Source: Geobacteraceae bacterium
GTDB taxonomy: Bacteria; Desulfobacterota; Desulfuromonadia; Geobacterales; Pseudopelobacteraceae
DNA length: 64,000 nucleotides
Assembly: GCA_036732725.1 (NCBI GenBank)
Contig: DAINBV010000012.1
Location: 13,524-77,523 of the forward strand
Reading direction: 5' to 3'
Below the pieces are notes generated by a model, which was given only the letters and a program-made list of their open reading frames with translations, searched no databases and was not told where the DNA came from. How positions within the stretch are numbered: position 1 is the stretch's first letter; each line of letters starts with the position of its first letter. The translations under genes were made by a program, and so were the position numbers. Shown here one piece after another: positions 1-64,000 of the stretch.

Positions 1-194
1 CCATCTATTTTCTGGAAGGGTATCTGATCAAACCGCTGGTGTTCAAAAAATCCATGAACCTCAACCCACTGGTAACCATTATCATGGTCATGGCGCTGGG
101 GGAATTGCTCGGTTTCTGGGGGATTTTGCTGGCGCTGCCGATTGCCGCTGCCATTAAAATCACCTGGGGACACCTGATCAAGGGTGATTTTTAA
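1..194 (+). CDS. AI-2E family (PerM/YhhT-like) transporter, C-terminal fragment; 5' end lies outside the window
   Basis: Open frame from nt 3 to TAA at 192-194 translates to [63 protein letters not shown], a hydrophobic terminal TM segment typical of AI-2E permeases. It is absent from the ORF track because there is no start codon in the window. Confidence 0.5.
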
Positions 195-2418
195 GCCAGG
201 AAAGAACATCTCCATGAACTCTCCCACCGAACATACTCCAATCAGCAGCGCGGAACTGACCTTTGGCGTACGCGGTCTCCACTGCGCCTCCTGCGTCGGA
301 CGCCTGGAAAAAAAGCTGCGGGAAGACGCCGCTATCTCGGTCGCCATCGTCAATCTGGCGACCGAAACCGGCTTTGTCCGCTATGACCAACAACAACTCT
401 CGCCGGAGCAAGTTTTTGAACTGGTGACAGCTGCCGGCTACACCCCGGTGGCGCCGGCTGAAGCCGAACAGGCCGGAGCCAACGAAGAGCGGCGCGACCG
501 GATCTGGCTGATTCTCTCCCTGGCCGCCTCCATTCCGATCATGATCACCATGGGGCGGCACGGCAATCATGCCATCATGCAGCTCAACCTGCTGCTGGCG
601 ACCGTGGTACAGTTTACCGCCGGCCTCACCTTTTACCGCGGCAGCTGGAACGCCCTCAAAAACAAGAGCGCCAACATGGATCTGCTGGTGGCGTTGGGAA
701 CTTCGGCAGCCTACTTCTATTCCCTGGCAGCCTATTTCGGCATGCTGGGAAACCGGCAGGAGGTTTTTTTCGAGACCTCAGCCATGCTGATCGCCTTTAT
801 CCGGCTCGGCAAGTACCTGGAAACCAGGGCCCGGGGCAAAGCGGGAGAAGCGTTGCGGAAACTGCTGCACCTGCAACCGGATATGGCGCATCTGTTCACG
901 GAGCAGGGAGAACAGGACGTTCCCGTATCCCTGCTGCGGGTTGGCGATCTGGTAAGCGTCCGTCCGGGTGAAGCGATCCCGGTGGATGGCGAGGTAGTTG
1001 CCGGTTCGGCGGCGGTGGATGAAGCGATGTTGACCGGCGAAGCACTGCCGGTGCTTAAAAAGGCCGGTGATCCGGTTACCGGCGCCACCATCAACAAAAA
1101 CGGCGTCCTGACCGTCCGGGCCAGCCGGATTGGCGAGGAGACCGTCCTGGCCCAGATCATTGCCATGGTGCAGACCGCCCAGGGAGACAAGGCGCCGATC
1201 CAGCGCTTTGCCGATACCGTGTCAGCCTGGTTCGTACCGGTGGTGGTGCTGCTCTCCCTGGCAACTTTTTTTGTCTGGCACTCCACACTGCAAGCAGACT
1301 TCCTGACCGCCTTCAAATTTGCCATCGCCGTGGTGGTGATTGCCTGCCCCTGTGCCATGGGACTGGCGACCCCGACCGCCATCATGGTCGGCAGCGGCAT
1401 TGCGCTCCGCCGCGGTATTCTGGTTAAAAAAGGGTCGGCCCTGGAAGCGATCGCCGGCCTTGACATCCTGCTGCTGGACAAAACAGGCACCATTACCACT
1501 GGAGCGCCGGCCATGACCGATCTGATTCCGGTTAGCCGCGCTGTTGATCCCCACAAACTGTTTGAATGCCTGGCAGCGGCCGAAGCAGGGTCGACCCATC
1601 CGCTGGCCCAGGCGGCAGTCGCCGCTGCGCTGGAAGCAGGAATCCAGCCGGGAGCAGTCGAGGATCTGGTTGAACGTGGCGGTTACGGCATTACCTGCAG
1701 TTACGAAGAGGTCACGCTGACGGTCGGCAACCGGCGCTTGATGGAAGAAGCAGACATCGATCTGTCCCCCCTGGCAGCCAAGGCAGCCCCACTCTTGGCA
1801 GCCGGAAAATCGCTGATCTATATCGCCGCCGCTCATGCGCTGGTCGGGGTAGCAGCCTTTGCCGACACGGTCAAACCGGGCGCAGCCGCTGCAATTGCCG
1901 ACCTCAAACGGCTCGGCATCCAGGTTGCCATGCTGACCGGTGACCACGCCGATGGCGCTGCCCAGGTTGCGCGTCAGGTCGGCATTGAGCACTTTGAGGC
2001 CGATCTGTTGCCAGGAGGAAAACAGGAAATTGTCAAACGGTATCAGTTGCAAGGGAAGCGGGTCGGCATGGTGGGAGACGGGATCAATGATGCCCCCGCA
2101 CTGGCCCAGGCCGAGGTGGGAATCGCCATTGGCGGCGGCACCGACATCGCCAATGAAACCGGCGACCTGGTGCTGATGCGGGACGACCTGCAGGATGTGG
2201 TACGGGCCATGGTGATCGGACAGCGGACCCTGGCAAAGATCAAACAGAACCTGTTCTGGGCACTGTTCTACAACGTACTCGGCATACCGTTGGCAGCCGG
2301 CCTGTTCTCACGCTACGGCCTGACACTCAAACCGGAATTTGCCGGACTGGCCATGGCATTTTCATCGGTGTCGGTGGTGCTGAATTCATTGACTTTGAAA
2401 CGTTTGGAGAAGGAATAA
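184..2418 (+). CDS. copA: Copper-translocating P1B-type ATPase
   Basis: N-terminal HMA domain with [15 protein letters not shown] (CxxC). Also TM CPC motif ([13 protein letters not shown]), DKTGT phosphorylation site, and GDGINDAP hinge. The GTG at 184 overlaps the upstream gene; ATG at 214 (MNSPTEH) is an alternative start. Confidence 0.92.
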
Positions 2419-2735
2419 TGGAGGAATGGTCAACGGAATGGGAACAGCGCTGCAGCGGCTGCGGCAGCTGCTGTTTTGAAAAGTATGAAAACGAGCGGGG
2501 AACCATCTTCTACACCCAGACCGCCTGCCGCTATCTGGACGTCATCACCCGCCAATGCCGGATCTATGAAAACCGTTTTTCCATCAATCCCGATTGCGTC
2601 AAACTGACTCCGCAGCTGGTGGCAACCTTGAACTGGCTGCCGGTCGATTGCGGCTACCGCCGTGCCCTTGCTCCAGAAATCAATCTCCCCCCGCGCCCGG
2701 ATTCCCGTAAACGGCACAGGGGGAGGAAACATTGA
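2418..2735 (+). CDS. YcgN/YkgJ-type cysteine-cluster protein (UPF0260-like)
   Basis: CSGCGSCCFEKYENE...ACRYLD...CRIYENRF...PDCVKLT...WLP..CGYR closely parallels E. coli YcgN (CDGCGQCCLHK...ACRQL...CRNYERRF..PDCIKLT). The start ATG overlaps the copA TAA by 1 nt (TAATG). Confidence 0.7.
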   Translation: MEEWSTEWEQRCSGCGSCCFEKYENERGTIFYTQTACRYLDVITRQCRIYENRFSINPDCVKLTPQLVATLNWLPVDCGYRRALAPEINLPPRPDSRKRHRGRKH

Positions 2736-2746
2736 AATGCAATTAA

Positions 2747-2885
2747 TCCACTAAGTACACGAAGCGACACGAATAAAATCAAACTATTTTGAGCGAAACA
2801 ACGACAACCAATCGGGTGAAGACCTGATGTCTTGTAATGGTTTGATTCTTCGTAAGACTTCGTGTCCTTCGTGGACAACTTTTTT
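2747..2885. repeat. Long imperfect inverted repeat (38-nt and 36-nt arms, 55-nt spacer) followed by a T6 run; REP-like element and/or bidirectional terminator between convergent genes
   Basis: The left arm TCCACTAAGTACACGAAGCGACACGAATAAAATCAAAC (2747-2784) aligns with the reverse complement of the right arm, TCCACGAAGGACACGAAGTCTTACGAAGAATCAAAC (2840-2875). Each arm contains an internally reiterated (A)CACGAAG unit. TTTTTT lies at 2880-2885. Confidence 0.55.
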
Positions 2886-2903
2886 GGGCTGGGTTACCGG
2901 TTT

Positions 2904-3131
2904 CTACCGGCAACAGCCGCCGTTTTTCGGAAAGCGCGGCACTCCCAGCTTGGCCAGAATATTGAACATCGGGCAGAACTGGGTGAAGCCGGACTGGAAC
3001 AGATTTAGCCCCACAAAACCGGTGAACCAGAGCCAGTTCTGGGAATGAAAATGTGCCAGCAGCAGTGAAAGCACGATAAATGAACCGGCAACGATCCTGA
3101 CTATCCGTTCAATGTAAAATTCTTCCTTCAT
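2904..3131 (-). CDS. DUF2892 (YgaP-like) small inner-membrane protein
   Basis: 75 aa with two hydrophobic helices and the characteristic GFVGLNLFQSGFTQFCPMFNILAKLG (CP...LG) signature. Confidence 0.65.
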   Translation of the reverse strand: MKEEFYIERIVRIVAGSFIVLSLLLAHFHSQNWLWFTGFVGLNLFQSGFTQFCPMFNILAKLGVPRFPKNGGCCR

Positions 3132-3143
3132 GATGTTCTCCTC

Positions 3144-3569
3144 TTAGTGTTGACTCAGCATTTCCGCTATTTTGCCCGCCACCCGGCCGGTCAGATCCGG
3201 ACACTCGCCCGGGTGGGTCTGACGGATCGTTTTACAACAGGTCACCCCGTACTCCCCCTTGAACCATTCGTGCAGCTCCCGGGTCAGATGGGTGGTCGCT
3301 TTTTTGTCGTTCAGTACCAGGCCGATGGCAACAGTACCGCCGGACACGGCGCCACAGATACAGCCTGACCCGGAACCGCCGCCAAAACCGCCGACCGTAG
3401 CCACCACCCCCTCCGGAGCATCCGGCAGGTAGTGTCGGCGTAGCGCTTCCAGCACCGCTTCGGCGCAATGATATTTACCCGAACGATACAACTCCTCCGC
3501 CTCACGACGGCATACCTCACCCAACTCAACTCCTGCTTCTGTTGGTACTGCTTTTTTCGACCAGAACAT
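3144..3569 (-). CDS. C_GCAxxG_C_C family putative redox protein
   Basis: YHCAEAV..., GGGSGSGCICGAVSGG (GCxxGAxxG core), CCKTI and GECP cysteines match the family-defining spacing. Confidence 0.75.
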   Translation of the reverse strand: MFWSKKAVPTEAGVELGEVCRREAEELYRSGKYHCAEAVLEALRRHYLPDAPEGVVATVGGFGGGSGSGCICGAVSGGTVAIGLVLNDKKATTHLTRELHEWFKGEYGVTCCKTIRQTHPGECPDLTGRVAGKIAEMLSQH

Positions 3570-3585
3570 CGCAACCTCTCATGTG

Positions 3586-6500
3586 TTAATCTTCGGCCAA
3601 GCGGCCGGAATTATGTTTCTCTTTCCAGTTTTGCACCATGTAGTACAGAATCGGGATGGTCACCCGTGACAGGGTGGTGGAAGCGATCTCACCAAACATC
3701 ATGGCCAGCGCCAAACCCTGGAAAATCGGGTCGAACAGGATCACGAAACTCCCCACCACTACCGCTGCGCCGGTCAGAAGCATGGGGCGAAAACGAACAG
3801 CCCCCGCCTCGATTATTGCCTGGTCCAGCGCCATTCCTTCGCGCCGTTTCATCTCGGCAAAATCAATCAGGATAATCGAGTTACGCACAATAATCCCGGC
3901 CAGGGCAATAAAGCCGATCATGGAGGTAGCGGTAAAAAAGGCACCAAAAAGGGCGTGTCCCGGCAGGATTCCGATCAGGGTCAACGGGATCGGCGCCATG
4001 ATCACCAGCGGAGTGGTGAAATCCTTGAACCATGCCACCACCAGGATGTAGATCAACACCATGACCGCTCCAAAGGCAATCCCCAGATCGCGGAATACTT
4101 CGTAAGTGATATGCCACTCACCATCCCACTTCATCCCCAGCTTCTCCTCGCTCCACGGCTGACGCGAGGCGAGCACCTCGATCTTGGAACCATCGGGATT
4201 GGCAAGCGCACCGATTTCCTTCTGCATCTTCAGGATGGCGTACACCGGTGCTTCGATCTCCCCGGCCACATCGCCGATCACGTAGACCACATCTTTCAGG
4301 TTCTTGCGATACAAGGTTTTCTCTTCAGTACCAGTGCTGATCCGTACCAACTGGGAGAGCGGCACCGTCCCTTTGGAGCCGCTGACGTTAATCGATGCCA
4401 GGGCAGCGTTGGAACTCCTTCCACCCACCGGCAATCGCAGGTTGATAGTGACCGGTTCTTTTTCTTTCGGCAGGTGCAGCAACCCCATATTCTCCCCATG
4501 CAACGCCAACGCCAGCGTACGGGCCACATCCTCCACCGCCACCCCGGAAAGGGCCGCTTTCTGCCGATCAACGATGAAGGAGGCCTTGGACTGGTCATCC
4601 TCACGATACATATCAACATCCACCACACCGACGGTCTTCTTGAGAATATCGCGCACCTTGCCGGCGGCAGTTGCCCTGGCGCCATCATCAGGTCCGTAGA
4701 TTTCCGCCACCAGGGTTGCCAGCACCGGCGGACCGGGCGGTATCTCGGCAACTTTCACCCGGGCGCCGTATTTATCCGCCACCGCTTTAACCAGCGGCCT
4801 AATCCGCTTGGCAATCTCGTGGGACTGGTCCTTGCGCTGTTCCTTGTGCAGCAGGTTCACCTGGATATCAGCCAGATTACTCCCCTTGCGCAGGTAATAG
4901 TGCCGTACCAGCCCGTTAAAATTGAACGGCGCGCTGGTTCCCACGTACATCTGGAAATTGACTACCTCCGGCACACCCCGCAGGGTATCCCCCATTTCCC
5001 GCGCCATGCGGGCAGTCTGTTCCAGCGGTGTGCCATCCGGCGCGTCGATGATCACCTGCAACTCGTTCTTGTTGTCGAACGGCAGCATCTTGACCGTGAC
5101 TGCCTTGAAGTAAATCAGGGAACAGGAGAGGAGCAACAGCAGCACCACTGCCGTCAGAAAACCGTAACGCAGTGGCTTGCGATGGATCAACAGCCCCATC
5201 CAGTGCCGGTAGAAAGCAGTCAAACGGGAATCCTGCGGCGCTTCATGGCTGGTATGGTGCGACTCATTCTTCATGAAACGGAAAGCAAAATAGGGGGTGA
5301 CAATAAAGGCAATCAGCATGGAGAAGATCATGGCCATGCTGGCGCCGACCGGAATCGGACGCATGTACGGCCCCATCAGTCCACCCACGAATCCCATGGG
5401 GAGAATCGAGGCAATTACGGCAAAGGTCGCCAGCACTGTCGGATTGCCGATCTCATCCACCGCCTTGATGGCAGCTTCCAGCGGTTTCATCACCGTGGTG
5501 GTAAAGTAGCGGTGGATATTTTCCACCACCACAATCGCGTCATCGACCAGAATGCCGATGGAGAAGATCAAGGCAAACAGGGTTATCCGGTTGAGGGTAT
5601 AGCCGATCAGGTAGAAAATCAGCATGGTCAGCGCCAGGGTCACCGGAATGGCGATGGCCGCCACTGCTCCGGCGCGCCACCCCATGAAGAGCGCAATCAG
5701 GATCGTGACCGAGATGGCTGCCAGGAACATATGGAACAGCAGCTCGTTGTTCTTCTCCTTAGCGGTTTCTCCGTAGTTGCGGGTAACGGTGACCTGTACG
5801 TCGGACGGGATCAACGTACCTTTCAGCGCTTCAACTTTTTTGATCAGGTCTTCCGCCACCCAGGTGGCGTTGGCTCCCTTTCGTTTTGCCACGGAAATCG
5901 TGACCGCCGGGTAATCGGCGATTTTGTTATAGGATTCATAGGAACTATGGGACGTAGTGGACCGTTTGCCTGAACCTAACCCGAAAAAGACATAATCCGT
6001 CGGCTCACTCAGTCCATCCTCGACCTTGGCAACATCGGCGAGATAGACCGGCTTACCATTGGAGACGCCGATCACCACCCGTTTGACCGCCTCGCTATCG
6101 TTGAGGAAACCAGCCGTATCCACCAGCACTTCCCGGTTGCCTTCACTGAAGGAACCGGCCGGGAGAGAACTGTTCCCCTTTTGCAGCGCACCGGCCACTA
6201 CCAGCGGCGAAAGGCCGTAGCCGGCCAGACGGGGGGCATCAAGGGTCACCTTCAACCGACGAGAAAGCCCCCCCTTGATTTCCACTTCCGCGCTGTCCGG
6301 GCTTTTCTTCAGTTGATCGGCCACTTCCCGGGCCAGCATCCGCAGTGTGCCATGATCATAGCGCTGCGACCAGAGCGTCAGCGCCAGAATCGGCACATCA
6401 TCAATCGACTTGGGCGCCACCAGCGGTTCCCCAGCCCCCGCCGGGAGGAGGGTGCGATTGCTCATAATCTTGTTGTACAGCTTGACCAGCGATTCTTCCA

Positions 6501-6819
6501 TCGGCTGGCCGACCAGAAAGCGCACCGTAATGATCCCCATGCCGGGACGGCTCATGGAGTAGAGGTATTCCACCCCCTTGATCTCCCATAGTTTGGCTTC
6601 AAACGGCTTGACCACCCGTTCCTGCACCTCCTGGGGGGAGGAACCGGGCAGGGGAAGATAAATGTCAACCATCGGCACCACAATCTGCGGTTCTTCCTCA
6701 CGGGGAGTCATCTTGACCGCAAACAGACCGAGCAGCAGCGCTGCCCCCACAATCAGCGGCGTCAGCTTGGAGTTGATAAAGGCATGGGCTATTTTTCCGG
6801 CAAATCCGAGCTGTTGCAT
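3586..6819 (-). CDS. Efflux RND transporter permease subunit (AcrB/HAE-type)
   Basis: About 1077 aa and 12-TM architecture, with two large periplasmic loops and typical N-terminus MQQLGFAGKIAHAFINSKLTPL. I prefer ATG at 6819 (RBS AAGGTGGA, 4 nt after the MFP stop) over the track start at 6864. Confidence 0.9.
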   Translation of the reverse strand: MQQLGFAGKIAHAFINSKLTPLIVGAALLLGLFAVKMTPREEEPQIVVPMVDIYLPLPGSSPQEVQERVVKPFEAKLWEIKGVEYLYSMSRPGMGIITVRFLVGQPMEESLVKLYNKIMSNRTLLPAGAGEPLVAPKSIDDVPILALTLWSQRYDHGTLRMLAREVADQLKKSPDSAEVEIKGGLSRRLKVTLDAPRLAGYGLSPLVVAGALQKGNSSLPAGSFSEGNREVLVDTAGFLNDSEAVKRVVIGVSNGKPVYLADVAKVEDGLSEPTDYVFFGLGSGKRSTTSHSSYESYNKIADYPAVTISVAKRKGANATWVAEDLIKKVEALKGTLIPSDVQVTVTRNYGETAKEKNNELLFHMFLAAISVTILIALFMGWRAGAVAAIAIPVTLALTMLIFYLIGYTLNRITLFALIFSIGILVDDAIVVVENIHRYFTTTVMKPLEAAIKAVDEIGNPTVLATFAVIASILPMGFVGGLMGPYMRPIPVGASMAMIFSMLIAFIVTPYFAFRFMKNESHHTSHEAPQDSRLTAFYRHWMGLLIHRKPLRYGFLTAVVLLLLLSCSLIYFKAVTVKMLPFDNKNELQVIIDAPDGTPLEQTARMAREMGDTLRGVPEVVNFQMYVGTSAPFNFNGLVRHYYLRKGSNLADIQVNLLHKEQRKDQSHEIAKRIRPLVKAVADKYGARVKVAEIPPGPPVLATLVAEIYGPDDGARATAAGKVRDILKKTVGVVDVDMYREDDQSKASFIVDRQKAALSGVAVEDVARTLALALHGENMGLLHLPKEKEPVTINLRLPVGGRSSNAALASINVSGSKGTVPLSQLVRISTGTEEKTLYRKNLKDVVYVIGDVAGEIEAPVYAILKMQKEIGALANPDGSKIEVLASRQPWSEEKLGMKWDGEWHITYEVFRDLGIAFGAVMVLIYILVVAWFKDFTTPLVIMAPIPLTLIGILPGHALFGAFFTATSMIGFIALAGIIVRNSIILIDFAEMKRREGMALDQAIIEAGAVRFRPMLLTGAAVVVGSFVILFDPIFQGLALAMMFGEIASTTLSRVTIPILYYMVQNWKEKHNSGRLAED

Positions 6820-6823
6820 AGTT

Positions 6824-7987
6824 CTATTCCACCTTTGCCCCGTCGCTGACCTTATCCACGCCACTCACCACCAGACGCTCACCATCGGAAAGACCGGAGA
6901 GGATTTCCACCTTGTCCGCCATAAACCTGCCCGCTTTCACGATCCGCATGCGGGCAATGTTGTGACTGTCCACAACCCAAACCAGCGTCATTGAGCCACG
7001 TTCAACCAGCGCCTGTTTCGGCACCAGCAGCCCCTTGAGCGATGTGCCAAGTTCAATGGCGGCACGACCGTACATCCCTGATTTTACCCCTTTTTGATCC
7101 AGGTTGACCTTGGCGATATACGTGCGGCTGACCGGATCGGCCGTCGGCACGACTTCGGCTACTTTGGCGTTCAGGGAACGCCCCAGCGCATCAATCATAA
7201 TCTGCACACGGGAACCGACCACCACCTTGCTGCTGGACGATTCGGGGATTGCCAGCTCCAGCTGGTAACTCCCCTGGTCCTCAATGGTCAATAACGGTTG
7301 CGCTGGAAAAACCGAAGCACCGAGATCAACCTGTTTTACGGTGACGATGCCGGAAATCGGCGCCACTATCCGGGTATAACCGGAGATGGTGGTGGCGCTG
7401 AGCGCCCCCTCCTGCGTCTGCTTCAAACGGGCCTTGGAGCGGGCAACCGCCTGTCCGGCCAGTTCTTTTTCGGTCTGCTTGATGTCAAACTCCTGACGAC
7501 TGATCGCCTGTTCGTTGAACAGATTCTGGTAGCGACTGTAGCTGATATCGGCCAGCCGCTGGCGGGCCAACGCTTCATCGACCCCGCGACGCGCCTCATC
7601 AATTCCCGCATTCGCCACCGCAGCCTGGGCCTGCTGTTCCTGGGCATCCAACTGCAGGAGCAGCATTCCCTTTTTGACCTGGTCACCTTCCCGTACCCGC
7701 AGCACGCTGACCGTACCGGCGACACGGGTGGAAATGATCGCGCTGGTCCGGGCGCGCACCGTGCCGACCACATCCAGCAACTCGGGAAACTCCCGAACCT
7801 TCACGGTTTCAACCGCGACCCCTTTGACAACAGCAGTCGGCGCTGCAGCAGGAGGTAGTTGCGCCTCATGCTGCTTGCTGCAACCAGTAACGATCAACAT
7901 CAGCACCATCAGCAAGAATAGTGACCGGGCTGATCGTTTTTCTCCAAAATTCCGTGATTCCCGGGTAACGTCATTCAGTTGTTTCAT
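6824..7987 (-). CDS. Efflux RND periplasmic adaptor (membrane fusion protein, HlyD/AcrA family)
   Basis: Lipoprotein-like signal (LIVTGCSK), coiled-coil hairpin region (QLDAQEQQAQAAVANAG...ARLKQTQ) and beta-barrel domain. ATGA overlap with the upstream TolC-like gene. Confidence 0.9.
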   Translation of the reverse strand: MKQLNDVTRESRNFGEKRSARSLFLLMVLMLIVTGCSKQHEAQLPPAAAPTAVVKGVAVETVKVREFPELLDVVGTVRARTSAIISTRVAGTVSVLRVREGDQVKKGMLLLQLDAQEQQAQAAVANAGIDEARRGVDEALARQRLADISYSRYQNLFNEQAISRQEFDIKQTEKELAGQAVARSKARLKQTQEGALSATTISGYTRIVAPISGIVTVKQVDLGASVFPAQPLLTIEDQGSYQLELAIPESSSSKVVVGSRVQIMIDALGRSLNAKVAEVVPTADPVSRTYIAKVNLDQKGVKSGMYGRAAIELGTSLKGLLVPKQALVERGSMTLVWVVDSHNIARMRIVKAGRFMADKVEILSGLSDGERLVVSGVDKVSDGAKVE

Positions 7988-9330
7988 TTCAGTATCTCCT
8001 TCAAAAACAGTCCGGCGGTATAATAGACCTGCCCACCAGCCAGGATCTGCTCTGCTTCGGCATCGGCCAGCGTACTGCGGCTCTGGTTCAACATTCCCCC
8101 GGCATCCAGCAGTTCCATCATGGTTGCCAGCGAATTCTCATACCGTTTTTTCACCAGCCGCACGGTTTCTTCGGCATCTGCCACGGCATGGCGCGCCATC
8201 TCCAGCCGCTTGAGCGACTCATCATGGCGTAGCAGCGCCTCCTGAATCTGCAGCGCAGTTTCACGGTTGGCCTGTTCCAGTTGTTCGCCGGCGGCACTCC
8301 GCAACGCCTCGGCACGGTCCCGCTGGTGGTAGCGTTTGAAACCGTCAAACAGCTGCCAGGATAACTGCACCCCGGCCAGCCAGGAATCGTTGTCATTCCC
8401 CAGCGGCAAATCGTGGCTGTTGAGCTGATAGGAGGCAAAGGCCCCCACGGTCGGCAAAAATGAACTGCGCGCCAGGCGGCGATTGGCATCCCCTTTTTGC
8501 TGTTCCAGCCGGGCCTGCTGCAGGTCGCTGCGATGTTCCCGCGCCGAAACCAGCAGTTGTCCGCTGTCAGCGGCCGGGTCAAGCGGCTTGAGAGCTGCAG
8601 TGATGGCAACTTCAGCGGCATTCGGCTCTCCCATCAACATTGCCAGCCGCATGCGCGCCAGGCGAAGCGAATTGCGAGCGGATAGCTGCTGTAGCTGGCG
8701 GGTGGAAAGCTCGGTCTGCGCCCGCAACTGATCTGATTTAAGTCCCGTACCGGCTGCGTTGCGAACCGTTGCCAGACGCAAATGTTCCTCGGCGTCACGC
8801 ACCCCCTGGTCTGCGGCCACCCGCTGCGCCTCCCCTTTCTGGATTGCCAGATACTGCTGGAATACCTGAAAGGCAACTGCTTCACGACTGGCCGTAACAG
8901 TCAGTTTCCCCTGGGTTGCCTCATAACCAGCCAGATCACGCTGAGGTGTGACCGCCGGATCATACAGCGGCTGCCGGATGGTAAGGGAAGTTTTGAAGTC
9001 GTGCTGGGTAGCGGGGTGATTGAGGCGGTTGGTCGCAAAATCGTCCTGGGTGAACCTTCCCTGGTCGAGCTTCATCATAAAGGTCTGGGTCGGCGCATTG
9101 GAAAGGGAGAGCGTTTCATCAAACTGTAACGAAGGGTAATAGGAAAGCGCGGCGATTGACCGGCTTTCCTCCGAGGCTTGTGCCAGATAACCGGCTGATT
9201 TTATGCGGTTGTTACTCTGCAACGCCTGGGCGATGGCCTGTGGCAGGGTAACCTGTTTGGGAACTTCTTCGGCATCTGCCCGGCTGACAACCATCAGCAG
9301 TAGCAGCGCCATGGATAGACCAATTTTCAC
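7984..9330 (-). CDS. TolC-family outer-membrane efflux protein
   Basis: Two repeats of the OEP coiled-coil pattern and a signal peptide. I prefer GTG at 9330 (VKIGLSMALLLLMVVSRADA/EE, RBS GGAGG 5 nt upstream). The track ATG at 9345 lies only about 9 nt from the predicted TSS. Confidence 0.85.
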   Translation of the reverse strand: MKIGLSMALLLLMVVSRADAEEVPKQVTLPQAIAQALQSNNRIKSAGYLAQASEESRSIAALSYYPSLQFDETLSLSNAPTQTFMMKLDQGRFTQDDFATNRLNHPATQHDFKTSLTIRQPLYDPAVTPQRDLAGYEATQGKLTVTASREAVAFQVFQQYLAIQKGEAQRVAADQGVRDAEEHLRLATVRNAAGTGLKSDQLRAQTELSTRQLQQLSARNSLRLARMRLAMLMGEPNAAEVAITAALKPLDPAADSGQLLVSAREHRSDLQQARLEQQKGDANRRLARSSFLPTVGAFASYQLNSHDLPLGNDNDSWLAGVQLSWQLFDGFKRYHQRDRAEALRSAAGEQLEQANRETALQIQEALLRHDESLKRLEMARHAVADAEETVRLVKKRYENSLATMMELLDAGGMLNQSRSTLADAEAEQILAGGQVYYTAGLFLKEILK

Positions 9331-9360
9331 CGTAACCTCCAGCATGCAAATATATCAAAA

Positions 9361-9389
9361 ATCATATATATTGCATTGCCGAATGTCAA
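9361..9389 (-). promoter_or_regulatory. Sigma-70-type promoter of the efflux operon
   Basis: The minus strand reads TTGACA (9389-9384), a 17-nt spacer, then TATGAT (9366-9361). An AT-rich imperfect palindrome TGCAA...TTGCA (9345-9375) overlaps the -10 and TSS. Confidence 0.5.
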
Positions 9390-9448
9390 GGCATTAAATC
9401 GAATCTCTACGAGTTACCGTTACTGTACCGGTCATCAGAGGGTTCCGA

Positions 9449-10477
9449 TCAGAAGGTATTGATTCGATGGATAAAGGCAATCAGCAGCCCGTAATGGTGG
9501 TGATCAAAGATGAATGATATGCGGGGAAGCGCCAACAGATCCGGTTCGTCATACTCCTTGGGGAAGGCTTCACAGCTGATGATCCCTTCGCCATCGATCA
9601 TCAGCTCCGAAAACTCATCGCTCAGGATGGCTATCTGCTCGGAGGTCAGTTTTTTATTCAACCGGATCACCAGGCGGTTTTCGATAAAGCGGATCGAATG
9701 GTAGACACGATAAAAGGTATCAATCACGGCAACAGCTTCTTCAACACTGCGGGTGATGGTGAACAGGGAAAAATCCTCCCCGGAGATGAATCCTTTCACC
9801 AACAGACTCTTCTTGACGAACTGAAAGAAATGTTCCCAGTATCCCTCCTGATCATCAATCAGAATCAGCGGTTTGGGAGAGGTTTTTCCGGTCTGGACCA
9901 GGGTAAAGACCTCCATTGCTTCATCCAGCGTCCCGAAACCACCGGGAAAGACCGCCACCGCACTGGCTTCTTTCACAAAGGCAACCTTGCGATTGAAAAA
10001 GTATTTGTAGTTGATCAGCCGCGGATTGCGAAACATGATCGGGTTAGGCTTCTGCTCGAACGGCAGCCGGATATTGACAGCAAAGGAGTTGTCACTCCCC
10101 GCTCCTTCGTTCCCTGCCTGCATGATGCCGGGACCACCGCCGGTAATGATCATATATCCCCGCTCCGCCAGTTGATGGCTGAAATCGACACACTTCTGAT
10201 ACATCTCGTTACTCTGCTCGGTGCGCGCCGAACCGAAGATGGTCACCTTCTTGCGTCCGCGATAAGGACCGAAGACCCGGGCCGTAAAACGCATCTCACG
10301 CAGCGTGCTGTTAATCAGTTTCAAGTCTGCCAGATAGTCAACTTCCTGACCGATTTTCAGCGTTGCAAGCAGCATTTCGCGAACAATTTCAGGTTGTTTG
10401 ATATTACCGGTCGTTTCCATCAGCTGAGTTATCAGCTGGTCAACCTGTTTGTTGGCATGCGAAAAACTGATTTCCAT
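9449..10477 (-). CDS. LOG-family / TIGR00730 Rossmann-fold nucleotide-binding protein (PpnN-like, extended)
   Basis: GGGPGIMQAGNEGA and PGGFGTLDEAMEV motifs of the LOG family, flanked by N- and C-terminal extensions. Confidence 0.8.
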   Translation of the reverse strand: MEISFSHANKQVDQLITQLMETTGNIKQPEIVREMLLATLKIGQEVDYLADLKLINSTLREMRFTARVFGPYRGRKKVTIFGSARTEQSNEMYQKCVDFSHQLAERGYMIITGGGPGIMQAGNEGAGSDNSFAVNIRLPFEQKPNPIMFRNPRLINYKYFFNRKVAFVKEASAVAVFPGGFGTLDEAMEVFTLVQTGKTSPKPLILIDDQEGYWEHFFQFVKKSLLVKGFISGEDFSLFTITRSVEEAVAVIDTFYRVYHSIRFIENRLVIRLNKKLTSEQIAILSDEFSELMIDGEGIISCEAFPKEYDEPDLLALPRISFIFDHHHYGLLIAFIHRINTF

Positions 10478-10600
10478 GGTGGTACGCCTCGGGATGTTTG
10501 ATTGAGTTATGGAAAACTAGCACAGAGTATGCTTTCAATGCAATCAAAGTGACGGCGCACAGCTACAAGGGGAAGCGCCAAATCCACACCAAACAAGCGC

Positions 10601-10629
10601 TTGCAATCAACCGGGACGTATAGTAATAT
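10601..10629 (+). promoter_or_regulatory. Sigma-70-type promoter upstream of the ppiD-like gene
   Basis: TTGCAA (10601-10606), 17-nt spacer, TAATAT (10624-10629), about 40 nt upstream of ATG 10668. Confidence 0.4.
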
Positions 10630-10667
10630 TCGCAACTTCAAATTTCCGTTTAAGGAGTTTTCACGTC

Positions 10668-12257
10668 ATGCTGGACATCATGCGCAAGCAAAAGGATTCA
10701 ATTGTTATCAAAATCGTTTTTGTCGTGATCGTACTCTCATTCATCGGCACCATGTTTCTGGTGTGGGGTGAGGGACGGAGCGGAATGGGTGGTAACAAAT
10801 CCGCCTTTGCCGCCAAGGTTGACGGCCAGAAAATATCACTGGAGCAATACCAGAACTCCTATCAGCGGATTCGTTCCATGTACCAGCAGATTTACGGACA
10901 GTCGATCCCTGCTGACATGGAGAAGATGCTCAACCTCAAAAAGGTTGCCCTGGATGGGCTGATCGACAATCTGTTGATCGAAAAAGAAGCCAAAAAAATG
11001 GGGATTACGGTTTCCATGGATGAAGTTTCCAAATCGATCTCCGCCATGTCCATGTTCCAGAAAGACGGCGCCTTCAGCTTTGACATGTACCAGCAGCTGC
11101 TCAAAAGCAACCGCATGACTGCCAAGGACTTTGAAGAAGGGCAGAAAAGCGAATTGCTGCTCAAGAAAGCCCGCCAGAGTGTCAAGGACAAGGTACTCGT
11201 CAGCGATGAAGATGCCTTGGCCCAGTATAAAAAAGAACATGACAAGCTGAACCTGGAAGTCATCTCCTACACTCCCGCCAATGTTTTGCCGGAAGTCAAG
11301 CTGAGCGAAGCCGACCTGAACGACTATCTGCAGAAACATCAGGAAGAGTTCAAGACGCAGGTAAAAGTTGCCCTTTCCTATATCTTGGTCGATCCGGGAC
11401 AAAAAACCGGCGCCCTGGCGATCACGGAAGATGAAATCCAGACCTACTACCAGAAGAACATCGACAAGTTCCAGGGTAAAGACGGCATCCTGCCGCTCAA
11501 GGATGTGCATGACAAGGTGAAGAGTGATGCACTGCGTCAGAAAGCTGCCAAACAGAGCTTTGAGCTGGCGGCTGACACGCTCTACAAAAACATCAAATCC
11601 GGCGATCTCAGCCTGATTGCCAGGGAGCTGAAGCTCTCCGTCAATGACACCGCGCTCTTCAGTGCCGTTGCACCGGCAGCAGCACTGACCGGCGAAGCAG
11701 CGGTCGTCAAAAAGGCGTTGGAACTGAAGCAGGGGGAGCTGGGAGGACCGGTTGAAACGGCCAAAGGGATTTATATCCTGAAAGTCAAAGAGCGCAAGGA
11801 AGCTACCGTTCCTCCGCTGGCAGAGATCAAAGCAGCGGTCGAGCAACAGGCCAAAACCGCCAAGGCAGTCGAACTGGCCCAGAGCAAAGCTGAAGCAGCC
11901 GCCAAGCAGCTGGCAGGCAAAACAGCCGTAGCAACCCGCCTGACCGGCAGCTTCGTCTACAATGCCAAGGGAGATGTACCAACCATCGGCAGCAGCCCCG
12001 AACTGATGGAAGCAGCTTTGAAACTGACCGCTGCAGCTCCGGCAGCCGCCACCGCATTCAAGGTTGGCAGCAGCTGGTACGCTATCCGCCTGAAAGAACG
12101 GATTGAAGCGCCCAAGGCCGACTTTGACAAGAGCAAGGAAGAGTTGAAAAAAAGCATGCTCCCCAAGAAGCAGGACGAAGCGCTGGACAAATGGGTCAAG
12201 GAACTGCGCGCCAAAGCCAAGATCGAAATCAATCAGACGCTGATCGCCGACAAATAG
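10668..12257 (+). CDS. Periplasmic chaperone / peptidyl-prolyl isomerase PpiD-like (SurA N-terminal domain protein)
   Basis: N-terminal membrane anchor ([22 protein letters not shown]) and a SurA_N-like region. Also a parvulin-like segment ([22 protein letters not shown]). RBS AAGGAG. Confidence 0.75.
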
Positions 12258-12273
12258 AAAGAGGAGAAACAAC

Positions 12274-13164
12274 ATGTCACAACTCGTCAAAGAGACCGAA
12301 TTTCCTGGTTTGAACCTGATCGCCCGCGGTAAAGTGCGCGACATTTACGACCTGGGCGACACGCTGTTGATGGTGACCTCCGACCGTATGTCCGCCTTTG
12401 ACGTTATCATGAACGAACCAATCCCCGACAAAGGGTACGTTCTGACCCAGATTTCGATCTACTGGTTCAAGCAGATGGAAGATATTGTTAAAAACCACAT
12501 CATCTCCACCGACGTGGCCGACTATCCAGCCGTGTGCCAGCCGTATGCCGAAACCCTCAAAGGCCGCTCCATGTGGGTAAAAAAGGCCAAGCCGCTCCCG
12601 GTTGAATGCATCGTACGCGGCTATGTATCCGGTTCTGGCTGGAAAGACTATCAGGCCACCGGCTCGATCTGCGGCATACAACTCCCGCTAGGCTTGAAAG
12701 AATCGGACCGGCTTCCCGAACCGATCTTCACCCCATCCACCAAGGCAGAGCTGGGAACCCATGACGAGAATGTATCTTTTGACGTGATGGTGGAAATGTG
12801 CGGGCAAGAGCTGGCAGAACAAGCACGGGACTACACCCTCAAAATCTACAGCCGTGCCCGTGATCTGGCTGCAGAAAAGGGAATCATCATTGCCGATACA
12901 AAATTTGAATTCGGCGTGTACGATGGCGAACTGATCATCATCGACGAATGCATGACCCCCGATTCCAGCCGTTTCTGGCCAAAGGAGCTGTACCAGCCCG
13001 GTGGACAGCAGCCGAGCTTTGACAAACAATTTCTGCGGGACTACCTGGAAACCCTCGACTGGGGAAAAACGGCGCCGGCGCCGCCACTCCCGGCTGAAAT
13101 TCTTGAAAAGACCGCCCAGAAATACCGTGAAGCGCTCAAGCTGATCGCCGGTATTACGGTCTAA
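12274..13164 (+). CDS. purC: Phosphoribosylaminoimidazole-succinocarboxamide (SAICAR) synthase
   Basis: GKVRDIYD...[21 protein letters not shown] and PDSSRFW motifs. RBS AGAGGAG. Confidence 0.95.
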
Positions 13165-13191
13165 TCCGGCACTCCTTGCTTCCAATCAACC

Positions 13192-13221
13192 AAAGGCAGG
13201 CTTCACAGCCTGCCTTTTTTA
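13192..13221 (+). terminator. Rho-independent terminator after purC
   Basis: GGCAGGCT-TCAC-AGCCTGCC hairpin (13195-13214) followed by TTTTTT. Confidence 0.7.
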
Positions 13222-13309
13222 TGAAAATTTTACTCCGCCTCTGGAAGATTTAGAAAATTGGGGTATACTTATGCACATTATACCCCCGACACACAAAGGA
13301 GTAACAACA

Positions 13310-13489
13310 ATGAAAATGGAAGAGATTAAAACCATCGCCAAACAACACGACATCAAACCGGGTAAAATGAAGAAAGGGGAGCTGGTACGGGCAATTCAGG
13401 AAGCTGAAGCCAACACCCCCTGTTTTGACACCGCTCAGGCTGGCAGCTGCGACCAGCAGAGCTGCCTCTGGCGGGAGGATTGCGCATAG
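13310..13489 (+). CDS. Small SAP / Rho_N-like helix-extended-helix protein with C-terminal 4-Cys cluster
   Basis: MKMEEIKTIAKQHDIKPGKMKKGELVRAIQEAE resembles SAP/Rho-N modules. C-terminus is CFDTAQAGSCDQQSCLWREDC. RBS AAAGGAG precedes ATG 13310, which I prefer to the track start at 13271. Confidence 0.5.
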   Translation: MKMEEIKTIAKQHDIKPGKMKKGELVRAIQEAEANTPCFDTAQAGSCDQQSCLWREDCA

Positions 13490-13500
13490 CAGCACCATTC

Positions 13501-15735
13501 ATGTCCGAGACTCGCAATATTATTGAAGTTGTCATGCCGCTCCACCTGGAGCGTACATTTCACTACCTGGTGCCGCCGGCACTCACAACGGCGGCACTAC
13601 CAGGATGTCGTGTCCTGGTACCATTCCGACACCGCACCCTGACCGCATATATTCTGGCAATTATCCCCAGCTCACCCCACGAAAAGCTCAAACCAATCAT
13701 CTCCGTGCTGGATGACACCCCGCTCTGGACTGAAGGTGAGCTTGAGTTTTTCCGCTGGGTCGCTTCCTATTACCTTCACCCGCTGGGAGATGTGATTAAA
13801 ACAGCCCTTCCGGCCGGTATCAACCTCCAGTCACAAAAAACAAGTGTTGATAACAGCAGTTTGACCGGTGGGAAAAAAATCAAATATGAATCGTTCTACC
13901 TGGCAGTTGCCGGCAGCGAACCATCTCGCAACCCAGGGAGCAAGAGTTCCGAGATTCTGGCACTTATCCGGGAGAATCAGGAGTTGCCGGCCTCTGACCT
14001 GCGCCGGCGCTTCGGACAGTGCAGCCAGCAACTCAAGCGCCTGGTGGAACTGGGGGTGATCCGCCGGGAAGAACGGGAAACCTATCGTGACCCGTTTGCC
14101 AACCAGAGCGTCACCTCAGACCTCCCCCGGCAGCTCAATCAGCATCAGGAAGCAGCCCGGGTCACTTTTTGTGCTGCGGTGGATAGTGGCAGGTACGCCC
14201 CGTTTTTGCTACACGGCGTCACTGGCAGCGGCAAGACCGAAGTCTACCTGCAAACCATTGCCCATGCACTTGAGCTAGGCGGCAACGCCCTGGTGCTGGT
14301 ACCCGAGATATCCCTGACCCCGCAACTGGTGGGACGATTTCGCGCCCGTTTCAGGGATGGCATCGCTGTTCTGCACAGCGGATTGTCCGATGGTGAACGC
14401 TACGATGAATGGCGGCGCATCCGGCGCGGTCAAGTGCGGATCGTGATCGGCGCCCGTTCGGCGATCTTTGCGCCGCTTCAAAAAATCAGCATTATCGTGG
14501 TGGACGAAGAACACGAGGCTTCATTTAAACAGTCGGAGGGACTGCGCTACAACGCCCGCGACCTGGCGCTGGTACGGGGTAAAATGGAAGGTGCGGTGGT
14601 ACTGCTCGGCTCTGCCACCCCCCAGATCACCACGCTCCATGCGGTAGAGCAGGGGCGGATGGCGCTGGCTTCACTACCGTCCCGCGTGGAAGACCGCCCC
14701 TTGCCGACCGTCCAGACGGTAGTCATCAAAGGCAATAGCGCCCCGCTCTCGCCATTACTGCTGACTGCCCTGGAACAGACCGTTGCCAATGGCGAGCAGG
14801 CGCTGGTATTTCTCAACCGGCGCGGCTTTGCCACAACGCTGGTGTGTGGCGAGTGCGGCACGCCGCTCTCCTGCCCCAACTGTTCAGTCACCCTGACCTA
14901 CCATCGCCAGCGACGGCAAAGCCTCTGCCATTATTGCGATTATGCGGTTCCGGCTCCCTGCATCTGCCCGGCCTGCAGTTCCCCGCAGATGGATGAGGCA
15001 GGAACCGGCACGGAGCGGGTGGAGCATGAATTGCGGGAACATCTGCCAACCGCCCGGATTATCCGCATGGACAGCGACACCACCTCCGGCAAGGGAGGTC
15101 TCAACCGCCTGTTGGATCGCATGAATGACCGCTCCGCAGATATTCTGATCGGAACCCAGATGATCACCAAGGGACACGATTTCCCCGGCGTGACGCTGGT
15201 GGGAGTACTGGACGCCGAGGCAAGTCTCAACTTGCCTGATTTCCGTAGCGCCGAACGGACATTCCAGATTTTACGGCAAGTGTTCGGGAGAGCCGGACGT
15301 GGAACGCAGCCGGGGCGGGTAATTGTGCAAACCCGCAACCCAGATCACTATGCGGTGGCCTGCGCCATCGCGGGAGACAGTAACGGGTTTTACCAACAGG
15401 AAATCGCCTATCGCCAGGAAGCCGGCTACCCTCCCTATGCCCACCTGGCAACACTCTCGCTTAACGGCAATTCAGAAACAGCAGTAGAGCAACGCTCCGA
15501 AGCAACGGCCCACCATCTGCGCCGGATCAAAAGCGAGCTCGGATTGCGAATCGAGATCCTGGGACCAGCCCCTGCTCCACTCTACCGTCTGCGTGGCCGC
15601 TATCGCCGCCAGATACTGCTGAAATCACCAACACGCAACGACCTGCGACGTCTGCTGAATATGTGGTATCAGCAACGGGAGACGGGGAGCAGCGTGCGTG
15701 AGCAGGTGGATATTGATCCGGTTGACATGATGTAA
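13501..15735 (+). CDS. priA: Primosomal replication-restart helicase PriA
   Basis: Walker A GVTGSGKTEVY, DEEH box (VVDEEHE), Cys-rich zinc region CGECGTPLSCPNCSVTLTYH...CHYCDY...CPAC. Start uncertain (ATG 13501 or TTG 13480). Confidence 0.9.
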   Translation: MSETRNIIEVVMPLHLERTFHYLVPPALTTAALPGCRVLVPFRHRTLTAYILAIIPSSPHEKLKPIISVLDDTPLWTEGELEFFRWVASYYLHPLGDVIKTALPAGINLQSQKTSVDNSSLTGGKKIKYESFYLAVAGSEPSRNPGSKSSEILALIRENQELPASDLRRRFGQCSQQLKRLVELGVIRREERETYRDPFANQSVTSDLPRQLNQHQEAARVTFCAAVDSGRYAPFLLHGVTGSGKTEVYLQTIAHALELGGNALVLVPEISLTPQLVGRFRARFRDGIAVLHSGLSDGERYDEWRRIRRGQVRIVIGARSAIFAPLQKISIIVVDEEHEASFKQSEGLRYNARDLALVRGKMEGAVVLLGSATPQITTLHAVEQGRMALASLPSRVEDRPLPTVQTVVIKGNSAPLSPLLLTALEQTVANGEQALVFLNRRGFATTLVCGECGTPLSCPNCSVTLTYHRQRRQSLCHYCDYAVPAPCICPACSSPQMDEAGTGTERVEHELREHLPTARIIRMDSDTTSGKGGLNRLLDRMNDRSADILIGTQMITKGHDFPGVTLVGVLDAEASLNLPDFRSAERTFQILRQVFGRAGRGTQPGRVIVQTRNPDHYAVACAIAGDSNGFYQQEIAYRQEAGYPPYAHLATLSLNGNSETAVEQRSEATAHHLRRIKSELGLRIEILGPAPAPLYRLRGRYRRQILLKSPTRNDLRRLLNMWYQQRETGSSVREQVDIDPVDMM

Positions 15736-15846
15736 CTTTATGGCAAACTCACAACTAAAGTTTGATACGACGATACACATGGCATTCATGCCCCCTCACG
15801 GACAACGCCGGCAGCAGCCGGGTCAACCCTACAGGTACACTACTCA

Positions 15847-16977
15847 ATGACACAATCCTGCACCATTCTCTACGTTGAAGACGACCCGGCAACCCGCAGC
15901 CTGGTCGAACATTCACTGGCCACTCTGCCAGGTTATCGGGTCGTGACCGCCGAAAACGGGGTCAAAGGGTTGGAAGCGTTTCGCAATCAGCAGTTTGATA
16001 TTGTTTTGACGGATATTTTCATGCCCAAGATGAACGGCCTGGAAATGGCGCGCGCCATCCGCGAGTTGGCGCCCGAATGTCAAATCATTGTCATGACCGC
16101 CTTCAGTGACAACCGTTACCTGATGGATGCCATCGATATCGGCATCAATCAGTTTGTGCTGAAACCGATCGAACGTGAAAAACTACTCAAGACCCTGGAT
16201 CGTTGCTGCAGTACGATCCAAATCAGGCGACAACTGCAAGCGCAGGAGGCCGAACTGCGCCAATCGAAAAAAATGGAATCAATCGGTATTCTTGCCGGTG
16301 GCATGGCACATGATTTCAACAACCTGTTGCAGGTTATCCTCGGCTATGTTTCGCTGGCCTTGCAAAATGTGGAACCGGGGAGCAAGGTCTACGAGATGCT
16401 TGCCATTGCGGAGCGCAGCTCGGGCGAAGCACGCAAACTGAGCCAGCGCCTGCTTTCACTTGCCCGTGGCAGCATGTCAATCATGCATGTAACCCCGATT
16501 GTTCCGCTGGTGCATGATTGCGTCCTGAAGATTCCCGATGCGCCGGATATAACGGTCAACTTCACCGCCACCAGCGAGTCATTACCGGTTTTACTGGATG
16601 CCGAGCTGATCCATCAACTGGTAACCAATGTTTTAACCAATGCCCGAGAAGCATTGCCGGAGAGCGGCGGAACTATCACCATCAATGTAGAATTGTTCCC
16701 GGTGACAGCCGGTTCCAACCTGTCACTCCCCGAAGGAAACTACGCCCGCATAACGATCACAGATACGGGGTGCGGTATTCCGGCTGACCTGCTGGCAGAT
16801 GTATTTGATCCCTATGTGACCACCAAGGAAATGGGGAGCATCAAGGGAGTCGGCCTGGGACTGACCATCTGCCATGCCATTATCCGCAAGCATAAAGGCG
16901 TGATCATGATCGAATCCCCCTCCACCGGCGGCACAGCGGTACAGCTGCTGCTCCCGCTGGCAGAAACGACCGCCTGA
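15847..16977 (+). CDS. Response-regulator receiver fused to histidine kinase (REC-HisKA-HATPase, no obvious sensor domain)
   Basis: REC: ILYVEDDP...DIVLTDIFMPKMNG. H-box: GMAHDFNNLLQVI. HATPase N/G boxes: NAREA, DTGCGI, GVGLGL. Confidence 0.85.
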   Translation: MTQSCTILYVEDDPATRSLVEHSLATLPGYRVVTAENGVKGLEAFRNQQFDIVLTDIFMPKMNGLEMARAIRELAPECQIIVMTAFSDNRYLMDAIDIGINQFVLKPIEREKLLKTLDRCCSTIQIRRQLQAQEAELRQSKKMESIGILAGGMAHDFNNLLQVILGYVSLALQNVEPGSKVYEMLAIAERSSGEARKLSQRLLSLARGSMSIMHVTPIVPLVHDCVLKIPDAPDITVNFTATSESLPVLLDAELIHQLVTNVLTNAREALPESGGTITINVELFPVTAGSNLSLPEGNYARITITDTGCGIPADLLADVFDPYVTTKEMGSIKGVGLGLTICHAIIRKHKGVIMIESPSTGGTAVQLLLPLAETTA

Positions 16978-16980
16978 CCT

Positions 16981-18774
16981 ATGCATCACGGTGGTATCTA
17001 CGCAGAAGAAATAACCGGAAAAGTGTACGATACGCGGCTGCTACTCAGATTTGCCCGCTATGTCCGTCCCTATGGCAGGTCAGTGATGTTGGTACTGCTG
17101 ATCCTTCCGCTGGTGGCGGCATGTCGTTTGGCCCACCCCTACATCATCAAACTCGCCATTGACAGCCATATTATCCCCGGCAAGCTGGCCGGCCTGGAAA
17201 CCATCGCACTCCTGTTTATCGGCATTCTCCTGACCGAATCTCTGTTGTCATTTGTGGAAGTGTATTTGCTGCAATCGGTGGGACAGCAGGTCATGGCTGA
17301 TATGCGCATCGAATTGTTTGATCATGTCGAACATTTGCCGGTGGCATGGTTTGATCGTGTACCGACCGGAAGCGCCGTCACCCGACTGACCAGCGATGTG
17401 GAAGTGGTGGGAGAACTGTTCGCATCCGGCATCATCACGATCGTAGGTGATATCCTGTTGCTGATCGGGATCGTGTCGGTCATGCTCTGGATGAACCCTA
17501 AACTGTCGTTGGTAACATTTTCGGTGCTCCCCATACTCGCCTATGTCACCTACACCTTTCGCCGGCGGATGAGACAATCGTTTCGCGAGGTACGCGCCCG
17601 GCTCGGCAGCCTCAACTCGTTTCTGGCGGAAAGCATCGGTGGCATCAGTATCATCCAGAGCTTCAACCGGGAACGGGACGAAGAACGACGATTCCAGGAG
17701 CTGAACGCCTCCTACCGTGATGCCAACATGCCGGTTATTTTCTGGGATGCCTCGTTGTATGCCCTGGTGGAGGCGCTCTCCTCACTGGCCATTGCCCTGA
17801 TAATCTGGTACGGCGGTGGTCAGATCGTCCAGGGAACCTTGACCTTCGGGGTACTGGTGGCATTTATCCAGTACATCGAAAAGTTTTTCACACCAATCCG
17901 TGACCTGTCAGCCAAGTATTCGGTAATGCAAGGGGCAATGGCTGCCTTGGAACGGATTTTTGCGCTACTGGACACTGACCGGGAAGACAAGCGGGAACCG
18001 GCTCTGGAGAGCGGCGTTCAACTCCCGGCAACTGATGCGCAGCAATCATCCCCCCTGGTTCCGCTGATCGAATTCCGCGACGTGACCTTTTCCTACCGCC
18101 AGGATGAATTGGCACTGGAACAGTTCAATCTGACCATACAACGGGGGGAACGGGTGGCACTGGTGGGAGAAAGCGGGGGTGGCAAGACTACCGTCACACG
18201 CCTGCTGACCCGCTTGTACGATGTACAACAGGGGGATGTGCTGTTGGATGGCATATCGATCCGCAATCTGTCGCACCAGCAGTTGCGTCGCCGGATCGGA
18301 GTTGTCCTCCAGGATCCGTGTCTGTTTGCCGGCAGCATCGAATTCAACATCTCCCTGGGAGACGAAGAAACGCGCCAACGGGTTCAAGAGGCGGCAGCCG
18401 TGGTGGGAGCTGATCGTTTTATCGAGCGCTTGCCGAACGGTTACCAGGAGGAAATACGGGAGCGGGGCAACAACCTCTCCTCGGGAGAAAAGCAGTTGAT
18501 TTCTTTTGCCCGGGCAGTTGCTTTTCAGCCGGAGATACTGGTGCTTGACGAAGCAACCGCCAGTGTCGATTCAGCGTCCGAGCAGATGATTCAGGAGGGG
18601 ATGAAAGCATTGATGCGGGGACGAACCACACTGGTTGTGGCGCATCGTCTCTCGACGATTGTGGACGCCGACCGGATTGTGGTGATCCATCGTGGCAGGA
18701 TTGTGGAACAAGGTACCCATGATCAGCTGTTGCAATTGCGTGGGGGCTATTTCCGCATGCACGAACTGCAGTAG
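16981..18774 (+). CDS. ABC transporter, fused permease/ATPase (MsbA/multidrug-exporter type)
   Basis: Six-TM N-terminal half. Walker A GESGGGKTT, signature LSSGEKQ, Walker B ILVLDEATS. Confidence 0.9.
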   Translation: MHHGGIYAEEITGKVYDTRLLLRFARYVRPYGRSVMLVLLILPLVAACRLAHPYIIKLAIDSHIIPGKLAGLETIALLFIGILLTESLLSFVEVYLLQSVGQQVMADMRIELFDHVEHLPVAWFDRVPTGSAVTRLTSDVEVVGELFASGIITIVGDILLLIGIVSVMLWMNPKLSLVTFSVLPILAYVTYTFRRRMRQSFREVRARLGSLNSFLAESIGGISIIQSFNRERDEERRFQELNASYRDANMPVIFWDASLYALVEALSSLAIALIIWYGGGQIVQGTLTFGVLVAFIQYIEKFFTPIRDLSAKYSVMQGAMAALERIFALLDTDREDKREPALESGVQLPATDAQQSSPLVPLIEFRDVTFSYRQDELALEQFNLTIQRGERVALVGESGGGKTTVTRLLTRLYDVQQGDVLLDGISIRNLSHQQLRRRIGVVLQDPCLFAGSIEFNISLGDEETRQRVQEAAAVVGADRFIERLPNGYQEEIRERGNNLSSGEKQLISFARAVAFQPEILVLDEATASVDSASEQMIQEGMKALMRGRTTLVVAHRLSTIVDADRIVVIHRGRIVEQGTHDQLLQLRGGYFRMHELQ

Positions 18775-18786
18775 AGTGTCAGCACC

Positions 18787-19584
18787 TTACTTTTTATTCT
18801 CCGGCCAGTAGCTGCCGCCAACCAGGGTAGCGGTAATACTGCCGATCTTCACCTTCGATTTCATCTGTACCGGTATCCGCCGGTCATCGTCGGTCAGCCA
18901 GATGTGCATCTCCCCGGTACGGGCAAAAATCCCCTCTGATTTCAAAAGCGGCTTGATGACAATGGTTTTGAAGGTACCGAGCGCCGTGGTAATCGTTTCA
19001 CGCCGCAAAACCTGCACTTCCGTATTCCACAGTTTTTTACAGTCAAAGATGTCGATGAACGTCGAGCTACCGACCTGGAGCGGTACGGTACGGAAATAGA
19101 AGAAACTGGAGAGGGTATCATAGGTGCGGTGGGTGATCTTGTGGCTGGTTTCGGTCTTTTTGAGGTAATCCTTGGTGGTAACCGACAACAGTTCACGGTC
19201 AAACAGTGCATCCTTGTGAAAGCGGGTCCACCCTTCGCGGATTTTTTCGCGATACAGGCGGGGAACACCGATATACTGGGAGGGAATCCCCTTGATCAGA
19301 ACCGATTCGATCCGGTCGTCCACCGGGTAGAAAAACTTCAGCCAGTCAGCGGAGCGGGCCGTGGAAACGATGTGAATCTCATCACCGTTCTGTGATACTT
19401 CCTGCACGGCACGACCAGCCGGAATACCGGTATAGCTGATTTCAAACTCCAGACGTTCCGGAACCGGGAACGCCTGGAGTTCAGGGCAGTATGAAATCAG
19501 AATCAGGATCAGGATCGTCAGCTTCATCAACACCGTTGCCTGTCGCTTCAATCCCGGCTTGATATCCGATTCATGAGCAGCCAC
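18787..19584 (-). CDS. DUF3108-like secreted/periplasmic protein
   Basis: Signal-like MKLTILILILISYC. Beta-rich, with C-terminal IWLTDDDRRIPVQMKSKVKIGSITATLV resembling DUF3108. Start uncertain (GTG 19584 or ATG 19527). Confidence 0.55.
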   Translation of the reverse strand: MAAHESDIKPGLKRQATVLMKLTILILILISYCPELQAFPVPERLEFEISYTGIPAGRAVQEVSQNGDEIHIVSTARSADWLKFFYPVDDRIESVLIKGIPSQYIGVPRLYREKIREGWTRFHKDALFDRELLSVTTKDYLKKTETSHKITHRTYDTLSSFFYFRTVPLQVGSSTFIDIFDCKKLWNTEVQVLRRETITTALGTFKTIVIKPLLKSEGIFARTGEMHIWLTDDDRRIPVQMKSKVKIGSITATLVGGSYWPENKK

Positions 19585-19586
19585 GC

Positions 19587-19961
19587 TTAGGCTTGTCCTG
19601 CCGGTGGATTGTTTTCAAAGGCAGCGTGAGCTTTCTGCAACTCTTCTACTTCACGTAGTTTTTCTCCCATCCAGGCATGAAACACACGGGCGTTTTCATA
19701 GCTCATGACCACACCGGTATCAACATAACGAACCATGCTGGCGGCAAGATCTTCCGGTTCAACTTCGGTTTCTTTCCCGACCGTACCTTCGGGGGTGATT
19801 TCATGGGTTATGGATTCAGGAAGCGGCTGACGCTCAAGGTAAAAATTGATTACCATTTCACCACGCGGCGAGAACCCACCCTGCGCACCGTTGGCATAGC
19901 TCGGGTTGTAGCCATAGTTGAAGATATACTTGAATTTTAATTCCGGTTTACGCTGACTCAT
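19587..19961 (-). CDS. Hypothetical protein (124 aa; possibly DUF3467-like)
   Basis: ATG 19961 is preceded by AAGGAG, and the stop lies 2 nt from the DUF3108-like start. No catalytic motif recognised. Confidence 0.45.
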   Translation of the reverse strand: MSQRKPELKFKYIFNYGYNPSYANGAQGGFSPRGEMVINFYLERQPLPESITHEITPEGTVGKETEVEPEDLAASMVRYVDTGVVMSYENARVFHAWMGEKLREVEELQKAHAAFENNPPAGQA

Positions 19962-20103
19962 ACAAAAGCTCCTTTTTTGATTGATAAAACCTGCCCTCTT
20001 TCTTATCACAGCTTCGTTACCGGATAAAATAAAATCTTGCAAAAATATTGCGCCAGACCTATAAGAGACTGATATAGTCTTTTATAAAATCAGGAGTTTG
20101 ACA

Positions 20104-20868
20104 ATGAAAAAAGAGATCAGAGTGTTCATTCTGGCAGCAATTTACATCCTGGTGAGCGCTACAATGCTGCTGGCAGCAGAAACATCACCGGTAATACTTT
20201 TCGACCAAGGGCATGGGCAACGATTTCTGATTCAGGAGAAGGGGGAGCTGCACCTCTCCTCGCTGGCTGATATGGTGCTGGCCGCTGATGGCAAGGTGGT
20301 GGCATCCAGCTCGGCGCTTACCCCGGTAACCCTCTCCAAGGTAGCCGCAGTGGTCATATCGGGACCATTTGCCCCATACTCAGCCGATGAAATCGAGGCA
20401 TTGCTCCGCTTCATGGATGCCGGTGGCCGGGTTGTCTGCATGCTGCACATCGGTCAACCGTTGGCAGACCTGCTGCATCGCCTTGATATCGACATCTCCA
20501 ACGCCGTGCTGCACGAACGCCATAACATCATCGAGAAAGATATCAATTTCCAGGTCAAGGAGCTGTCGCAATCAGCGCTGTTGCAGGGGGTTCCGTCTTT
20601 TTCCCTCTACGGCGGCTGGGCGCTCAATCCCGGCGAAAAAGTGCAAAGCCTTGCCCGCACCTCCAGTGAAGCATGGGTCGATCTGGATGGGGACAAACAG
20701 TTTTCGGAAGGTGACGCCAGCATGGCTTTTTCAGTGGTGGTGGCAGGCAAGCAGGGCAAGGGCAGTTTTATGGTGTTTGGCGACGACGCCATTTTCCAGA
20801 ATCGCTATCTTGATGCCAACAACCAAGCCTTGGCCCGTAACCTGGTGACATGGTTGCTGGGAAAATAG
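20104..20868 (+). CDS. Secreted DUF4350-like (class-I glutamine-amidotransferase-like fold) protein
   Basis: Signal peptide MKKEIRVFILAAIYILVSATMLLA. Motifs ILFDQGHGQ...VVISGP...ADEIEALLRFMDAGGRVV and FGDDAIFQN are typical of DUF4350/GldG-like modules. RBS AGGAG lies 7 nt before ATG 20104. Confidence 0.5.
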   Translation: MKKEIRVFILAAIYILVSATMLLAAETSPVILFDQGHGQRFLIQEKGELHLSSLADMVLAADGKVVASSSALTPVTLSKVAAVVISGPFAPYSADEIEALLRFMDAGGRVVCMLHIGQPLADLLHRLDIDISNAVLHERHNIIEKDINFQVKELSQSALLQGVPSFSLYGGWALNPGEKVQSLARTSSEAWVDLDGDKQFSEGDASMAFSVVVAGKQGKGSFMVFGDDAIFQNRYLDANNQALARNLVTWLLGK

Positions 20869-20913
20869 TTTTCAGCACTGAGCACTCATTACGGCAGCTT
20901 GCAACTTCCGTTT

Positions 20914-21888
20914 TTATTTCCCCAAGAGCCGCTGGTAATCAGCATCCGTAACGCCGGTATGCCAATGACCAGCGGCTTTTCCAATCCCGGTTCCTCCCCA
21001 GAAGATCACCAGCAGCAACGTGGCATACACAAAACCGATATAACGAAACCGCCCGGCAAAACGCATGGAAAGAGCCTGATTGAAGCGGCAATGACTGACA
21101 CAGCGCCAGCACCCGATACATTCCGGTGAGGCTACGCTGGTTTTGTGCATTACATCGATATGGGTCGGACAAAGTTGGCTGCACATGCCACATGAGACAC
21201 AGCGCTCGCGATCGCGGGTCACCCTGGTGGGCGATCCGATCGCCACCAGGCCGAGCAGCGCTCCGTAAGGGCAGAGATAACGGCAAAAGGGGTTTTTGAC
21301 AAGCAGCGAGAGCAGAATCAACAACAGCACGGTCACACCAACGGTCGGGGTAAGGTGTAAAAAGAAATCGAGCAGCCGTACATCAGCTATGCGGTGATAA
21401 TCGGAATGGATAAATGCCTGACGGCTAACAGCGGACATGGTCACGCCAATGGAATAGATAAAAAAAACGAGCAGCAGGTACTTGATCCCCCGCAGTCCGG
21501 TGTCAAGCCAGGCCGGCGGACGCAGATTCCGCTTGAACAGTTTGAATCCAAGCTTCCAGAGCAGTTCCGAAAAGGTTGCCACCGGACAGATCCAGGAGCA
21601 GAAAGAGCGCCGCAGGAGAAAGGAGAGCAACAGTACCGTCAGTAGAATCACCGTTGCCGCCGGATGTACCGGATTGATCCCCTCTCCCCGCAGCCAGGAC
21701 GCGACGCCGAGCAGACCGGAAATGGGAAGGTACGCTTCAACACCATCGGGATGAGGGAATGGCGCCGACATACCGCCTGACCGAAAATGCTGCACGAACA
21801 GATAGAGTCGCGCACCGAGCCAGAGGGACAATAGCAGAAACAGAAACTGGACTCCAATCCTGAGCGGTTGCATATAGCGGGCAGACAT
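20914..21888 (-). CDS. Membrane-bound 4Fe-4S ferredoxin-type protein (NapH/MauN/YccM-like)
   Basis: Multiple TM helices, with CSWICPVATF and FCRYLCPYGALLG motifs plus two CxxCxxC-type clusters (CVSCGMCSQLCP, CIGCWRCVSHC). Confidence 0.75.
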   Translation of the reverse strand: MSARYMQPLRIGVQFLFLLLSLWLGARLYLFVQHFRSGGMSAPFPHPDGVEAYLPISGLLGVASWLRGEGINPVHPAATVILLTVLLLSFLLRRSFCSWICPVATFSELLWKLGFKLFKRNLRPPAWLDTGLRGIKYLLLVFFIYSIGVTMSAVSRQAFIHSDYHRIADVRLLDFFLHLTPTVGVTVLLLILLSLLVKNPFCRYLCPYGALLGLVAIGSPTRVTRDRERCVSCGMCSQLCPTHIDVMHKTSVASPECIGCWRCVSHCRFNQALSMRFAGRFRYIGFVYATLLLVIFWGGTGIGKAAGHWHTGVTDADYQRLLGK

Positions 21889-21985
21889 GTTGCTCCTGTT
21901 TTACGGAATATACTGAAACGGCAGTTGTACGTACCAACGTTACACCAGCACGAATGGAGATACCTTACAACTGCCGGCTCCTGCT

Positions 21986-23404
21986 TTATTCAACTTTCAT
22001 GGCCACATAATGAATGCTCCCATCGGGGCGCCGTAACAGCAATCGCACCACATCCCCTTTTTTCAGAGCAGCGATAATGGCGTTAAAGGCGATCACCGTT
22101 TGCGGGCGTTTGCCGTTAATTTCGATAATCAACGACCCGGCGGTAACACCAACCTCTTCCGATGCGCTTCCCGGTTTGACCGCGGTGATAACAATACCTT
22201 TGGTATCACGAATGCCAAGCTGTTCAGCGGTTTCCTTGTTCAACTCTTGCACCGCAAGACCGAGTTTCTCATTATCTTTGGCCTCATCGCCACTGGCAGC
22301 GGCGCCCTGGCCATCCTTCAGGGTCCCGACGGTCAAGACAACCTCCTGCATTTTCCCCTCCCGGAAAATGCCCAATTTCACTTTTTTATCCACCGGCGTG
22401 GTAGCAACAACGCGGGGGAGTTCACTCCCTTCGTTAATCGGCTTGCCATCAAAGGTCAGGATTACATCGCCAGCCTTCAAACCGGCCTTTTCAGCCGGCG
22501 TCTCTTTTTCCACACTGGCGATCAAGGCGCCTTTATCCGACTCCAGGCCAAATGATTTTGCCAGATCCATGGTCAGCGGCTGGAAGCGAACACCGATGTA
22601 GCCGCGGGTCACCTTGCCGGAATCACGCAACTGGGAAACCACATTTTTGGCCATGCTGACCGGTATGGCAAAGCCGATTCCTCCGCCACCACCGGCAATG
22701 ATGGCAGTATTGATACCAACCACCCGCCCCTGGGAGTCGAAGAGCGGACCACCCGAATTCCCCGGATTGATCGATGCATCGGTCTGAATAAAATCATCGT
22801 AGGGACCGCTACCGATCACACGTCCTTTGGCGCTGACAATACCGGCGGTCACCGTATGGGAAAGCCCGAACGGATTACCGATTGCCATCACCCATTCTCC
22901 CACCTCCAGCTTATCGCTGTCACCCAGTTCGGCGTAGGGGAGTTTTTCTTTTTCGTTCAATTTCAGTAATGCCAGATCAATCTTTTCATCAACCCCCTTG
23001 ATTTCCGCTTTCAGTTCACGCCCATCGGAGAGCTTGACCATCACCTCGTCGGCGCCATTGACCACATGGTTGTTGGTCAGCAGATAGCCATCGCTGCTGA
23101 TGATAAAGCCGGTGCCGAGACTCTGTTCGCGACGCGGACGCTGCTGTGGCGTTTCATCGAAAAAACGGTTGAAAAAATCATCCATGAAATTGTTGCCGAA
23201 CGGGTTCTGCTGGCGATGCAGCTGCCGTTGCTTCGGCTTGATACGTTTGGCGGTGCGGATATTGACAACGGTGGGATTGAGCTTTTTAGCCAGCTCCACG
23301 AAATCGGGACTGATCGGTTTGGCAAGAACAGCTGTGGGAAGGGACCATGAGACAAACAGCATGACAACCAGACAACAGACAACTGCGGCAGTACGACGTG
23401 ACAT
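21986..23404 (-). CDS. htrA: Do/DegP/HtrA-family periplasmic serine protease with two PDZ domains
   Basis: Catalytic GNSGGPL, His region TNNHVV, two PDZ-like repeats. ATG 23404 with AGGAGG RBS gives signal peptide MSRRTAAVVCCLVVMLFVSWSLPTAVLA. Confidence 0.9.
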   Translation of the reverse strand: MSRRTAAVVCCLVVMLFVSWSLPTAVLAKPISPDFVELAKKLNPTVVNIRTAKRIKPKQRQLHRQQNPFGNNFMDDFFNRFFDETPQQRPRREQSLGTGFIISSDGYLLTNNHVVNGADEVMVKLSDGRELKAEIKGVDEKIDLALLKLNEKEKLPYAELGDSDKLEVGEWVMAIGNPFGLSHTVTAGIVSAKGRVIGSGPYDDFIQTDASINPGNSGGPLFDSQGRVVGINTAIIAGGGGGIGFAIPVSMAKNVVSQLRDSGKVTRGYIGVRFQPLTMDLAKSFGLESDKGALIASVEKETPAEKAGLKAGDVILTFDGKPINEGSELPRVVATTPVDKKVKLGIFREGKMQEVVLTVGTLKDGQGAAASGDEAKDNEKLGLAVQELNKETAEQLGIRDTKGIVITAVKPGSASEEVGVTAGSLIIEINGKRPQTVIAFNAIIAALKKGDVVRLLLRRPDGSIHYVAMKVE

Positions 23405-23552
23405 TGGGCAACCTCCTGAATACGTTGTATGAGATCCATTCATCGCGTAAGAGCGAAGAACAAGGGCGGGTCGCCGGACTTCGGCAACCCGCCCTGTCAT
23501 ACAAAATTATGCAGTCAACGGTAAAATGTCAACCCCTGACATGATGCGGAAA

Positions 23553-24224
23553 CTAACCTTCTTTCAGTACATACCCCTGACCACGCACCGTATGGATCAG
23601 GCGGACGTCATGTCCACGGTCAATTTTCTTACGCAGGTAGTTGACATACACATCAATGATATTGGTGAAACTGTCAAACTCATAATCCCACACGTGGTCG
23701 GCAATCATTTTTCGGGAGAGCACGTTACCGGCATTGCGCACCAGATATGACAGCAAACCGTATTCCTTGGAGGTCAGATCGATGTCCTGGCCAGCACGGG
23801 TTACTTTGTGGGTAACCGGATCAAGCACCAGGTCGGCAAACACCAGGTGTGCGCCACGATCATAACTGCCGCGACGCAGCAGCGAACGAACGCGGGCGGT
23901 CAGTTCTTCAAACGCGAACGGCTTGGTGATGTAGTCGTCGGAACCGGCATCCAGCCCGGCAATGATGTCGTCGGTAGTGTTCTTGGCGGTCAGCATCAAT
24001 ACCGGAATATGATTATCCGCTTCGCGCAGCTCGCGCACCAATGTCAAGCCATCCTTTTTAGGAAGCATGACATCGGTTACCAACAGATCATACTTGCTTT
24101 CTTTCATCTTTTTCAGTCCATCATTGCCATCATGGGCAACAATAATTTCGTGCCCCTCTTCTTCCAGCCCTTTTTTTACAAATGTAGCTACTTTTTTGTC
24201 ATCTTCCACAACCAGAATTCTCAT
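23553..24224 (-). CDS. OmpR/PhoB-family response regulator (REC + winged helix)
   Basis: MRILVVEDD...DLLVTDVMLPKKDG. C-terminal LT.KEY.LL..L......V.SR and RGQGY. Confidence 0.9.
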   Translation of the reverse strand: MRILVVEDDKKVATFVKKGLEEEGHEIIVAHDGNDGLKKMKESKYDLLVTDVMLPKKDGLTLVRELREADNHIPVLMLTAKNTTDDIIAGLDAGSDDYITKPFAFEELTARVRSLLRRGSYDRGAHLVFADLVLDPVTHKVTRAGQDIDLTSKEYGLLSYLVRNAGNVLSRKMIADHVWDYEFDSFTNIIDVYVNYLRKKIDRGHDVRLIHTVRGQGYVLKEG

Positions 24225-24268
24225 AAGACCTTCTCCTCGTTTTTATATTCTACGGTAGTGATGCGCAC

Positions 24269-25078
24269 TTAACGCAGCTGGTTTTCCATACGTCGCATGA
24301 TATCGGACGCCGACTCCTCGATTGATTTATTGGTAACATTGATCACCATCCACTCGGGGTGGCGGCGGTATAACTTTTTGCACTCGCTCAATTCATCCTC
24401 CACCTGCTGGTATTCGGCATAACTTGAGCGCGTGCTCTGCCCCATGGTAATCAGGCGGTTCGTACGAATTTCTACCAGACGCTTCGGATCAATAATCAAG
24501 GCGACAATCCGGCTCTGATCAATTTGGAACAGCTCCTCGGGAGGATCAATCCCCTTGACCAGCGGCACATTGGCAACCTTGTACCCCTTATGTGCCAGAT
24601 ACATGGAGAGCGGTGTTTTTGAACAGCGGGAAACACCGACCAGCACCAGATCTGCCCGGTGCAGATAACGGGTTTCCTGACCATCATCATGCTTGACCGT
24701 AAAATTAACCGCCTCGACCCGTTTGTGGTAATCGGTATCAATGCGATGCAGCAACCCCGGCTTGGCCTGGGAGGTGGAACCAAGATAACGCGACAGGCTG
24801 TAGATCAGGCCACTCAGCAGATCAATGGTTACCAGCCCGTGTTCTTCCGCCATCCGCTCGACCGTTTCCGCCAGATGCGGATCGACCAGTGTATAGGCGA
24901 TCAAACCCGGTTCGTGAAAGGCAACGTTGAGCGCTTCATGAATATCATCCTGATTGCGAATCTGACACAGACGCTGAATACGCACATCCTGTTCGTAAAA
25001 CTGTGACAGAGCGGCGCGAATTACCCGCTCCGCTGTTTCACCGGTGGAATCGGAAACAACATAAATGATGCGATTCAT
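24269..25078 (-). CDS. ppsR: Pyruvate,water dikinase regulatory protein (PEP synthase kinase/pyrophosphorylase, DUF299)
   Basis: IYVVSDSTGETAE N-terminus and P-loop-like LVGVSRCSKTPLSMYLA. Confidence 0.85.
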   Translation of the reverse strand: MNRIIYVVSDSTGETAERVIRAALSQFYEQDVRIQRLCQIRNQDDIHEALNVAFHEPGLIAYTLVDPHLAETVERMAEEHGLVTIDLLSGLIYSLSRYLGSTSQAKPGLLHRIDTDYHKRVEAVNFTVKHDDGQETRYLHRADLVLVGVSRCSKTPLSMYLAHKGYKVANVPLVKGIDPPEELFQIDQSRIVALIIDPKRLVEIRTNRLITMGQSTRSSYAEYQQVEDELSECKKLYRRHPEWMVINVTNKSIEESASDIMRRMENQLR

Positions 25079-25239
25079 TTTTTCTGTAGCCCCACACGCA
25101 CTTAAGAAATGGCGTTAAGATACAATTTCTAATGAGGATTAAAATCCAGCGGTAATATTTTGTCAAGGTTTTTATTGCCAGCAGCAAACGAATCTGCTAA
25201 CCTCTTGAACTTACATACTTATAGATTGGATGGTGACCG

Positions 25240-26169
25240 ATGAATCAGCACTGGTTTGAAGTTTCATGCATAATTCCCGCACAACTTACCGATATTGTAG
25301 CAGAACAACTGGCAACTATTTCCGGCAGCGGCGTCTGCACCGAGAACCTGCAGGTTGATGCCTTTTCCCCCTCCGAAATTCCCCAGGCCCCGCTGATTTC
25401 CGTCAAATCCTATTTCCATGAAGCGCCGGAGAACAGTACCTACCTGGCCGAAATCGAACGTTTCCTGCAACAACTGGCAGAGAGAGAGCCGGATTTTCAC
25501 TACGTAGCACCGACGGTAACCACCGTTAAGACCGAAGACTGGAGCAACAGCTGGAAAGTCAACTTCAAGCCACTCAGGGTCGGTAAACGGCTGTTGATCG
25601 TCCCGTCGTGGGAAGAGGTGCACCAGCAGGACGGTGATTGTGTGCTGCGCATTGATCCGGGCATGGCATTTGGAACCGGAGGACACGACACGACCCGGCT
25701 CTGCCTGGAACTGCTGGAAGAAATCATGGACAACTCACCAACCCTGACCGTTCCCTCGCTGCTTGACCTGGGAACCGGCTCGGGCATCCTGGCCATGGCT
25801 GCCGTCGGTCTGGGATGCGGCCAGGTATGGGCAGTGGACATCGACCCGGAAGCAGTGGAGGTCGCCCGTGAAAACATGGCCATCAACGAACTGGCCGATC
25901 AGATCCGCTGCGACACCACACCACTGGAATCCATGACCGGCAAGTTTGACATTATTCTGGCCAATATCCTGGCAGAAGAACTGGTTCGCCTCGCCCCGCA
26001 ACTGATCGAACGGCTGGAGGAGGGGGGGCATCTGGTGCTCTCCGGCATACTGTCGGAAAAGGAAACCTTGGTACGGGACGGCTTCCACCCCTATCCGCTG
26101 ACGTTCAAGGAAACACGCCACTCGGGAGAATGGGTGGCGCTGCATTACGTCAAGGTTGCCACTCCATGA
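25240..26169 (+). CDS. prmA: Ribosomal protein L11 methyltransferase
   Basis: IDPGMAFGTGGHDTT, SAM motif LDLGTGSGILA, ILANIL. Confidence 0.9.
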   Translation: MNQHWFEVSCIIPAQLTDIVAEQLATISGSGVCTENLQVDAFSPSEIPQAPLISVKSYFHEAPENSTYLAEIERFLQQLAEREPDFHYVAPTVTTVKTEDWSNSWKVNFKPLRVGKRLLIVPSWEEVHQQDGDCVLRIDPGMAFGTGGHDTTRLCLELLEEIMDNSPTLTVPSLLDLGTGSGILAMAAVGLGCGQVWAVDIDPEAVEVARENMAINELADQIRCDTTPLESMTGKFDIILANILAEELVRLAPQLIERLEEGGHLVLSGILSEKETLVRDGFHPYPLTFKETRHSGEWVALHYVKVATP

Positions 26170-26912
26170 GTGGCCGCCGGTTCATGATCCGGGCCCGCGC
26201 AATTAAAGACGGATATGCCACCTTTGATGGCGAACTTTTCAACCACATTGTCCGCGTTTTGCGCCTGACAACCGGTGAACGGCTGACACTGGTGGATGAA
26301 CACGGTTCGGAGCACTACGGAATCATCGACCAGACCGGCCGGGATTGGGTGGTGGTGCGAATTGTCGCCACCCAGCAGGAAGTGGAACCGGAGTCTGCAG
26401 CGCCGCAGATCACCGTCTGCCAGGCGCTCCCCAAGGGAGACAAAATTGACTTCATCCTGCAGAAGGGAACCGAACTGGGGGTACACGATTTCCGTATTTT
26501 CGGTGGTACGCGCTCGATTGTTCGCCTGCGGGAAGAAAAGCAGGGCTCGCGGCTGGAACGCTGGAACCGGATCACGGCCGAAGCAAGCCGCCAATCGGGC
26601 CGCAGAGCGGTTCCCGGCGTCAGTTGGCACAACAATGCTGCGCAGCTCGCCACGTCCCTCAACCACCCGTTGCGACTGTTACTGTGGGAATCGGAGCACG
26701 AATCGCGCCTGAAGACACTTCTCGCCAACCTGCCCCAACCGGCCAGCATCTGTCTTGCCATCGGCCCTGAAGGCGGATTCGACCGGTCTGAGGCCGGGTT
26801 GTTGATTGCCAACGGTTTCCAACCGGTTACACTGGGAAAACGAATCATGCGCACCGAAACCGCAGCGCTTGCTACTGTCGCTATTTTACAGTATATATGG
26901 GGTGATATTTGA
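26166..26912 (+). CDS. rsmE: 16S rRNA (uracil1498-N3)-methyltransferase
   Basis: RFMIRA...HIVRVLRL N-terminal PUA-like region. C-terminal AIGPEGGF...LG.RI.R.ETA SPOUT knot. ATGA overlap with prmA. Confidence 0.85.
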   Translation: MSGRRFMIRARAIKDGYATFDGELFNHIVRVLRLTTGERLTLVDEHGSEHYGIIDQTGRDWVVVRIVATQQEVEPESAAPQITVCQALPKGDKIDFILQKGTELGVHDFRIFGGTRSIVRLREEKQGSRLERWNRITAEASRQSGRRAVPGVSWHNNAAQLATSLNHPLRLLLWESEHESRLKTLLANLPQPASICLAIGPEGGFDRSEAGLLIANGFQPVTLGKRIMRTETAALATVAILQYIWGDI

Positions 26913-26928
26913 ACCGGAGGAGAACGCG

Positions 26929-27537
26929 ATGAAATGCCCGAAATGCGGATACAACAGTTTTGAAGACAACAATGCATGTCCCAAATGCGCCGCAGACCTG
27001 ACCGGTTTCAAAGGAACATTCGGACTGACACCGCTCCTCTTTTCCCAGACCAACCGGATTGCCATGGCGCAGGAATTGATGAGTTCCCTGCAGTCAGAGG
27101 TGCATGGTGAAGAAGCAGAAGCGGCAACCGACATGTTTGCCTTTGACCTGCCGGATGATACGCCGGCAACTCCGGCCAACATCGCCGCCAATGATGATCC
27201 CTTCAACTTTGACGAGACCCCCCCGGCAGTCAGCGGGAGCAATGAGTTTTCATTTGATGACGAGCCAGCCAGTGCCGCGGATGATCCGTTTGCCTCACTT
27301 TTGGAATCGACCTCACAGGCGGAAAACGACCCGTTTGCCGGTTTGTCCGCCCCCCCACAACCGGCGCCGGTCGCACCACCGGCACCAAGCGCGGCAGGCG
27401 AATTCGATCTCAACAATTTTTCCTGGGACGACACACCGGCAGCTGCGCCGGCAGCCACAACCACTACCGCCAGCACGCCGATCGAGGATGATTTTGATTC
27501 ACTGTTTGGCGACACTGACACTGCAGCCAAAAAGTAG
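26929..27537 (+). CDS. Zinc-ribbon protein with long acidic, DPF/DDF-repeat C-terminal tail
   Basis: MKCPKCGYNSFEDNNACPKCAADL (CxxC-x13-CxxC). The rest is low-complexity acidic sequence with repeated D-(D/N)-P-F and F-D/W-D motifs. RBS GGAGGAG precedes ATG 26929. Confidence 0.6.
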   Translation: MKCPKCGYNSFEDNNACPKCAADLTGFKGTFGLTPLLFSQTNRIAMAQELMSSLQSEVHGEEAEAATDMFAFDLPDDTPATPANIAANDDPFNFDETPPAVSGSNEFSFDDEPASAADDPFASLLESTSQAENDPFAGLSAPPQPAPVAPPAPSAAGEFDLNNFSWDDTPAAAPAATTTTASTPIEDDFDSLFGDTDTAAKK

Positions 27538-27631
27538 TCTTCATCTGGCTACATTCTAACGTACCAAGGCCCGCTCTCTCCGTCCCCCTGTCCGATGAGC
27601 GGGCTTTGACATATCATCTCCGGAGCATCCC

Positions 27632-29488
27632 GTGTCGCAACGTATCAGCATACTTCCCGAAACCATCACCAATAAAATTGCCGCCGGTGAAGTGGTGGAA
27701 CGCCCCGCTTCAGTCATCAAGGAATTGCTGGAAAACAGTCTGGATGCCGGCGCCAGCGAAATTTCCGTAGAGGTCGTGGCAGGCGGTCGCCGTCTGATCC
27801 GCATCAGCGACAATGGGCACGGCATGTCCCGGGACGACGCCCTGCTCTGCCTGGAACGGCATGCCACCAGCAAGATCCGTCAGGAAAGCGACCTGGACGG
27901 TATCCTGACCCTCGGCTTTCGCGGTGAAGCACTTCCCTCCATCGCCTCGGTATCACGATTCCGGCTGGCAACCCGTGAGCGGGAAAGCCTGGAAGGAGTG
28001 GAAATCAATGTTGAGGGTGGGAAGGTCCGCGACGTCAAAGCGTGCGGTATGGCGGTTGGAACGGTCATTTCCGTGGAACAACTCTTCTTCAACACCCCGG
28101 CCCGGCTCAAGTTCCTCAAAAGTGCCGAAACCGAAAACGGACATATCGCCGATGTGGTCACCCGCATGGCTGTCTCCCGCCCCGATGTCGCTTTCTCCCT
28201 GACCATGGACACCAAAGCGACCATCACCACCCACCGGGGTGACCTGTTGAGACGCCTGGGGCAGTGTGTAGGAAAAGAGAGCATCACCAGGTTGTACGAA
28301 GTGGCTGCTGACAGCGAACCGACCTCAATCCACGGCTATATTTCTTCGCCAATGCTGGCACGTTCCAACAACGCCGCACTCTACACCTACATTAACGGTC
28401 GTTTTGTACGTGACAAGGTGGTACAGCACGCCATCATGCAGGCCTACCGTGGTGTACTGGATCGTGGACGTTATCCGGTGGTGGCGCTCAACATTACCCT
28501 CCCGGCCGGTGAGGTTGATGTGAACGTCCATCCGACCAAGCATGAAGTACGCTTTCGCCGGCAGGGAGCGGTGCATGATTTCATTCAACAGGCGATCGAA
28601 GCGGTACTACGCAGTTCCCCCTGGCTGACTCCACGAGGGACGCCCCCATCAACGACAGTCCAACCGGCAGCCAACCAGGCCCATAAGGAGCGGGTCGCCG
28701 CAGCAGCCCAGACCTATCTGACGCTACCTCCCCGCTCTGATCAAAACCTTGACAGGCTCTCTGCTTCCCACATGGCTGAACAACGCACGCCCCCCCAGCC
28801 AGCCACTGTTCCGTCACCGTCCGGATTACAAGTTCCCCAGGCCGTCACGGTTGCCGAACCGCCCCAAACGTTTCAGCCGGATAACAGACCGACAAGTGTG
28901 CCCGGCTATTTTTCCCGTCTGGCCACCATCGGCCAGTTTCATGGCGAATATCTGCTCTGCCAGGCAGGGGAAGAGTTGGTGATCATTGATCAGCACGCGG
29001 CCAGCGAACGAGTTGCCTTTCAACGCCTGCGGCAACAGTTCCACCAGAGCGGTGTCGAACGCCAGACCCTGCTGTTTCCCGAGACTCTGGAGCTTTCCCA
29101 CAGCGAAGTTGCAGCGGCAGAGCGCTTCCATGACCAGTTGTTGGCCTTCGGCTTCGAACTGGAGCCGTTCGGCGGGGGGACGCTGCTGATGACCGCTGTG
29201 CCGCATCTGGTGGCAGAGCGTGGCGCCGCCCAGCTATTACGGGATCTCATCAACGACCTTGAGAGCATGGGGAAGAGCGCCGCTTTTCAGGAAGCGGAGG
29301 ATCGACTGCTGGCCCGCATCGCCTGTCATTCTGTGGTACGCGGTTTTCACCCCCTGGAAGAACGCCAGATCCGGGAATTGTTGCGTTCCATGGATGCCAC
29401 CGATTTTGCCGCCAGCTGTCCCCACGGTCGCCCGGTTTCCCACGTAATAACACTGCACGAGCTGGAAAAGATCTTCAACCGGGTATGA
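27632..29488 (+). CDS. mutL: DNA mismatch repair protein MutL
   Basis: GHKL ATPase N-terminus IAAGEVVERPASVIKELLENSLDAGA, DNGHGM, GFRGEAL. Also has the C-terminal dimerisation/endonuclease domain. GTG start. Confidence 0.95.
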   Translation: MSQRISILPETITNKIAAGEVVERPASVIKELLENSLDAGASEISVEVVAGGRRLIRISDNGHGMSRDDALLCLERHATSKIRQESDLDGILTLGFRGEALPSIASVSRFRLATRERESLEGVEINVEGGKVRDVKACGMAVGTVISVEQLFFNTPARLKFLKSAETENGHIADVVTRMAVSRPDVAFSLTMDTKATITTHRGDLLRRLGQCVGKESITRLYEVAADSEPTSIHGYISSPMLARSNNAALYTYINGRFVRDKVVQHAIMQAYRGVLDRGRYPVVALNITLPAGEVDVNVHPTKHEVRFRRQGAVHDFIQQAIEAVLRSSPWLTPRGTPPSTTVQPAANQAHKERVAAAAQTYLTLPPRSDQNLDRLSASHMAEQRTPPQPATVPSPSGLQVPQAVTVAEPPQTFQPDNRPTSVPGYFSRLATIGQFHGEYLLCQAGEELVIIDQHAASERVAFQRLRQQFHQSGVERQTLLFPETLELSHSEVAAAERFHDQLLAFGFELEPFGGGTLLMTAVPHLVAERGAAQLLRDLINDLESMGKSAAFQEAEDRLLARIACHSVVRGFHPLEERQIRELLRSMDATDFAASCPHGRPVSHVITLHELEKIFNRV

Positions 29489-29567
29489 GATCAATCACTC
29501 TAAATCCGGCAATTGAAAGCTACCATCTTCAGGAGAACCGATTCACTTCAAGCGAGAGGAGCACGCC

Positions 29568-30050
29568 ATGAATTTCAACCACTTCAATCCCCAGGGAGAC
29601 GCCATCATGGTGGACGTCAGTCACAAGCAGCCGACCATGCGCAGCGCGATTGCCGAGGCATTGGTACAGATGTCACCGGAACTTCTGGCGGACATCGGCA
29701 CTGCTTCGATCGCCAAAGGAGACGTACTGGGGGTGGCGCGACTGGCAGGAATCCAGGCCGTCAAACGGACGCCGGAACTGATCCCCCTCTCCCACCCGCT
29801 TGCCATACACCATGTGAGTGTTGATTTTGCAAGCGAGGCAGAAACGGGCAGCATCAGAATCCGCTGTACCGTGCGGGCCTTTGAGCGCACCGGCGTGGAA
29901 ATGGAAGCGATGACCGGCGCCGCAGTGACAGCACTGACCGTGTATGACATGTGCAAGGGGGCGGATAAGTCAATCCGGATCGGAACAATTCAACTGTTAT
30001 TCAAGGAAGGGGGCAAAAGCGGTCTCTACCAACGGGAGGGGCAACCATGA
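29568..30050 (+). CDS. moaC: Cyclic pyranopterin monophosphate synthase
   Basis: MVDVSHK, KGDVLGVARLAGIQA.K.T..LIPL.H, EMEAMT...ALT.YDM.K. Confidence 0.9.
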   Translation: MNFNHFNPQGDAIMVDVSHKQPTMRSAIAEALVQMSPELLADIGTASIAKGDVLGVARLAGIQAVKRTPELIPLSHPLAIHHVSVDFASEAETGSIRIRCTVRAFERTGVEMEAMTGAAVTALTVYDMCKGADKSIRIGTIQLLFKEGGKSGLYQREGQP

Positions 30051-30553
30051 CAGCGATCACAGCGGCAATTCTGACCTTGAGTGATAAAGGGGCGCGGGGG
30101 GAACGGATTGATGAAAGCGGCCCGGGACTGGCGGCCTGGCTGGAAGAGCGGGGAGTTCCGACCGTGGCAAGCGAGATCATTCCCGATGAATTCGATCAGA
30201 TCGTGGAGACACTCTGTAACTGGGCCGACCAGGATGTGGCCCAGCTGATCCTCACCACCGGTGGAACCGGGGTGTCACCACGGGATGTGACCCCCGAAGC
30301 GACAACCAAGCTCTGTCAGCGCATGATCCCCGGAATCGGAGAACTGATGCGTCTGAAAAGCCTGGAGATTACCCCCATGGCAGCGCTGTCACGCGCCTGT
30401 GCCGGTATCCGTAACCGGACCTTGATCATCAACCTTCCCGGCAGCCCCAAGGCAGCCAAGGAAAACCTGGCCGCGATCTGGCCGGTTATCGGTCATGCGG
30501 TGGAAAAGATCCGTGGCGGCCAGGAAGACTGCGCCGGCAAGTTCCGTTTATAG
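30047..30553 (+). CDS. mog: Molybdopterin adenylyltransferase / MoaB-MogA family protein
   Basis: LTLSDKG..G...D.SGP, LILTTGGTGVSPRDVTPEAT, NLPGSPKA; closely parallels E. coli MogA. ATGA overlap with moaC. Confidence 0.8.
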   Translation: MTAITAAILTLSDKGARGERIDESGPGLAAWLEERGVPTVASEIIPDEFDQIVETLCNWADQDVAQLILTTGGTGVSPRDVTPEATTKLCQRMIPGIGELMRLKSLEITPMAALSRACAGIRNRTLIINLPGSPKAAKENLAAIWPVIGHAVEKIRGGQEDCAGKFRL

Positions 30554-32851
30554 CGCCGCAGCCAGCACGTCGCGGGCATCATCCACAAAAATGAATTCCA
30601 GCTCTTCCCGCACATTTTCCGGGATATCCTCCAGATCATCGCGGTTGCGCGATGGCGCAATAATAGTGTGAACACCCGCCCGATGGGCTGCCAGCACCTT
30701 TTCCTTCAGGCCGCCGATCGCCAGGACCCGCCCGGTCAGCGTAATCTCGCCGGTCATGGCCACGTTACGCCGGGCCGCTTTATCCGTCAGAAGTGAAACC
30801 AGCGCCGTAACCATGGTGACGCCGGCTGATGGGCCATCCTTGGGAATCGCACCGGAAGGTACGTGGATGTGGATGGTGCGATTTTCAAAGGCCGACGCTT
30901 CAATGCCAAAATCAGCGGCATGCGCCTCGATGTAGGAGAGCGCCGCCCGCGCCGATTCCTTCATCACATCCCCCAGCGATCCGGTCAGAATCAGCTCCGC
31001 CTTGCCCGGCATGGAGGTCGCTTCCACAAAAAGAATATCCCCGCCAACTTCCGTCCAGGCCATGCCGGTGACCACACCGACCCGGTCTGCTTCTGCCGCA
31101 ACTTCATTATGGTATTTACGGGCTCCCAGCAGTTCGGTCACAATTTCCGGGGTGATGATGCTGCGCGGTTCCTTGTTCTGGCTGATCTCTTTTGCCACCT
31201 TGCGACAGATCGTACCGATCGTGCGCTGCAGGCTGCGTACGCCGGCTTCGCGGGTATATTCGGTGATGATACGAATCACGGCATCATCACGGAACTCCAG
31301 CGGATGCGACGCCAGGCCGTTTTCTTCCGTCTCTCGCTTGATCAGGAAGTTACGGCTGATAAACAGTTTCTCTTCCGTGCTGTAGCCGGAGAGGCGAATG
31401 ATCTCCATGCGATCCTTGAGTGGCCCCGGGATTGGATCGAGCTGATTGGCGGTGGTAATGAACATCACCTTTGACAGGTCAAAGGGGACATCCAGGTAAT
31501 GATCCTGAAAAGAAAAATTCTGTTCCGGATCAAGCACTTCCAGCAAGGCACTGGAGGGGTCGCCCCGGAAGTCATGCCCCAGCTTGTCGATTTCATCCAG
31601 CATGAACACCGGATTATTGGAACCACAGCGGAACAGCTCCTTCATGATTCTCCCCGGCAGCGCGCCGATGTAGGTGCGGCGGTGACCACGGATTTCCGCT
31701 TCATCCCGCATCCCACCCAGGGAAATCCGCACAAACTTTCTCCCCAGCGAGCGGGCAATCGAGCGTCCCAGACTGGTCTTACCAACGCCGGGAGGGCCGA
31801 CAAAGCAGAGCACCGGCCCTTTCATATCCGCTTTCAGTGAGCGCACCGCCAGGAATTCAAGGATGCGCTCCTTCACTTTTTTCAGGTTGTAATGATCTGC
31901 ATTCAGGGTTTCTTCCGCCTTGGTAACATCCAGATTATCATCGGTGCCGATGTTCCACGGCATACCGGCCAGGTAATCCAGATAGGTGCGCGCCACATTA
32001 TGTTCCGGTGAGGCTGGGTTGATCCGTTCCAGTCGTTTCAGTTCCTTATCGGCGACTTTTTTGACTTCCGGCGGCAGCTTGGCATCATCGAGCTGGTGGC
32101 GTATTTCATCAAGATCAGGGTTCTTGGACTCATTTTCCCCCAACTCCTCCTGAATATGTTTCATCTGCTCCCGCAGAATATAGTCTTTCTGGTTTTTCCC
32201 AACCCGCCTGGTCACTTCGTTGGAAACCTCGTTTTTGACCTGCATCCGCTGGACTTCGTTGGTCAGGTGCACATACACCTTTTTCAACCGTTCCAGCGGA
32301 TCGATGGTTTCCAGCAATTCCTGCTGCTGCGGGAGCGGAAGATTGACATACAGCGCCACCAGATCCGAGAGGCGCGCCGGGTTATCAATATAATCGATCA
32401 TCTTCATGACATCATCGGGAAGCGGCTTGCCGTTGGAAAGGGATATTTTCAGCAGCGCATTCAGACTTTGCACCAACGCTTCCGACACCATGGTCTTTTC
32501 CGCAAATTCACGCACCAGCTCGCCATGCACCAGCGTACATGCCTCGATCGGCTCCGTTTCGATCACCCGCAGCCGGCTGAGCCCCTCCAGAGTCACCTTG
32601 AATCTTCCATCACCGATTTTCTTGATCTGGTTGACCCGGCAGAGGGTTCCAATGCTGTACGGCTCATTTGGATCCTGATCCGGAAGTTGCAGCAGGACAC
32701 AGACCATTTTATCGTAATGATCCGCCTCAACAAACGGTTGCAATTCGCGATCATTAACAAACACCGGAAAGACCATATAGGGGAAGGGAACCATCTCCTT
32801 CTGGATAAACAGCGGTAACTTTTCAGGAATTTCAAGTGCGGTATGGGGCAT
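30548..32851 (-). CDS. lon: ATP-dependent Lon protease (endopeptidase La)
   Basis: LON N-domain, AAA+ Walker A GPPGVGKTS, Walker B MLDEIDK, protease PKDGPSAGV with catalytic Ser. Confidence 0.95.
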   Translation of the reverse strand: MPHTALEIPEKLPLFIQKEMVPFPYMVFPVFVNDRELQPFVEADHYDKMVCVLLQLPDQDPNEPYSIGTLCRVNQIKKIGDGRFKVTLEGLSRLRVIETEPIEACTLVHGELVREFAEKTMVSEALVQSLNALLKISLSNGKPLPDDVMKMIDYIDNPARLSDLVALYVNLPLPQQQELLETIDPLERLKKVYVHLTNEVQRMQVKNEVSNEVTRRVGKNQKDYILREQMKHIQEELGENESKNPDLDEIRHQLDDAKLPPEVKKVADKELKRLERINPASPEHNVARTYLDYLAGMPWNIGTDDNLDVTKAEETLNADHYNLKKVKERILEFLAVRSLKADMKGPVLCFVGPPGVGKTSLGRSIARSLGRKFVRISLGGMRDEAEIRGHRRTYIGALPGRIMKELFRCGSNNPVFMLDEIDKLGHDFRGDPSSALLEVLDPEQNFSFQDHYLDVPFDLSKVMFITTANQLDPIPGPLKDRMEIIRLSGYSTEEKLFISRNFLIKRETEENGLASHPLEFRDDAVIRIITEYTREAGVRSLQRTIGTICRKVAKEISQNKEPRSIITPEIVTELLGARKYHNEVAAEADRVGVVTGMAWTEVGGDILFVEATSMPGKAELILTGSLGDVMKESARAALSYIEAHAADFGIEASAFENRTIHIHVPSGAIPKDGPSAGVTMVTALVSLLTDKAARRNVAMTGEITLTGRVLAIGGLKEKVLAAHRAGVHTIIAPSRNRDDLEDIPENVREELEFIFVDDARDVLAAAL

Positions 32852-32964
32852 TTTGTCTGTTCCTTTATGTACTGTTCTTCAAGACCTTTATATCAGGACA
32901 TTATGCAGGAAAAATGCGTTCTCTGTTGACATGACAACACGTTCAGCAGGAGGTTCACCGTTCT

Positions 32965-33546
32965 CTACACCGGACGCCCTTGTCGTTCCTGCACTGCTAC
33001 GACCTGAACAGGAACTTTCAAACCCGACAGGTCATGGTACAGCTGTGCTAAAAAACGGATCGTCACCAGCCGATGAATGGCGGCCTGGGTCAGACGATAG
33101 AGCCAACGACGGAGCAATGAGGGGCGCGAACTCCCCAGAAGCAGGGGGCAATAATCGGAGAGCTGCAACGAGACCTTGACCCCACCCGCCATCGTTTCAA
33201 CCCCAAAGCGTACTTGACCGCGATGGCACTGCCGGCGTTGCACCAGCAGACCGCCGCAAATTCTGATCACCAGATCATCACCCTCACGAACTGCAGGGAG
33301 GAAGCTGATCAAGGGAGCTTTTTGATATCCTAACAAACGAAATTCAATACCACTTTCAGCGATGGCCGGACGAATGACCGACCATGTGGCGCTGCGCAGA
33401 TACCCCAAATATCGTTCCAGCAAGATTACCGGTGTCAGATCACAGGCGATTTCGGCGGGAAACAATGACCATTGCACGGAAAAAATTGATGAATCTTCCA
33501 GCAGAACCTGCTGACACGCTATTTGCTGATGGCGACGATTCCCCAT
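32965..33546 (-). CDS. Hypothetical protein (193 aa)
   Basis: The ORF lies downstream of the beta-barrel gene on the same strand. ATG 33546 is chosen to avoid overlapping that gene; the track start at 33687 would overlap by 100 nt. No motif recognised. Confidence 0.4.
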   Translation of the reverse strand: MGNRRHQQIACQQVLLEDSSIFSVQWSLFPAEIACDLTPVILLERYLGYLRSATWSVIRPAIAESGIEFRLLGYQKAPLISFLPAVREGDDLVIRICGGLLVQRRQCHRGQVRFGVETMAGGVKVSLQLSDYCPLLLGSSRPSLLRRWLYRLTQAAIHRLVTIRFLAQLYHDLSGLKVPVQVVAVQERQGRPV

Positions 33547-33586
33547 CGTTACCCTGCCTTGGCTACAACCGTTACGCCCATACTCG

Positions 33587-34483
33587 CTACCATCCCAGAT
33601 CCAGCGAAAATCTGAAGAACGGAGCAGAATCAAGCCGCAGATCGGGGCGATTGCCATCATAAAAGCAAAGGGAGCGATCAAAGGCATACCCGGCAGCAGC
33701 GGTCAATTTGACCGGCTCGACCGGAAGATAGCTGACACCGCCCGAGATCTTGTAATCATTGTATTTGATCACCGAGGCTCCCACCAGGCTTTTGTTAACA
33801 TCATATTCATCACTGGCAAAATCACCTGCCAAAAACAGCCGTAGCTGGCGGGAGGCAATGTACGTGATTGCCGGACGCGGCATAATCGCATCAAAACGCC
33901 ACTGGGAGTTGGGCTGGTAACTGAAACCGAGTGCCGGAATAAAATTGCCGGCTTGATAGCCAATGCGGTACAGCAAACCGCCAATCAGGGTAAAGCCGTT
34001 ATCAAAACCATATCCCCCCAGCGCCAGGAGCGGTATACGGAGTCTGCTTCCGCTTCCCCCGTCAAAATCACTGTTCAAGCCGGGAACAACGGTAAACGAG
34101 GCAAAGGCCTGTGACGAAAAACGGTAGCGGCTGCCAAGCTCAAGCGACACGGCATACAGATCATGTGGTAAGGCCACGCTTGATGGCGCCTCAATCTGCT
34201 TGAGCCCATAGCCGCCACCGATGCTGAAGCTTAAACGGTCATCCACATGCTGGTTGCGACTGAGCTTGAAACGATAATCGGTGATGGCTGCATCGGCAGT
34301 AGTGCCATGCAGCTCGGCTGCCGGCAAGAGCTGAATTGAGGCCGAAAGATCCCAGTTGCTGGCTGCCCGCACCGTTCGTTGCTCGGCTTTCGGTTCCTGT
34401 TCGGCGGCAAAAGCCGGGCGGATGGTTACTAACAACAGAAAGAACGCCATCAGAATGCGGTGATACCTGTCTGTACGGCACAT
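33587..34483 (-). CDS. Putative outer-membrane beta-barrel protein
   Basis: Signal peptide (...LLLVTIRPAFA/AEQE), alternating amphipathic beta-strand pattern, and C-terminal aromatic residue (FRFSLDLGW). Confidence 0.5.
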   Translation of the reverse strand: MCRTDRYHRILMAFFLLLVTIRPAFAAEQEPKAEQRTVRAASNWDLSASIQLLPAAELHGTTADAAITDYRFKLSRNQHVDDRLSFSIGGGYGLKQIEAPSSVALPHDLYAVSLELGSRYRFSSQAFASFTVVPGLNSDFDGGSGSRLRIPLLALGGYGFDNGFTLIGGLLYRIGYQAGNFIPALGFSYQPNSQWRFDAIMPRPAITYIASRQLRLFLAGDFASDEYDVNKSLVGASVIKYNDYKISGGVSYLPVEPVKLTAAAGYAFDRSLCFYDGNRPDLRLDSAPFFRFSLDLGW

Positions 34484-34504
34484 ACTATCCCCCTGTTGAT
34501 TAAT

Positions 34505-34837
34505 TTATTCCACTTCTATTTCCCGCACCCGCATTTCTTCGCCAGCCACGATTTGCAACCGGTAACTACCGCAGCGCTCACACGGCGCATACAGCGACGT
34601 AACGCCCATTTCAGCGCCACACTCCAGACAATGGGCCATCCCCGGCACACGAATGATATTCAAGCGCGCTCCCTCCAGGGAGGTTCCTATACTACACGCC
34701 TCAAAACAAAATTCAACCGCTTCCGGCACAATGGAACCAAGTTCACCAATTTCCACATCGACGGAAACTACCCGCTGCCCGCCGGCATGGCTCTGGCAGA
34801 TTTCTATAATACCTTCGGTTATGGACATTTCATGCAT
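34505..34837 (-). CDS. hypA: Hydrogenase nickel-insertion / maturation factor HypA
   Basis: MHEMSITEGI N-terminus (Ni site MHE) and zinc site CLECG...CERCG. I prefer ATG 34837 (RBS GGAGA) to the track TTG at 34849. Confidence 0.85.
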   Translation of the reverse strand: MHEMSITEGIIEICQSHAGGQRVVSVDVEIGELGSIVPEAVEFCFEACSIGTSLEGARLNIIRVPGMAHCLECGAEMGVTSLYAPCERCGSYRLQIVAGEEMRVREIEVE

Positions 34838-34885
34838 GCTCATCTCCAAGCTGGTTAAGAAAACCTTACCACACCAAACTGCAGA

Positions 34886-34921
34886 TAAAAAAAAGCCTGC
34901 GGGAACTCCCGCAGGCTTTTA
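34886..34921 (-). terminator. Rho-independent terminator after the small lipoprotein gene
   Basis: AGCCTGCGGGA/TCCCGCAGGCT perfect inverted repeat (34894-34917). The minus strand is followed by a T8 run; the plus strand has T4. Confidence 0.75.
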
Positions 34922-34942
34922 GATCCGAAGCAAACTTCCGGA

Positions 34943-35176
34943 TTAGTGTTTTTTCTCAGCAGCAGGTGCAGCAGCAGGAGCAGCAGCATCAGCAGGTTTT
35001 GCAGCATCAGCAGGAGCAGGAGCAGCAGCGCCTTTAGCTGACATAGGAGCCTGAACAGGTTTCGGAGCTTCTACAGCAGGAGCAGGAGCAGGAGCTTCTT
35101 CTTTCTTTTTGCAGCCAGCAGCAAAAGATGCAAGTGCAAGTACCAGAGCCAGGGAGATCAGTTTTTTCATTTTCAT
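34943..35176 (-). CDS. Small Ala/Pro-rich lipoprotein
   Basis: Lipobox LASFAAGC after a typical signal peptide. The mature part is low complexity (APAPAPAVEAPKP...AAAPAAAPAAEKKH), encoded by reiterated GCAGCAGGAGCA-type DNA. Confidence 0.7.
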   Translation of the reverse strand: MKMKKLISLALVLALASFAAGCKKKEEAPAPAPAVEAPKPVQAPMSAKGAAAPAPADAAKPADAAAPAAAPAAEKKH

Positions 35177-35241
35177 TCACCTCAAGTTTGATTTACCATT
35201 TAAACGCACAAAGCGTATGGTTCTTAAATAAGCAAATTGGG

Positions 35242-35269
35242 AATATACTCACGCTGAAGAGTTTGTCAA
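35242..35269 (-). promoter_or_regulatory. Sigma-70-type promoter of the small lipoprotein gene
   Basis: The minus strand reads TTGACA (35269-35264), a 16-nt spacer, then TATATT (35247-35242). Confidence 0.45.
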
Positions 35270-35295
35270 TATATTTTTGAAATTTTGTGATTTTT

Positions 35296-36225
35296 TTAGT
35301 GTTTTTTCAGTAAAGCAATCATAGCCAGCGCCTGCTGAAACGTGTCGCCACCACCTTCCAGCCATTGGATGACAACCCCATGCCGTTCCAGACGCCGAAA
35401 CCACTTGACCTGTTGCTTGCTGAAACTATGAATGGCGGCATTGAGCCCCGCCACCATCTGGTCATAGTCGACCAATCCCTGCAAATAACGACCAATCCAG
35501 CGGTATTCCAGACCGTAATAGTCAAGCCGCTCCCAGCCGACCCCCTGCTGATGCAGCCGCTGAACCTCCTCCACCATGCCGCATTCCAGCCGCTGCATTA
35601 ATCGCAAGGTGATGCGCTGCTTCAACGCTTCCCGTTCCCAGCGGATACCGAAGACCAACGGTTTTAAACCATTGGGGGGCGAGAGCACTGCGTGCTGCCG
35701 CTCGGCATGGGCGATCTCAATGGCGCGCACGGTCCGGCTCCGTTCCAGCAGGTCGGTCGTATTGTGTTGCTGCGGCTTCAAGCTCTGCAGCAACTCCACC
35801 AACTGGAGATCGTCCTTATCCGCCAACTCTTCCCGCAGAGCCTGGTTGCAGGGAGCTTCAACCATGGCATAGCCGCGTAATACCGCATCCAGGTAGAGAC
35901 CGGTCCCACCACACAAGATCGGCAAGCGCTGTCGGTTGCAAATCCCGTCAAAGGCACCATTGAACTGGCGCAGAAATTCAAACAGGCTGAATTCCTCCCC
36001 GGCAGCGCAGCAATCGATCAGGTGGTACGGCACGTTGCCATATTCGTGCAGGTCTTTGCCGGTGCCGATATCCATCCCCCGAAACACCTGGCGGGAATCG
36101 GCGGAGATAATCTCACCCTCCAGCTCACGCGCCAGCGCCACTGCCAGCCGGGTCTTTCCCGAGGCAGTCGCGCCAAGTACCGTCACCAGATTGTAATCGG
36201 TTACTGCCATAGCGGTCAGATTCAT
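35296..36225 (-). CDS. miaA: tRNA dimethylallyltransferase
   Basis: P-loop GATASGKT, IISADSRQVFRGMDIGTGK, and GGTGLY motif. Confidence 0.9.
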   Translation of the reverse strand: MNLTAMAVTDYNLVTVLGATASGKTRLAVALARELEGEIISADSRQVFRGMDIGTGKDLHEYGNVPYHLIDCCAAGEEFSLFEFLRQFNGAFDGICNRQRLPILCGGTGLYLDAVLRGYAMVEAPCNQALREELADKDDLQLVELLQSLKPQQHNTTDLLERSRTVRAIEIAHAERQHAVLSPPNGLKPLVFGIRWEREALKQRITLRLMQRLECGMVEEVQRLHQQGVGWERLDYYGLEYRWIGRYLQGLVDYDQMVAGLNAAIHSFSKQQVKWFRRLERHGVVIQWLEGGGDTFQQALAMIALLKKH

Positions 36226-36315
36226 ACGGTTCCAGACTCCCGGCAGCTACTCATGCCAAATAAAGCACTTGTGTCAAATTGCTCCGGCACTCTATAATGC
36301 CGTCCGGAGGATTGC

Positions 36316-36906
36316 ATGGATATCAAACAGGCAACATTTATTAAAAGCGCTGTCAAGCCAAAGGACTTCCCGGAAACAACCTTACCGGAAGTCGCTTTCG
36401 TGGGGCGCTCCAACGTGGGTAAATCATCGTTGATCAACGTGCTGGCCAATCGCAAGGCACTGGTACGCACCAGTTCCACCCCCGGCCGCACCCAATTGAT
36501 TAATTTTTTCGATATCAACGGCGCCCTGACCTTGGTTGATTTGCCCGGCTACGGCTATGCCAAGGTGCCGCCCGACCTGAAAAAACAATGGGGACCAATG
36601 ATCGAGACCTACCTTGCCAGCCGCGACTGCCTGAAAGCGGTGGTAATTATTCTCGATATTCGCCGGGTTCCCTCGGAAGGGGATCTCAATATGCTGGGAT
36701 GGCTGGAACGCTACGGCATTCAGCCGATCATCGTCCTGACAAAATGTGACAAACTCTCAAAAAATGAACGTTCACAACAAACGGCCCTGATTGCCAAAAC
36801 CGTGCAACGGGATATCAACCTGATGCTCCCCTTTTCCGCTCTCTCCAAAGAGGGACGTGACCGGATCTGGCAGGAGATCGCCATGTATCTGGAGCTTCAG
36901 CCATGA
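36316..36906 (+). CDS. engB: Ribosome-biogenesis GTPase EngB/YsxC/YihA
   Basis: G1 [13 protein letters not shown]2 PGRTQ, G3 DLPGYG, G4 TKCDK. RBS GGAGG. Confidence 0.9.
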
Positions 36907-37748
36907 GCCGCCAGCACTCCACCACCATGCCCGACATGCAAAAGCAGCATGACACCCGGCGCATACCGATTTCCAAAGTCGGCGTCAAGGACATCACCTA
37001 TCCGATCGTCGTGATGGACAAGTGCCAGACTCTGCAACATACCATTGCCCGTGTCAATATGTATGTGGATCTCCCCCACCACTTCAAAGGGACCCACATG
37101 AGTCGCTTTGTGGAAATCCTCAACCGCCATCGCGAGCAGATTGCCCTGGACAAAATGGAAGATATCCTGCTGGAAATGAAGGACAAGCTCGGTTCCGACA
37201 GCGCCCATCTGGAGATCCAGTTCCCCTATTTTATCGACAAACAGGCGCCGGTGTCGGGCGCCCGCAGCCTGATGGAGTACGGGTGTGAGTTTTCAGCCTC
37301 CATGACCGATGCGCTCGATTTCGTACTGGGGATCAAAGTCCCTCTGACCTCACTCTGCCCCTGCAGTCGCGAGCTTTCCCGTTACGGCGCCCATAATCAA
37401 CGCAGCGTCATGACCGTGCGGGTACGCTACACCGATTTCATCTGGATTGAAGACCTGGTGGAACTGATCGAACAGTGCGGCAGCAGTCCGCTCTACTCCC
37501 TGCTCAAGCGCGAGGATGAAAAATACGTTACCGAGCAGGCCTACGAGAATCCCCGCTTTGTAGAGGATATGGTGCGGGAGGCCTACTCACGCCTGGCGGC
37601 AATGGACAACATCACCTGGTTTTCGGTGGAGACGGAAAATTTCGAGTCAATCCACAATCATTCCGCCTATGCGGCAGTTGAACTGGATCGACGTCCCAAC
37701 AGCTCCACTGCTCCGATTTCCGCAGCAAAGGAGCCGCGATCCCGATGA
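36903..37748 (+). CDS. folE2: GTP cyclohydrolase I type 2 (FolE2/MptA family)
   Basis: [28 protein letters not shown] and NQRS motifs of the FolE2 family. ATGA overlap with engB. Confidence 0.85.
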
Positions 37749-38506
37749 AACCGGTATTCATCATCGCTGCCGTCCCCCAGGAAACGGTACTGTTGGAACA
37801 AACCGCCTGCCATATCAATCGCAAACGCTCGGTCGGGTTTGAATATGTTGAGGCAACCCTGGGGAGCATTCCGGTGGCGATCTGCGTCAGCGGTGTCGGC
37901 AAGATCAACGCCGCCTCCGCCACCAGCGCCATGATCGAGAGGATCAAACCGAGGGTGGTAATTTCCACCGGCTGTGCCGGGGCATACCGCGGAAGCGGCC
38001 TATCAATCGGGAGTCTGGCGGTCGCCAGCCATGAATGCCTGGCGGATGAAGGGGTCCAAACCTCCCTGGAATGGCTCGACATGAGACAAATCGGCCTGCC
38101 AACCCTTACCCGCGGCATGACCAGCTACTACAACGAACTACCTTTGGCAAAACACGCGGCTGAAAAAGCGATGCAACTGGCCGACTATTACGGTGTCCCC
38201 CTGACCCGCGGCCGTTTTGTTACCGTTTCCACCTGTAGCGGAAGCGAACAACGCGGGGAGCAGCTGGCACGACAGTACGGCGCAATCTGCGAAAACATGG
38301 AGGGGGGGGCAGTGGCTCAAGTCTGTTTGCGCTACGGCATCGATTGCCTTGAAATCAGGGGGATCAGTAACCTGGTGGAAGAACGAAACATGAAAAACTG
38401 GGATATCCCGCGCGCCGTCGAAGCGGCCCAACGATTTGTCCTCAAATATATTGAAGAAATGGATCGCCCGGCGCAGTCAACCGCCCACAAGGTAACAACT
38501 GAATAA
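37745..38506 (+). CDS. mqnB: Futalosine hydrolase / MTA-SAH-nucleosidase-family (PNP_UDP_1) protein
   Basis: CVSGVGKINAASAT, GCAGAY, and MEGGAVAQVC motifs of the nucleosidase family. The size and context fit MqnB, but substrate specificity cannot be read from sequence. ATGA overlap with folE2. Confidence 0.6.
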   Translation: MKPVFIIAAVPQETVLLEQTACHINRKRSVGFEYVEATLGSIPVAICVSGVGKINAASATSAMIERIKPRVVISTGCAGAYRGSGLSIGSLAVASHECLADEGVQTSLEWLDMRQIGLPTLTRGMTSYYNELPLAKHAAEKAMQLADYYGVPLTRGRFVTVSTCSGSEQRGEQLARQYGAICENMEGGAVAQVCLRYGIDCLEIRGISNLVEERNMKNWDIPRAVEAAQRFVLKYIEEMDRPAQSTAHKVTTE

Positions 38507-38543
38507 TATTCGACCAAGTCCATTCCCAACGTTTCTTCGACAC

Positions 38544-38583
38544 AAAAAAAACGCTGTGAAGTACAAGCTTCACAGCGTTTTTA
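38544..38583. terminator. Bidirectional Rho-independent terminator between convergent genes
   Basis: Perfect 12-bp stem AACGCTGTGAAG / CTTCACAGCGTT (38550-38579) with a 6-nt loop, flanked by an A7 run upstream and a T5 run downstream. Confidence 0.8.
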
Positions 38584-38604
38584 CCTTCAGACCGGAATTG
38601 CTAA

Positions 38605-39180
38605 TTATTTATCAATTGTGAATTCAGCTCTTCTGTTTTTTGCCCAGGCTGCTTCGTCATGTCCCTCAACAGCTGGCTTTTCCTTGCCATAGCTGATGAC
38701 AGAGAGACGGTCAGCTTTTACACCAAGGGTCAACAGGTACTGCAGGGCAGATTTTGCACGACGCTCACCAAGTGCCAGGTTGTATTCAGCAGAACCACGC
38801 TCATCGCAATGACCTTCAATTTTGATTTTTGCATCAGGAGTTGACTTCAACAGGATATCAGCATTTTTGGAGAGAACTTCACGGGCATCCTGACGCAGCT
38901 CTGATTTGTCAAAATCAAAGTAAACGGTTTCAAACGATGCGGCAGCAGGTGCTGCTTTGGCAGCCTGCTGTTCAACCGGCTTGGGAGCTTCTGCTTTTGG
39001 CTGTACAGCTTCCTGTGCAACCGGTTTCGGTGCTTCCGGCTTGGCTGGTTCCGGCTTTGGCTCAGCCTTGGTTACGGGTGCCGGTTCTTCTGCCTTGACA
39101 GCTTCCTTGTTGGCACAACCAGCTGCCAGTAAAGCTGCCATGCTGACTGCTGCGACGAGAGCTACGGTGGTTTTTTTCAT
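38605..39180 (-). CDS. OmpA-family peptidoglycan-associated lipoprotein (Pal-like)
   Basis: Lipobox LLAAGC and a Pro/Lys/Ala-rich linker. OmpA_C domain has FDFDKSELR...GHCDERGSAEYNLALGERRA. ATG 39180 has RBS GAAGGAGA. Confidence 0.8.
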   Translation of the reverse strand: MKKTTVALVAAVSMAALLAAGCANKEAVKAEEPAPVTKAEPKPEPAKPEAPKPVAQEAVQPKAEAPKPVEQQAAKAAPAAASFETVYFDFDKSELRQDAREVLSKNADILLKSTPDAKIKIEGHCDERGSAEYNLALGERRAKSALQYLLTLGVKADRLSVISYGKEKPAVEGHDEAAWAKNRRAEFTIDK

Positions 39181-39468
39181 ACTCAATTCTCCTTCAAACG
39201 TTATTTTTGAGGCAAGTGCCTGTCTCAATTCAATTTCATTGGTGTGACTGGGCGAATTATACACAACAAATAGCGTTTTGCAATGGCTAATACATTTATT
39301 TTTGAATCAATTAATATATTGCAGAAAGTGGCAAGCTACATGAGCAGAGGATCGTGCTTGTCACCTCCCATCAGCAAATCTTCTTTACAGAACAGCTCTT
39401 TTTCAGGTAATACCGCCACAGGCTTTAGATTCAACTCAATACTCAATCGCACTCGCAAGGGGAATACC

Positions 39469-40815
39469 GTGGAAGAAACATTAAAGCAAAAAGTCAGCAT
39501 GGTCAGCCTCGGCTGCCCCAAAAATCTGGTGGACGCCGAAGTCATGCTGGGAGTGCTGTCACAAAATAATTTTGAAATCACCACTGATGAAAAAGAAGCC
39601 GATATTATCATTGTCAACACCTGTTCTTTTATCAAGGAAGCCAAACAGGAGAGTATCGACGCCATCCTTGACCTGGCCGAACGCAAGCATGACGGGCATT
39701 GTCACACCCTGATCGTATCCGGTTGCCTGCCGCAACGCTACCAGGAAGAACTGGCTGCCGAACTCCCCGAAGTTGATATTTTCATAGGAACCGGCGACTA
39801 CCCCCGGATTGCCGAAATAGTGGCAGAAAAAACCGGCACAACCGACCAACTCCGTTACATAGGGGATCCTGACTTCATTTACGACGAAAATTTGCCACGC
39901 CTGAACTCCTCCCCCTCCTGGTTTTCCTATCTCAAAATCGGTGAAGGGTGTTCCAACTGCTGTTCATACTGCATTATACCCAAGCTACGCGGTTCCTACC
40001 GCTCCCGCCCATTGGAGGCGCTGGTAGCAGAAGCGGAAAAGCTGGTCGGACGGGGAGTCAAGGAGATCAACCTGATTTCCCAGGACATTACCCGCTACGG
40101 CAGTGACTTTAATGATGGAACCACACTGGAAATGCTGGTCAGCCGCCTGACCAGGATTGAAGGTCTTGCCTGGATTCGTCTCCTGTACGCCTATCCGGAT
40201 GGGATCAGCGACAATCTGATCCAGTTGATTCGCGACGAGCCGAAAGTGTGCAAATACCTCGACATTCCGATTCAGCACATTTCCGATCCGGTACTGACAG
40301 CCATGAAACGCCGCAGCACCGAGCAACAGATTCGTGATCTGGTGAGCAAGCTGCGCACGGAAATACCGGGCATTGCCCTGCGAACCTCGCTGATTGTCGG
40401 CTTTCCAGGAGAAACCCAGGACGACTTCGCCAAGTTGCTCCATTTTGTCGAGCAGACCCAGTTCGACCGCTTGGGCGTATTTTGTTATTCGCGGGAAGAA
40501 GGGACCTCGGCGGCCGAGATGCCGGATCAGGTCAGTGAACGGATCAAGCGGGAACGTTACCGCAAACTGATGCGCAGCCAGGCACGCCTTTCATTCCGCC
40601 GCAACCGGCTGTTGATCGGAACAACGGAACAGGTCGTGGTCGAAGGCTATTCGGAAGAAACCGAGTTACTCCTCAAAGGACGATCATCCCGCCAGGCACC
40701 GGACATCGACGGACAGGTGTATATCACATCCGGCAACGCCAACATCGGTGACATTGTGACCCTTAAAATCACCGACTCTTCCGATTATGACCTGATTGGA
40801 GAGATCGTCGATTGA
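39469..40815 (+). CDS. rimO: Ribosomal protein S12 methylthiotransferase
   Basis: MTTase N-domain [13 protein letters not shown], radical-SAM CSNCCSYC, and C-terminal TRAM domain. I prefer GTG 39469 (RBS AAGGGGA), giving 448 aa. The 5' extension to 39283 has no homology features. Confidence 0.9.
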
Positions 40816-40885
40816 TGTAACAGCGGCGAGCAGGCAGCTTGCCGCTGCCCCGTAGAGCTGAGCTTGATTCCATGGAAGGTGAACC

Positions 40886-43662
<2,777 letters not shown>

Positions 43663-43784
43663 TTTATCCTATCCCGGAGAAACGGGATGCCTGCATAAAC
43701 AACCATTTTCTTGCCAACAAGCAGGGAAAACAACTTCTATCTCACCAGCGGGGGGATCCATTCCGGTGTATCTCCCCTCCTTTC

Positions 43785-44741
43785 ATGCTGACATCCCGAA
43801 GCCATGACACCATGCACACCCCAACCGTCGACATTGTAGTTCCTGTCTGGAACAACCCCTTTGAAACCCGCGCCTGCCTGGCCGCTCTGCTGGAACACTC
43901 ACCAGACGCCCGCCTGATAATCGTTGCCAATGGAAGCAGCCGTGAAACGGAACTGATGCTGGAAGAATTTTCCGAAGCATTGGGAGAGCGCGGACTTTTC
44001 CTGATATCCGATCGCAATCTCGGCCTGGTTGCCGCGCTCAACCGCGGACTGGCCCGCTCCGACAGCGACCTTGCCATCATTGTTCACCCCATGACACTCG
44101 TCTCTACCGGCTGGCTGCAATGCTTGTTGACAGCTGCAGAGGCGCCCCAGGCCGGCATAGTTACCCCGATCTTTCACGGTGACGGCATGCCCCAGGTCAC
44201 ACCGCCGGTTAAGGGGTGCAGCCAGATGGAGACCTGTTCACTCTCATTTTCAGCACTGCTGTTGCAGGGAACGATGCGCATGCTGATCGGTGGTTTTGAT
44301 GAGGGGTTGGATGGAGGAGAATGGTGCCTGGCCGATTACCGGCGACGGGGAGAGCAGGCCGGCTATCACAGTTACGTCACAGCAAAGGTCAACCTGTACT
44401 GCCGGGGGGATCAAAGTTTTGGCTTTGGCTCACTGCAACGCCGGCAGCAACAACGTGAAGCAAGCTCTCTCATATGCCAGCAACGGTGGGGGACAACCGA
44501 GGAACTGTGCCTCTATCCCGGAAAACAGGCCACGCCGGAGGAAATTGAAAAGCTGATCGAACAGGCACTGCCGGCCGCCCGGCAGGGAAACACGGTTATC
44601 CTGCTGCTGCACTGGCAGCAACATCGGGAGTGCTGCAAACGCGGCTGGCATGGGGTGCATACCGGCATTATCCTCTCCCGTCTCCCCCTGATCGGCGCAC
44701 GGGATGCGCTCAAGCGAATCACTACCACCCCCACGCTCTGA
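43785..44741 (+). CDS. Family-2 glycosyltransferase
   Basis: VDIVVPVWNN...CL.ALL....D.RLIIV.NGS...T and N.G...A.N.G motifs of GT2. Start uncertain (43785 or 43812; no clear RBS). Confidence 0.75.
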   Translation: MLTSRSHDTMHTPTVDIVVPVWNNPFETRACLAALLEHSPDARLIIVANGSSRETELMLEEFSEALGERGLFLISDRNLGLVAALNRGLARSDSDLAIIVHPMTLVSTGWLQCLLTAAEAPQAGIVTPIFHGDGMPQVTPPVKGCSQMETCSLSFSALLLQGTMRMLIGGFDEGLDGGEWCLADYRRRGEQAGYHSYVTAKVNLYCRGDQSFGFGSLQRRQQQREASSLICQQRWGTTEELCLYPGKQATPEEIEKLIEQALPAARQGNTVILLLHWQQHRECCKRGWHGVHTGIILSRLPLIGARDALKRITTTPTL

Positions 44742-44853
44742 TTATTACATTTTTGCGTACATGCTTCGCGACAGATCCTGGCACAACCATGAAAATATTG
44801 CATAGCTGCCACAATTAGTCATGTAACAAATTATCATCATTACACATTGCATT

Positions 44854-44869
44854 TGGCATTATCTGTGCT
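44854..44869 (+). promoter_or_regulatory. Candidate sigma-54 (-24/-12) promoter of the pilin-like operon
   Basis: TGGCATTATCTGTGCT: GG (44855-56) and GC (44867-68) are separated by exactly 10 nt (consensus TGGCAC-N5-TTGCW). It lies about 93 nt upstream of ATG 44962. Confidence 0.35.
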
Positions 44870-44961
44870 TACACTATCTACGCTTGTCACCATAAAGCTG
44901 AAACCATCCCGTTTGATCTGCAGACAAATCATTACGGACGATTCATTTTATAGAGGTTGAA

Positions 44962-45438
44962 ATGCATTCCATGACTACTCAAAAAAGCATCAATACAACG
45001 GCAAAGCCAAAAACAAAAGGTTTTACGTTGATAGAATTACTGGTAGCGCTGGTTATTGTCAGCATCAGTTTCATGGCCATCCTTCCTTTGCTCTGGAATA
45101 CCATGAATGTGAACAAAACAACGGATCTTGGAGTAAAGGCTCGGGATTATGCCACTCAAAAAGTTGAAGATTTAATGTCCAGATCCCGTGGAGAAATTGA
45201 CCCTCTTGTAGACAATACAGATAGAGAATTTAAAAGCAGTGGAGAGTACCTGTCTCTAAAAGGTGATGTGCTTACTTCTATAACTGACCCAAATAAAGTT
45301 TTTACACGTACTTGGGGCATAAAAGAAGTTCCAGGTGTTACTGTTGACCCCAAACCGGTAATTTTTACGTGTGTAGTCTCGTATACCTACAAAGGCCAAA
45401 CTCGAACAAGGTCGTTTAGCACCTTGTGGAGCTTCTGA
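44962..45438 (+). CDS. pilV: Type IV minor pilin, PilV-like (prepilin-type N-terminal cleavage/methylation domain)
   Basis: KTKG/FTLIELLVALVIVSISFMAILPLL: class III signal with Gly-1, Phe+1, Glu+5. The leader of 17-20 aa is unusually long. Confidence 0.75.
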   Translation: MHSMTTQKSINTTAKPKTKGFTLIELLVALVIVSISFMAILPLLWNTMNVNKTTDLGVKARDYATQKVEDLMSRSRGEIDPLVDNTDREFKSSGEYLSLKGDVLTSITDPNKVFTRTWGIKEVPGVTVDPKPVIFTCVVSYTYKGQTRTRSFSTLWSF

Positions 45439-46640
45439 TGTGTAAATCAAAGCGACTAAACAATTTAGGCTTCACGTTGATTGAGGTGATTATATCGCTG
45501 GCGTTCTTTGGCTTGCTCATGGGTGCCGTATATTCAACCTTTGGCATTATTGGTGATCAAGTAGCTAAAACTAGTACAGAAAATTTACTATCAGACAAAG
45601 GCCAGCGAATTTTAGCGTTCATGGAAGAAGACCTACGCATGATCGGACACCTGTTGCCAACAGAAGCACAAATTCCTATTTGCACGACCAACACACCACC
45701 TGGTTCAGCTTCCACCAATTCCAATCTGATAACATTTCAAAAAGGTACCGTTCCTTCCAACGCTAAGGATCCGGGTCCATATGATAAATTTACGTTTATT
45801 ACATCGGAACCGGTTCGCATTAAAGAAAACACCACATCATGCATGACAGGTCAAAAAGATGCCGCAGGAACCATCCGCAGCGATTATTATTTGTCCACGA
45901 TAGGAACAAACCAAAGATGTTCAAATGATGACACCATCAATTGTAATGATGATACAGCATGTGGTGCGGGTACATGTCAGATCCTTGCCAAGGTAGAGGT
46001 TGATGCAGGCTCTACTTGCTACGAGGATGAAATTGCAGCTGTCAGTGGTTCTGCCAATGGGCGCTCCTTTGTTACCTTTGAATTCGCAGACAAAGTGTTT
46101 TATTCACTAAAATCCATCGGAAATATCCTAACGGTGAATGAATCGCCAGACCGGCGTATCCAGGACAATGCTACCGTGTACAGCGTACGTCAGTACAGCT
46201 ACCAAGTTGATACAACAGGTGGTAAACGGAATTTACGTCGCATCGGCTGGGATACGGATTGTGCAACAGCAGGCGACATGATTTCCAATCTGATCACAAC
46301 GGCAGACACAGCAAATAAAGCTGGCGGAGTAGATGCTTTACAATTTGAGTTTACCAGTTATGACCAAAACGCTACCACCGCCAGCCAGTTAATTAATACA
46401 ACAAAAGCAGTTCCGGAACCATCAAACCTGCGATACATAAAGATATGGTTACTGTTGAGAGCTGATAAGGCGGACAAAAACTATATAAATACCGATACCT
46501 ATACGCTTGGCACGACAACATCCGGCTACTATGCTGACGGTTCAACACCGATCATAAAAGGTCCCTACAACGACAGCTACCGCAGAGTCCTTGTAAGTAA
46601 AATCGTGGAGGTAAGGAATCTTGCGCCCATATCGCATTAA
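45438..46640 (+). CDS. pilW: Type IV minor pilin, PilW-like, enlarged (about 400 aa)
   Basis: MCKSKRLNNLG/FTLIEVIISLAFFGLLMGAVYSTF prepilin signal. The ATG overlaps the upstream TGA (TGATG). Typical PilW proteins are smaller. Cys-rich insert at aa 161-200. Confidence 0.7.
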   Translation: MCKSKRLNNLGFTLIEVIISLAFFGLLMGAVYSTFGIIGDQVAKTSTENLLSDKGQRILAFMEEDLRMIGHLLPTEAQIPICTTNTPPGSASTNSNLITFQKGTVPSNAKDPGPYDKFTFITSEPVRIKENTTSCMTGQKDAAGTIRSDYYLSTIGTNQRCSNDDTINCNDDTACGAGTCQILAKVEVDAGSTCYEDEIAAVSGSANGRSFVTFEFADKVFYSLKSIGNILTVNESPDRRIQDNATVYSVRQYSYQVDTTGGKRNLRRIGWDTDCATAGDMISNLITTADTANKAGGVDALQFEFTSYDQNATTASQLINTTKAVPEPSNLRYIKIWLLLRADKADKNYINTDTYTLGTTTSGYYADGSTPIIKGPYNDSYRRVLVSKIVEVRNLAPISH

Positions 46641-47247
46641 AAACATTATTGATAATCAGCAGGGGATTGCCCTTATTTCAGCCCTACTGATTACACTTCT
46701 GTTGACACTTGTTGTTGTTGCACTTTCTTACCGGGTTGGAATGCTCAGCCTTGGAGCGCGAGACCATGTTATCAAAAGCCAGAGTATCTATACTGCGGAA
46801 GTAGGCCTAAACAAGGCACGCTATTTCCTCCACGCAGGTGATTGTGACCCGGGTAAGTTTGAAGCCTGTATCCCTGGGCTCAACTACAATTCTTTTGTCA
46901 ACATCTCAACTGCTATCAAAGGTGTTTTTACAACAGCCACCAAACCGGGAAAAATTACGCTTGGTGGTGTTGACTTTGACTATGACAGTCCCGGTTCTCT
47001 CTCTGCTGACCTCAATACTTCCAACTACACTGTCTATGCAAAACGAAGTAATCTGGGGAAAGTGATCCATATCATGGCCGTTTCCTCACGACCTGGTTCA
47101 AAAGAGGGCGATATGACTCAGACTATTATTGATGCCGGGTTGTTGTATGACGATGAATGCAACGATTCAAAACAAAAAGGCGGAAGTGCTGCGCGAAAAG
47201 GAAAATATTGTAGCGATGTAACATCACTTACTGCGGCTAACAGATAG
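46621..47247 (+). CDS. pilX: PilX-like minor pilin (PilX N-terminal domain)
   Basis: NQQGIALISALLITLLLTLVVVALS...IYTAEVGLNKARYFL matches the PilX_N pattern (QxG-A-L, no Phe+1). TTG start with GGAGG RBS; 20-nt overlap with the upstream gene. Confidence 0.65.
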   Translation: MRPYRIKNIIDNQQGIALISALLITLLLTLVVVALSYRVGMLSLGARDHVIKSQSIYTAEVGLNKARYFLHAGDCDPGKFEACIPGLNYNSFVNISTAIKGVFTTATKPGKITLGGVDFDYDSPGSLSADLNTSNYTVYAKRSNLGKVIHIMAVSSRPGSKEGDMTQTIIDAGLLYDDECNDSKQKGGSAARKGKYCSDVTSLTAANR

Positions 47248-47257
47248 GAGGAGAATC

Positions 47258-50200
47258 ATGAATTTTATAGGTAACAAATTACGCATACTGGCTATTGCAA
47301 CAATAGCATTGCTCGTATCAGTTATTCCCTCATTGGCAACGGACAGAACCTTCAGCACCGGATCATATATTATCTCCGCTGATTCTTGCTGGCAACCAAA
47401 TGGAGATACAAAGAACACAACCAATGCCATTGGCTGTGACACAAATACGAATGATCAGTCGATTTTTCAGGTATACGGCTTATTATACGCTTTGCTAGAC
47501 ACCGGCGACCAACCTGACAAATGCGAAAATAATGATGGTTCCATGCCACAACAAAAAGCCATGCTCGGGTATTGCAAACAAGTCAAAGTATACTGGGTAA
47601 TAAAAGCCGACAAGGCATCACCACATGATGTGGATTTACAGTTAACAACCATTGATACTGCCATAAATCCGATTGTATCGATCTATAATAGCGCAAAAAC
47701 AGGAGCCGGCAATTCAACGCAGGCGGTAAATTACCGCGGTGGCCCATTTGTCATTGATGCCAATGGTATAACAGACGCAGAGTTTGCCACTATTAAAACA
47801 AAATTTCCCGCAGTAAAGATCCATAAAGCAAATATAGGCTTTTCGGGTAATGTCGATAAGGTTTTGATTGGGAAACCACCTAAAATTGGTGTGTTGAGCG
47901 AGGGCAATAGTGATGTTCTTGAGGATTATATTCGTGCAGCAGGACAATTTGCCTGGAAAGGAGTTGTTTTCCAGTATGTCGGTGCGCGGGATATTATCGC
48001 CGGATGTCTACAAGATCCTATTCCTGCCACTTGCCTAGCCAGAAATGCAACCAAAGCGAATGCTAATAAAATTACCGTGCCATTTCAATTGCTCTGGGCA
48101 CCGCATTGGGAAATTGAGAACAAGTGGACTGGCGAAAGCACAACACCATCTGCTGCAGACCAAACATCTGTCGTTGCCGAAATCAGGGCTTTCCTTGAAA
48201 GGGGTAATTCAGGATTCTTTGAATGTGCCTCAATCGGTAGTTTGGAAGCGTCGCATTCGGTTACAGATATTGGGATGAGTGTTTCAGCCGGCACGGGGGG
48301 ATTTCTTGTTTCAAACACAAAAACAGTACCCCGCCTTGAAGTAAACAAGGGCTGTTTTAAAGGCTACAACAACCCAAACTCAAAAGACTGTACCAGCAAT
48401 TATATCGTGCCGGAGGCAGTACCGTTTTGGCTGACACAATGTGGCGGATGGGACTACAAGCCGACAAGTGGCCTGATAGATAGTATGCGCCCAGTGTATA
48501 ACACTACAACACCGGCGAACTCCTATACTTATTTAACAACCAAAATGGCAAACGATTCGGGTACAACTGTGGATGACCGATATGTCGGCACACAGATGAC
48601 ACGTTTTCTCCATGATGATTCTACCAAGCTGAACACCGCTTACACCGATGGTACTGATCATTATCACGTATATGACTATCTAGTCGGCGGTAGAATTAAC
48701 GGGTCGCCCACCCAGGGATACCTGATTTATTTCCCTGGCCATAAATATATTTCCTGCAAGAACAGCACAACATTTGCGTATCCGCCGTCACGTACACTTG
48801 AAATTTCATTCGACGCCATAACTCCTGTAAAGGATCCCCTGTTGAGCGGCATCGTTCCTGAAAATAGCATCATATATGCCGAGATTGTACATGCAAATTG
48901 TACACAAGGAAGCACCTGTCCCAAAATCAGTTATAATTTGACGACCAAATCAGGAACAAGATCAGCAGACACCTGGGTTGACGCAAGTGCTGAATTTGCT
49001 ACCTACAACACCGTAACAAACAAGCTGGAAGGGGTCTTTTTTACCAGTGCATTTGCCGAAGCAACTCTAACCTCACTTTTGGTAAGTGATATTTATGTGA
49101 CCTATGATAGCAATACAAATAATACAAAACTGTCAAGTATCGTTGATGTGACAGATGCATCTGCAACAATCACGCTGTGCACACCTCCGTCCCCCGGAGA
49201 TAGTACGACGCCATCATCTGTAACAGTCAACTGTTCATCAAGTGGTGTCGTACCGAACTCCATCAATTTACAATTTGATGGCAACGTTGATGTTGGAACC
49301 CGTCTGATCAATATAACCGCAAAAACCAGCACCGGTTCTGCTGTCGGAACCTATGACTTGTCAACCAACACCGGATCAGGCGCTACAAGTGCGGGAGGAG
49401 TTACCCTTGATTTAAGTACCGCAAGCTATGATGCACTTGCCTTTACGTTAAAAAATGTAAAAATGTACCCGACAGCAAGCTGTGCAGCTGTTAGTTTAAC
49501 AGATTTTAGTGCTGATTTTCCCGGCGGGTCAACCAAACTAACGCAGGTAACCAATACAACCACCAGTAAGACACTCTGTTCACCTGGTGTTACCTCGCCG
49601 GCCAGCTGTACTTCGGTGGCTGCAACGTCATCAGCCGGAACGATTACTATCGCAACGGAGCTTCAATTCAAAGAACGCTATGTTGATGATTACCTTAAAA
49701 ATACAGCCAGTGACTCTGAAATCACACTGTCAATAAAATACAGCTGCGGCAGCGGTTGCAGTGGAACAGTTAGTAATAAATATAAGCCAAAAACCACAAA
49801 CACAGGTAATCCGACTGGAAACTTGACCGATACTGATACATATCTTCGTATTGATTCAAGAACCGCATATTTTGGTACAGGTGACAACAGATACATTCTG
49901 AAAGATATTTTTCTGACTAATAAAAATTCTTCCAAGACGGTTACGATAACTGAAGTAAGTGTGACCTTTGCGGATCATAAGGAAGGCAGTATTTTTACTA
50001 CTCAGAAGTTATATAAGTTGCGCGATACGACGAACAATGCGGATATTGTTTCTGATAGCAACGGAAAAGCATCAGTAGCGTCCTGGACCGGTAAAAGCTA
50101 TGAAATCAAGAACGGCTCAAGTGGCGGTGGTTCAACCACTTGGAGCTATAGCATGAGTGCCGGGACATGCAATTACTATCTTGGTCCTTATTTAAGTTAT

Positions 50201-52387
50201 TGCGATATTAACTGGTCAGGTTCAAATACCTGCGGTGTGAAATATGTTCTTAATACATTTTTGGCTCTCAAGTATCAATCAACAACAGCAGAATTTTCAA
50301 AAACCCAACCACTTCTAAAAGATGGCATTGTCTATTCCAGCAGTTTTGATTACCCCAGTTATCGCGGGCATCTTAAGATGAAGAAATTGCCGACAGGCTC
50401 TCAAACAGCTACAACGCTTGTATGGGATGCGGCTTCCGCCATGCCAACAGCGGGTACGAGTGGATTTCCGTCTGCTCCTTTGAGCTCTACCGATACAAGT
50501 TCGCCTCGCTATATTTTCACAAACCTGCCTGATGCTGTGCCCGACTCATCGACCGGTTTTATTACGCCAATCAAATTTGATCCTGTCTCTTTTGCAGCGC
50601 TTGACAGTACCACCAAGGCCTCATTTAAAACGGCTATTCAGGCTAGTTCTGATAACGATGCCAAGGTAACCATCAATACGGTACGAGGTAGAAAAAATGC
50701 ATCAACACAGGATATTTACACCGGAACTGCAAATTGTAGCACCGGCACAGCTGACGGTACTATTGACACAGATGGTTGCGCAGAAGATTCAAAGCGTTTG
50801 TGGGCAATAGAGAACTCTACACCGGTGTTAAAAGTCAAATCTAAACATATAGAAGCGACTACAACGACTGCCATAACCACTGGGCGAGACCGTCGGGATC
50901 GATTCCTGTTTGTTGGTGCTGATGATGGCATGTTGCACGCTTTCTGGGCAGGCTCATTCAACGCAACGACACAGAGTTATCCTGATACCGCTTCTGGCAA
51001 AGGTACTGGCAAAGAGACATGGGCATATATCCCGTCAGCTCTACTTAGTAATTTAAAAAATCAGCCATTTAACCCAGATCCTGCCAATGAAAGCTCTTTT
51101 GAGCCAAAAGTAAAAGTCGATGGTTCGCCAGCCATGAATGATTTTCTATACTGTGCTGCAAAAGATCTGGTCGGCAATTGCAGTTCATGGAAATGGCGAA
51201 CCATTCTGGTAGGAACAGCTACTGACAATACGGTTAACAAGGGAATTGTTTTTGCTTTGGATGTTTCCGATCCATATTCTCCAAAGATCATGTGGGAAAA
51301 AACATACAACAAAACATCCGACTCTACCTGTAAGGGAACGTCAAGAAACTGTAATATGGGATACTCAAAAGGCGTTGCGATCGGTACAGCACAGATTGGT
51401 ACCGAAATGAAAGACTACGTCTTTTTAACATCCAGTTGGATCTATAAGAAAAAAGCTATTGTTGATGGTTCAGGCAAGACGACCGGCTATTCACTTTGCA
51501 CCACCGATACCACTGGTTGTACGTTTGGAATTAGTGGCTATGCGCTGGATATTTTTACCGGTGACGTAAAATGGGAAACGTCTTTACCTTATACAGCCGA
51601 TTCCGTAAACATCAATGATCCACCCGCCTCTCCTGCGCTTATGGATCGCGATAACAATGGTACTGTTGACTATGCAATTTTTGGAGATATGCAGGGTAGA
51701 TTGTGGGCATTACGAACAACTGATGGCACAAACCTCACTGGAGCAAATCCGGTATACCAAATTAAAAAACTTGATGCCACTACCGGTAAAGATACGACTG
51801 TAAATGCAAACTCATCCGAGCCAATTGCTGCGCCGGTAGCAATCAGTAAAGATTTGATAGTACTTGCAACCGGTGGAGCTGATTATGCTCTTGATACTCA
51901 AAAATATCGTGTCGAAGTAGTGCGTTTAAGTAATACGGGCGCAACGAAAGATAAAGACAGTAGTGGTAATGACATGATGACCGTAATTACTGATGCCGGT
52001 GAAAAAATTTGGGCGCAACCGGCAATAGCTAACAATAATAAAGTTCTTATAGGTACTGCAAAAAGCTATTACTCGAATCAGACGGTATCTTCATTACAGA
52101 GTACCGGTAGAATTATCCAGATCAACTTGAGAGAAACTCGCGCTGCTGGTACGACGTCGAATGTCAAGTATGCTGGAGGTACAAATACCGCTGATCAATG
52201 GTTTACTGGCGGCTTTGTTGGCGGTTTTGACCTTGATAAGGGGCAGGCTGTGATCGGAACACTCAAACCCTCAAAAGATTCTTCAGGCACAACTACAGAC
52301 ATGATCCTATTAGGTGAAATAAGTACAACAAGTGGCGCAACTGGCAAGGTGAATCCCTACAAAATTTTGTGGTGGAGAAAATTGTGA
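47258..52387 (+). CDS. pilY1: Giant (1709 aa) PilY1-like pilus-tip protein: signal peptide, about 1000 aa uncharacterised N-terminal region, C-terminal PilY1/PilC beta-propeller with Ca-binding loop
   Basis: Strong RBS AGGAGGAG and signal peptide ...VIPSLA/TD. The C-terminal hallmark motifs are RFLFVGADDGMLHAFWAGS, VDGSPAMNDF, WRTILVGTA, GIVFALDVSDP, and DRDNNGTVDYAIFGDMQGRLWAL. Confidence 0.8.
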   Translation: MNFIGNKLRILAIATIALLVSVIPSLATDRTFSTGSYIISADSCWQPNGDTKNTTNAIGCDTNTNDQSIFQVYGLLYALLDTGDQPDKCENNDGSMPQQKAMLGYCKQVKVYWVIKADKASPHDVDLQLTTIDTAINPIVSIYNSAKTGAGNSTQAVNYRGGPFVIDANGITDAEFATIKTKFPAVKIHKANIGFSGNVDKVLIGKPPKIGVLSEGNSDVLEDYIRAAGQFAWKGVVFQYVGARDIIAGCLQDPIPATCLARNATKANANKITVPFQLLWAPHWEIENKWTGESTTPSAADQTSVVAEIRAFLERGNSGFFECASIGSLEASHSVTDIGMSVSAGTGGFLVSNTKTVPRLEVNKGCFKGYNNPNSKDCTSNYIVPEAVPFWLTQCGGWDYKPTSGLIDSMRPVYNTTTPANSYTYLTTKMANDSGTTVDDRYVGTQMTRFLHDDSTKLNTAYTDGTDHYHVYDYLVGGRINGSPTQGYLIYFPGHKYISCKNSTTFAYPPSRTLEISFDAITPVKDPLLSGIVPENSIIYAEIVHANCTQGSTCPKISYNLTTKSGTRSADTWVDASAEFATYNTVTNKLEGVFFTSAFAEATLTSLLVSDIYVTYDSNTNNTKLSSIVDVTDASATITLCTPPSPGDSTTPSSVTVNCSSSGVVPNSINLQFDGNVDVGTRLINITAKTSTGSAVGTYDLSTNTGSGATSAGGVTLDLSTASYDALAFTLKNVKMYPTASCAAVSLTDFSADFPGGSTKLTQVTNTTTSKTLCSPGVTSPASCTSVAATSSAGTITIATELQFKERYVDDYLKNTASDSEITLSIKYSCGSGCSGTVSNKYKPKTTNTGNPTGNLTDTDTYLRIDSRTAYFGTGDNRYILKDIFLTNKNSSKTVTITEVSVTFADHKEGSIFTTQKLYKLRDTTNNADIVSDSNGKASVASWTGKSYEIKNGSSGGGSTTWSYSMSAGTCNYYLGPYLSYCDINWSGSNTCGVKYVLNTFLALKYQSTTAEFSKTQPLLKDGIVYSSSFDYPSYRGHLKMKKLPTGSQTATTLVWDAASAMPTAGTSGFPSAPLSSTDTSSPRYIFTNLPDAVPDSSTGFITPIKFDPVSFAALDSTTKASFKTAIQASSDNDAKVTINTVRGRKNASTQDIYTGTANCSTGTADGTIDTDGCAEDSKRLWAIENSTPVLKVKSKHIEATTTTAITTGRDRRDRFLFVGADDGMLHAFWAGSFNATTQSYPDTASGKGTGKETWAYIPSALLSNLKNQPFNPDPANESSFEPKVKVDGSPAMNDFLYCAAKDLVGNCSSWKWRTILVGTATDNTVNKGIVFALDVSDPYSPKIMWEKTYNKTSDSTCKGTSRNCNMGYSKGVAIGTAQIGTEMKDYVFLTSSWIYKKKAIVDGSGKTTGYSLCTTDTTGCTFGISGYALDIFTGDVKWETSLPYTADSVNINDPPASPALMDRDNNGTVDYAIFGDMQGRLWALRTTDGTNLTGANPVYQIKKLDATTGKDTTVNANSSEPIAAPVAISKDLIVLATGGADYALDTQKYRVEVVRLSNTGATKDKDSSGNDMMTVITDAGEKIWAQPAIANNNKVLIGTAKSYYSNQTVSSLQSTGRIIQINLRETRAAGTTSNVKYAGGTNTADQWFTGGFVGGFDLDKGQAVIGTLKPSKDSSGTTTDMILLGEISTTSGATGKVNPYKILWWRKL

Positions 52388-53076
52388 GAAACATAAACGG
52401 ATTTACATTGGTAGAATTGCTGGTAGTAATTGCCATCATGGCTATTGTGGCTGGTTTAGCTTCGCCGCCTTTGCTTGAGATGTACCGAAAAAGCAAAATA
52501 GAGGATCGTGCCAGTACATTACAAGAAACGTTTAAATGGGCTCAGGTTCAGGCTGTTAAACGAGGTGAGGCAGAAATCAATACCGATCCTGCAAAGTGTA
52601 CCGATGCGACTCGAACCGATGGGACAGGCGCTATCATAAAACAAAAATATTATATAGCCTTAAACCCCACAACCAATGCATACAAGATCGTACAATGGCG
52701 CGATGCAAACTGCAATAATCTCAAAGAGGATACAACAACACCGAGCGAGTTTTCCGTTCTTCAGGAAGGCTCGCTCGGTGAGTCGTACTTTGGTATTACC
52801 GGTACAGTGAATCTGACCGCTTGTGACAATGCAGGGACAAGAACATCTGGTTCAGGAGTAATGCCTAATTTTACCGCGTCTACTTGTCCAAGCGGGATAG
52901 CAATTTTTAGCGGATATCAATGTTCAAGCCTTAACGGCAAAGGGTTCGTAGATGCGATGAAATATTCAGCCGCGTATATTACAAATGGAAAAGCCAACTA
53001 TGCCGTTGCACTAAATCCTGCTGGCATTACAACGCTTTGTCTCTGGAATGGTACTGGTTGGCAATTTGTACGTTAA
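52369..53076 (+). CDS. GspH/FimT-family pseudopilin (type IV minor pilin)
   Basis: NING/FTLVELLVVIAIMAIVAGLA prepilin signal, followed by a FimT/GspH-like segment (ASTLQETFKWAQVQAVKRGE). Start is GTG at 52369 or at 52384; the latter makes a GTGA overlap with the pilY1-like stop. Confidence 0.7.
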   Translation: MVEKIVRNINGFTLVELLVVIAIMAIVAGLASPPLLEMYRKSKIEDRASTLQETFKWAQVQAVKRGEAEINTDPAKCTDATRTDGTGAIIKQKYYIALNPTTNAYKIVQWRDANCNNLKEDTTTPSEFSVLQEGSLGESYFGITGTVNLTACDNAGTRTSGSGVMPNFTASTCPSGIAIFSGYQCSSLNGKGFVDAMKYSAAYITNGKANYAVALNPAGITTLCLWNGTGWQFVR

Positions 53077-53153
53077 ATTTGAAACCGCCTGAAGCAATGA
53101 CCGCCTATTCAAAAACGTTCCGTATGCATATATGAGCTGTATTTGTAAAGAAA

Positions 53154-55538
53154 TTACCCCCGCAAGCTGACCACCGTAGCACCATCACGCCCTTCATAGG
53201 CATCCCCTGGCCGGCAGGAATCGACCAGGGGATGCCGCTCCAGAAATTCCCGCACCGCATCACGCAAGCGCCCCGTGCCGAGTCCATGAATCACCCGAAC
53301 TTCACGCATTCCCGCAAGTGCCGCCTGATTGAGAAACGGCTCCAGCCGCTCCAGCGCCTCATCAACCCGCAAGCCGATCAGCTTGATCTCGCGGGCATCA
53401 CTCTCCCCCGCATCCAACTGCCAGCCACGGCTATTGCTCGGCTGTGGGGCACTTCTTTTTTTCTTCTCCGGCACAGCCTTAGATGGCGCCGACAGATCGG
53501 CCAGCGTGACCTCAAGCTCCATGCGCCCTGCCCTGACACGAACCTTCCCCTGTTTTTCCTGTTGCTGTACCACCACCCCGCTACAATTGAGCGAACGGAT
53601 AAAAACCGCATCTCCCGGTTTGACAACGGTAAGCGGCGTTTGATCCCGCTCCTGTTCCTGACGGGGGGTAAGCTCTTCCGCCAACTGCTGCTGGGCGGAG
53701 CGCAACCGATCAACAGTCTCAGCCCGATGTTCCCGCTTGTACTCCTCCAGCAGTTCGTTCATCTGACGACGACTGGAGGCAATCAACTCGCGGGCCTCCT
53801 GCCACCCTTTTTCCCTCGCCTCGCGGCGTGCTGTTTCGATGCTAGCGGCACGTTCTTCCACATCACGCCGGGCAACGGCCAGTTCATGCTGCTGCCGTTC
53901 CAGATCTCTGGCGCTGCTGGCCAGTTCGTCCCGTTTGCGGTGTAGCTCCGCCAGCAAGGCGGTAAACTCTTCCCCGGCCGAACCGAGCAACTGACGGGCA
54001 TAGGCGATTACCCGCTCGGGCATCCCATAACGCACGGCAATGTCAATGGCATGGGAATGCCCCGGTTCACCGCTGATCAAACGGTACAGCGGGGTGTAAC
54101 TGGCAGCATCGTATTCCATGCCGGCATTGATCATGCCGGGAGAGCGATGCACAAAACCGATGATTTCCGACAAATGGGTTGTGGCAACCACCAACGCCCC
54201 GTTATTCTTCAACTCATGCAGTACACTGCAGGCGATGGCTGCCCCCTGGTGCGGTTCGGTTCCCGCCCCCAGTTCATCCAGCAGCACCAACGACCTCCCG
54301 CCGGCCTGGCCGATGATTTTGGCCACCCGCGCCACATGGGCCGAAAACGTGGAGAGACTCTGTTCGATCGATTGCTCGTCACCAATATCAACCAACAGAG
54401 TATCCAGGAGCGGAAAGACCGACCGGGCACCGTTGGCGGGAACCGGCAGACCGCACAGCGCCATGACCGTCAGGATACCGGCGGTTTTAAGGGCAATGGT
54501 TTTACCACCGGCATTGGGACCGGTAATCACCATCACTCTCCCCGCTTCCCCCAACTGCAAATTGAGCTGTTCCACCTGTGGCAATATTTTCTGGCGCTGG
54601 AGCATCAACAACTGGGGATGGCGCGCTCCATCCAACAGCAGCTCGGCTGAATCCCGAACCTGCGCGTTTTCCAAACCGTACTGATCGGCAAAGAGAGCTA
54701 CCGAAGCAAGATAATCAACAGTCACCAAGGTTTCAAAACAGCCGTTGATGGCATCACTATCCTCCCGCAGCCAGGCGGAAAGTTGGCGCAATATCCTGAT
54801 TTCCTCGCTCTTTTCCTCAGCCGCCAGATTTTCCAGTTCATTGACAAAGGGGATAATTTCCAACGGCTCCATAAAGGCGGTTTCACCGGATGAGGAGACA
54901 TCATGCACCACCCCCTTGACCATACCTTTAGAATCCATTCGTACCGGAATGACCCAGCGGCCGCCCCGTTGGGTGATAAAGTCTTCCTGTAGAAAGATTT
55001 CAATATCGTTGGCACGCACGATTTCCTCGATCTTCTTGCGAATCCGGGCCGCCAGGGAGCGCTTTGCCCGGCGGATTTCCTTAAGTGCCGAAGAAGCGCC
55101 GTCTTTGATGCTCCCATCGCTATCAATGGAGGCAATCAACGGTTCCAGCAGATCCGCAAAGGGGATCAGCGCCGGTTCCAGCGCTTTCAGCAGCGGCAGG
55201 TCGTTGCGCGGGGTAAGCTGGCGGTGGAGTGAGGCAAACAGTTGCAACGGTGGAATAAAGGTCAGCAATTCATGCGTGGTCAGCAATGCGCCCTGGGGGC
55301 GCAGCCGCTCCAACAGCGGCCGGATATCATCAAACTGCTCCAGCCGCAGGGCGATTCCGAGACGTGCCAGACCACGCAGTTCCGCAATCCGGCCACTTAC
55401 TCGTTCTATCTCTTCGACCATGTGGTACGGGATGGTTGCCAGCAGCCGCTCGGCGGTCACATCGCTGTGGCACTGTCCGGCGATGGCATGCAATATTTTA
55501 TCAAATTCAAGCCGTTTCAGGGTTTCCTGATCTATCAT
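53154..55538 (-). CDS. mutS2: Endonuclease MutS2 (MutS domain + C-terminal Smr)
   Basis: Walker [16 protein letters not shown], long coiled coil, KOW-like region. C-terminal Smr domain ([10 protein letters not shown]...[13 protein letters not shown]). Confidence 0.9.
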
Positions 55539-55888
55539 GATTCCTTCTGGCTGCTGCGCCGTCGCCGGCGAGCCTTCTGTTTTTTTAGTTTTTCAATCCG
55601 TTTCATTTCCGGTGTCACAATTCCCTGCAAAGCTTCCAGCTGTTCCAGCAGCTGGCGGCGCGCCAGGAAACGATTGATCGACTGACTCCGCTCCCGCGAG
55701 GCACTGACGGTGATACCGCTCGGAATGTGGGTCAATTGTACGCAGGTGGAGGTCTTGTTGACATGCTGGCCGCCATTGCCGGATGAACGGACAAAGACCT
55801 CCTTGAGATCCTCCTCCCGCACCTCCAGCTCAGCCATCTTATGCGACAGCCAGCGGTTTTTTTCATCACTTACGGCAAACTCAGGCAT
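55535..55888 (-). CDS. Small GGQ-motif class-I release-factor-domain protein (ArfB / mtRF-R-like) with basic C-terminal tail
   Basis: [41 protein letters not shown] is an RF-1 (GGQ) domain. The tail is [21 protein letters not shown] 55888 has RBS GGGGGAGA, and the stop overlaps the mutS2 start (ATGA). Confidence 0.75.
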
Positions 55889-56019
55889 GCGATCTCCCCC
55901 GATGCCGTTCTGCTGACGGCGGGCCACTCTACACAACAGCACATTTTTTTCCAACCACATTCAGCGTTGTCGAAGCCGGGCGGACATGGTATGTTTGCCC
56001 CTATCATATTTTAGCAAGG

Positions 56020-56682
56020 ATGTCGACTGTGCATGCTTCATTTCTGCAACGTTTCTGGGTCACCTTTTCCTGCCATGTCGTTGGTTTCTATGCATCCACA
56101 CTCAATCATTTCCGATCCAAGGGAGCGGAGCATATCCCGTCCCACGGCGGCGTGCTGTTTACCTCCAATCACATATCCGCCTACGAAACCATATTTCTCC
56201 CCTGGGCGGTGATCAGACACCATCCGCTGCAGATGCTCTGGGCTCCGGCCAAGGAAGAGCTGTTTACCAACACGTTCCAGCGACTGATCTACTCATCATG
56301 GGGCGCCTTTCCGGTGCGCCGCAAGCGGGACATGAAGGCCAACCGGACCATTAACGACCTGTTGCGCGATCAGAAGGTCATGCTGTTCCCTGAAGGGACA
56401 CGTCACAAGGATGGCCGGCTCGGACCGGGAAACCGGGGGGTGGGGAAAATCATCTACGACACCCGCCCGACGGTTATCCCGACCGCCCTGGTCGGGCTGA
56501 ATCACTGGAAATTCCCCGGTTTCGGGCAGCAGGCGCTGGTTCGTTTCGGTACTCCGCTTGATTTCAGCGATCTGTACCAGTTGGAAGATTGCAAGGAAAC
56601 TCATATTTTGATTGTGTCACGAGTCATGGAGGCGATTGCCGCGCTCCTGAAAGAAGAGGGGGCGTACTGTGGGGAAATCTGA
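56020..56682 (+). CDS. plsC: 1-acyl-sn-glycerol-3-phosphate (lysophospholipid) acyltransferase family protein
   Basis: Acyltransferase block I NHISAYE (an HX4D variant with E), and block [13 protein letters not shown]. Start is ATG 56020 or GTG 56029. Confidence 0.75.
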
Positions 56683-57112
56683 TCAGGTGGAGATATTCTC
56701 CGACGGTGCCTGTAGCGGCAATCCGGGACCCGGAGGTTATGGGGCGATACTCCGCTGTTGCGGCAAGGAAAAGGAGTTGAGCGGCGGCGCGGCGCTGACC
56801 ACCAATAACCGGATGGAACTGTCGGGAGTAATCGAGGCGCTGCGGTGCCTGACCCGCCCCTGCCGCGTAACCGTAACCACCGATTCCCAGTATGTGGTCA
56901 AAGGGATGACGGAATGGATTAGCGGTTGGCAACGTAAGGGGTGGCAGAACAGCAAGAAGGAACCGGTGGTGAACCGCGATCTGTGGGAAGCGTTGCTGGA
57001 AGCAGCACGCCCCCACACCATCTCCTGGAACTGGGTACGCGGGCATGCCGGACATGCCGAAAACGAGCGCTGCGACCAGCTGGCACGGGAAGCAATACCA
57101 AGCGGAAAATAA
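56669..57112 (+). CDS. rnhA: Ribonuclease HI
   Basis: [32 protein letters not shown] and [15 protein letters not shown] motifs. GTG start with GAGGGGG RBS; overlaps the plsC end by 14 nt. Confidence 0.9.
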
Positions 57113-57203
57113 GTAGTTCTCACGCTATTGCTTGACGCTTGTGGCTCATTCGCTTAAAATCCCACAATTCGCACAAATTCAGATTCGGGAGAACCGTGAT
57201 CCA

Positions 57204-58583
57204 ATGAAGCAGATAGTTGCCATCATCCTTGCAGCGGGTAAGGGCACCCGCATGAAATCCAACCTTGCCAAGGTGCTGCACCCGCTGGCAGGTCAGCCGA
57301 TGCTGTCCTGGCCGCTTTCAGTGGCACGCGCCAGCGGGGCCACCAGAACCGTGGTGGTAGTGGGACATCAGGCGGAGAGTGTCAGCAACTATTGTGCTTC
57401 CTATGCCGACGTAGCGACGGCAATCCAGGAGCAGCAACTGGGAACCGGTCATGCGGTGGCATCCGCCCGTCAGGCATTTGCCGAGCATCAGGGGACAGTG
57501 CTGATCCTGTGTGGTGACACCCCGCTCCTGACCACAGCCACCATCGCCAAACTGCTGGAGATCCATCGCGAACAGCGGGCTGTTCTGTCGGTACTCACCG
57601 CCACCATGCCCGACCCTACCGGCTATGGGCGCATTGTGCGGGATCAGGCCGGTCATGTTGCCCGGATCGTTGAGCAGAAAGACGCCACCCCGGCCGAGCG
57701 CGAAATTGCTGAAATCAACAGCGGCATCTACTGCATGGAAGCTGATTTCCTGCGTGACAACATCGATTCTCTTGACAACAACAACTCCCAGGGGGAGTTT
57801 TACCTGACCGACCTGGTATCGCTTGCCATTGCCAAGGGACACACCTGTTGCGCTCTCTGCAGCGATGATGCCGATGAAATCATGGGGGTCAATGACCGGC
57901 TTCAACTGGCACAAGCCGGCAGCATCCTGCGTCAGCGCATCAACCGCAACCACCTGCTGGCCGGCGTGACACTGGTTGATCCCGCCACCACCTACATTGA
58001 CGCCGGTGCAACCATCGGCAACGACACCACCATAGCCCCCAACTGTCATATCAGCGCCGATACGGTGATCGGCAGCGGCTGCAACATTGAAACCGGGGTC
58101 GTGATCACCAGTTGCACCATTGGCGACGGTTGCCATATCAAGGCCGGTTCGATCCTGGAAGGTTCGACGATCCACCGTCAGGTTGCCATTGGCCCCATGG
58201 CGCACCTGCGACCTGGTACGGTGCTGCACGATCACGTCAAGATCGGCAACTTTGTGGAAACCAAAAAGATTGTTATGGCAGCCGGTTCAAAGGCATCGCA
58301 CCTGACCTATCTGGGGGATGCGGAGATCGGATCCCAGGTCAATATCGGTTGCGGAACCATTACCTGCAATTACGATGGTGTCAATAAACACAAGACCGTG
58401 ATCGGCGACGATGTATTCATCGGCAGCGATGTACAACTGGTGGCGCCAGTGACCATCGGCCGCAATTCGCTGGTTGCAGCCGGAACCACCGTAACGGTTG
58501 ACGTTCCGCCCGACTCACTGGCCCTTTCCCGGGTACCGCAAATCAACAAAGAGGGATGGCGCTTGAAACAGAAGGGGAAATGA
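57204..58583 (+). CDS. glmU: Bifunctional UDP-N-acetylglucosamine pyrophosphorylase / glucosamine-1-phosphate N-acetyltransferase
   Basis: LAAGKGTRMKS, and a left-handed beta-helix of hexapeptide repeats. C-terminal NYDG..K..T.IGD.VF.GS. I prefer ATG 57204 (MKQIVAIILAAG). Confidence 0.95.
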   Translation: MKQIVAIILAAGKGTRMKSNLAKVLHPLAGQPMLSWPLSVARASGATRTVVVVGHQAESVSNYCASYADVATAIQEQQLGTGHAVASARQAFAEHQGTVLILCGDTPLLTTATIAKLLEIHREQRAVLSVLTATMPDPTGYGRIVRDQAGHVARIVEQKDATPAEREIAEINSGIYCMEADFLRDNIDSLDNNNSQGEFYLTDLVSLAIAKGHTCCALCSDDADEIMGVNDRLQLAQAGSILRQRINRNHLLAGVTLVDPATTYIDAGATIGNDTTIAPNCHISADTVIGSGCNIETGVVITSCTIGDGCHIKAGSILEGSTIHRQVAIGPMAHLRPGTVLHDHVKIGNFVETKKIVMAAGSKASHLTYLGDAEIGSQVNIGCGTITCNYDGVNKHKTVIGDDVFIGSDVQLVAPVTIGRNSLVAAGTTVTVDVPPDSLALSRVPQINKEGWRLKQKGK

Positions 58584-60709
58584 GAGAGGTCGTGACCGAC
58601 TACGAACATTGCATAGCGGAAAATCCGTTGGTGTTGATTGTCGAGGATGACCACGGCTCTGCCGAGCTGATGACCAGCGTGCTGCAGGAGGTGGGAATTC
58701 TCTGCCAAACCGTGGCACGAGGGCGTGCGGCGCTGACGTGGTTGAACGAGGTTACCCCAGCCTTGATCATTCTTGATTACTCACTCCCCGACATGACTGC
58801 TGCCGTGTTTGTCCAGCACATGCGGGAGTCGGGGAAAGACATTCCCTTTATCATGGTCACCGCACACGATGATTCCAATCTGGCGGTACAGATGATGAAA
58901 ATCGGCGCCTGCGACTACCTGCTCAAAGAGTCAGCGTTCCTTGAACGCTTGCCGGCGGTGGTCACCCGGGTGCTGCACGAAGTGGAAACCCGCGAACGTT
59001 TGCGGCGCACGGAAGAATCCCTGCGTCAAAGCGAAGCTCGCCTGGTACGTGCCCAGAAGATTGCCGGCATGGGAAGCTGGGAATGGAACATCAAGAACGG
59101 CGAAATTTACTGGTCCGACGAGCTGTTCCGTATTTTCGGACTTGAACCGCTATCCCAGCGAGCGATCACCATGGATTGGCTGTTCAGCCTGATCAATCCA
59201 ACCGATCTTCCAGCTTTCAAAAAAGTCATGTTTGCCACCGCCAAGAACGGCACCCCGTTTAATATTGTCTATCGCGTCAACTCCAAGACCGAAGGGGAAA
59301 TCGTCGTCAACAGCCAGGGGGAGGTTGAGTGCGGTCCCGATGGGAAACCGTTACTGGTCTCGGCCACTACGCTCGACATTACCGCCCGGATCCGCGCCGA
59401 AAGCGAAATTCAGCAACTGATCAACTACGACACCCTGACCGGCCTTCCCAACCGCAGCCTGTTGCATGACCGCCTGAAACTGGCAATTGCCCAGGCCGCC
59501 CGTGAAAACCTGTTGTTGGGAGTATTGATTCTTGATCTGGATCGTTTCAAAGACATCAATGACACCCTTGGTCACCGCATTGGAGACAAACTCCTCAAGA
59601 CCGTTGCCAAGCGGCTCTCTGCCTGTGTACGTGAGAGTGATACCCTGGCGAGAATCGGTGGCGATGAATTTGTCGCCATTCTGGTGGGGGTACACCATTT
59701 AGATGGTATTACCACCGTTGCCAAGAAGGTTTTGGCGCTGATTTCCGAACCGGCCTATATCGAGGAGCATGAGATCTACACCTCCGGCAGCATCGGCATT
59801 GCCGTCTATCCGGTGGATGGCGATGATAGTCACACCTTGATCAAGCATGCAGACCTTGCCATGTATCAGGCTAAGGAACTGGATCGCAACAATTTCCAGT
59901 TTTTCTCCCGTGACATGAATATCAAGATGCTGGAGCGGATGATGCTGGAAAACTCCATGCGCAAGGCACTGGAGCGGGAGGAATTTTTTCTGGTCTACCA
60001 GCCGCAGGTCGATGTGCGCAGCGGCAGAATCACCGGCATGGAAGCGCTCCTACGCTGGCAGCACCCCGATCTTGGCCTGTTATCACCCGACAAGTTCATC
60101 TATCTGGCGGAAGAAACCGGCTTTATCATCCCGATTGGTGAGTGGGTGCTGCGCACCGCCTGTAACCAGAACAAGGAATGGCAGAATCAGGGGTTCCCGC
60201 CAGTGCGTATGGCGGTCAACCTGTCTGCCAAACAGTTTGTACAAAAGCAGCTTGACGAGTCGATCGCTGCCATTTTGATGGAATCAGGACTGGATCCCCA
60301 GTGGCTGGAGCTGGAAATAACCGAAAGCGCCATCATGAAAGATGCCGAGCAGAACGCCGAGATGCTGCGCAAGTTCAGGGAGATGGGGGCAAGCATCGCC
60401 ATTGACGACTTCGGCACCGGTTACTCATCATTGTCGTATTTGAAGCACTTCCCGATTACCCGGCTCAAAATCGACCGCTCCTTTGTGCGCGACATCACCT
60501 CCAACCCGGATGACGCCGCCATCGCCGAGATTATTATTGCCATGGCACAGACACTGAAACTGGAAGTAATTGCCGAAGGGGTCGAGACCCGCTCGCAACT
60601 GGAATTTTTGTCATTCAACAACTGTGTCGAGATGCAGGGTTTTCTGTTCAGCCGCCCGGTACCGGCAGCAGAATTCACCCGCTTTTTTCAGCAGGGGTTG
60701 AAATACTAA
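58580..60709 (+). CDS. Response regulator with REC-PAS-GGDEF-EAL architecture (c-di-GMP turnover)
   Basis: REC (LIVEDD...LIILDYSLPDM), PAS (GSWEWNIKNGEIYWSDELFRIFG), intact GGDEF (RIGGDEFVAIL), intact EAL (EALLRW, DDFGTGYSSL). ATGA overlap with glmU. Confidence 0.9.
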   Translation: MREVVTDYEHCIAENPLVLIVEDDHGSAELMTSVLQEVGILCQTVARGRAALTWLNEVTPALIILDYSLPDMTAAVFVQHMRESGKDIPFIMVTAHDDSNLAVQMMKIGACDYLLKESAFLERLPAVVTRVLHEVETRERLRRTEESLRQSEARLVRAQKIAGMGSWEWNIKNGEIYWSDELFRIFGLEPLSQRAITMDWLFSLINPTDLPAFKKVMFATAKNGTPFNIVYRVNSKTEGEIVVNSQGEVECGPDGKPLLVSATTLDITARIRAESEIQQLINYDTLTGLPNRSLLHDRLKLAIAQAARENLLLGVLILDLDRFKDINDTLGHRIGDKLLKTVAKRLSACVRESDTLARIGGDEFVAILVGVHHLDGITTVAKKVLALISEPAYIEEHEIYTSGSIGIAVYPVDGDDSHTLIKHADLAMYQAKELDRNNFQFFSRDMNIKMLERMMLENSMRKALEREEFFLVYQPQVDVRSGRITGMEALLRWQHPDLGLLSPDKFIYLAEETGFIIPIGEWVLRTACNQNKEWQNQGFPPVRMAVNLSAKQFVQKQLDESIAAILMESGLDPQWLELEITESAIMKDAEQNAEMLRKFREMGASIAIDDFGTGYSSLSYLKHFPITRLKIDRSFVRDITSNPDDAAIAEIIIAMAQTLKLEVIAEGVETRSQLEFLSFNNCVEMQGFLFSRPVPAAEFTRFFQQGLKY

Positions 60710-60715
60710 CTCCGC

Positions 60716-61471
60716 CTACCTTAACTGTAATACCCGCCGACTGGTTTTCGCACAGAGCTCCGCCACCAACTCCCGTTCAACCCCCTTGATCTCCGCAATT
60801 GCTTGAACCGTCTCCACCAGCCAGGCCGGTTGATTGGGAAGCCCCCGGTATCTCCGGGGTGGCAGATCCGGTGCATCGGTTTCGACCACCAGACACTCCA
60901 AGGGCAATTCCCGGACGAGACGAGCAGGACGCCAGGCATTATCACGGGTAATGCTGGCGGCAATTGAAATCACGAAATTGAGCTTGATAAACTCCCGCGC
61001 CATTTCCAGGGAACCGGAATAGGCGTGCATGATTCCCCCCACCCGATCCCCCTGTTCTTCCTTCAAAATCTGCAGCGTGCGCTGAAATGCGTGACGGCAA
61101 TGGATCAAAACCGGTTTACGGTGCAGAACCGCCAGTCGCAATTGCCGGCGAAAGGCAGTTTCCTGCAGCTCCAGCGAAACCTGGTAGGAAGGATCAAGAC
61201 CGATTTCACCGACCGCAACGCAGGATGACATTCGATCCGCTAGACACTCCAGTACATGATCATTGAGACAATCGCTGTGCATCGGATGCACGCCATAGGC
61301 CGGCATGACGCCCTCATACCGGGCAGCTACTGCGGCAATCCGATCCCAATGATCGGGATGCACCCCCGGCACCACAAACTGCGTCACCCCGGCAGCACGG
61401 GCATCGGCCATGATGGTCGCCAGACGTGATTGAAGCGGCTCAAGGTCGAGGTGGCAATGGGTATCAATCAT
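60716..61471 (-). CDS. TatD-family metal-dependent hydrolase (DNase)
   Basis: MIDTHCHLD N-terminal metal site, IGEIGLD, IHCR, and DAP motifs. Confidence 0.9.
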   Translation of the reverse strand: MIDTHCHLDLEPLQSRLATIMADARAAGVTQFVVPGVHPDHWDRIAAVAARYEGVMPAYGVHPMHSDCLNDHVLECLADRMSSCVAVGEIGLDPSYQVSLELQETAFRRQLRLAVLHRKPVLIHCRHAFQRTLQILKEEQGDRVGGIMHAYSGSLEMAREFIKLNFVISIAASITRDNAWRPARLVRELPLECLVVETDAPDLPPRRYRGLPNQPAWLVETVQAIAEIKGVERELVAELCAKTSRRVLQLR

Positions 61472-61474
61472 GAT

Positions 61475-63046
61475 TCAGCTCAATGCTTGCGAAGCGTCGA
61501 TCAGGACAACCGGTACGCCAAAGGCTTTTTCAAACAGATCTTTTTTGGTAGTGCCACCGAACAGCTCAACGGAAATGTCGCCATCGCCGGCAACTGTAAT
61601 CGTACAGCGCGCAGGAGTAACAACCGTGGAAAGTGACGTAACCGCGGAACTGCGTCGGCGATCGAGTCCGTCGGCAAGCCTCAGGATGCCACCCAGCTGC
61701 GCCACCCGCTTCTGGTCGTTTTCCGGCAAGGCATTGAAGCTATCGTGTTTGCGTTTGGGGAGTGCTTTACGATGGTAGCGAGCAAGCTGGGCAATAATCT
61801 CCCGCTCCGCCGGAGTGAATCCGTAGAGATCGGCATGGCGAATCAGGTGGTAAGAATGTTTATGATGGCTGCTGTAGGCGATGAAATAACCGACATCATG
61901 CAGGATTGAGGCGGCTTCCAAAAGTTTGCGATCTCCTTTGGAAATGGCAAAAGGAGTGGCAACGGTATCAAAGAGTGCCAGCGCCAGATGTGACACCTGT
62001 AGTGCGTGCTGTTCATCGCAACGGCATGAGCGAGCAAATTCCAGCGCCGCTTCACGCCACGAGGAGATCCTGGCGCCGTGTGGCATGAGCTGGTGTTTCT
62101 CCATTGCCTTGACAATCAACCCTTCCCTGATCCCCCGTTCATTCACCAGAATCTGGTTGGCGCCACAGTACTGCATCAGTTCGTCCACCACCCCGATCCC
62201 CGCCACGATGATATCCGCACGATCGGCATTCAGGCCGGGGATCAGCCGCCGCTCCTTGAGCTCCTTACGCGACAGCATGGATAGGATATGCACGACCTCC
62301 GAGCGGAGCAGCTGATAGCCATGCACCGACGGATAGTTGGCCCCCCGCATATTCATCACCATGGCGCCAAGCGCTGTGACCGTTCCGCCGGAGCCGATCA
62401 TGGTCAGCATCGGCAAGCTGTGGCGAAAATGTTTTTTGAGCGTATCACGCACATGACGCTGCAATTTTTTCAGTTCGGCCGGGGTTGGCGGATCGTGACG
62501 GATAAATTGTTCCGTCATGACAACCGCACCAAGGTCAAGAGAGTAGCATTCCTCGATATGGTTACCAAGCGCCGTGGTAATTTCCAGACTGCCGCCACCG
62601 ATATCGAACACGGCATAGCGCTTGTATTCCATGTCAAAGTGCCGCTGGGCCGAGATCATGGCCAGTTCCGCTTCTTCCAGGCCGCTGATCACCCGGATCG
62701 GATGACCAAGTTTGTGTGAAAGTTCCATCAGCAACTGCTCGCCGTTGCGGGCGCTCCGCATGGCGCTGGTTGCAATCGCCTCAACCGCCACGACTTTCAT
62801 CCCTTCGATCAAACGCCTGAATCGCCCGGCAACCTCCAGCGCCCGCTGCGCAGCCTCGTCCGTAATAACACCGCTCTGCAGCAGGTTTTCTCCCAGCCGG
62901 ACACTGCTTTTTTCATCGTCAAGAACCTTGAAACCACCTTTGGAATCAGATTCAACAATGATACAACGGATAGAATTGGTTCCAATATCGATTGCTGCCA
63001 GGCGCTGTGATTTCACCGGCGGTCTCCTTGCGCTTGAGATCTTCAT
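61475..63046 (-). CDS. ppx: Ppx/GppA-family exopolyphosphatase / pppGpp phosphohydrolase with C-terminal HD domain
   Basis: AAIDIGTNSIRC (ASKHA phosphate-1), DIGGGSLE. HD region is ILHDVGYFIAYSSHHKHSYHLI. Confidence 0.85.
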   Translation of the reverse strand: MKISSARRPPVKSQRLAAIDIGTNSIRCIIVESDSKGGFKVLDDEKSSVRLGENLLQSGVITDEAAQRALEVAGRFRRLIEGMKVVAVEAIATSAMRSARNGEQLLMELSHKLGHPIRVISGLEEAELAMISAQRHFDMEYKRYAVFDIGGGSLEITTALGNHIEECYSLDLGAVVMTEQFIRHDPPTPAELKKLQRHVRDTLKKHFRHSLPMLTMIGSGGTVTALGAMVMNMRGANYPSVHGYQLLRSEVVHILSMLSRKELKERRLIPGLNADRADIIVAGIGVVDELMQYCGANQILVNERGIREGLIVKAMEKHQLMPHGARISSWREAALEFARSCRCDEQHALQVSHLALALFDTVATPFAISKGDRKLLEAASILHDVGYFIAYSSHHKHSYHLIRHADLYGFTPAEREIIAQLARYHRKALPKRKHDSFNALPENDQKRVAQLGGILRLADGLDRRRSSAVTSLSTVVTPARCTITVAGDGDISVELFGGTTKKDLFEKAFGVPVVLIDASQALS

Positions 63047-63376
63047 ACTTGGGCTGAGAAGTATACAACATATTCAAGATGCCGTCATCGTGCAAGGAAC
63101 AGGTGCCAATTTGCCCCGCCAGCAGATACCGAATAGCCTCAACAGCACTCCCGGATAACCGGATGTAAGAAATACAACTCAGATGAAATAATGTTGACAA
63201 ATAGCAACGCTTGCTTTAACAATTTTTTGCTTTGTTGCGTATTGAAATGCCCTTTTAGTAAGTTAGACGTTATTTTTTTGCACGTTGTAAGTTTACCAAC
63301 CATCAATTCCCGCATGGTAATGAGTGAAGGTACTGATCCCGTTTGGGAGCATGTCAGAAAATATTTCGTTTAAGCA

Positions 63377-63400
63377 CTTATCCTGAGCAGTCAGGATAAG
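63377..63400 (+). promoter_or_regulatory. Perfect 10-bp hairpin / inverted repeat in the hppA leader
   Basis: CTTATCCTGA-GCAG-TCAGGATAAG, ending 28 nt upstream of ATG 63429 and just before the AGGAGG RBS. Confidence 0.3.
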
Positions 63401-63428
63401 GCTATTCTTAACACAGGAGGGTTTAGTA

Positions 63429-64000
63429 ATGGAACAGTATGCAGTAATGTTTGCCCTGGTTTGTGCCGCCGCAGCCGTGGCGTATGGATTGTTCACGGCT
63501 CAGTGGATCCTGGGGCTCCCTCAGGGGAATGAGCGGATGAAACAGATCGCCGCCGCGATCCAGGAAGGCGCTGGCGCCTACATGAAGCGTCAGTACACCA
63601 TCATCGCCATGGTCGGTGTGGTCATGTTCATTGCTCTTTTTGCAACCCTGGGTGTCAAAACAGCTGTCGGCTTTGCAGTCGGTGCAATTTTTTCCGGTTT
63701 GACCGGTTTTATCGGCATGTTCGTATCGGTGCGCGCCAACGTACGTACCACGGAAGCTGCCAAGAGCGGTATTGTTACAGCGCTGAACGTCGCTTTCAAA
63801 GGTGGCGCCATCACCGGCATGCTGGTGGTTGGTCTCGGCCTGCTGGGTGTTGCCGGTTACTATCTGATTCTGCAGAAACTGATGCCGGGCGCACCGATCA
63901 AAGAAGTCGTCAGCCAGCTGGTCGGCCTCGGTTTCGGTGGTTCGCTGATCTCGATCTTTGCCCGTCTCGGTGGCGGTATCTTTACCAAGGGCGCTGACGT
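63429..64000 (+). CDS. hppA: Membrane-bound proton/sodium-translocating pyrophosphatase, N-terminal part (3' end outside window)
   Basis: [22 protein letters not shown]...[17 protein letters not shown]...[11 protein letters not shown]...L..AF.GGA..G is the conserved H+-PPase N-terminus. RBS AGGAGG. The frame is open to the window end, so it is absent from the ORF track. Confidence 0.9.

Follow-up and report, generated by a model that had tools for sequence, protein, structure and literature searches.

A minor-pilin and PilY1 cassette between a glycosyltransferase gene and mutS2

The DNA analyzed here (the window) is a stretch of 64,000 nucleotides from an uncultured Geobacteraceae bacterium. 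Within it, the segment at positions 44742-53153 holds five open reading frames on the same strand, as the initial annotation had stated. The left flank is a GT2 glycosyltransferase gene with native GC3 (43785-44741, forward strand; PF00535; GC3 0.66), which lies outside the cassette, and the right flank is mutS2 (53154-55538, reverse strand; TIGR01069, 758 bits), which has native composition and is convergent with the cassette. Gene 1 (44962-45438, forward, as are all cassette features below) encodes a 158-aa prepilin (G/FTLIE; PF07963, 35.3 bits) in the PilV/GspI position. It scored 28.1 bits against the PilV model TIGR02523 (cut-off 52.2) with only the N-terminal 54 residues aligning, and its PilV-like label is a putative one, drawn only from N-terminus, size, and position. 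Gene 2 (45438-46640; ATG at 45438, alternative GTG start at 45426) encodes a 400-aa PilW-type minor pilin, with GFTLIE, a PF07963 match of 22.7 bits, and a PF16074 match of 32.8 bits (cut-off 26) over residues 295-398. Gene 3 (46621-47247) encodes a PilX/GspK-type minor pilin of 208 aa (PF14341, 27.5 bits, cut-off 25.5), the mature N-terminus of which, IALIS, carries Ser at +5 and lacks Glu5; the missing Glu5 is typical of PilX/GspK (PMC7541494). Gene 5 (52384-53076; GTG at 52384, alternative start at 52369) encodes a 230-aa FimU/GspH-class minor pilin with GFTLVE and a PF07963 match of 34.2 bits. The products of genes 1, 2, and 5 each begin with a class III signal peptide, in which the G/FxxxE motif is followed by a hydrophobic helix. 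A FimU/GspH fold for this protein is supported by its AF2 model (pLDDT 82), for which the top five Foldseek matches were the P. aeruginosa FimU structures 4IPU/4IPV (prob 1.0, TM(target) 0.59-0.66). PF12019 (GspH) was matched by 7 of 12 members of the gene 5 family, the window copy falling below the Pfam threshold. Thus, of the identities first proposed, PilW, PilX, and PilY1 stood above their Pfam cut-offs (PF16074, PF14341, PF05567) and the FimT/GspH class was borne out by fold, whereas PilV on TIGR02523 and the window copy on PF12019 stayed below theirs.

The product of gene 4 is a PilY1-like protein of 1709 aa. Its C-terminal β-propeller (residues 1208-1709, 50879-52387) matched PF05567 at 35.8 bits (cut-off 28.1), and phmmer aligned this part with P. 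aeruginosa PilY1 (3HX6; E = 1.4e-6). In this alignment, the EF-hand-like Ca2+ loop DRDNNGTVD (residues 1463-1471, 51644-51670) pairs with DNNSDGVAD, followed by DYAxxGDxQGxLW, of 3HX6; the loop pattern occurs once in the protein. The N-terminal part (residues 1-1207, 47258-50878) consists of a signal peptide and an unclassified region, for which no Pfam match was found in any of 25 family members (0/25) and no fold match in the PDB. Its AF2 model (pLDDT 66.7, with blocks of confidence) contains an α/β domain at about residues 30-320 and a β-sandwich array at about 510-950, and many Cys, Trp, and Gly positions are invariant. The region is presumed to be a tip adhesin.

The gene junctions carry ribosome-binding sites, and the five genes are predicted from these junctions to be translationally coupled. 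Overlaps, which had been claimed throughout, were found at genes 1/2 (TGATG, 1 nt), genes 2/3 (20 nt), and genes 4/5 (GTGA, 4 nt), but genes 3 and 4 are separated by a 10-nt gap containing AGGAGG.

No pilin outside the segment, PilD, PilB/T, PilC, or secretin is encoded in the 64-kb window; its other genes are housekeeping genes, and all three of its GFTLxE prepilin motifs are inside the segment. Likewise, no integrase, transposase, or recombinase was found among the called genes of the window and no tRNA within its 64 kb, no convincing pair of repeats brackets the segment, and an Rfam search returned zero matches. The absence from the window of pilus machinery and of an integrase, tRNA, or flanking repeat, both noted from the outset, was thereby confirmed.

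A predicted σ54-type promoter in the leader

Gene 1 is preceded by an AT-rich leader (44742-44961; 37.7% G+C) carrying a σ54-type -24/-12 element, TGGCAT-N5-GTGCT (GG-N10-GC; 44854-44869), 94 nt upstream of the gene 1 ATG. The pattern has only two matches in the entire window. The element is conserved in L173, a contig from a close relative, where it reads TGGCACTATCTGTGCT, and related elements precede gene 1 in the cassettes at L082, L169 (TGGCAC-N5-TTGCT), and L170. The probability of such recurrence by chance in at least 4 of 7 loci is about 1.6e-7, for a pattern relaxed post hoc, after the window match had been seen. Transcription of the cassette is probably driven by this predicted promoter, and a promoter of this type would in turn need an enhancer-binding activator. 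PilR would be the obvious candidate, the host being assumed to possess both PilR and RpoN. A candidate upstream activator site, ATGAAAATATTGCA…TGCCA (44789-44811), recurs at the corresponding place ahead of the L082 cassette and nowhere else in 640 kb on both strands; with two independent instances only, it is a weak lead.

The segment is foreign in composition

The segment has a G+C content of 0.435 against 0.551 in the rest of the window (0.42-0.46 and 0.54-0.58, respectively, in 1-kb bins). The drop reported in the initial annotation is thus real, although its figures of 60% versus 35-43% were too extreme on both sides. The edges had been placed at the GT2 and mutS2 stops, and 200-bp bins indeed showed a sharp shift no more than about 100 nt from 44742 and from 53153. 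A codon-usage comparison within the window agreed: GC3 of the segment was 0.38-0.42 versus 0.636±0.059 for 42 native genes, and GC1 was 0.46 versus 0.61. The codon-usage distance from the segment to the native pool was 0.338, whereas individual native genes lie 0.12-0.19 from the same pool; the distance from the segment to the L082 cassette was 0.10. These results confirm that the composition of the segment is foreign to the host.

A divergent allele occupies the same slot in a close relative

The close relative is represented by two contigs from one metagenome sample, L172 and L173, the join of which was inferred from a 22-nt overlap. Their flanks match the window at 93.4% and 94.2% nucleotide identity over 9.4 and 11.4 kb, respectively (GT2 region, 94% to L173; mutS2, 93.4% nucleotide and 94.6% amino acid identity to L172). 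The relative also holds a cassette in the GT2-mutS2 slot, but a divergent one: all five cassette proteins are 42-63% identical between the two genomes, whereas flank proteins are 88-100% identical. The allele of the relative has a host-like GC3 of 0.55-0.65, and the flanks of both genomes share one GC3.

The transition between similar and dissimilar DNA is abrupt on both sides. On the left, the leader is 77-93% identical to L173 in 60-nt bins, and the 5' ~180 nt of gene 1 is common to both genomes, the remainder being divergent; gene 1 is 63% identical to its L173 counterpart at the amino acid level overall and ~95% across the first 50 aa. Sliding identity then falls from 93% through 70% and 55% to 40% in a breakpoint zone at 45080-45200, and the blastn HSP with L173 stops at 45179. 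On the right, identity is 17% in a 77-nt spacer containing the breakpoint (53077-53153) and 92-97% from the mutS2 stop (53153/53154) onward. Since the leftmost ~400 nt of the segment (the leader and the beginning of gene 1) matches the relative at ~85-93% identity, it lies outside the imported DNA, which is thus shorter than first drawn; and since the close relative has the leader too, the leader is older than the swap.

Taken together, these data make it likely, in our judgment, that the segment is a complete type IVa priming/tip module in which recombination exchanged a resident, host-like allele for one with foreign codon usage. Horizontal acquisition, as initially proposed, fits the foreign composition; insertion does not fit, since the slot of the relative holds a divergent cassette, and the event looks like an allelic replacement rather than an insertion into a naive site. 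One crossover would have occurred in the conserved 5' part of gene 1, which encodes the signal peptide and α1-helix, and the second join in the short spacer ahead of the mutS2 stop. As this right join lies in non-homologous spacer, recombination may have relied on homology at one side only. Recombinational replacement would explain the missing integrase, tRNA, and direct repeat. Among the alleles compared, none qualifies as the donor, the closest being ~57% identical.

It is possible, although we think it unlikely, that the cassette was inherited vertically and that its alleles split in situ under diversifying selection, for example by pilus-tip phages or changing substrates, without any import. 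Surface adhesins commonly evolve fast, and the relative has the slot in common with the window, together with the leader and the 5' end of gene 1. In addition, a neighbor-joining tree places the window PilY1 within the same broad clade as L172-type alleles, so that a very old split is conceivable. However, alleles diverging on a shared mutational background should have equal GC3, and theirs differ while that of the flanks does not. The step changes in identity within ~100 nt at both edges, the confinement of low protein identity to the cassette, and a codon usage resembling that of cassettes in low-GC hosts also argue for replacement, as does a window PilY1 that is no nearer to the L172-type allele (57% identity) than to alleles of other hosts (58%).

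Still less probable is the entry of an 8.4-kb mobile element into an empty GT2-mutS2 site by site-specific recombination or transposition. The composition edges match gene ends exactly, and three distant relatives (L088, L001, and L002) lack a cassette downstream of mutS2, as such an entry would predict; in these, however, the left flank is rearranged too, so they are not empty sites. The closest relative already has a cassette in the slot, preceded by the shared AT-rich leader, searches for homologues on plasmids and phages found none, and the window lacks the recombinase genes, tRNA, and repeats of an element of this kind.

The cassette family and its probable link to type IVa pili

The segment would be one allele of a V-W-X-Y1-U family at a fixed GT2-mutS2 slot in this lineage. 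Cassettes alike in order and gene sizes occur at eight loci in unrelated neighborhoods, from Geobacteraceae to Thermodesulfovibrionales, and thus in two phyla. The gene order does differ from that of Pseudomonas, as had been pointed out, but is family-wide and not peculiar to the segment. For all five proteins, the same loci come out as nearest. One member is present in Geomonas paludis, annotated 'PilC/PilY family type IV pilus protein'; because the Geomonas cassette has 63% G+C, the same as its host, low G+C is not intrinsic to the family.

At L168 the cassette lies between pilD-pilS-pilR and pilMNOPQ, and at L082 between pilD-pilSR and the gene for a 70-aa pilin; in other genomes it stands alone, outside a pil cluster. 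The two pil-cluster contexts support a link of the cassette to the type IVa pilus. The module would provide four pilin-like proteins of the GspI/J/K/H classes (PilV-position, PilW, PilX, and FimU-like) together with the giant PilY1, while PilD peptidase, the major pilin, and the PilBCMNOPQ machine would be supplied from elsewhere in the genome. The Ca2+-binding propeller of PilY1 may dock on PilX, a pair for which β-strand complementation and assembly at the pilus base and tip have been described (PMC13190605), and the 1,200-residue N-terminal region would sit at the extreme pilus tip.

That the module instead primes a short, type II secretion-like pseudopilus, following GspH-I-J-K logic, rather than an adhesive pilus, has in our estimate little probability, marginally less than the mobile-element origin. 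Such a role would agree with weak N-terminal NCBIfam similarity to GspH/I/J/K models and with a proposal that Geobacter PilA-N/C filaments behave as a secretion pseudopilus. On the other hand, a PilY1 propeller with a Ca2+ loop is a type IVa hallmark, the models matched at cut-off are PilW and PilX_N, not GspJ/GspK, no GspC/D/E/F/L/M genes lie beside any cassette examined, and L168 sits among type IVa genes. Finally, the window is from a metagenome contig with an abrupt composition shift, but a mis-joined AT-rich block of another organism is very improbable, given that the same protein is on two recorded contigs (67.6 kb, JGI; 77.5 kb, NCBI), that both flanks come from one genome syntenic with L172/L173, whose slot also holds a cassette, and that the leader and 5' end of gene 1 span the left junction at ~90% identity to the relative.

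Comparison with known systems

As a probable complete five-gene priming/tip set, the segment belongs to a known type of system, with unusually clear traces of a likely swap. A study of cultured Geobacter species reported several FimU/PilV/W/X/E/PilY1 sets in Geobacteraceae, where pilus genes lie at loci far apart (Aklujkar 2012, PMC3543383). An orphan tip module serving a machine encoded elsewhere has precedents there and in Myxococcus (PMC3543383, PMC7541494). The Geobacteraceae report does not treat the order of the genes, nor does it compare alleles or analyze composition; it likewise describes neither the swap footprint and σ54 box nor the occurrence of the family in Thermodesulfovibrionales. 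In Myxococcus xanthus, minor-pilin/PilY1 clusters 1-3 (Treuner-Lange 2020, PMC7541494; Mahanta 2026, PMC13190605) likewise encode four minor pilins and PilY1 away from the core machine, with translational coupling, a PilX lacking Glu5 as in gene 3, and a PilY1 whose C-terminal domain is conserved and whose N-terminal tip domain varies. Some PilY1 classes there were inferred to be horizontally acquired, as we infer here. The order is U-V-W-X-Y1 in M. xanthus and V-W-X-Y1-U here, the N-terminal 1,200 aa of the cassette PilY1 have no recognizable domain (DUF4114, vWA, or lectin), and the cassette has no TfcP-like cytochrome. Furthermore, the M. xanthus clusters are paralogues in one genome, whereas here two alleles occupy one slot in near relatives.

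The P. aeruginosa fimU-pilVWXY1(Y2)E operon occurs as 'PAO1-type' and 'PA14-type' alleles, according to Table 6 of PMC4628258, which cites Giltner 2011. It resembles the present slot in having discrete, divergent minor-pilin cluster alleles at a fixed locus within one species group. Both systems share the same protein classes (PilV putatively, in the case of gene 1), the PilY1 Ca2+ loop and propeller (3HX6), and the FimU fold. The cassette differs in lacking PilE and PilY2, in having its FimU-class gene last rather than first, and in a PilY1 that is ~550 aa longer with no vWA domain detected. The Pseudomonas operon is under AlgR/FimS control, whereas the cassette promoter is predicted to be σ54-type and the host is a member of the Geobacteraceae.

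An integrase-mediated genomic island was considered as a class and rejected for want of a recombinase among the called genes, a tRNA in the window, or bracketing repeats. O-antigen/capsule loci and the P. aeruginosa pilin island, like this slot, have divergent, often AT-rich alleles between conserved housekeeping flanks; they have no integrase and recombine homologously in the flanks, whereas the left crossover here falls within the first cassette gene, in the pilin α1 part. In the two genomes compared, the GT2-mutS2 slot has the features of a replacement-type variable locus. A wider hot-spot view would draw on these two alleles, one of them from a single close relative, and on a third, differently arranged tip cluster found downstream of mutS2 in a relative with 71% MutS2 identity.

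Protein classes encoded by the island

The AT-rich island (44742-53153) lies between a GT2 glycosyltransferase gene (43785..44741, +) and mutS2 (53154..55538, -), and carries five ORFs on the + strand, g1 to g5 (44962..45438, 45438..46640, 46621..47247, 47258..52387 and 52384..53076), each preceded by a GGAG-type ribosome-binding site. The initial annotation described five same-strand overlapping genes. The five ORFs are present and coupled, with a TGATG junction (1-nt overlap) at g1/g2, a 20-nt overlap at g2/g3 and a GTGA junction (4-nt overlap) at g4/g5, but g3 and g4 are separated by a 10-nt gap containing AGGAGG. In HMM searches, g2 (400 aa) was assigned to PilW (PF16074, 32.8 bits, cut-off 26), g3 (208 aa) to the PilX/GspK class (PF14341, 27.5 bits, cut-off 25.5), and g4 (1709 aa) to PilY1 (PF05567 at residues 1208-1487, 35.8 bits, cut-off 28.1). 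The prepilin g1 (158 aa) reached 28 bits with TIGR02523, below the 52-bit cut-off, and position and size are the sole grounds for its 'PilV' label. The mature N-terminus of g3, IALIS, is without Glu5, a residue missing in PilX/GspK proteins too (PMC7541494). The g4 protein could be aligned to the C-terminal domain structure of P. aeruginosa PilY1 (3HX6, E = 1.4e-6); its calcium loop DRDNNGTVD (residues 1463-1471) aligned with DNNSDGVAD of 3HX6, followed by DYAxxGDxQGxLW common to both. For g5 (230 aa), the class came from fold comparison. By sequence, a PDB profile search against solved pilins matched the shared pilin α1 helix alone, and the sole significant fold matches of its AlphaFold model (pLDDT 82) were to P. 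aeruginosa FimU (4IPU/4IPV, probability 1.0, target TM 0.59-0.66). Because of these matches, and because 7 of 12 family members of g5 matched PF12019 (GspH), its predicted membership of the GspH/FimU class is supported. The module identity originally proposed (PilW, PilX, PilY1 and FimT/GspH-like) thus held, through Pfam scores above the cut-offs for g2-g4 and the FimU fold for g5. With g1 taken as the putative PilV, the locus encodes every protein class of a type IVa minor-pilin/PilY1 complex, in tight translational coupling.

Conservation in g4 extends over its first 1,200 residues, where Cys, Trp and Gly are invariant at many positions, and many of the 31 Cys of the protein are invariant. 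Its model contains a confident α/β domain at about residues 30-320 and β-sandwiches at about 510-950. No Pfam family matched the N-terminal region in 25 g4 homologues, a fold search of residues 1-1200 against the PDB gave no meaningful match, and self-BLAST detected no internal repeats. A DsbC-like thioredoxin gene lies just 5' of the cassette in three independent loci from other genomes (L082:6031-6828, L168:5982-6767 and L170:6394-7206). Since this gene stands beside the cassette in all three and the PilY1-like protein has 31 Cys, its product may be a dedicated disulfide isomerase for the Cys-rich protein. The window locus has no DsbC-like gene.

Composition and surroundings of the island

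The G+C content of the island was 0.435, compared with 0.551 in the remainder of the window (0.42-0.46 within and 0.54-0.58 just outside in 1-kb bins). The figures first given, about 60% in the flanks and 35-43% in the island, were both exaggerated, although the drop itself is real and sharply bounded: in 200-nt bins, the G+C switches lay no more than about 100 nt from the stop codons of GT2 (44741) and mutS2 (53154), the very edges that had been proposed. GC3 of the five genes was 0.38-0.42 against 0.636±0.059 in the other window genes (n=42), GC1 was 0.46 against 0.61, and the codon-usage distance from the island to the native gene pool was 0.338, whereas single native genes lie 0.12-0.19 from the pool. 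As GC3, GC1 and codon usage differ too, the shift is more than an amino-acid effect, and the foreign composition and origin claimed for the island were borne out. Low G+C as an intrinsic property of the cassette genes was ruled out, because cassette G+C tracks the host in several loci, namely Geomonas paludis (0.634, host 0.63-0.645), L169 (55.5%), L171 (49%) and L082; it lies below the flanks in the window, L084 and L170. Outside the island, unusually low GC3 was also seen at 19587-20042 (-; 0.45) and in an OmpA-like gene at 38605-39264 (-; 0.40), and there are regions at 9-11 kb, 39-40 kb and 42-43 kb where G+C falls to 0.48-0.50.

All non-island genes of the window are housekeeping genes, among them those for CopA, an RND efflux set, PurC, PriA, DegP, MutL, Lon, MiaA, MreB and GT2 on one side, and MutS2, ArfB, PlsC, RnhA, GlmU, a GGDEF-EAL protein, TatD and Ppx on the other. 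The reported absence of pilus machinery genes from the window was confirmed accordingly, and the three prepilin GFTLxE motifs in the 64 kb are all within the island. Searches of the window for tRNAs and for repeat pairs bracketing the island were empty, as had been stated, and Rfam gave no match across the whole window. Two overlapping neighbour ORFs at 32965-33687 (-) and 33587-34483 (-), of 240 and 298 aa, had no Pfam match at E ≤ 1e-5.

A divergent cassette in the same slot of the closest relative

A cluster look-up identified a Logan contig, L172, with a MutS2 at least 90% identical and a PilY1 homologue just 55% identical. Together with L173, a second contig of the same metagenome sample, it reproduces both window flanks (MiaA…MreB-GT2 on the left and MutS2-ArfB-PlsC-RnhA-GlmU-GGDEF/EAL-TatD-Ppx on the right), with a cassette in the same slot between them. 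Nucleotide identity was 94.2% across 11,406 nt of the left flank (L173) and 93.4% across 9,352 nt of the right flank (L172), and flank proteins were 88-100% identical, whereas the cassette proteins were 63% (g1), 42% (g2), 53% (g3), 55% (g4) and 49% (g5) identical. On the left, high identity spans GT2, the entire 220-nt AT-rich leader and about 180-220 nt of g1, encoding the signal peptide and α1 helix, and then falls from 93% to 40% over about 150 nt. On the right, it jumps at the mutS2 stop itself, from 17-67% to 92-97%, and shows no gradient within mutS2. The relative's allele has a host-like GC3 of 0.55-0.65 (flank 0.64-0.71), unlike the window allele, whose codon usage is nearest to that of the L082 cassette from a low-GC host (distance 0.10). 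When PilY1 sequences were aligned globally and placed in a tree, that of the window stood alone on a long branch; its identity was 57% with the L172-type group and 58% with the allele of L082.

On the simplest reading, drawn from the window and one close relative, the resident allele would be of the L172 type, and a foreign allele would have replaced it from mid-g1 through the end of g5 in the window genome. The initial annotation had proposed an orphan island acquired horizontally. The foreign origin stands, but insertion does not, since the slot of the relative holds a divergent cassette; in place of orphan-island insertion, the event is better described as an allelic replacement in which a resident tip cassette was exchanged at a conserved slot. 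We consider this overall explanation, a tip module with a replaced allele, likely to be correct.

An empty-site search anchored on mutS2 in genome and metagenome contigs yielded no clean empty site, only relatives with 55-68% identity in which synteny is lost from the 3' end of mutS2 and rearrangement affects the left flank too. More distant relatives carry other genes downstream of mutS2. In L174 (MutS2 71%), a third tip cluster of low GC lies downstream of mutS2 (L174:13571-21371) in the order Y1-U-V-W-X. It encodes a 1617-aa Big_5/PilY1-like protein and a GspH-type pilin, together with three further proteins (114, 428 and 225 aa), of which the 225-aa one has a PilX-like N-terminus. Directly 3' of mutS2 in a 63%-MutS2 relative (L001:12397-14331) is a gene for a 644-aa GspE/PilB-type ATPase, with Walker A GPTGSGKS in its translation; a link between pili and the region 3' of mutS2 may thus be more widespread among Geobacteraceae.

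The cassette family in other genomes

Full-length homologues of g4 ranged from 58% down to about 31% identity. Every fetched context contained the five-gene unit V-W-X-Y1-U (PilV-position, PilW, PilX, PilY1, FimU-like) with similar sizes, in unrelated neighbourhoods. For each of the five window proteins the nearest loci were the same, indicating that the cassette evolves as a unit. It is flanked by pilD-pilS-pilR-dsbC and pilMNOPQ in L168, and by pilD-pilSR-dsbC and a 70-aa geopilin-like gene in L082; these two contexts link the family with the type IVa pilus and not with a type II secretion system. The cassette adjoins his genes in L084, is flanked by an Rrf2 gene and a PfkB gene in Geomonas paludis (L086), and has housekeeping genes around it in L169, in a Thermodesulfovibrionales MAG (L170) and in a 3-Mb genome (L171). 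Geomonas paludis is a cultured carrier, making the function of the family directly testable.

In L082, two Uma2-family (PF05685) genes (L082:6850-7434 and L082:18195-18782) stand on either side of the cassette and an ABC transporter, between pilR/dsbC and the 70-aa N_methyl pilin; the arrangement could mark an insertion into the pil cluster. Two of the more distant cassettes have an extra He_PIG/Big_9-domain gene 3' of gene 5 (L169:16179-17045 and L170:15474-16220), and L171 has an extra 183-aa gene there without a recorded domain. The sole mobility gene noticed near any cassette was a Y1_Tnp (IS200-like) transposase gene about 1.9 kb 5' of the L171 cassette (L171:5700-6026). In plasmid and phage carriers, tblastn found no cassette homologue.

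Predicted upstream regulation

A σ54-type -24/-12 element, TGGCAT-N5-GTGCT, lies 94 nt 5' of g1; this pattern occurs twice in the whole window. Its counterpart in L173 is TGGCAC-N5-GTGCT, and similar elements lie ahead of gene 1 in L082, in L170 and, as a perfect TGGCAC-N5-TTGC, in L169. At the measured background, 4 or more such matches out of 7 would arise by chance with a probability of about 1.6e-7, the pattern having been relaxed after the first match. A generic σ54 search of the window with 2 mismatches remained at chance level (83 found, 87 expected), and the σ54 signal is informative in the comparison across cassettes alone. Counts of σ70 promoters and terminators were also at chance level. 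PilR is the obvious candidate for the activator, because the cassette lies just downstream of pilS-pilR in L082 and L168. About 65-80 nt 5' of the σ54 box, the motif ATGAAAATATTGCA…TGCCA (44789-44811), common to the L082 cassette leader only, offers a weak lead to an enhancer-binding-protein or activator site. It is part of a TGGCA…TGCCA inverted repeat.

Proposed mechanism and relation to known systems

The tips of type IV pili determine the surfaces to which a cell adheres and the phages to which it is open, and among relatives of Geobacter, attachment to minerals and extracellular electron transfer are further functions linked with pili. In the window genome, the four pilins would be cleaved by PilD and would form, with PilY1, a priming complex in the machine that finishes at the pilus tip, with FimU at the base, the PilY1 N-terminal region at the extreme tip, and Ca2+ binding in the propeller presumably required for function (PMC7541494, PMC13190605). 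The machine, peptidase and major pilin would be encoded elsewhere in the genome. Recombination may have brought in the foreign allele, through a crossover within the conserved 5' portion of g1 and a second join in the spacer before mutS2, a route consistent with the lack of integrase, tRNA or repeats. The locus would then be a clean natural case in which lineages exchanged an entire tip module as a single unit, its breakpoints mapped and its regulatory leader likely shared. A more far-reaching proposal, which we regard as rather doubtful, is that the GT2|mutS2 slot, or broadly the mutS2 3' region of this Geobacteraceae lineage, is a dedicated site of repeated whole tip-module swaps, in which the α1-helix segment and σ54 leader act as a one-sided homology anchor. 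If so, the cell would re-tool the specificity of a single pilus machine (for a mineral, a partner cell or escape from tip-binding phages), the incoming cassette would be kept under resident PilR/RpoN control, and the 1,200-residue N-terminal region would be a new tip adhesin class common to Geobacteraceae and Thermodesulfovibrionales.

The locus leaves the accepted view of minor-pilin and PilY1 function unchanged. M. xanthus has several separate, translationally coupled minor-pilin/PilY1 clusters for one machine (PMC7541494), and horizontal acquisition has been inferred for some of its PilY1 classes (PMC13190605). In Geobacteraceae, multiple minor-pilin/PilY1 sets with pilus genes at distant loci were reported (PMC3543383), and in P. 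aeruginosa the minor-pilin clusters of different strains fall into discrete 'PAO1-type' or 'PA14-type' forms at a single locus (PMC4628258). None of these four sources describes the family-wide permuted order V-W-X-Y1-U, the reach of the cassette family into Thermodesulfovibrionales, the large unclassified N-terminal region of PilY1, the conserved σ54 box or mapped swap breakpoints. The locus defines a cassette family by its fixed permuted gene order and large unclassified tip domain. The order in Pseudomonas is U-V-W-X-Y1, in contrast to V-W-X-Y1-U in the window; with Y1-U-V-W-X of L174, all known orders are mutual cyclic permutations.

What the first reader, a model, noticed from the sequence alone, without database searches (positions are those of the whole stretch)
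47258..52387. 1709-aa PilY1-like protein: only the C-terminal ~680 aa carry PilY1 motifs
From about aa 1030 to 1709 I recognise the PilY1/PilC propeller signature motifs: FVGADDGMLHAF, VDGSPAMNDF, WRTILVGT, FALDVSDP. In the first ~1000 aa after the signal peptide I recognise no canonical domain. There is no vWA MIDAS DxSxS motif, which is the usual PilY1 N-terminal module. That region is Thr/Ser/Asn-rich with many paired cysteines (for example CWQPNGDTKNTTNAIGC, CSCGSGC, CNYYLGPYLSYC), consistent with a disulfide-stabilised extracellular adhesin or sensor of novel architecture. At 1709 aa it is much larger than P. aeruginosa PilY1 (about 1160 aa).
Basis: partly seen in the sequence, partly recalled or inferred. 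Interest (0 to 1): 0.75.

Follow-up and report, generated by a model that had tools for sequence, protein, structure and literature searches.

The report
PilY1 pilus-tip protein, undescribed head domain
This is a real type IV pilus tip protein (PilY1) whose N-terminal 1000 residues form a glutamine-amidotransferase-like domain with three repeated beta-sandwich modules inserted into it, a head type not yet described for PilY1 but shared by hundreds of other bacterial surface proteins.

Summary
The 1709-aa ORF is real and is a PilY1. It has a C-terminal PilY1 propeller (Pfam above threshold; PDB 3hx6), a calcium-site motif, a signal peptide, and sits in a pilV-pilW-pilX-pilY1-fimU-like operon.

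The N-terminal ~1000 aa match no Pfam, NCBIfam or PDB sequence and are neither vWA nor DUF4114. They do resolve into two parts:
- **Domain A** (aa 28-505 plus helix ~986-1005) is a confident alpha/beta domain. Its only structural relatives are class I glutamine-amidotransferase-like folds, and the similarity is weak.
- **B1-B3** (aa 508-954) are three homologous beta-sandwich repeats, nested inside domain A before its last helix.

Domain A is a large unannotated family (801 clusters). About half are fused to PilY1 propellers (Geobacterales, Nitrospirota); the rest are in Myxococcota surface proteins. H283, E322, C323 and H495 are near-universally conserved and lost together, and C323 lies at a nucleophile-elbow position. 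That suggests a catalytic or metal site.

The whole five-gene cassette is a low-GC island. It replaced a host-like cassette still present at the same locus in a close relative.

Verdict: a new variant of a known kind, of moderate interest.

The parts
47258..47338 (+). Signal peptide (aa 1-27, MNFIGNKLRILAIATIALLVSVIPSLA|TD), Sec type I and not a prepilin leader
   Evidence: Read directly from the translation. Domain A starts at about aa 25-45 in nearly all family members. No signal-peptide predictor was available.
47339..48772 (+). Domain A, N-terminal part (aa 28-505): alpha/beta domain with a class I glutamine-amidotransferase-like fold. Conserved K119, D126, Y159, G161, H189, H283, E322, C323, E330, H495
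   Evidence: AF2 domain-only model: pLDDT 87.8, pTM 0.89. Foldseek hits: GH42 beta-galactosidases, STM3548 2gk3, lin1909 3fij, IFT52N 5fmr, SpuA 7d53, and a viral 'Type 1 glutamine amidotransferase'. Conservation.
48104..48106 (+). Codon of H283 (WAPHW motif), directly after strand 278-282
48221..48226 (+). Codons of E322-C323 (FFECAS). C323 lies between strand 318-322 and helix 324-330, a nucleophile-elbow position
   Evidence: Conserved in 94-96% of 152 family members with no conserved partner Cys. Secondary structure. Lost together with H283 and H495.
48740..48742 (+). Codon of H495 (PGHKY), three residues after the last strand of domain A (488-492)
48779..49207 (+). Beta-sandwich repeat B1 (aa 508-650)
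   Evidence: All-beta in the model. Homologous to B2 and B3: hhalign probability 99.5-99.9%, E 1e-22 to 1e-34.
49217..49624 (+). Beta-sandwich repeat B2 (aa 654-789)
   Evidence: Absent from the ~1270-aa homologues.
49622..50119 (+). Beta-sandwich repeat B3 (aa 789-954)
   Evidence: Absent from the ~1270-aa homologues.
50150..50272 (+). Cys-rich loop (C971, C982, C992) and the C-terminal helix of domain A (aa ~986-1005, NTCGVKYVLNTFLALKY), separated from the rest of domain A by the B1-B3 insertion
   Evidence: Helix 991-1001 in the model. In family members without B repeats this helix follows the GHxY motif after a median of 14-18 aa. The gap rises to 182, 330 and 472 aa with 1, 2 and 3 repeats.
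50273..52387 (+). PilY1 C-terminal beta-propeller region (aa ~1006-1709) plus stop codon; conserved tail NPYKILWWRKL
   Evidence: PF05567 at aa 1208-1487. 3hx6 PilY1 at E 1.4e-6 with the single sequence and 4.8e-19 with the family profile. Conserved in all PilY1-type homologues.
51644..51670 (+). EF-hand-like calcium-site motif DRDNNGTVD (aa 1463-1471)
   Evidence: Regex match. Aligned to the DNNSDGVAD stretch of P. aeruginosa PilY1 3hx6. Motif definition Dx[DN]xDGxxD from PMC8833165; here position 5 is N.
44962..45438 (+). pilV-like minor pilin (158 aa)
   Evidence: N_methyl and TIGR02523 PilV N-terminus. Syntenic in 13 of the 18 PilY1-type loci.
45426..46640 (+). pilW minor pilin (404 aa)
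   Evidence: PF16074 PilW plus N_methyl. Synteny.
46621..47247 (+). pilX minor pilin (208 aa)
   Evidence: PF14341 PilX_N. Synteny.
52384..53076 (+). fimU/GspH-like minor pilin (230 aa). Its GTG start overlaps the PilY1 stop codon (GTGA)
   Evidence: N_methyl and TIGR01708 GspH-like. Gene call, sequence, synteny.
44742..53153 (.). Compositional island equal to the whole minor-pilin/pilY1 cassette with its flanking intergenic regions
   Evidence: GC3 is 0.37-0.42 for all cassette genes and 0.60-0.68 for the flanks. Identity to close relative L082 is 93.6% nt over 53154-63602, then collapses to 42-68% aa inside the cassette.
44854..44869 (+). Sigma-54-type promoter-like element TGGCAT-N5-GTGCT, 93 nt upstream of pilV
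   Evidence: The only match in the 64-kb window, 0.57 expected across the whole window on both strands. Candidate only.

Best explanation
The gene encodes a PilY1-family protein of a type IVa pilus. SHOWN: (1) It has a Sec-type signal peptide. (2) Its C-terminal beta-propeller is of the PilY1 type and carries the calcium-site motif. (3) It lies in a translationally coupled pilV-pilW-pilX-pilY1-fimU-like operon that is conserved as a unit in Geobacterales and Nitrospirota. (4) Its N-terminal 1000 residues form an alpha/beta domain of class I glutamine-amidotransferase-like fold (domain A). (5) Three homologous beta-sandwich modules (B1-B3) are inserted into domain A between its last strand/His motif and its last helix. 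(6) Domain A belongs to a large extracellular domain family that has no annotation. INFERRED from what is established for PilY1 proteins (PMC8833165, PMC13190605): the propeller docks onto the four minor pilins, primes pilus assembly and rides to the pilus tip, and the calcium site modulates this. Domain A with its B arm is then the outward-facing head that makes contact with the surface or substrate. The B modules vary in copy number (0-3) and diverge fastest, so they are probably the exposed, adaptable arm. Domain A carries the conserved functional site, formed by H283, E322, C323 and H495. These sit at the C-terminal ends of consecutive strands, where the active site lies in this fold. My favoured reading (about 40%) is a Cys-His catalytic centre (hydrolase or transferase type, substrate unknown). 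A metal-binding site is second (about 25%).
For: PilY1 identity: PF05567 above the gathering score; 3hx6 at E 4.8e-19 with the family profile; motif-by-motif alignment including the Ca loop; operon context; synteny of the five-gene cassette in the loci long enough to show it, among L002-L019. Architecture: AF2 models with pLDDT 81.7/pTM 0.74 (aa 1-1040) and pLDDT 87.8/pTM 0.89 (aa 28-505). Foldseek top hits all belong to one fold class: GH42 middle domain, STM3548, lin1909, IFT52N, SpuA and a viral type 1 GATase. PMC4818760 and PMC13432705 tie these to the class I glutamine amidotransferase fold. No vWA hit appears. Repeats: hhalign probability 99.5-99.9%. Nested insertion: the GHxY-to-helix gap is 14, 182, 330 and 472 aa for 0, 1, 2 and 3 repeats. 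Family: 801 representatives, 430 at E<=1e-10. Functional site: C323 is 94-96% conserved without a conserved partner Cys; H189, H283, E330 and H495 are also conserved in PilY1-fused and non-PilY1 members alike. H283, E322, C323 and H495 are lost together in four members, and one member has C323S. C323 lies between a strand and a helix. Faster divergence of B: A/B/C identity is 69/41/55% to the closest relative, and B is the lowest of the three in every locus that has it.
Against: The fold similarity is weak: best E 8.5e-4 (PDB) and 2.5e-4 (viral), and TM about 0.45 even when normalised to the small targets. No sequence-profile link to any GATase1 family was found. I had no model coordinates, so the spatial clustering of H283, E322, C323 and H495 is inferred from secondary-structure positions and co-variation, not measured. 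Nothing shows pilus-tip localisation, adhesion or any activity. For Geobacter there is a published view, recalled from memory, that type IV pili act mainly in secretion inside the envelope. If that holds, an outward-facing head would need another rationale.
Confidence: 0.75

Rival explanations
1. Domain A is a non-catalytic binding or scaffold module, like other inactive members of the glutamine-amidotransferase-like fold (IFT52 GIFT domain, GH42 middle domain). The conserved His/Cys/Glu cluster is then a structural or regulatory metal site (for example Zn) or simply a ligand pocket, and adhesion is carried by the B repeats.
For: The closest structural matches (STM3548, GH42 middle domain, IFT52N) are mostly non-enzymatic or uncharacterised members of the fold (PMC4818760 states that IFT52N lacks catalytic residues). 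A set of two His, one Cys and one Glu is a common metal-ligand set. Many non-PilY1 carriers also contain MopE-type putative metal-binding motifs.
Against: C323 occupies the strand-Cys-helix elbow, and H495 follows the last strand before the C-terminal helix. From general knowledge of the fold, those are the positions of the catalytic Cys and His in active glutamine amidotransferases. One family member has C323S, which keeps a nucleophile but makes a poor metal ligand. The degenerate members lose all four residues together, the usual pattern of pseudo-enzymes.
Confidence: 0.35
2. The protein works only inside the cell envelope, as the priming plug of a secretion-type pseudopilus, and is never displayed on a surface pilus. 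The large N-terminal region would then serve periplasmic or outer-membrane interactions rather than adhesion.
For: Minor pilins and PilY1 prime assembly inside the machine (PMC8833165). The downstream pilin scores best against GspH-type models. A secretion role has been proposed for Geobacter pili (from memory, not checked here).
Against: The same domain A occurs in Myxococcota proteins with DUF11, Ig-like, TIG and MopE repeats, and in one example inspected, a C-terminal GCGC...RRGRRRR tail that I recognise from memory as a cell-surface sorting tail. That architecture is typical of surface-exposed proteins. Variable-copy, fast-diverging B repeats and whole-cassette replacement are the pattern expected of an exposed structure under diversifying pressure.
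Confidence: 0.12
3. The long ORF is an assembly or annotation artefact that joins an unrelated N-terminal gene to a PilY1 gene.
For: None beyond the unusual length and the lack of annotation for the first 1000 aa.
Against: Collinear full-length homologues occur in more than 30 independent assemblies and in one isolate genome. The identical protein is recorded on two contigs. Domain A is split by the B insert, and its last helix lies immediately before the propeller, so the parts are structurally interlocked. Composition is uniform along the gene.
Confidence: 0.01

Closest known systems
PilY1 / PilC family of type IVa pilus tip and priming proteins (P. aeruginosa PilY1, PDB 3hx6; Neisseria PilC; M. 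xanthus PilY1.1-1.3)
   Same: C-terminal PilY1 beta-propeller with the signature motifs and the EF-hand-like Ca loop; Sec signal peptide; encoded with four minor pilins in one operon; cysteine-rich, large and variable N-terminal region.
   Different: The N-terminal region is neither the vWFA/MIDAS type (P. aeruginosa, M. xanthus PilY1.3) nor the DUF4114 type (M. xanthus PilY1.1/1.2), which are the only two N-terminal domain types described so far (PMC13190605). It is a GATase1-like domain with nested beta-sandwich repeats.
Class I glutamine amidotransferase-like fold: STM3548 (2gk3), lin1909 (3fij), GH42 beta-galactosidase middle domain, IFT52/GldG GIFT domain (5fmr), SpuA (7d53)
   Same: Overall alpha/beta fold by Foldseek (probability up to 0.96). 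A cysteine lies at the strand-to-helix elbow, and a histidine follows the last strand ahead of a C-terminal helix, as in active members.
   Different: About twice the size (478 aa against about 220-250), with several large insertions. No detectable sequence-profile similarity. Extracellular rather than cytoplasmic. No Glu two residues after the His. Carries a three-domain insertion before the last helix.
Myxococcota surface proteins with the same N-terminal domain (for example Archangium L048, 1328 aa; Minicystis rosea L078, 850 aa)
   Same: Homologous domain A directly after the signal peptide, with the same conserved K, D, Y, H, H, E, C, E, H set.
   Different: No PilY1 propeller, no B repeats and no pilin neighbours. 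Domain A is followed instead by DUF11, Big_13, TIG or MopE-type repeats, and in the one example inspected (L035) by a C-terminal sorting-type tail.
Alternative minor-pilin sets of P. aeruginosa pilin groups (Giltner et al. 2011, as cited in PMC11841053) and the 'phylogenetically distinct pilY1 in the same location' of G. metallireducens (PMC2700814)
   Same: Replacement of the minor-pilin/PilY1 set as a unit at a fixed chromosomal locus between related strains.
   Different: Here the breakpoint is mapped to the end of mutS2, and the incoming cassette is marked by a GC3 about 0.25 lower than the host's.

Membership tests
PilY1/PilC family (type IVa pilus) | C-terminal PilY1 beta-propeller domain (Pfam PF05567; structure 3hx6) | tested here: met
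   PF05567 at 35.8 bits against a cut-off of 28.1, aa 1208-1487. 3hx6 at E 1.4e-6 with the single sequence and 4.8e-19 with the profile.
PilY1/PilC family (type IVa pilus) | Encoded together with minor pilins (fimU/pilV/pilW/pilX type) | tested here: met
   PilV-like, PilW (PF16074), PilX_N and a GspH/FimU-like pilin flank the gene on the same strand with overlapping or near-abutting ends. The order is conserved in the related PilY1-type loci long enough to show it.
PilY1/PilC family (type IVa pilus) | Type I (Sec) signal peptide, not a prepilin leader | tested here: inconclusive
   The N-terminus reads as a classical signal peptide (K/R n-region, hydrophobic core, SLA|T) and has no GFxxxE motif. 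No predictor was available.
PilY1/PilC family (type IVa pilus) | EF-hand-like calcium-binding loop Dx[DN]xDGxxD in the propeller | tested here: met
   DRDNNGTVD at aa 1463-1471, aligned to the Ca loop of 3hx6. Position 5 is N instead of D; all liganding positions are D or N.
PilY1/PilC family (type IVa pilus) | Location in the priming complex and at the pilus tip; required for piliation | not testable with these tools
   Needs genetics and microscopy.
vWFA-type PilY1 N-terminal domain (P. aeruginosa, M. xanthus PilY1.3) | von Willebrand A fold with a MIDAS DxSxS motif | tested here: not met
   No DxSxS. No vWA family in Pfam even at E<=10. No vWA or integrin I-domain among the top 50 Foldseek hits listed.
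DUF4114-type PilY1 N-terminal domain (M. xanthus PilY1.1/1.2) | Pfam DUF4114 domain | tested here: not met
   No hit in the Pfam scans of the whole protein or of its segments.
Class I glutamine amidotransferase-like fold | Fold-level similarity to solved members | tested here: inconclusive
   The top hits are consistent but weak: 2gk3 probability 0.93-0.96 with TM 0.47-0.48 (target-normalised); GH42 E 8.5e-4; 3fij TM 0.45; 5fmr TM 0.40; viral 'Type 1 glutamine amidotransferase' TM 0.39.
Class I glutamine amidotransferase-like fold | Catalytic Cys at the nucleophile elbow (strand-Cys-helix) | tested here: met
   C323 lies between strand 318-322 and helix 324-330 in both models and is conserved in 94-96% of the family. 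Whether it is catalytic was not tested.
Class I glutamine amidotransferase-like fold | Catalytic His (and Glu) after the last strand, superposable on known triads | tested here: inconclusive
   H495 follows the last strand and precedes the C-terminal helix, and co-varies with C323. There is no Glu at +2, and no coordinates were available for superposition.
Class I glutamine amidotransferase-like fold | Sequence-profile similarity to a GATase1-type family | tested here: not met
   No Pfam or PDB profile hit. hhalign against PabA and DJ-1 gave probability 0.1% (both probe sequences were recalled from memory).

The most novel reading that the evidence does not exclude
Domain A is an active extracellular Cys-His enzyme (C323 nucleophile, H495 base, H283 and E322 assisting) displayed on the tip of a type IV pilus. 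The pilus would then carry out chemistry on what it touches, for example cleaving or covalently capturing a matrix, cell-wall or mineral-associated substrate, rather than only sticking to it. The same catalytic head is used on non-pilus surface proteins in Myxococcota.
Probability: 0.3. Interest if true: 0.8.

Novelty: new variant of a known kind. Interest (0 to 1): 0.45.

Why it matters
PilY1 proteins decide what a type IV pilus touches and senses, yet only two N-terminal head types (vWFA and DUF4114) have been described. This locus defines a third, widespread head type in environmental Geobacterales and Nitrospirota. It has a clear domain grammar: a GATase1-like domain with 0-3 nested beta-sandwich repeats. 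It also has a four-residue conserved centre that can be tested by mutagenesis. If the centre is catalytic or metal-binding, that would give a new function to pilus tips in metal-reducing and sediment bacteria. The same domain in hundreds of Myxococcota surface proteins would gain a first functional handle. The mapped same-locus replacement of the whole tip-complex cassette shows that these heads are exchanged as modules.

Tried and rejected
- **Sequence searches of aa 28-965.** Pfam, NCBIfam and PDB sequence or profile searches found nothing, even at E<=10.
- **vWA/MIDAS hypothesis.** Rejected: no motif, no profile hit and no fold hit.
- **BLAST self-comparison for repeats.** It found nothing. 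The repeats appeared only with profiles built from homologues.
- **Word-indexed profile search with the domain A alignment.** It returned only 8 proteins. The exhaustive search was needed.
- **hhalign of domain A against PabA and DJ-1** (sequences recalled from memory). Probability 0.1%, so there is no support at sequence level for equating C323 and H495 with a known triad.
- **Guilt by association in 46 Myxococcota loci.** No conserved neighbour gene.
- **Mobile-element marks at the island borders.** No flanking direct or inverted repeats and no tRNA. Sigma-70 promoter-like and terminator-like counts were at chance level.
- **Assembly artefact.** Rejected.
Full report
**1. Observation**

The ORF at 47258-52387 (+) exists, starts with ATG and encodes 1709 aa. 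A strong ribosome-binding site, AGGAGG, lies 7 nt upstream.

They align with the corresponding motifs of P. aeruginosa PilY1, PDB 3hx6. There is no DxSxS and no RGD.

Pfam recognises only PF05567 (PilY1 beta-propeller), at aa 1208-1487 and above the gathering score. NCBIfam recognises nothing.

Two small corrections apply. 'CSCGSGC' is a misreading of YSCGSGC. The part conserved together with the propeller begins at about aa 965-1006.

**2. Context**

The gene is the fourth of five co-directional genes with overlapping or near-abutting ends (no gap above 10 nt):
- pilV-like (44962-45438)
- pilW (45426-46640)
- pilX (46621-47247)
- pilY1
- a GspH/FimU-like pilin, whose GTG start overlaps the pilY1 stop codon

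This is the standard minor-pilin/PilY1 operon. The window matches a JGI metagenome contig, and the gene calls there agree. The flanking MutS2 places the host in the Geobacterales; the closest named relatives are Pelotalea chapellei and Geobacter spp. at about 68%.

**3. The N-terminal region is not an orphan**

A search with aa 1-1007 found 58 homologues. Most are long proteins of 1150-1730 aa that also carry the PilY1 C-terminal region; a few are shorter, partial sequences. The named ones come from Geomonas paludis ('PilC/PilY family type IV pilus protein'), Trichlorobacter and Nitrospirota/Thermodesulfovibrionales.

Mapping the alignments showed three parts:
- aa ~28-650, present in all homologues
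- aa ~650-965, missing from the ~1270-aa homologues
- aa ~965-1709, conserved again

**4. Structure**

An AlphaFold2 model of aa 1-1040 (49-sequence alignment) has pLDDT 81.7 and pTM 0.74. It shows an alpha/beta domain (aa 28-~500), a long all-beta stretch, and a helix at 991-1001. A domain-only model of aa 28-505 (60 sequences) has pLDDT 87.8 and pTM 0.89.

Foldseek against the PDB gave weak but consistent matches:
- GH42 beta-galactosidases (E 8.5e-4 to 0.04)
- STM3548, 2gk3 (probability 0.93-0.96, TM 0.47-0.48 normalised to the target)
- lin1909, 3fij
- the IFT52 N-terminal GIFT domain, 5fmr
- SpuA, 7d53

The viral library added a giant-virus 'Type 1 glutamine amidotransferase'. PMC4818760 states that IFT52N has the class I glutamine amidotransferase fold and resembles the GH42 B domain and glutaminase PDX2. 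PMC13432705 calls STM3548 a predicted glutamine amidotransferase. No vWA structure appears among the top 50 hits listed.

At sequence-profile level there is no link to any known family. The assignment is therefore fold-level and tentative.

**5. The Ser/Thr-rich middle is three repeats nested inside domain A**

Profiles built from the homologues show that aa 508-650, 654-789 and 789-954 are homologous beta-sandwich modules (hhalign probability 99.5-99.9%, E 1e-22 to 1e-34).

Among PilY1-type relatives the copy number is 0, 1, 2 or 3, in 12, 30, 4 and 37 proteins respectively.

The distance between the GHxY motif (aa 494-497) and the conserved '(V/L)LNT' helix (aa ~997) has a median of 14-18 aa with no repeat. 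It is 182 aa with one repeat, 330 with two and 472 with three. In repeat-less family members the helix follows the His motif directly (consensus lines).

The B array is therefore an insertion inside domain A, just before its last helix. It is not a stalk between the head and the propeller.

**6. A large unannotated domain family**

An exhaustive profile search with domain A found 801 cluster representatives (430 at E<=1e-10). The domain nearly always starts at residue 25-45. Of the 193 proteins held here, 87 carry a PilY1-like C-terminus and 106 do not.

The non-PilY1 carriers are mostly from Myxococcota. There, domain A is followed by DUF11, Big_13, TIG or MopE-type repeats. One example inspected (L035) also ends in a GCGC...RRGRRRR tail, which I recognise from memory as a sorting-type tail. 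They have no pilin neighbours and no conserved neighbour of any kind. Domain A is thus a mobile extracellular head domain.

**7. A conserved centre**

Across 81 PilY1-type and 71 other members, these residues are conserved at 73-100%: K119, D126, Y159, G161, H189, H283, E322, C323, E330 and H495.

C323 is conserved at 94-96% and has no equally conserved partner cysteine. C395 and C500 are conserved only in the PilY1 clade, so they probably form a clade-specific disulfide.

In the models, C323 lies between strand 318-322 and helix 324-330. H283 directly follows strand 278-282. H495 follows the last strand, 488-492.

In four members C323 is replaced by D, and H283, E322 and H495 are replaced as well, while the other conserved residues remain. 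One member has C323S. These four residues therefore behave as one functional unit.

From general knowledge of the fold, the strand-Cys-helix elbow and a His after the last strand are where active glutamine amidotransferases keep their catalytic Cys and His. That is an inference: I could not superpose structures.

**8. Evolution of the locus**

The five-gene cassette keeps its order in the related PilY1-type loci that are long enough to show it, from Geobacteraceae, Nitrospirota/Thermodesulfovibrio and other MAGs. Its flanking genes are not conserved.

Within the protein, the B repeats diverge fastest: A/B/C identity to the closest relative is 69/41/55%, and B is the lowest of the three in every locus that has it.

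In the window, all cassette genes have GC3 of 0.37-0.42, against 0.60-0.68 for every flanking gene tested.

A close relative (L082) matches window 53154-63602 at 93.6% nucleotide identity over 10.45 kb. The identity collapses exactly at the end of mutS2. The relative's cassette sits at the same position, belongs to the same family, is only 42-68% identical in protein, and has host-like GC3 of 0.56-0.65.

So the window's genome replaced its native cassette with a low-GC xenolog at the same locus. No repeats or tRNA genes mark the borders.

Precedents exist. P. aeruginosa pilin groups carry alternative minor-pilin sets (PMC11841053, citing Giltner 2011). [quoted passage not shown]

**9. Interpretation**

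The protein is a PilY1. By analogy with studied PilY1 proteins (PMC8833165, PMC13190605), the propeller binds the minor pilins, primes assembly and ends up at the pilus tip, and the N-terminal region faces outward.

What is new is the head: a GATase1-like domain with a conserved His/Glu/Cys/His centre and a variable arm of 0-3 beta-sandwich modules. PMC13190605 states that, apart from vWFA and DUF4114, no conserved N-terminal domains of PilY1 proteins have been identified. This is therefore a third, undescribed head type, but within a well-known protein family whose N-termini are known to vary.

My estimates for the centre are about 40% catalytic, about 25% metal-binding, and otherwise merely structural. 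None of these was tested.

**10. Verdict**

This is a new variant of a known kind, of moderate interest (0.45). The most novel reading still open is an enzyme displayed on a pilus tip (probability about 0.3).

Noticed in passing
window 44742-53153: The whole minor-pilin/pilY1 cassette is a sharp compositional island (GC3 0.37-0.42 against 0.60-0.68 in the flanks). A close relative (L082, 93.6% nt identity over 53154-63602) carries a divergent, host-GC version of the same cassette at the same locus. This indicates same-locus cassette replacement by horizontal transfer, with the right breakpoint at the end of mutS2.
   Followed up: yes
window 44854-44869 (+): Sigma-54-type promoter-like element TGGCAT-N5-GTGCT, 93 nt upstream of the pilV start. 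It is the only match to TGGCAYN5KTGCW in the 64-kb window (0.57 expected across the whole window, both strands).
   Followed up: partly
L021-L081 (for example L048:7872-11858, L078:7857-10409, L035): Domain A heads stand-alone surface proteins in many Myxococcota, fused to DUF11, Big_13, TIG or MopE-type repeats. The one example inspected (L035) also ends in a GCGC...RRGRRRR sorting-type tail (recognised from memory). These proteins have no pilin genes nearby and no conserved neighbour. The family has 801 cluster representatives and no Pfam model.
   Followed up: partly
L006, L008, L009, L012 against L010, L011: Domain A of some Nitrospirota/Thermodesulfovibrio cassettes is closer to the window's (50-54% identity) than that of some Geobacteraceae cassettes (45-46%). 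This suggests exchange of the cassette between phyla.
   Followed up: partly
P0067 (PilY1-type homologue, 1254 aa): It carries Ser instead of the conserved Cys323 (and Gln for E322) while keeping H283 and H495. This could be a natural nucleophile swap.
   Followed up: no
window 42517-43662 (+): The MreB ORF as listed starts at a TTG that overlaps the stop of the upstream histidine kinase gene. This gives a ~45-aa extension before the MreB profile begins (the match starts at aa 43-48). The true start is probably further downstream.
   Followed up: no
window 40886-42520 (+): A sensor histidine kinase with a Tll0287-like periplasmic domain lies directly upstream of mreB. It is followed by a GT2 glycosyltransferase (43785-44741), which abuts the pilin cassette.
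   Followed up: no
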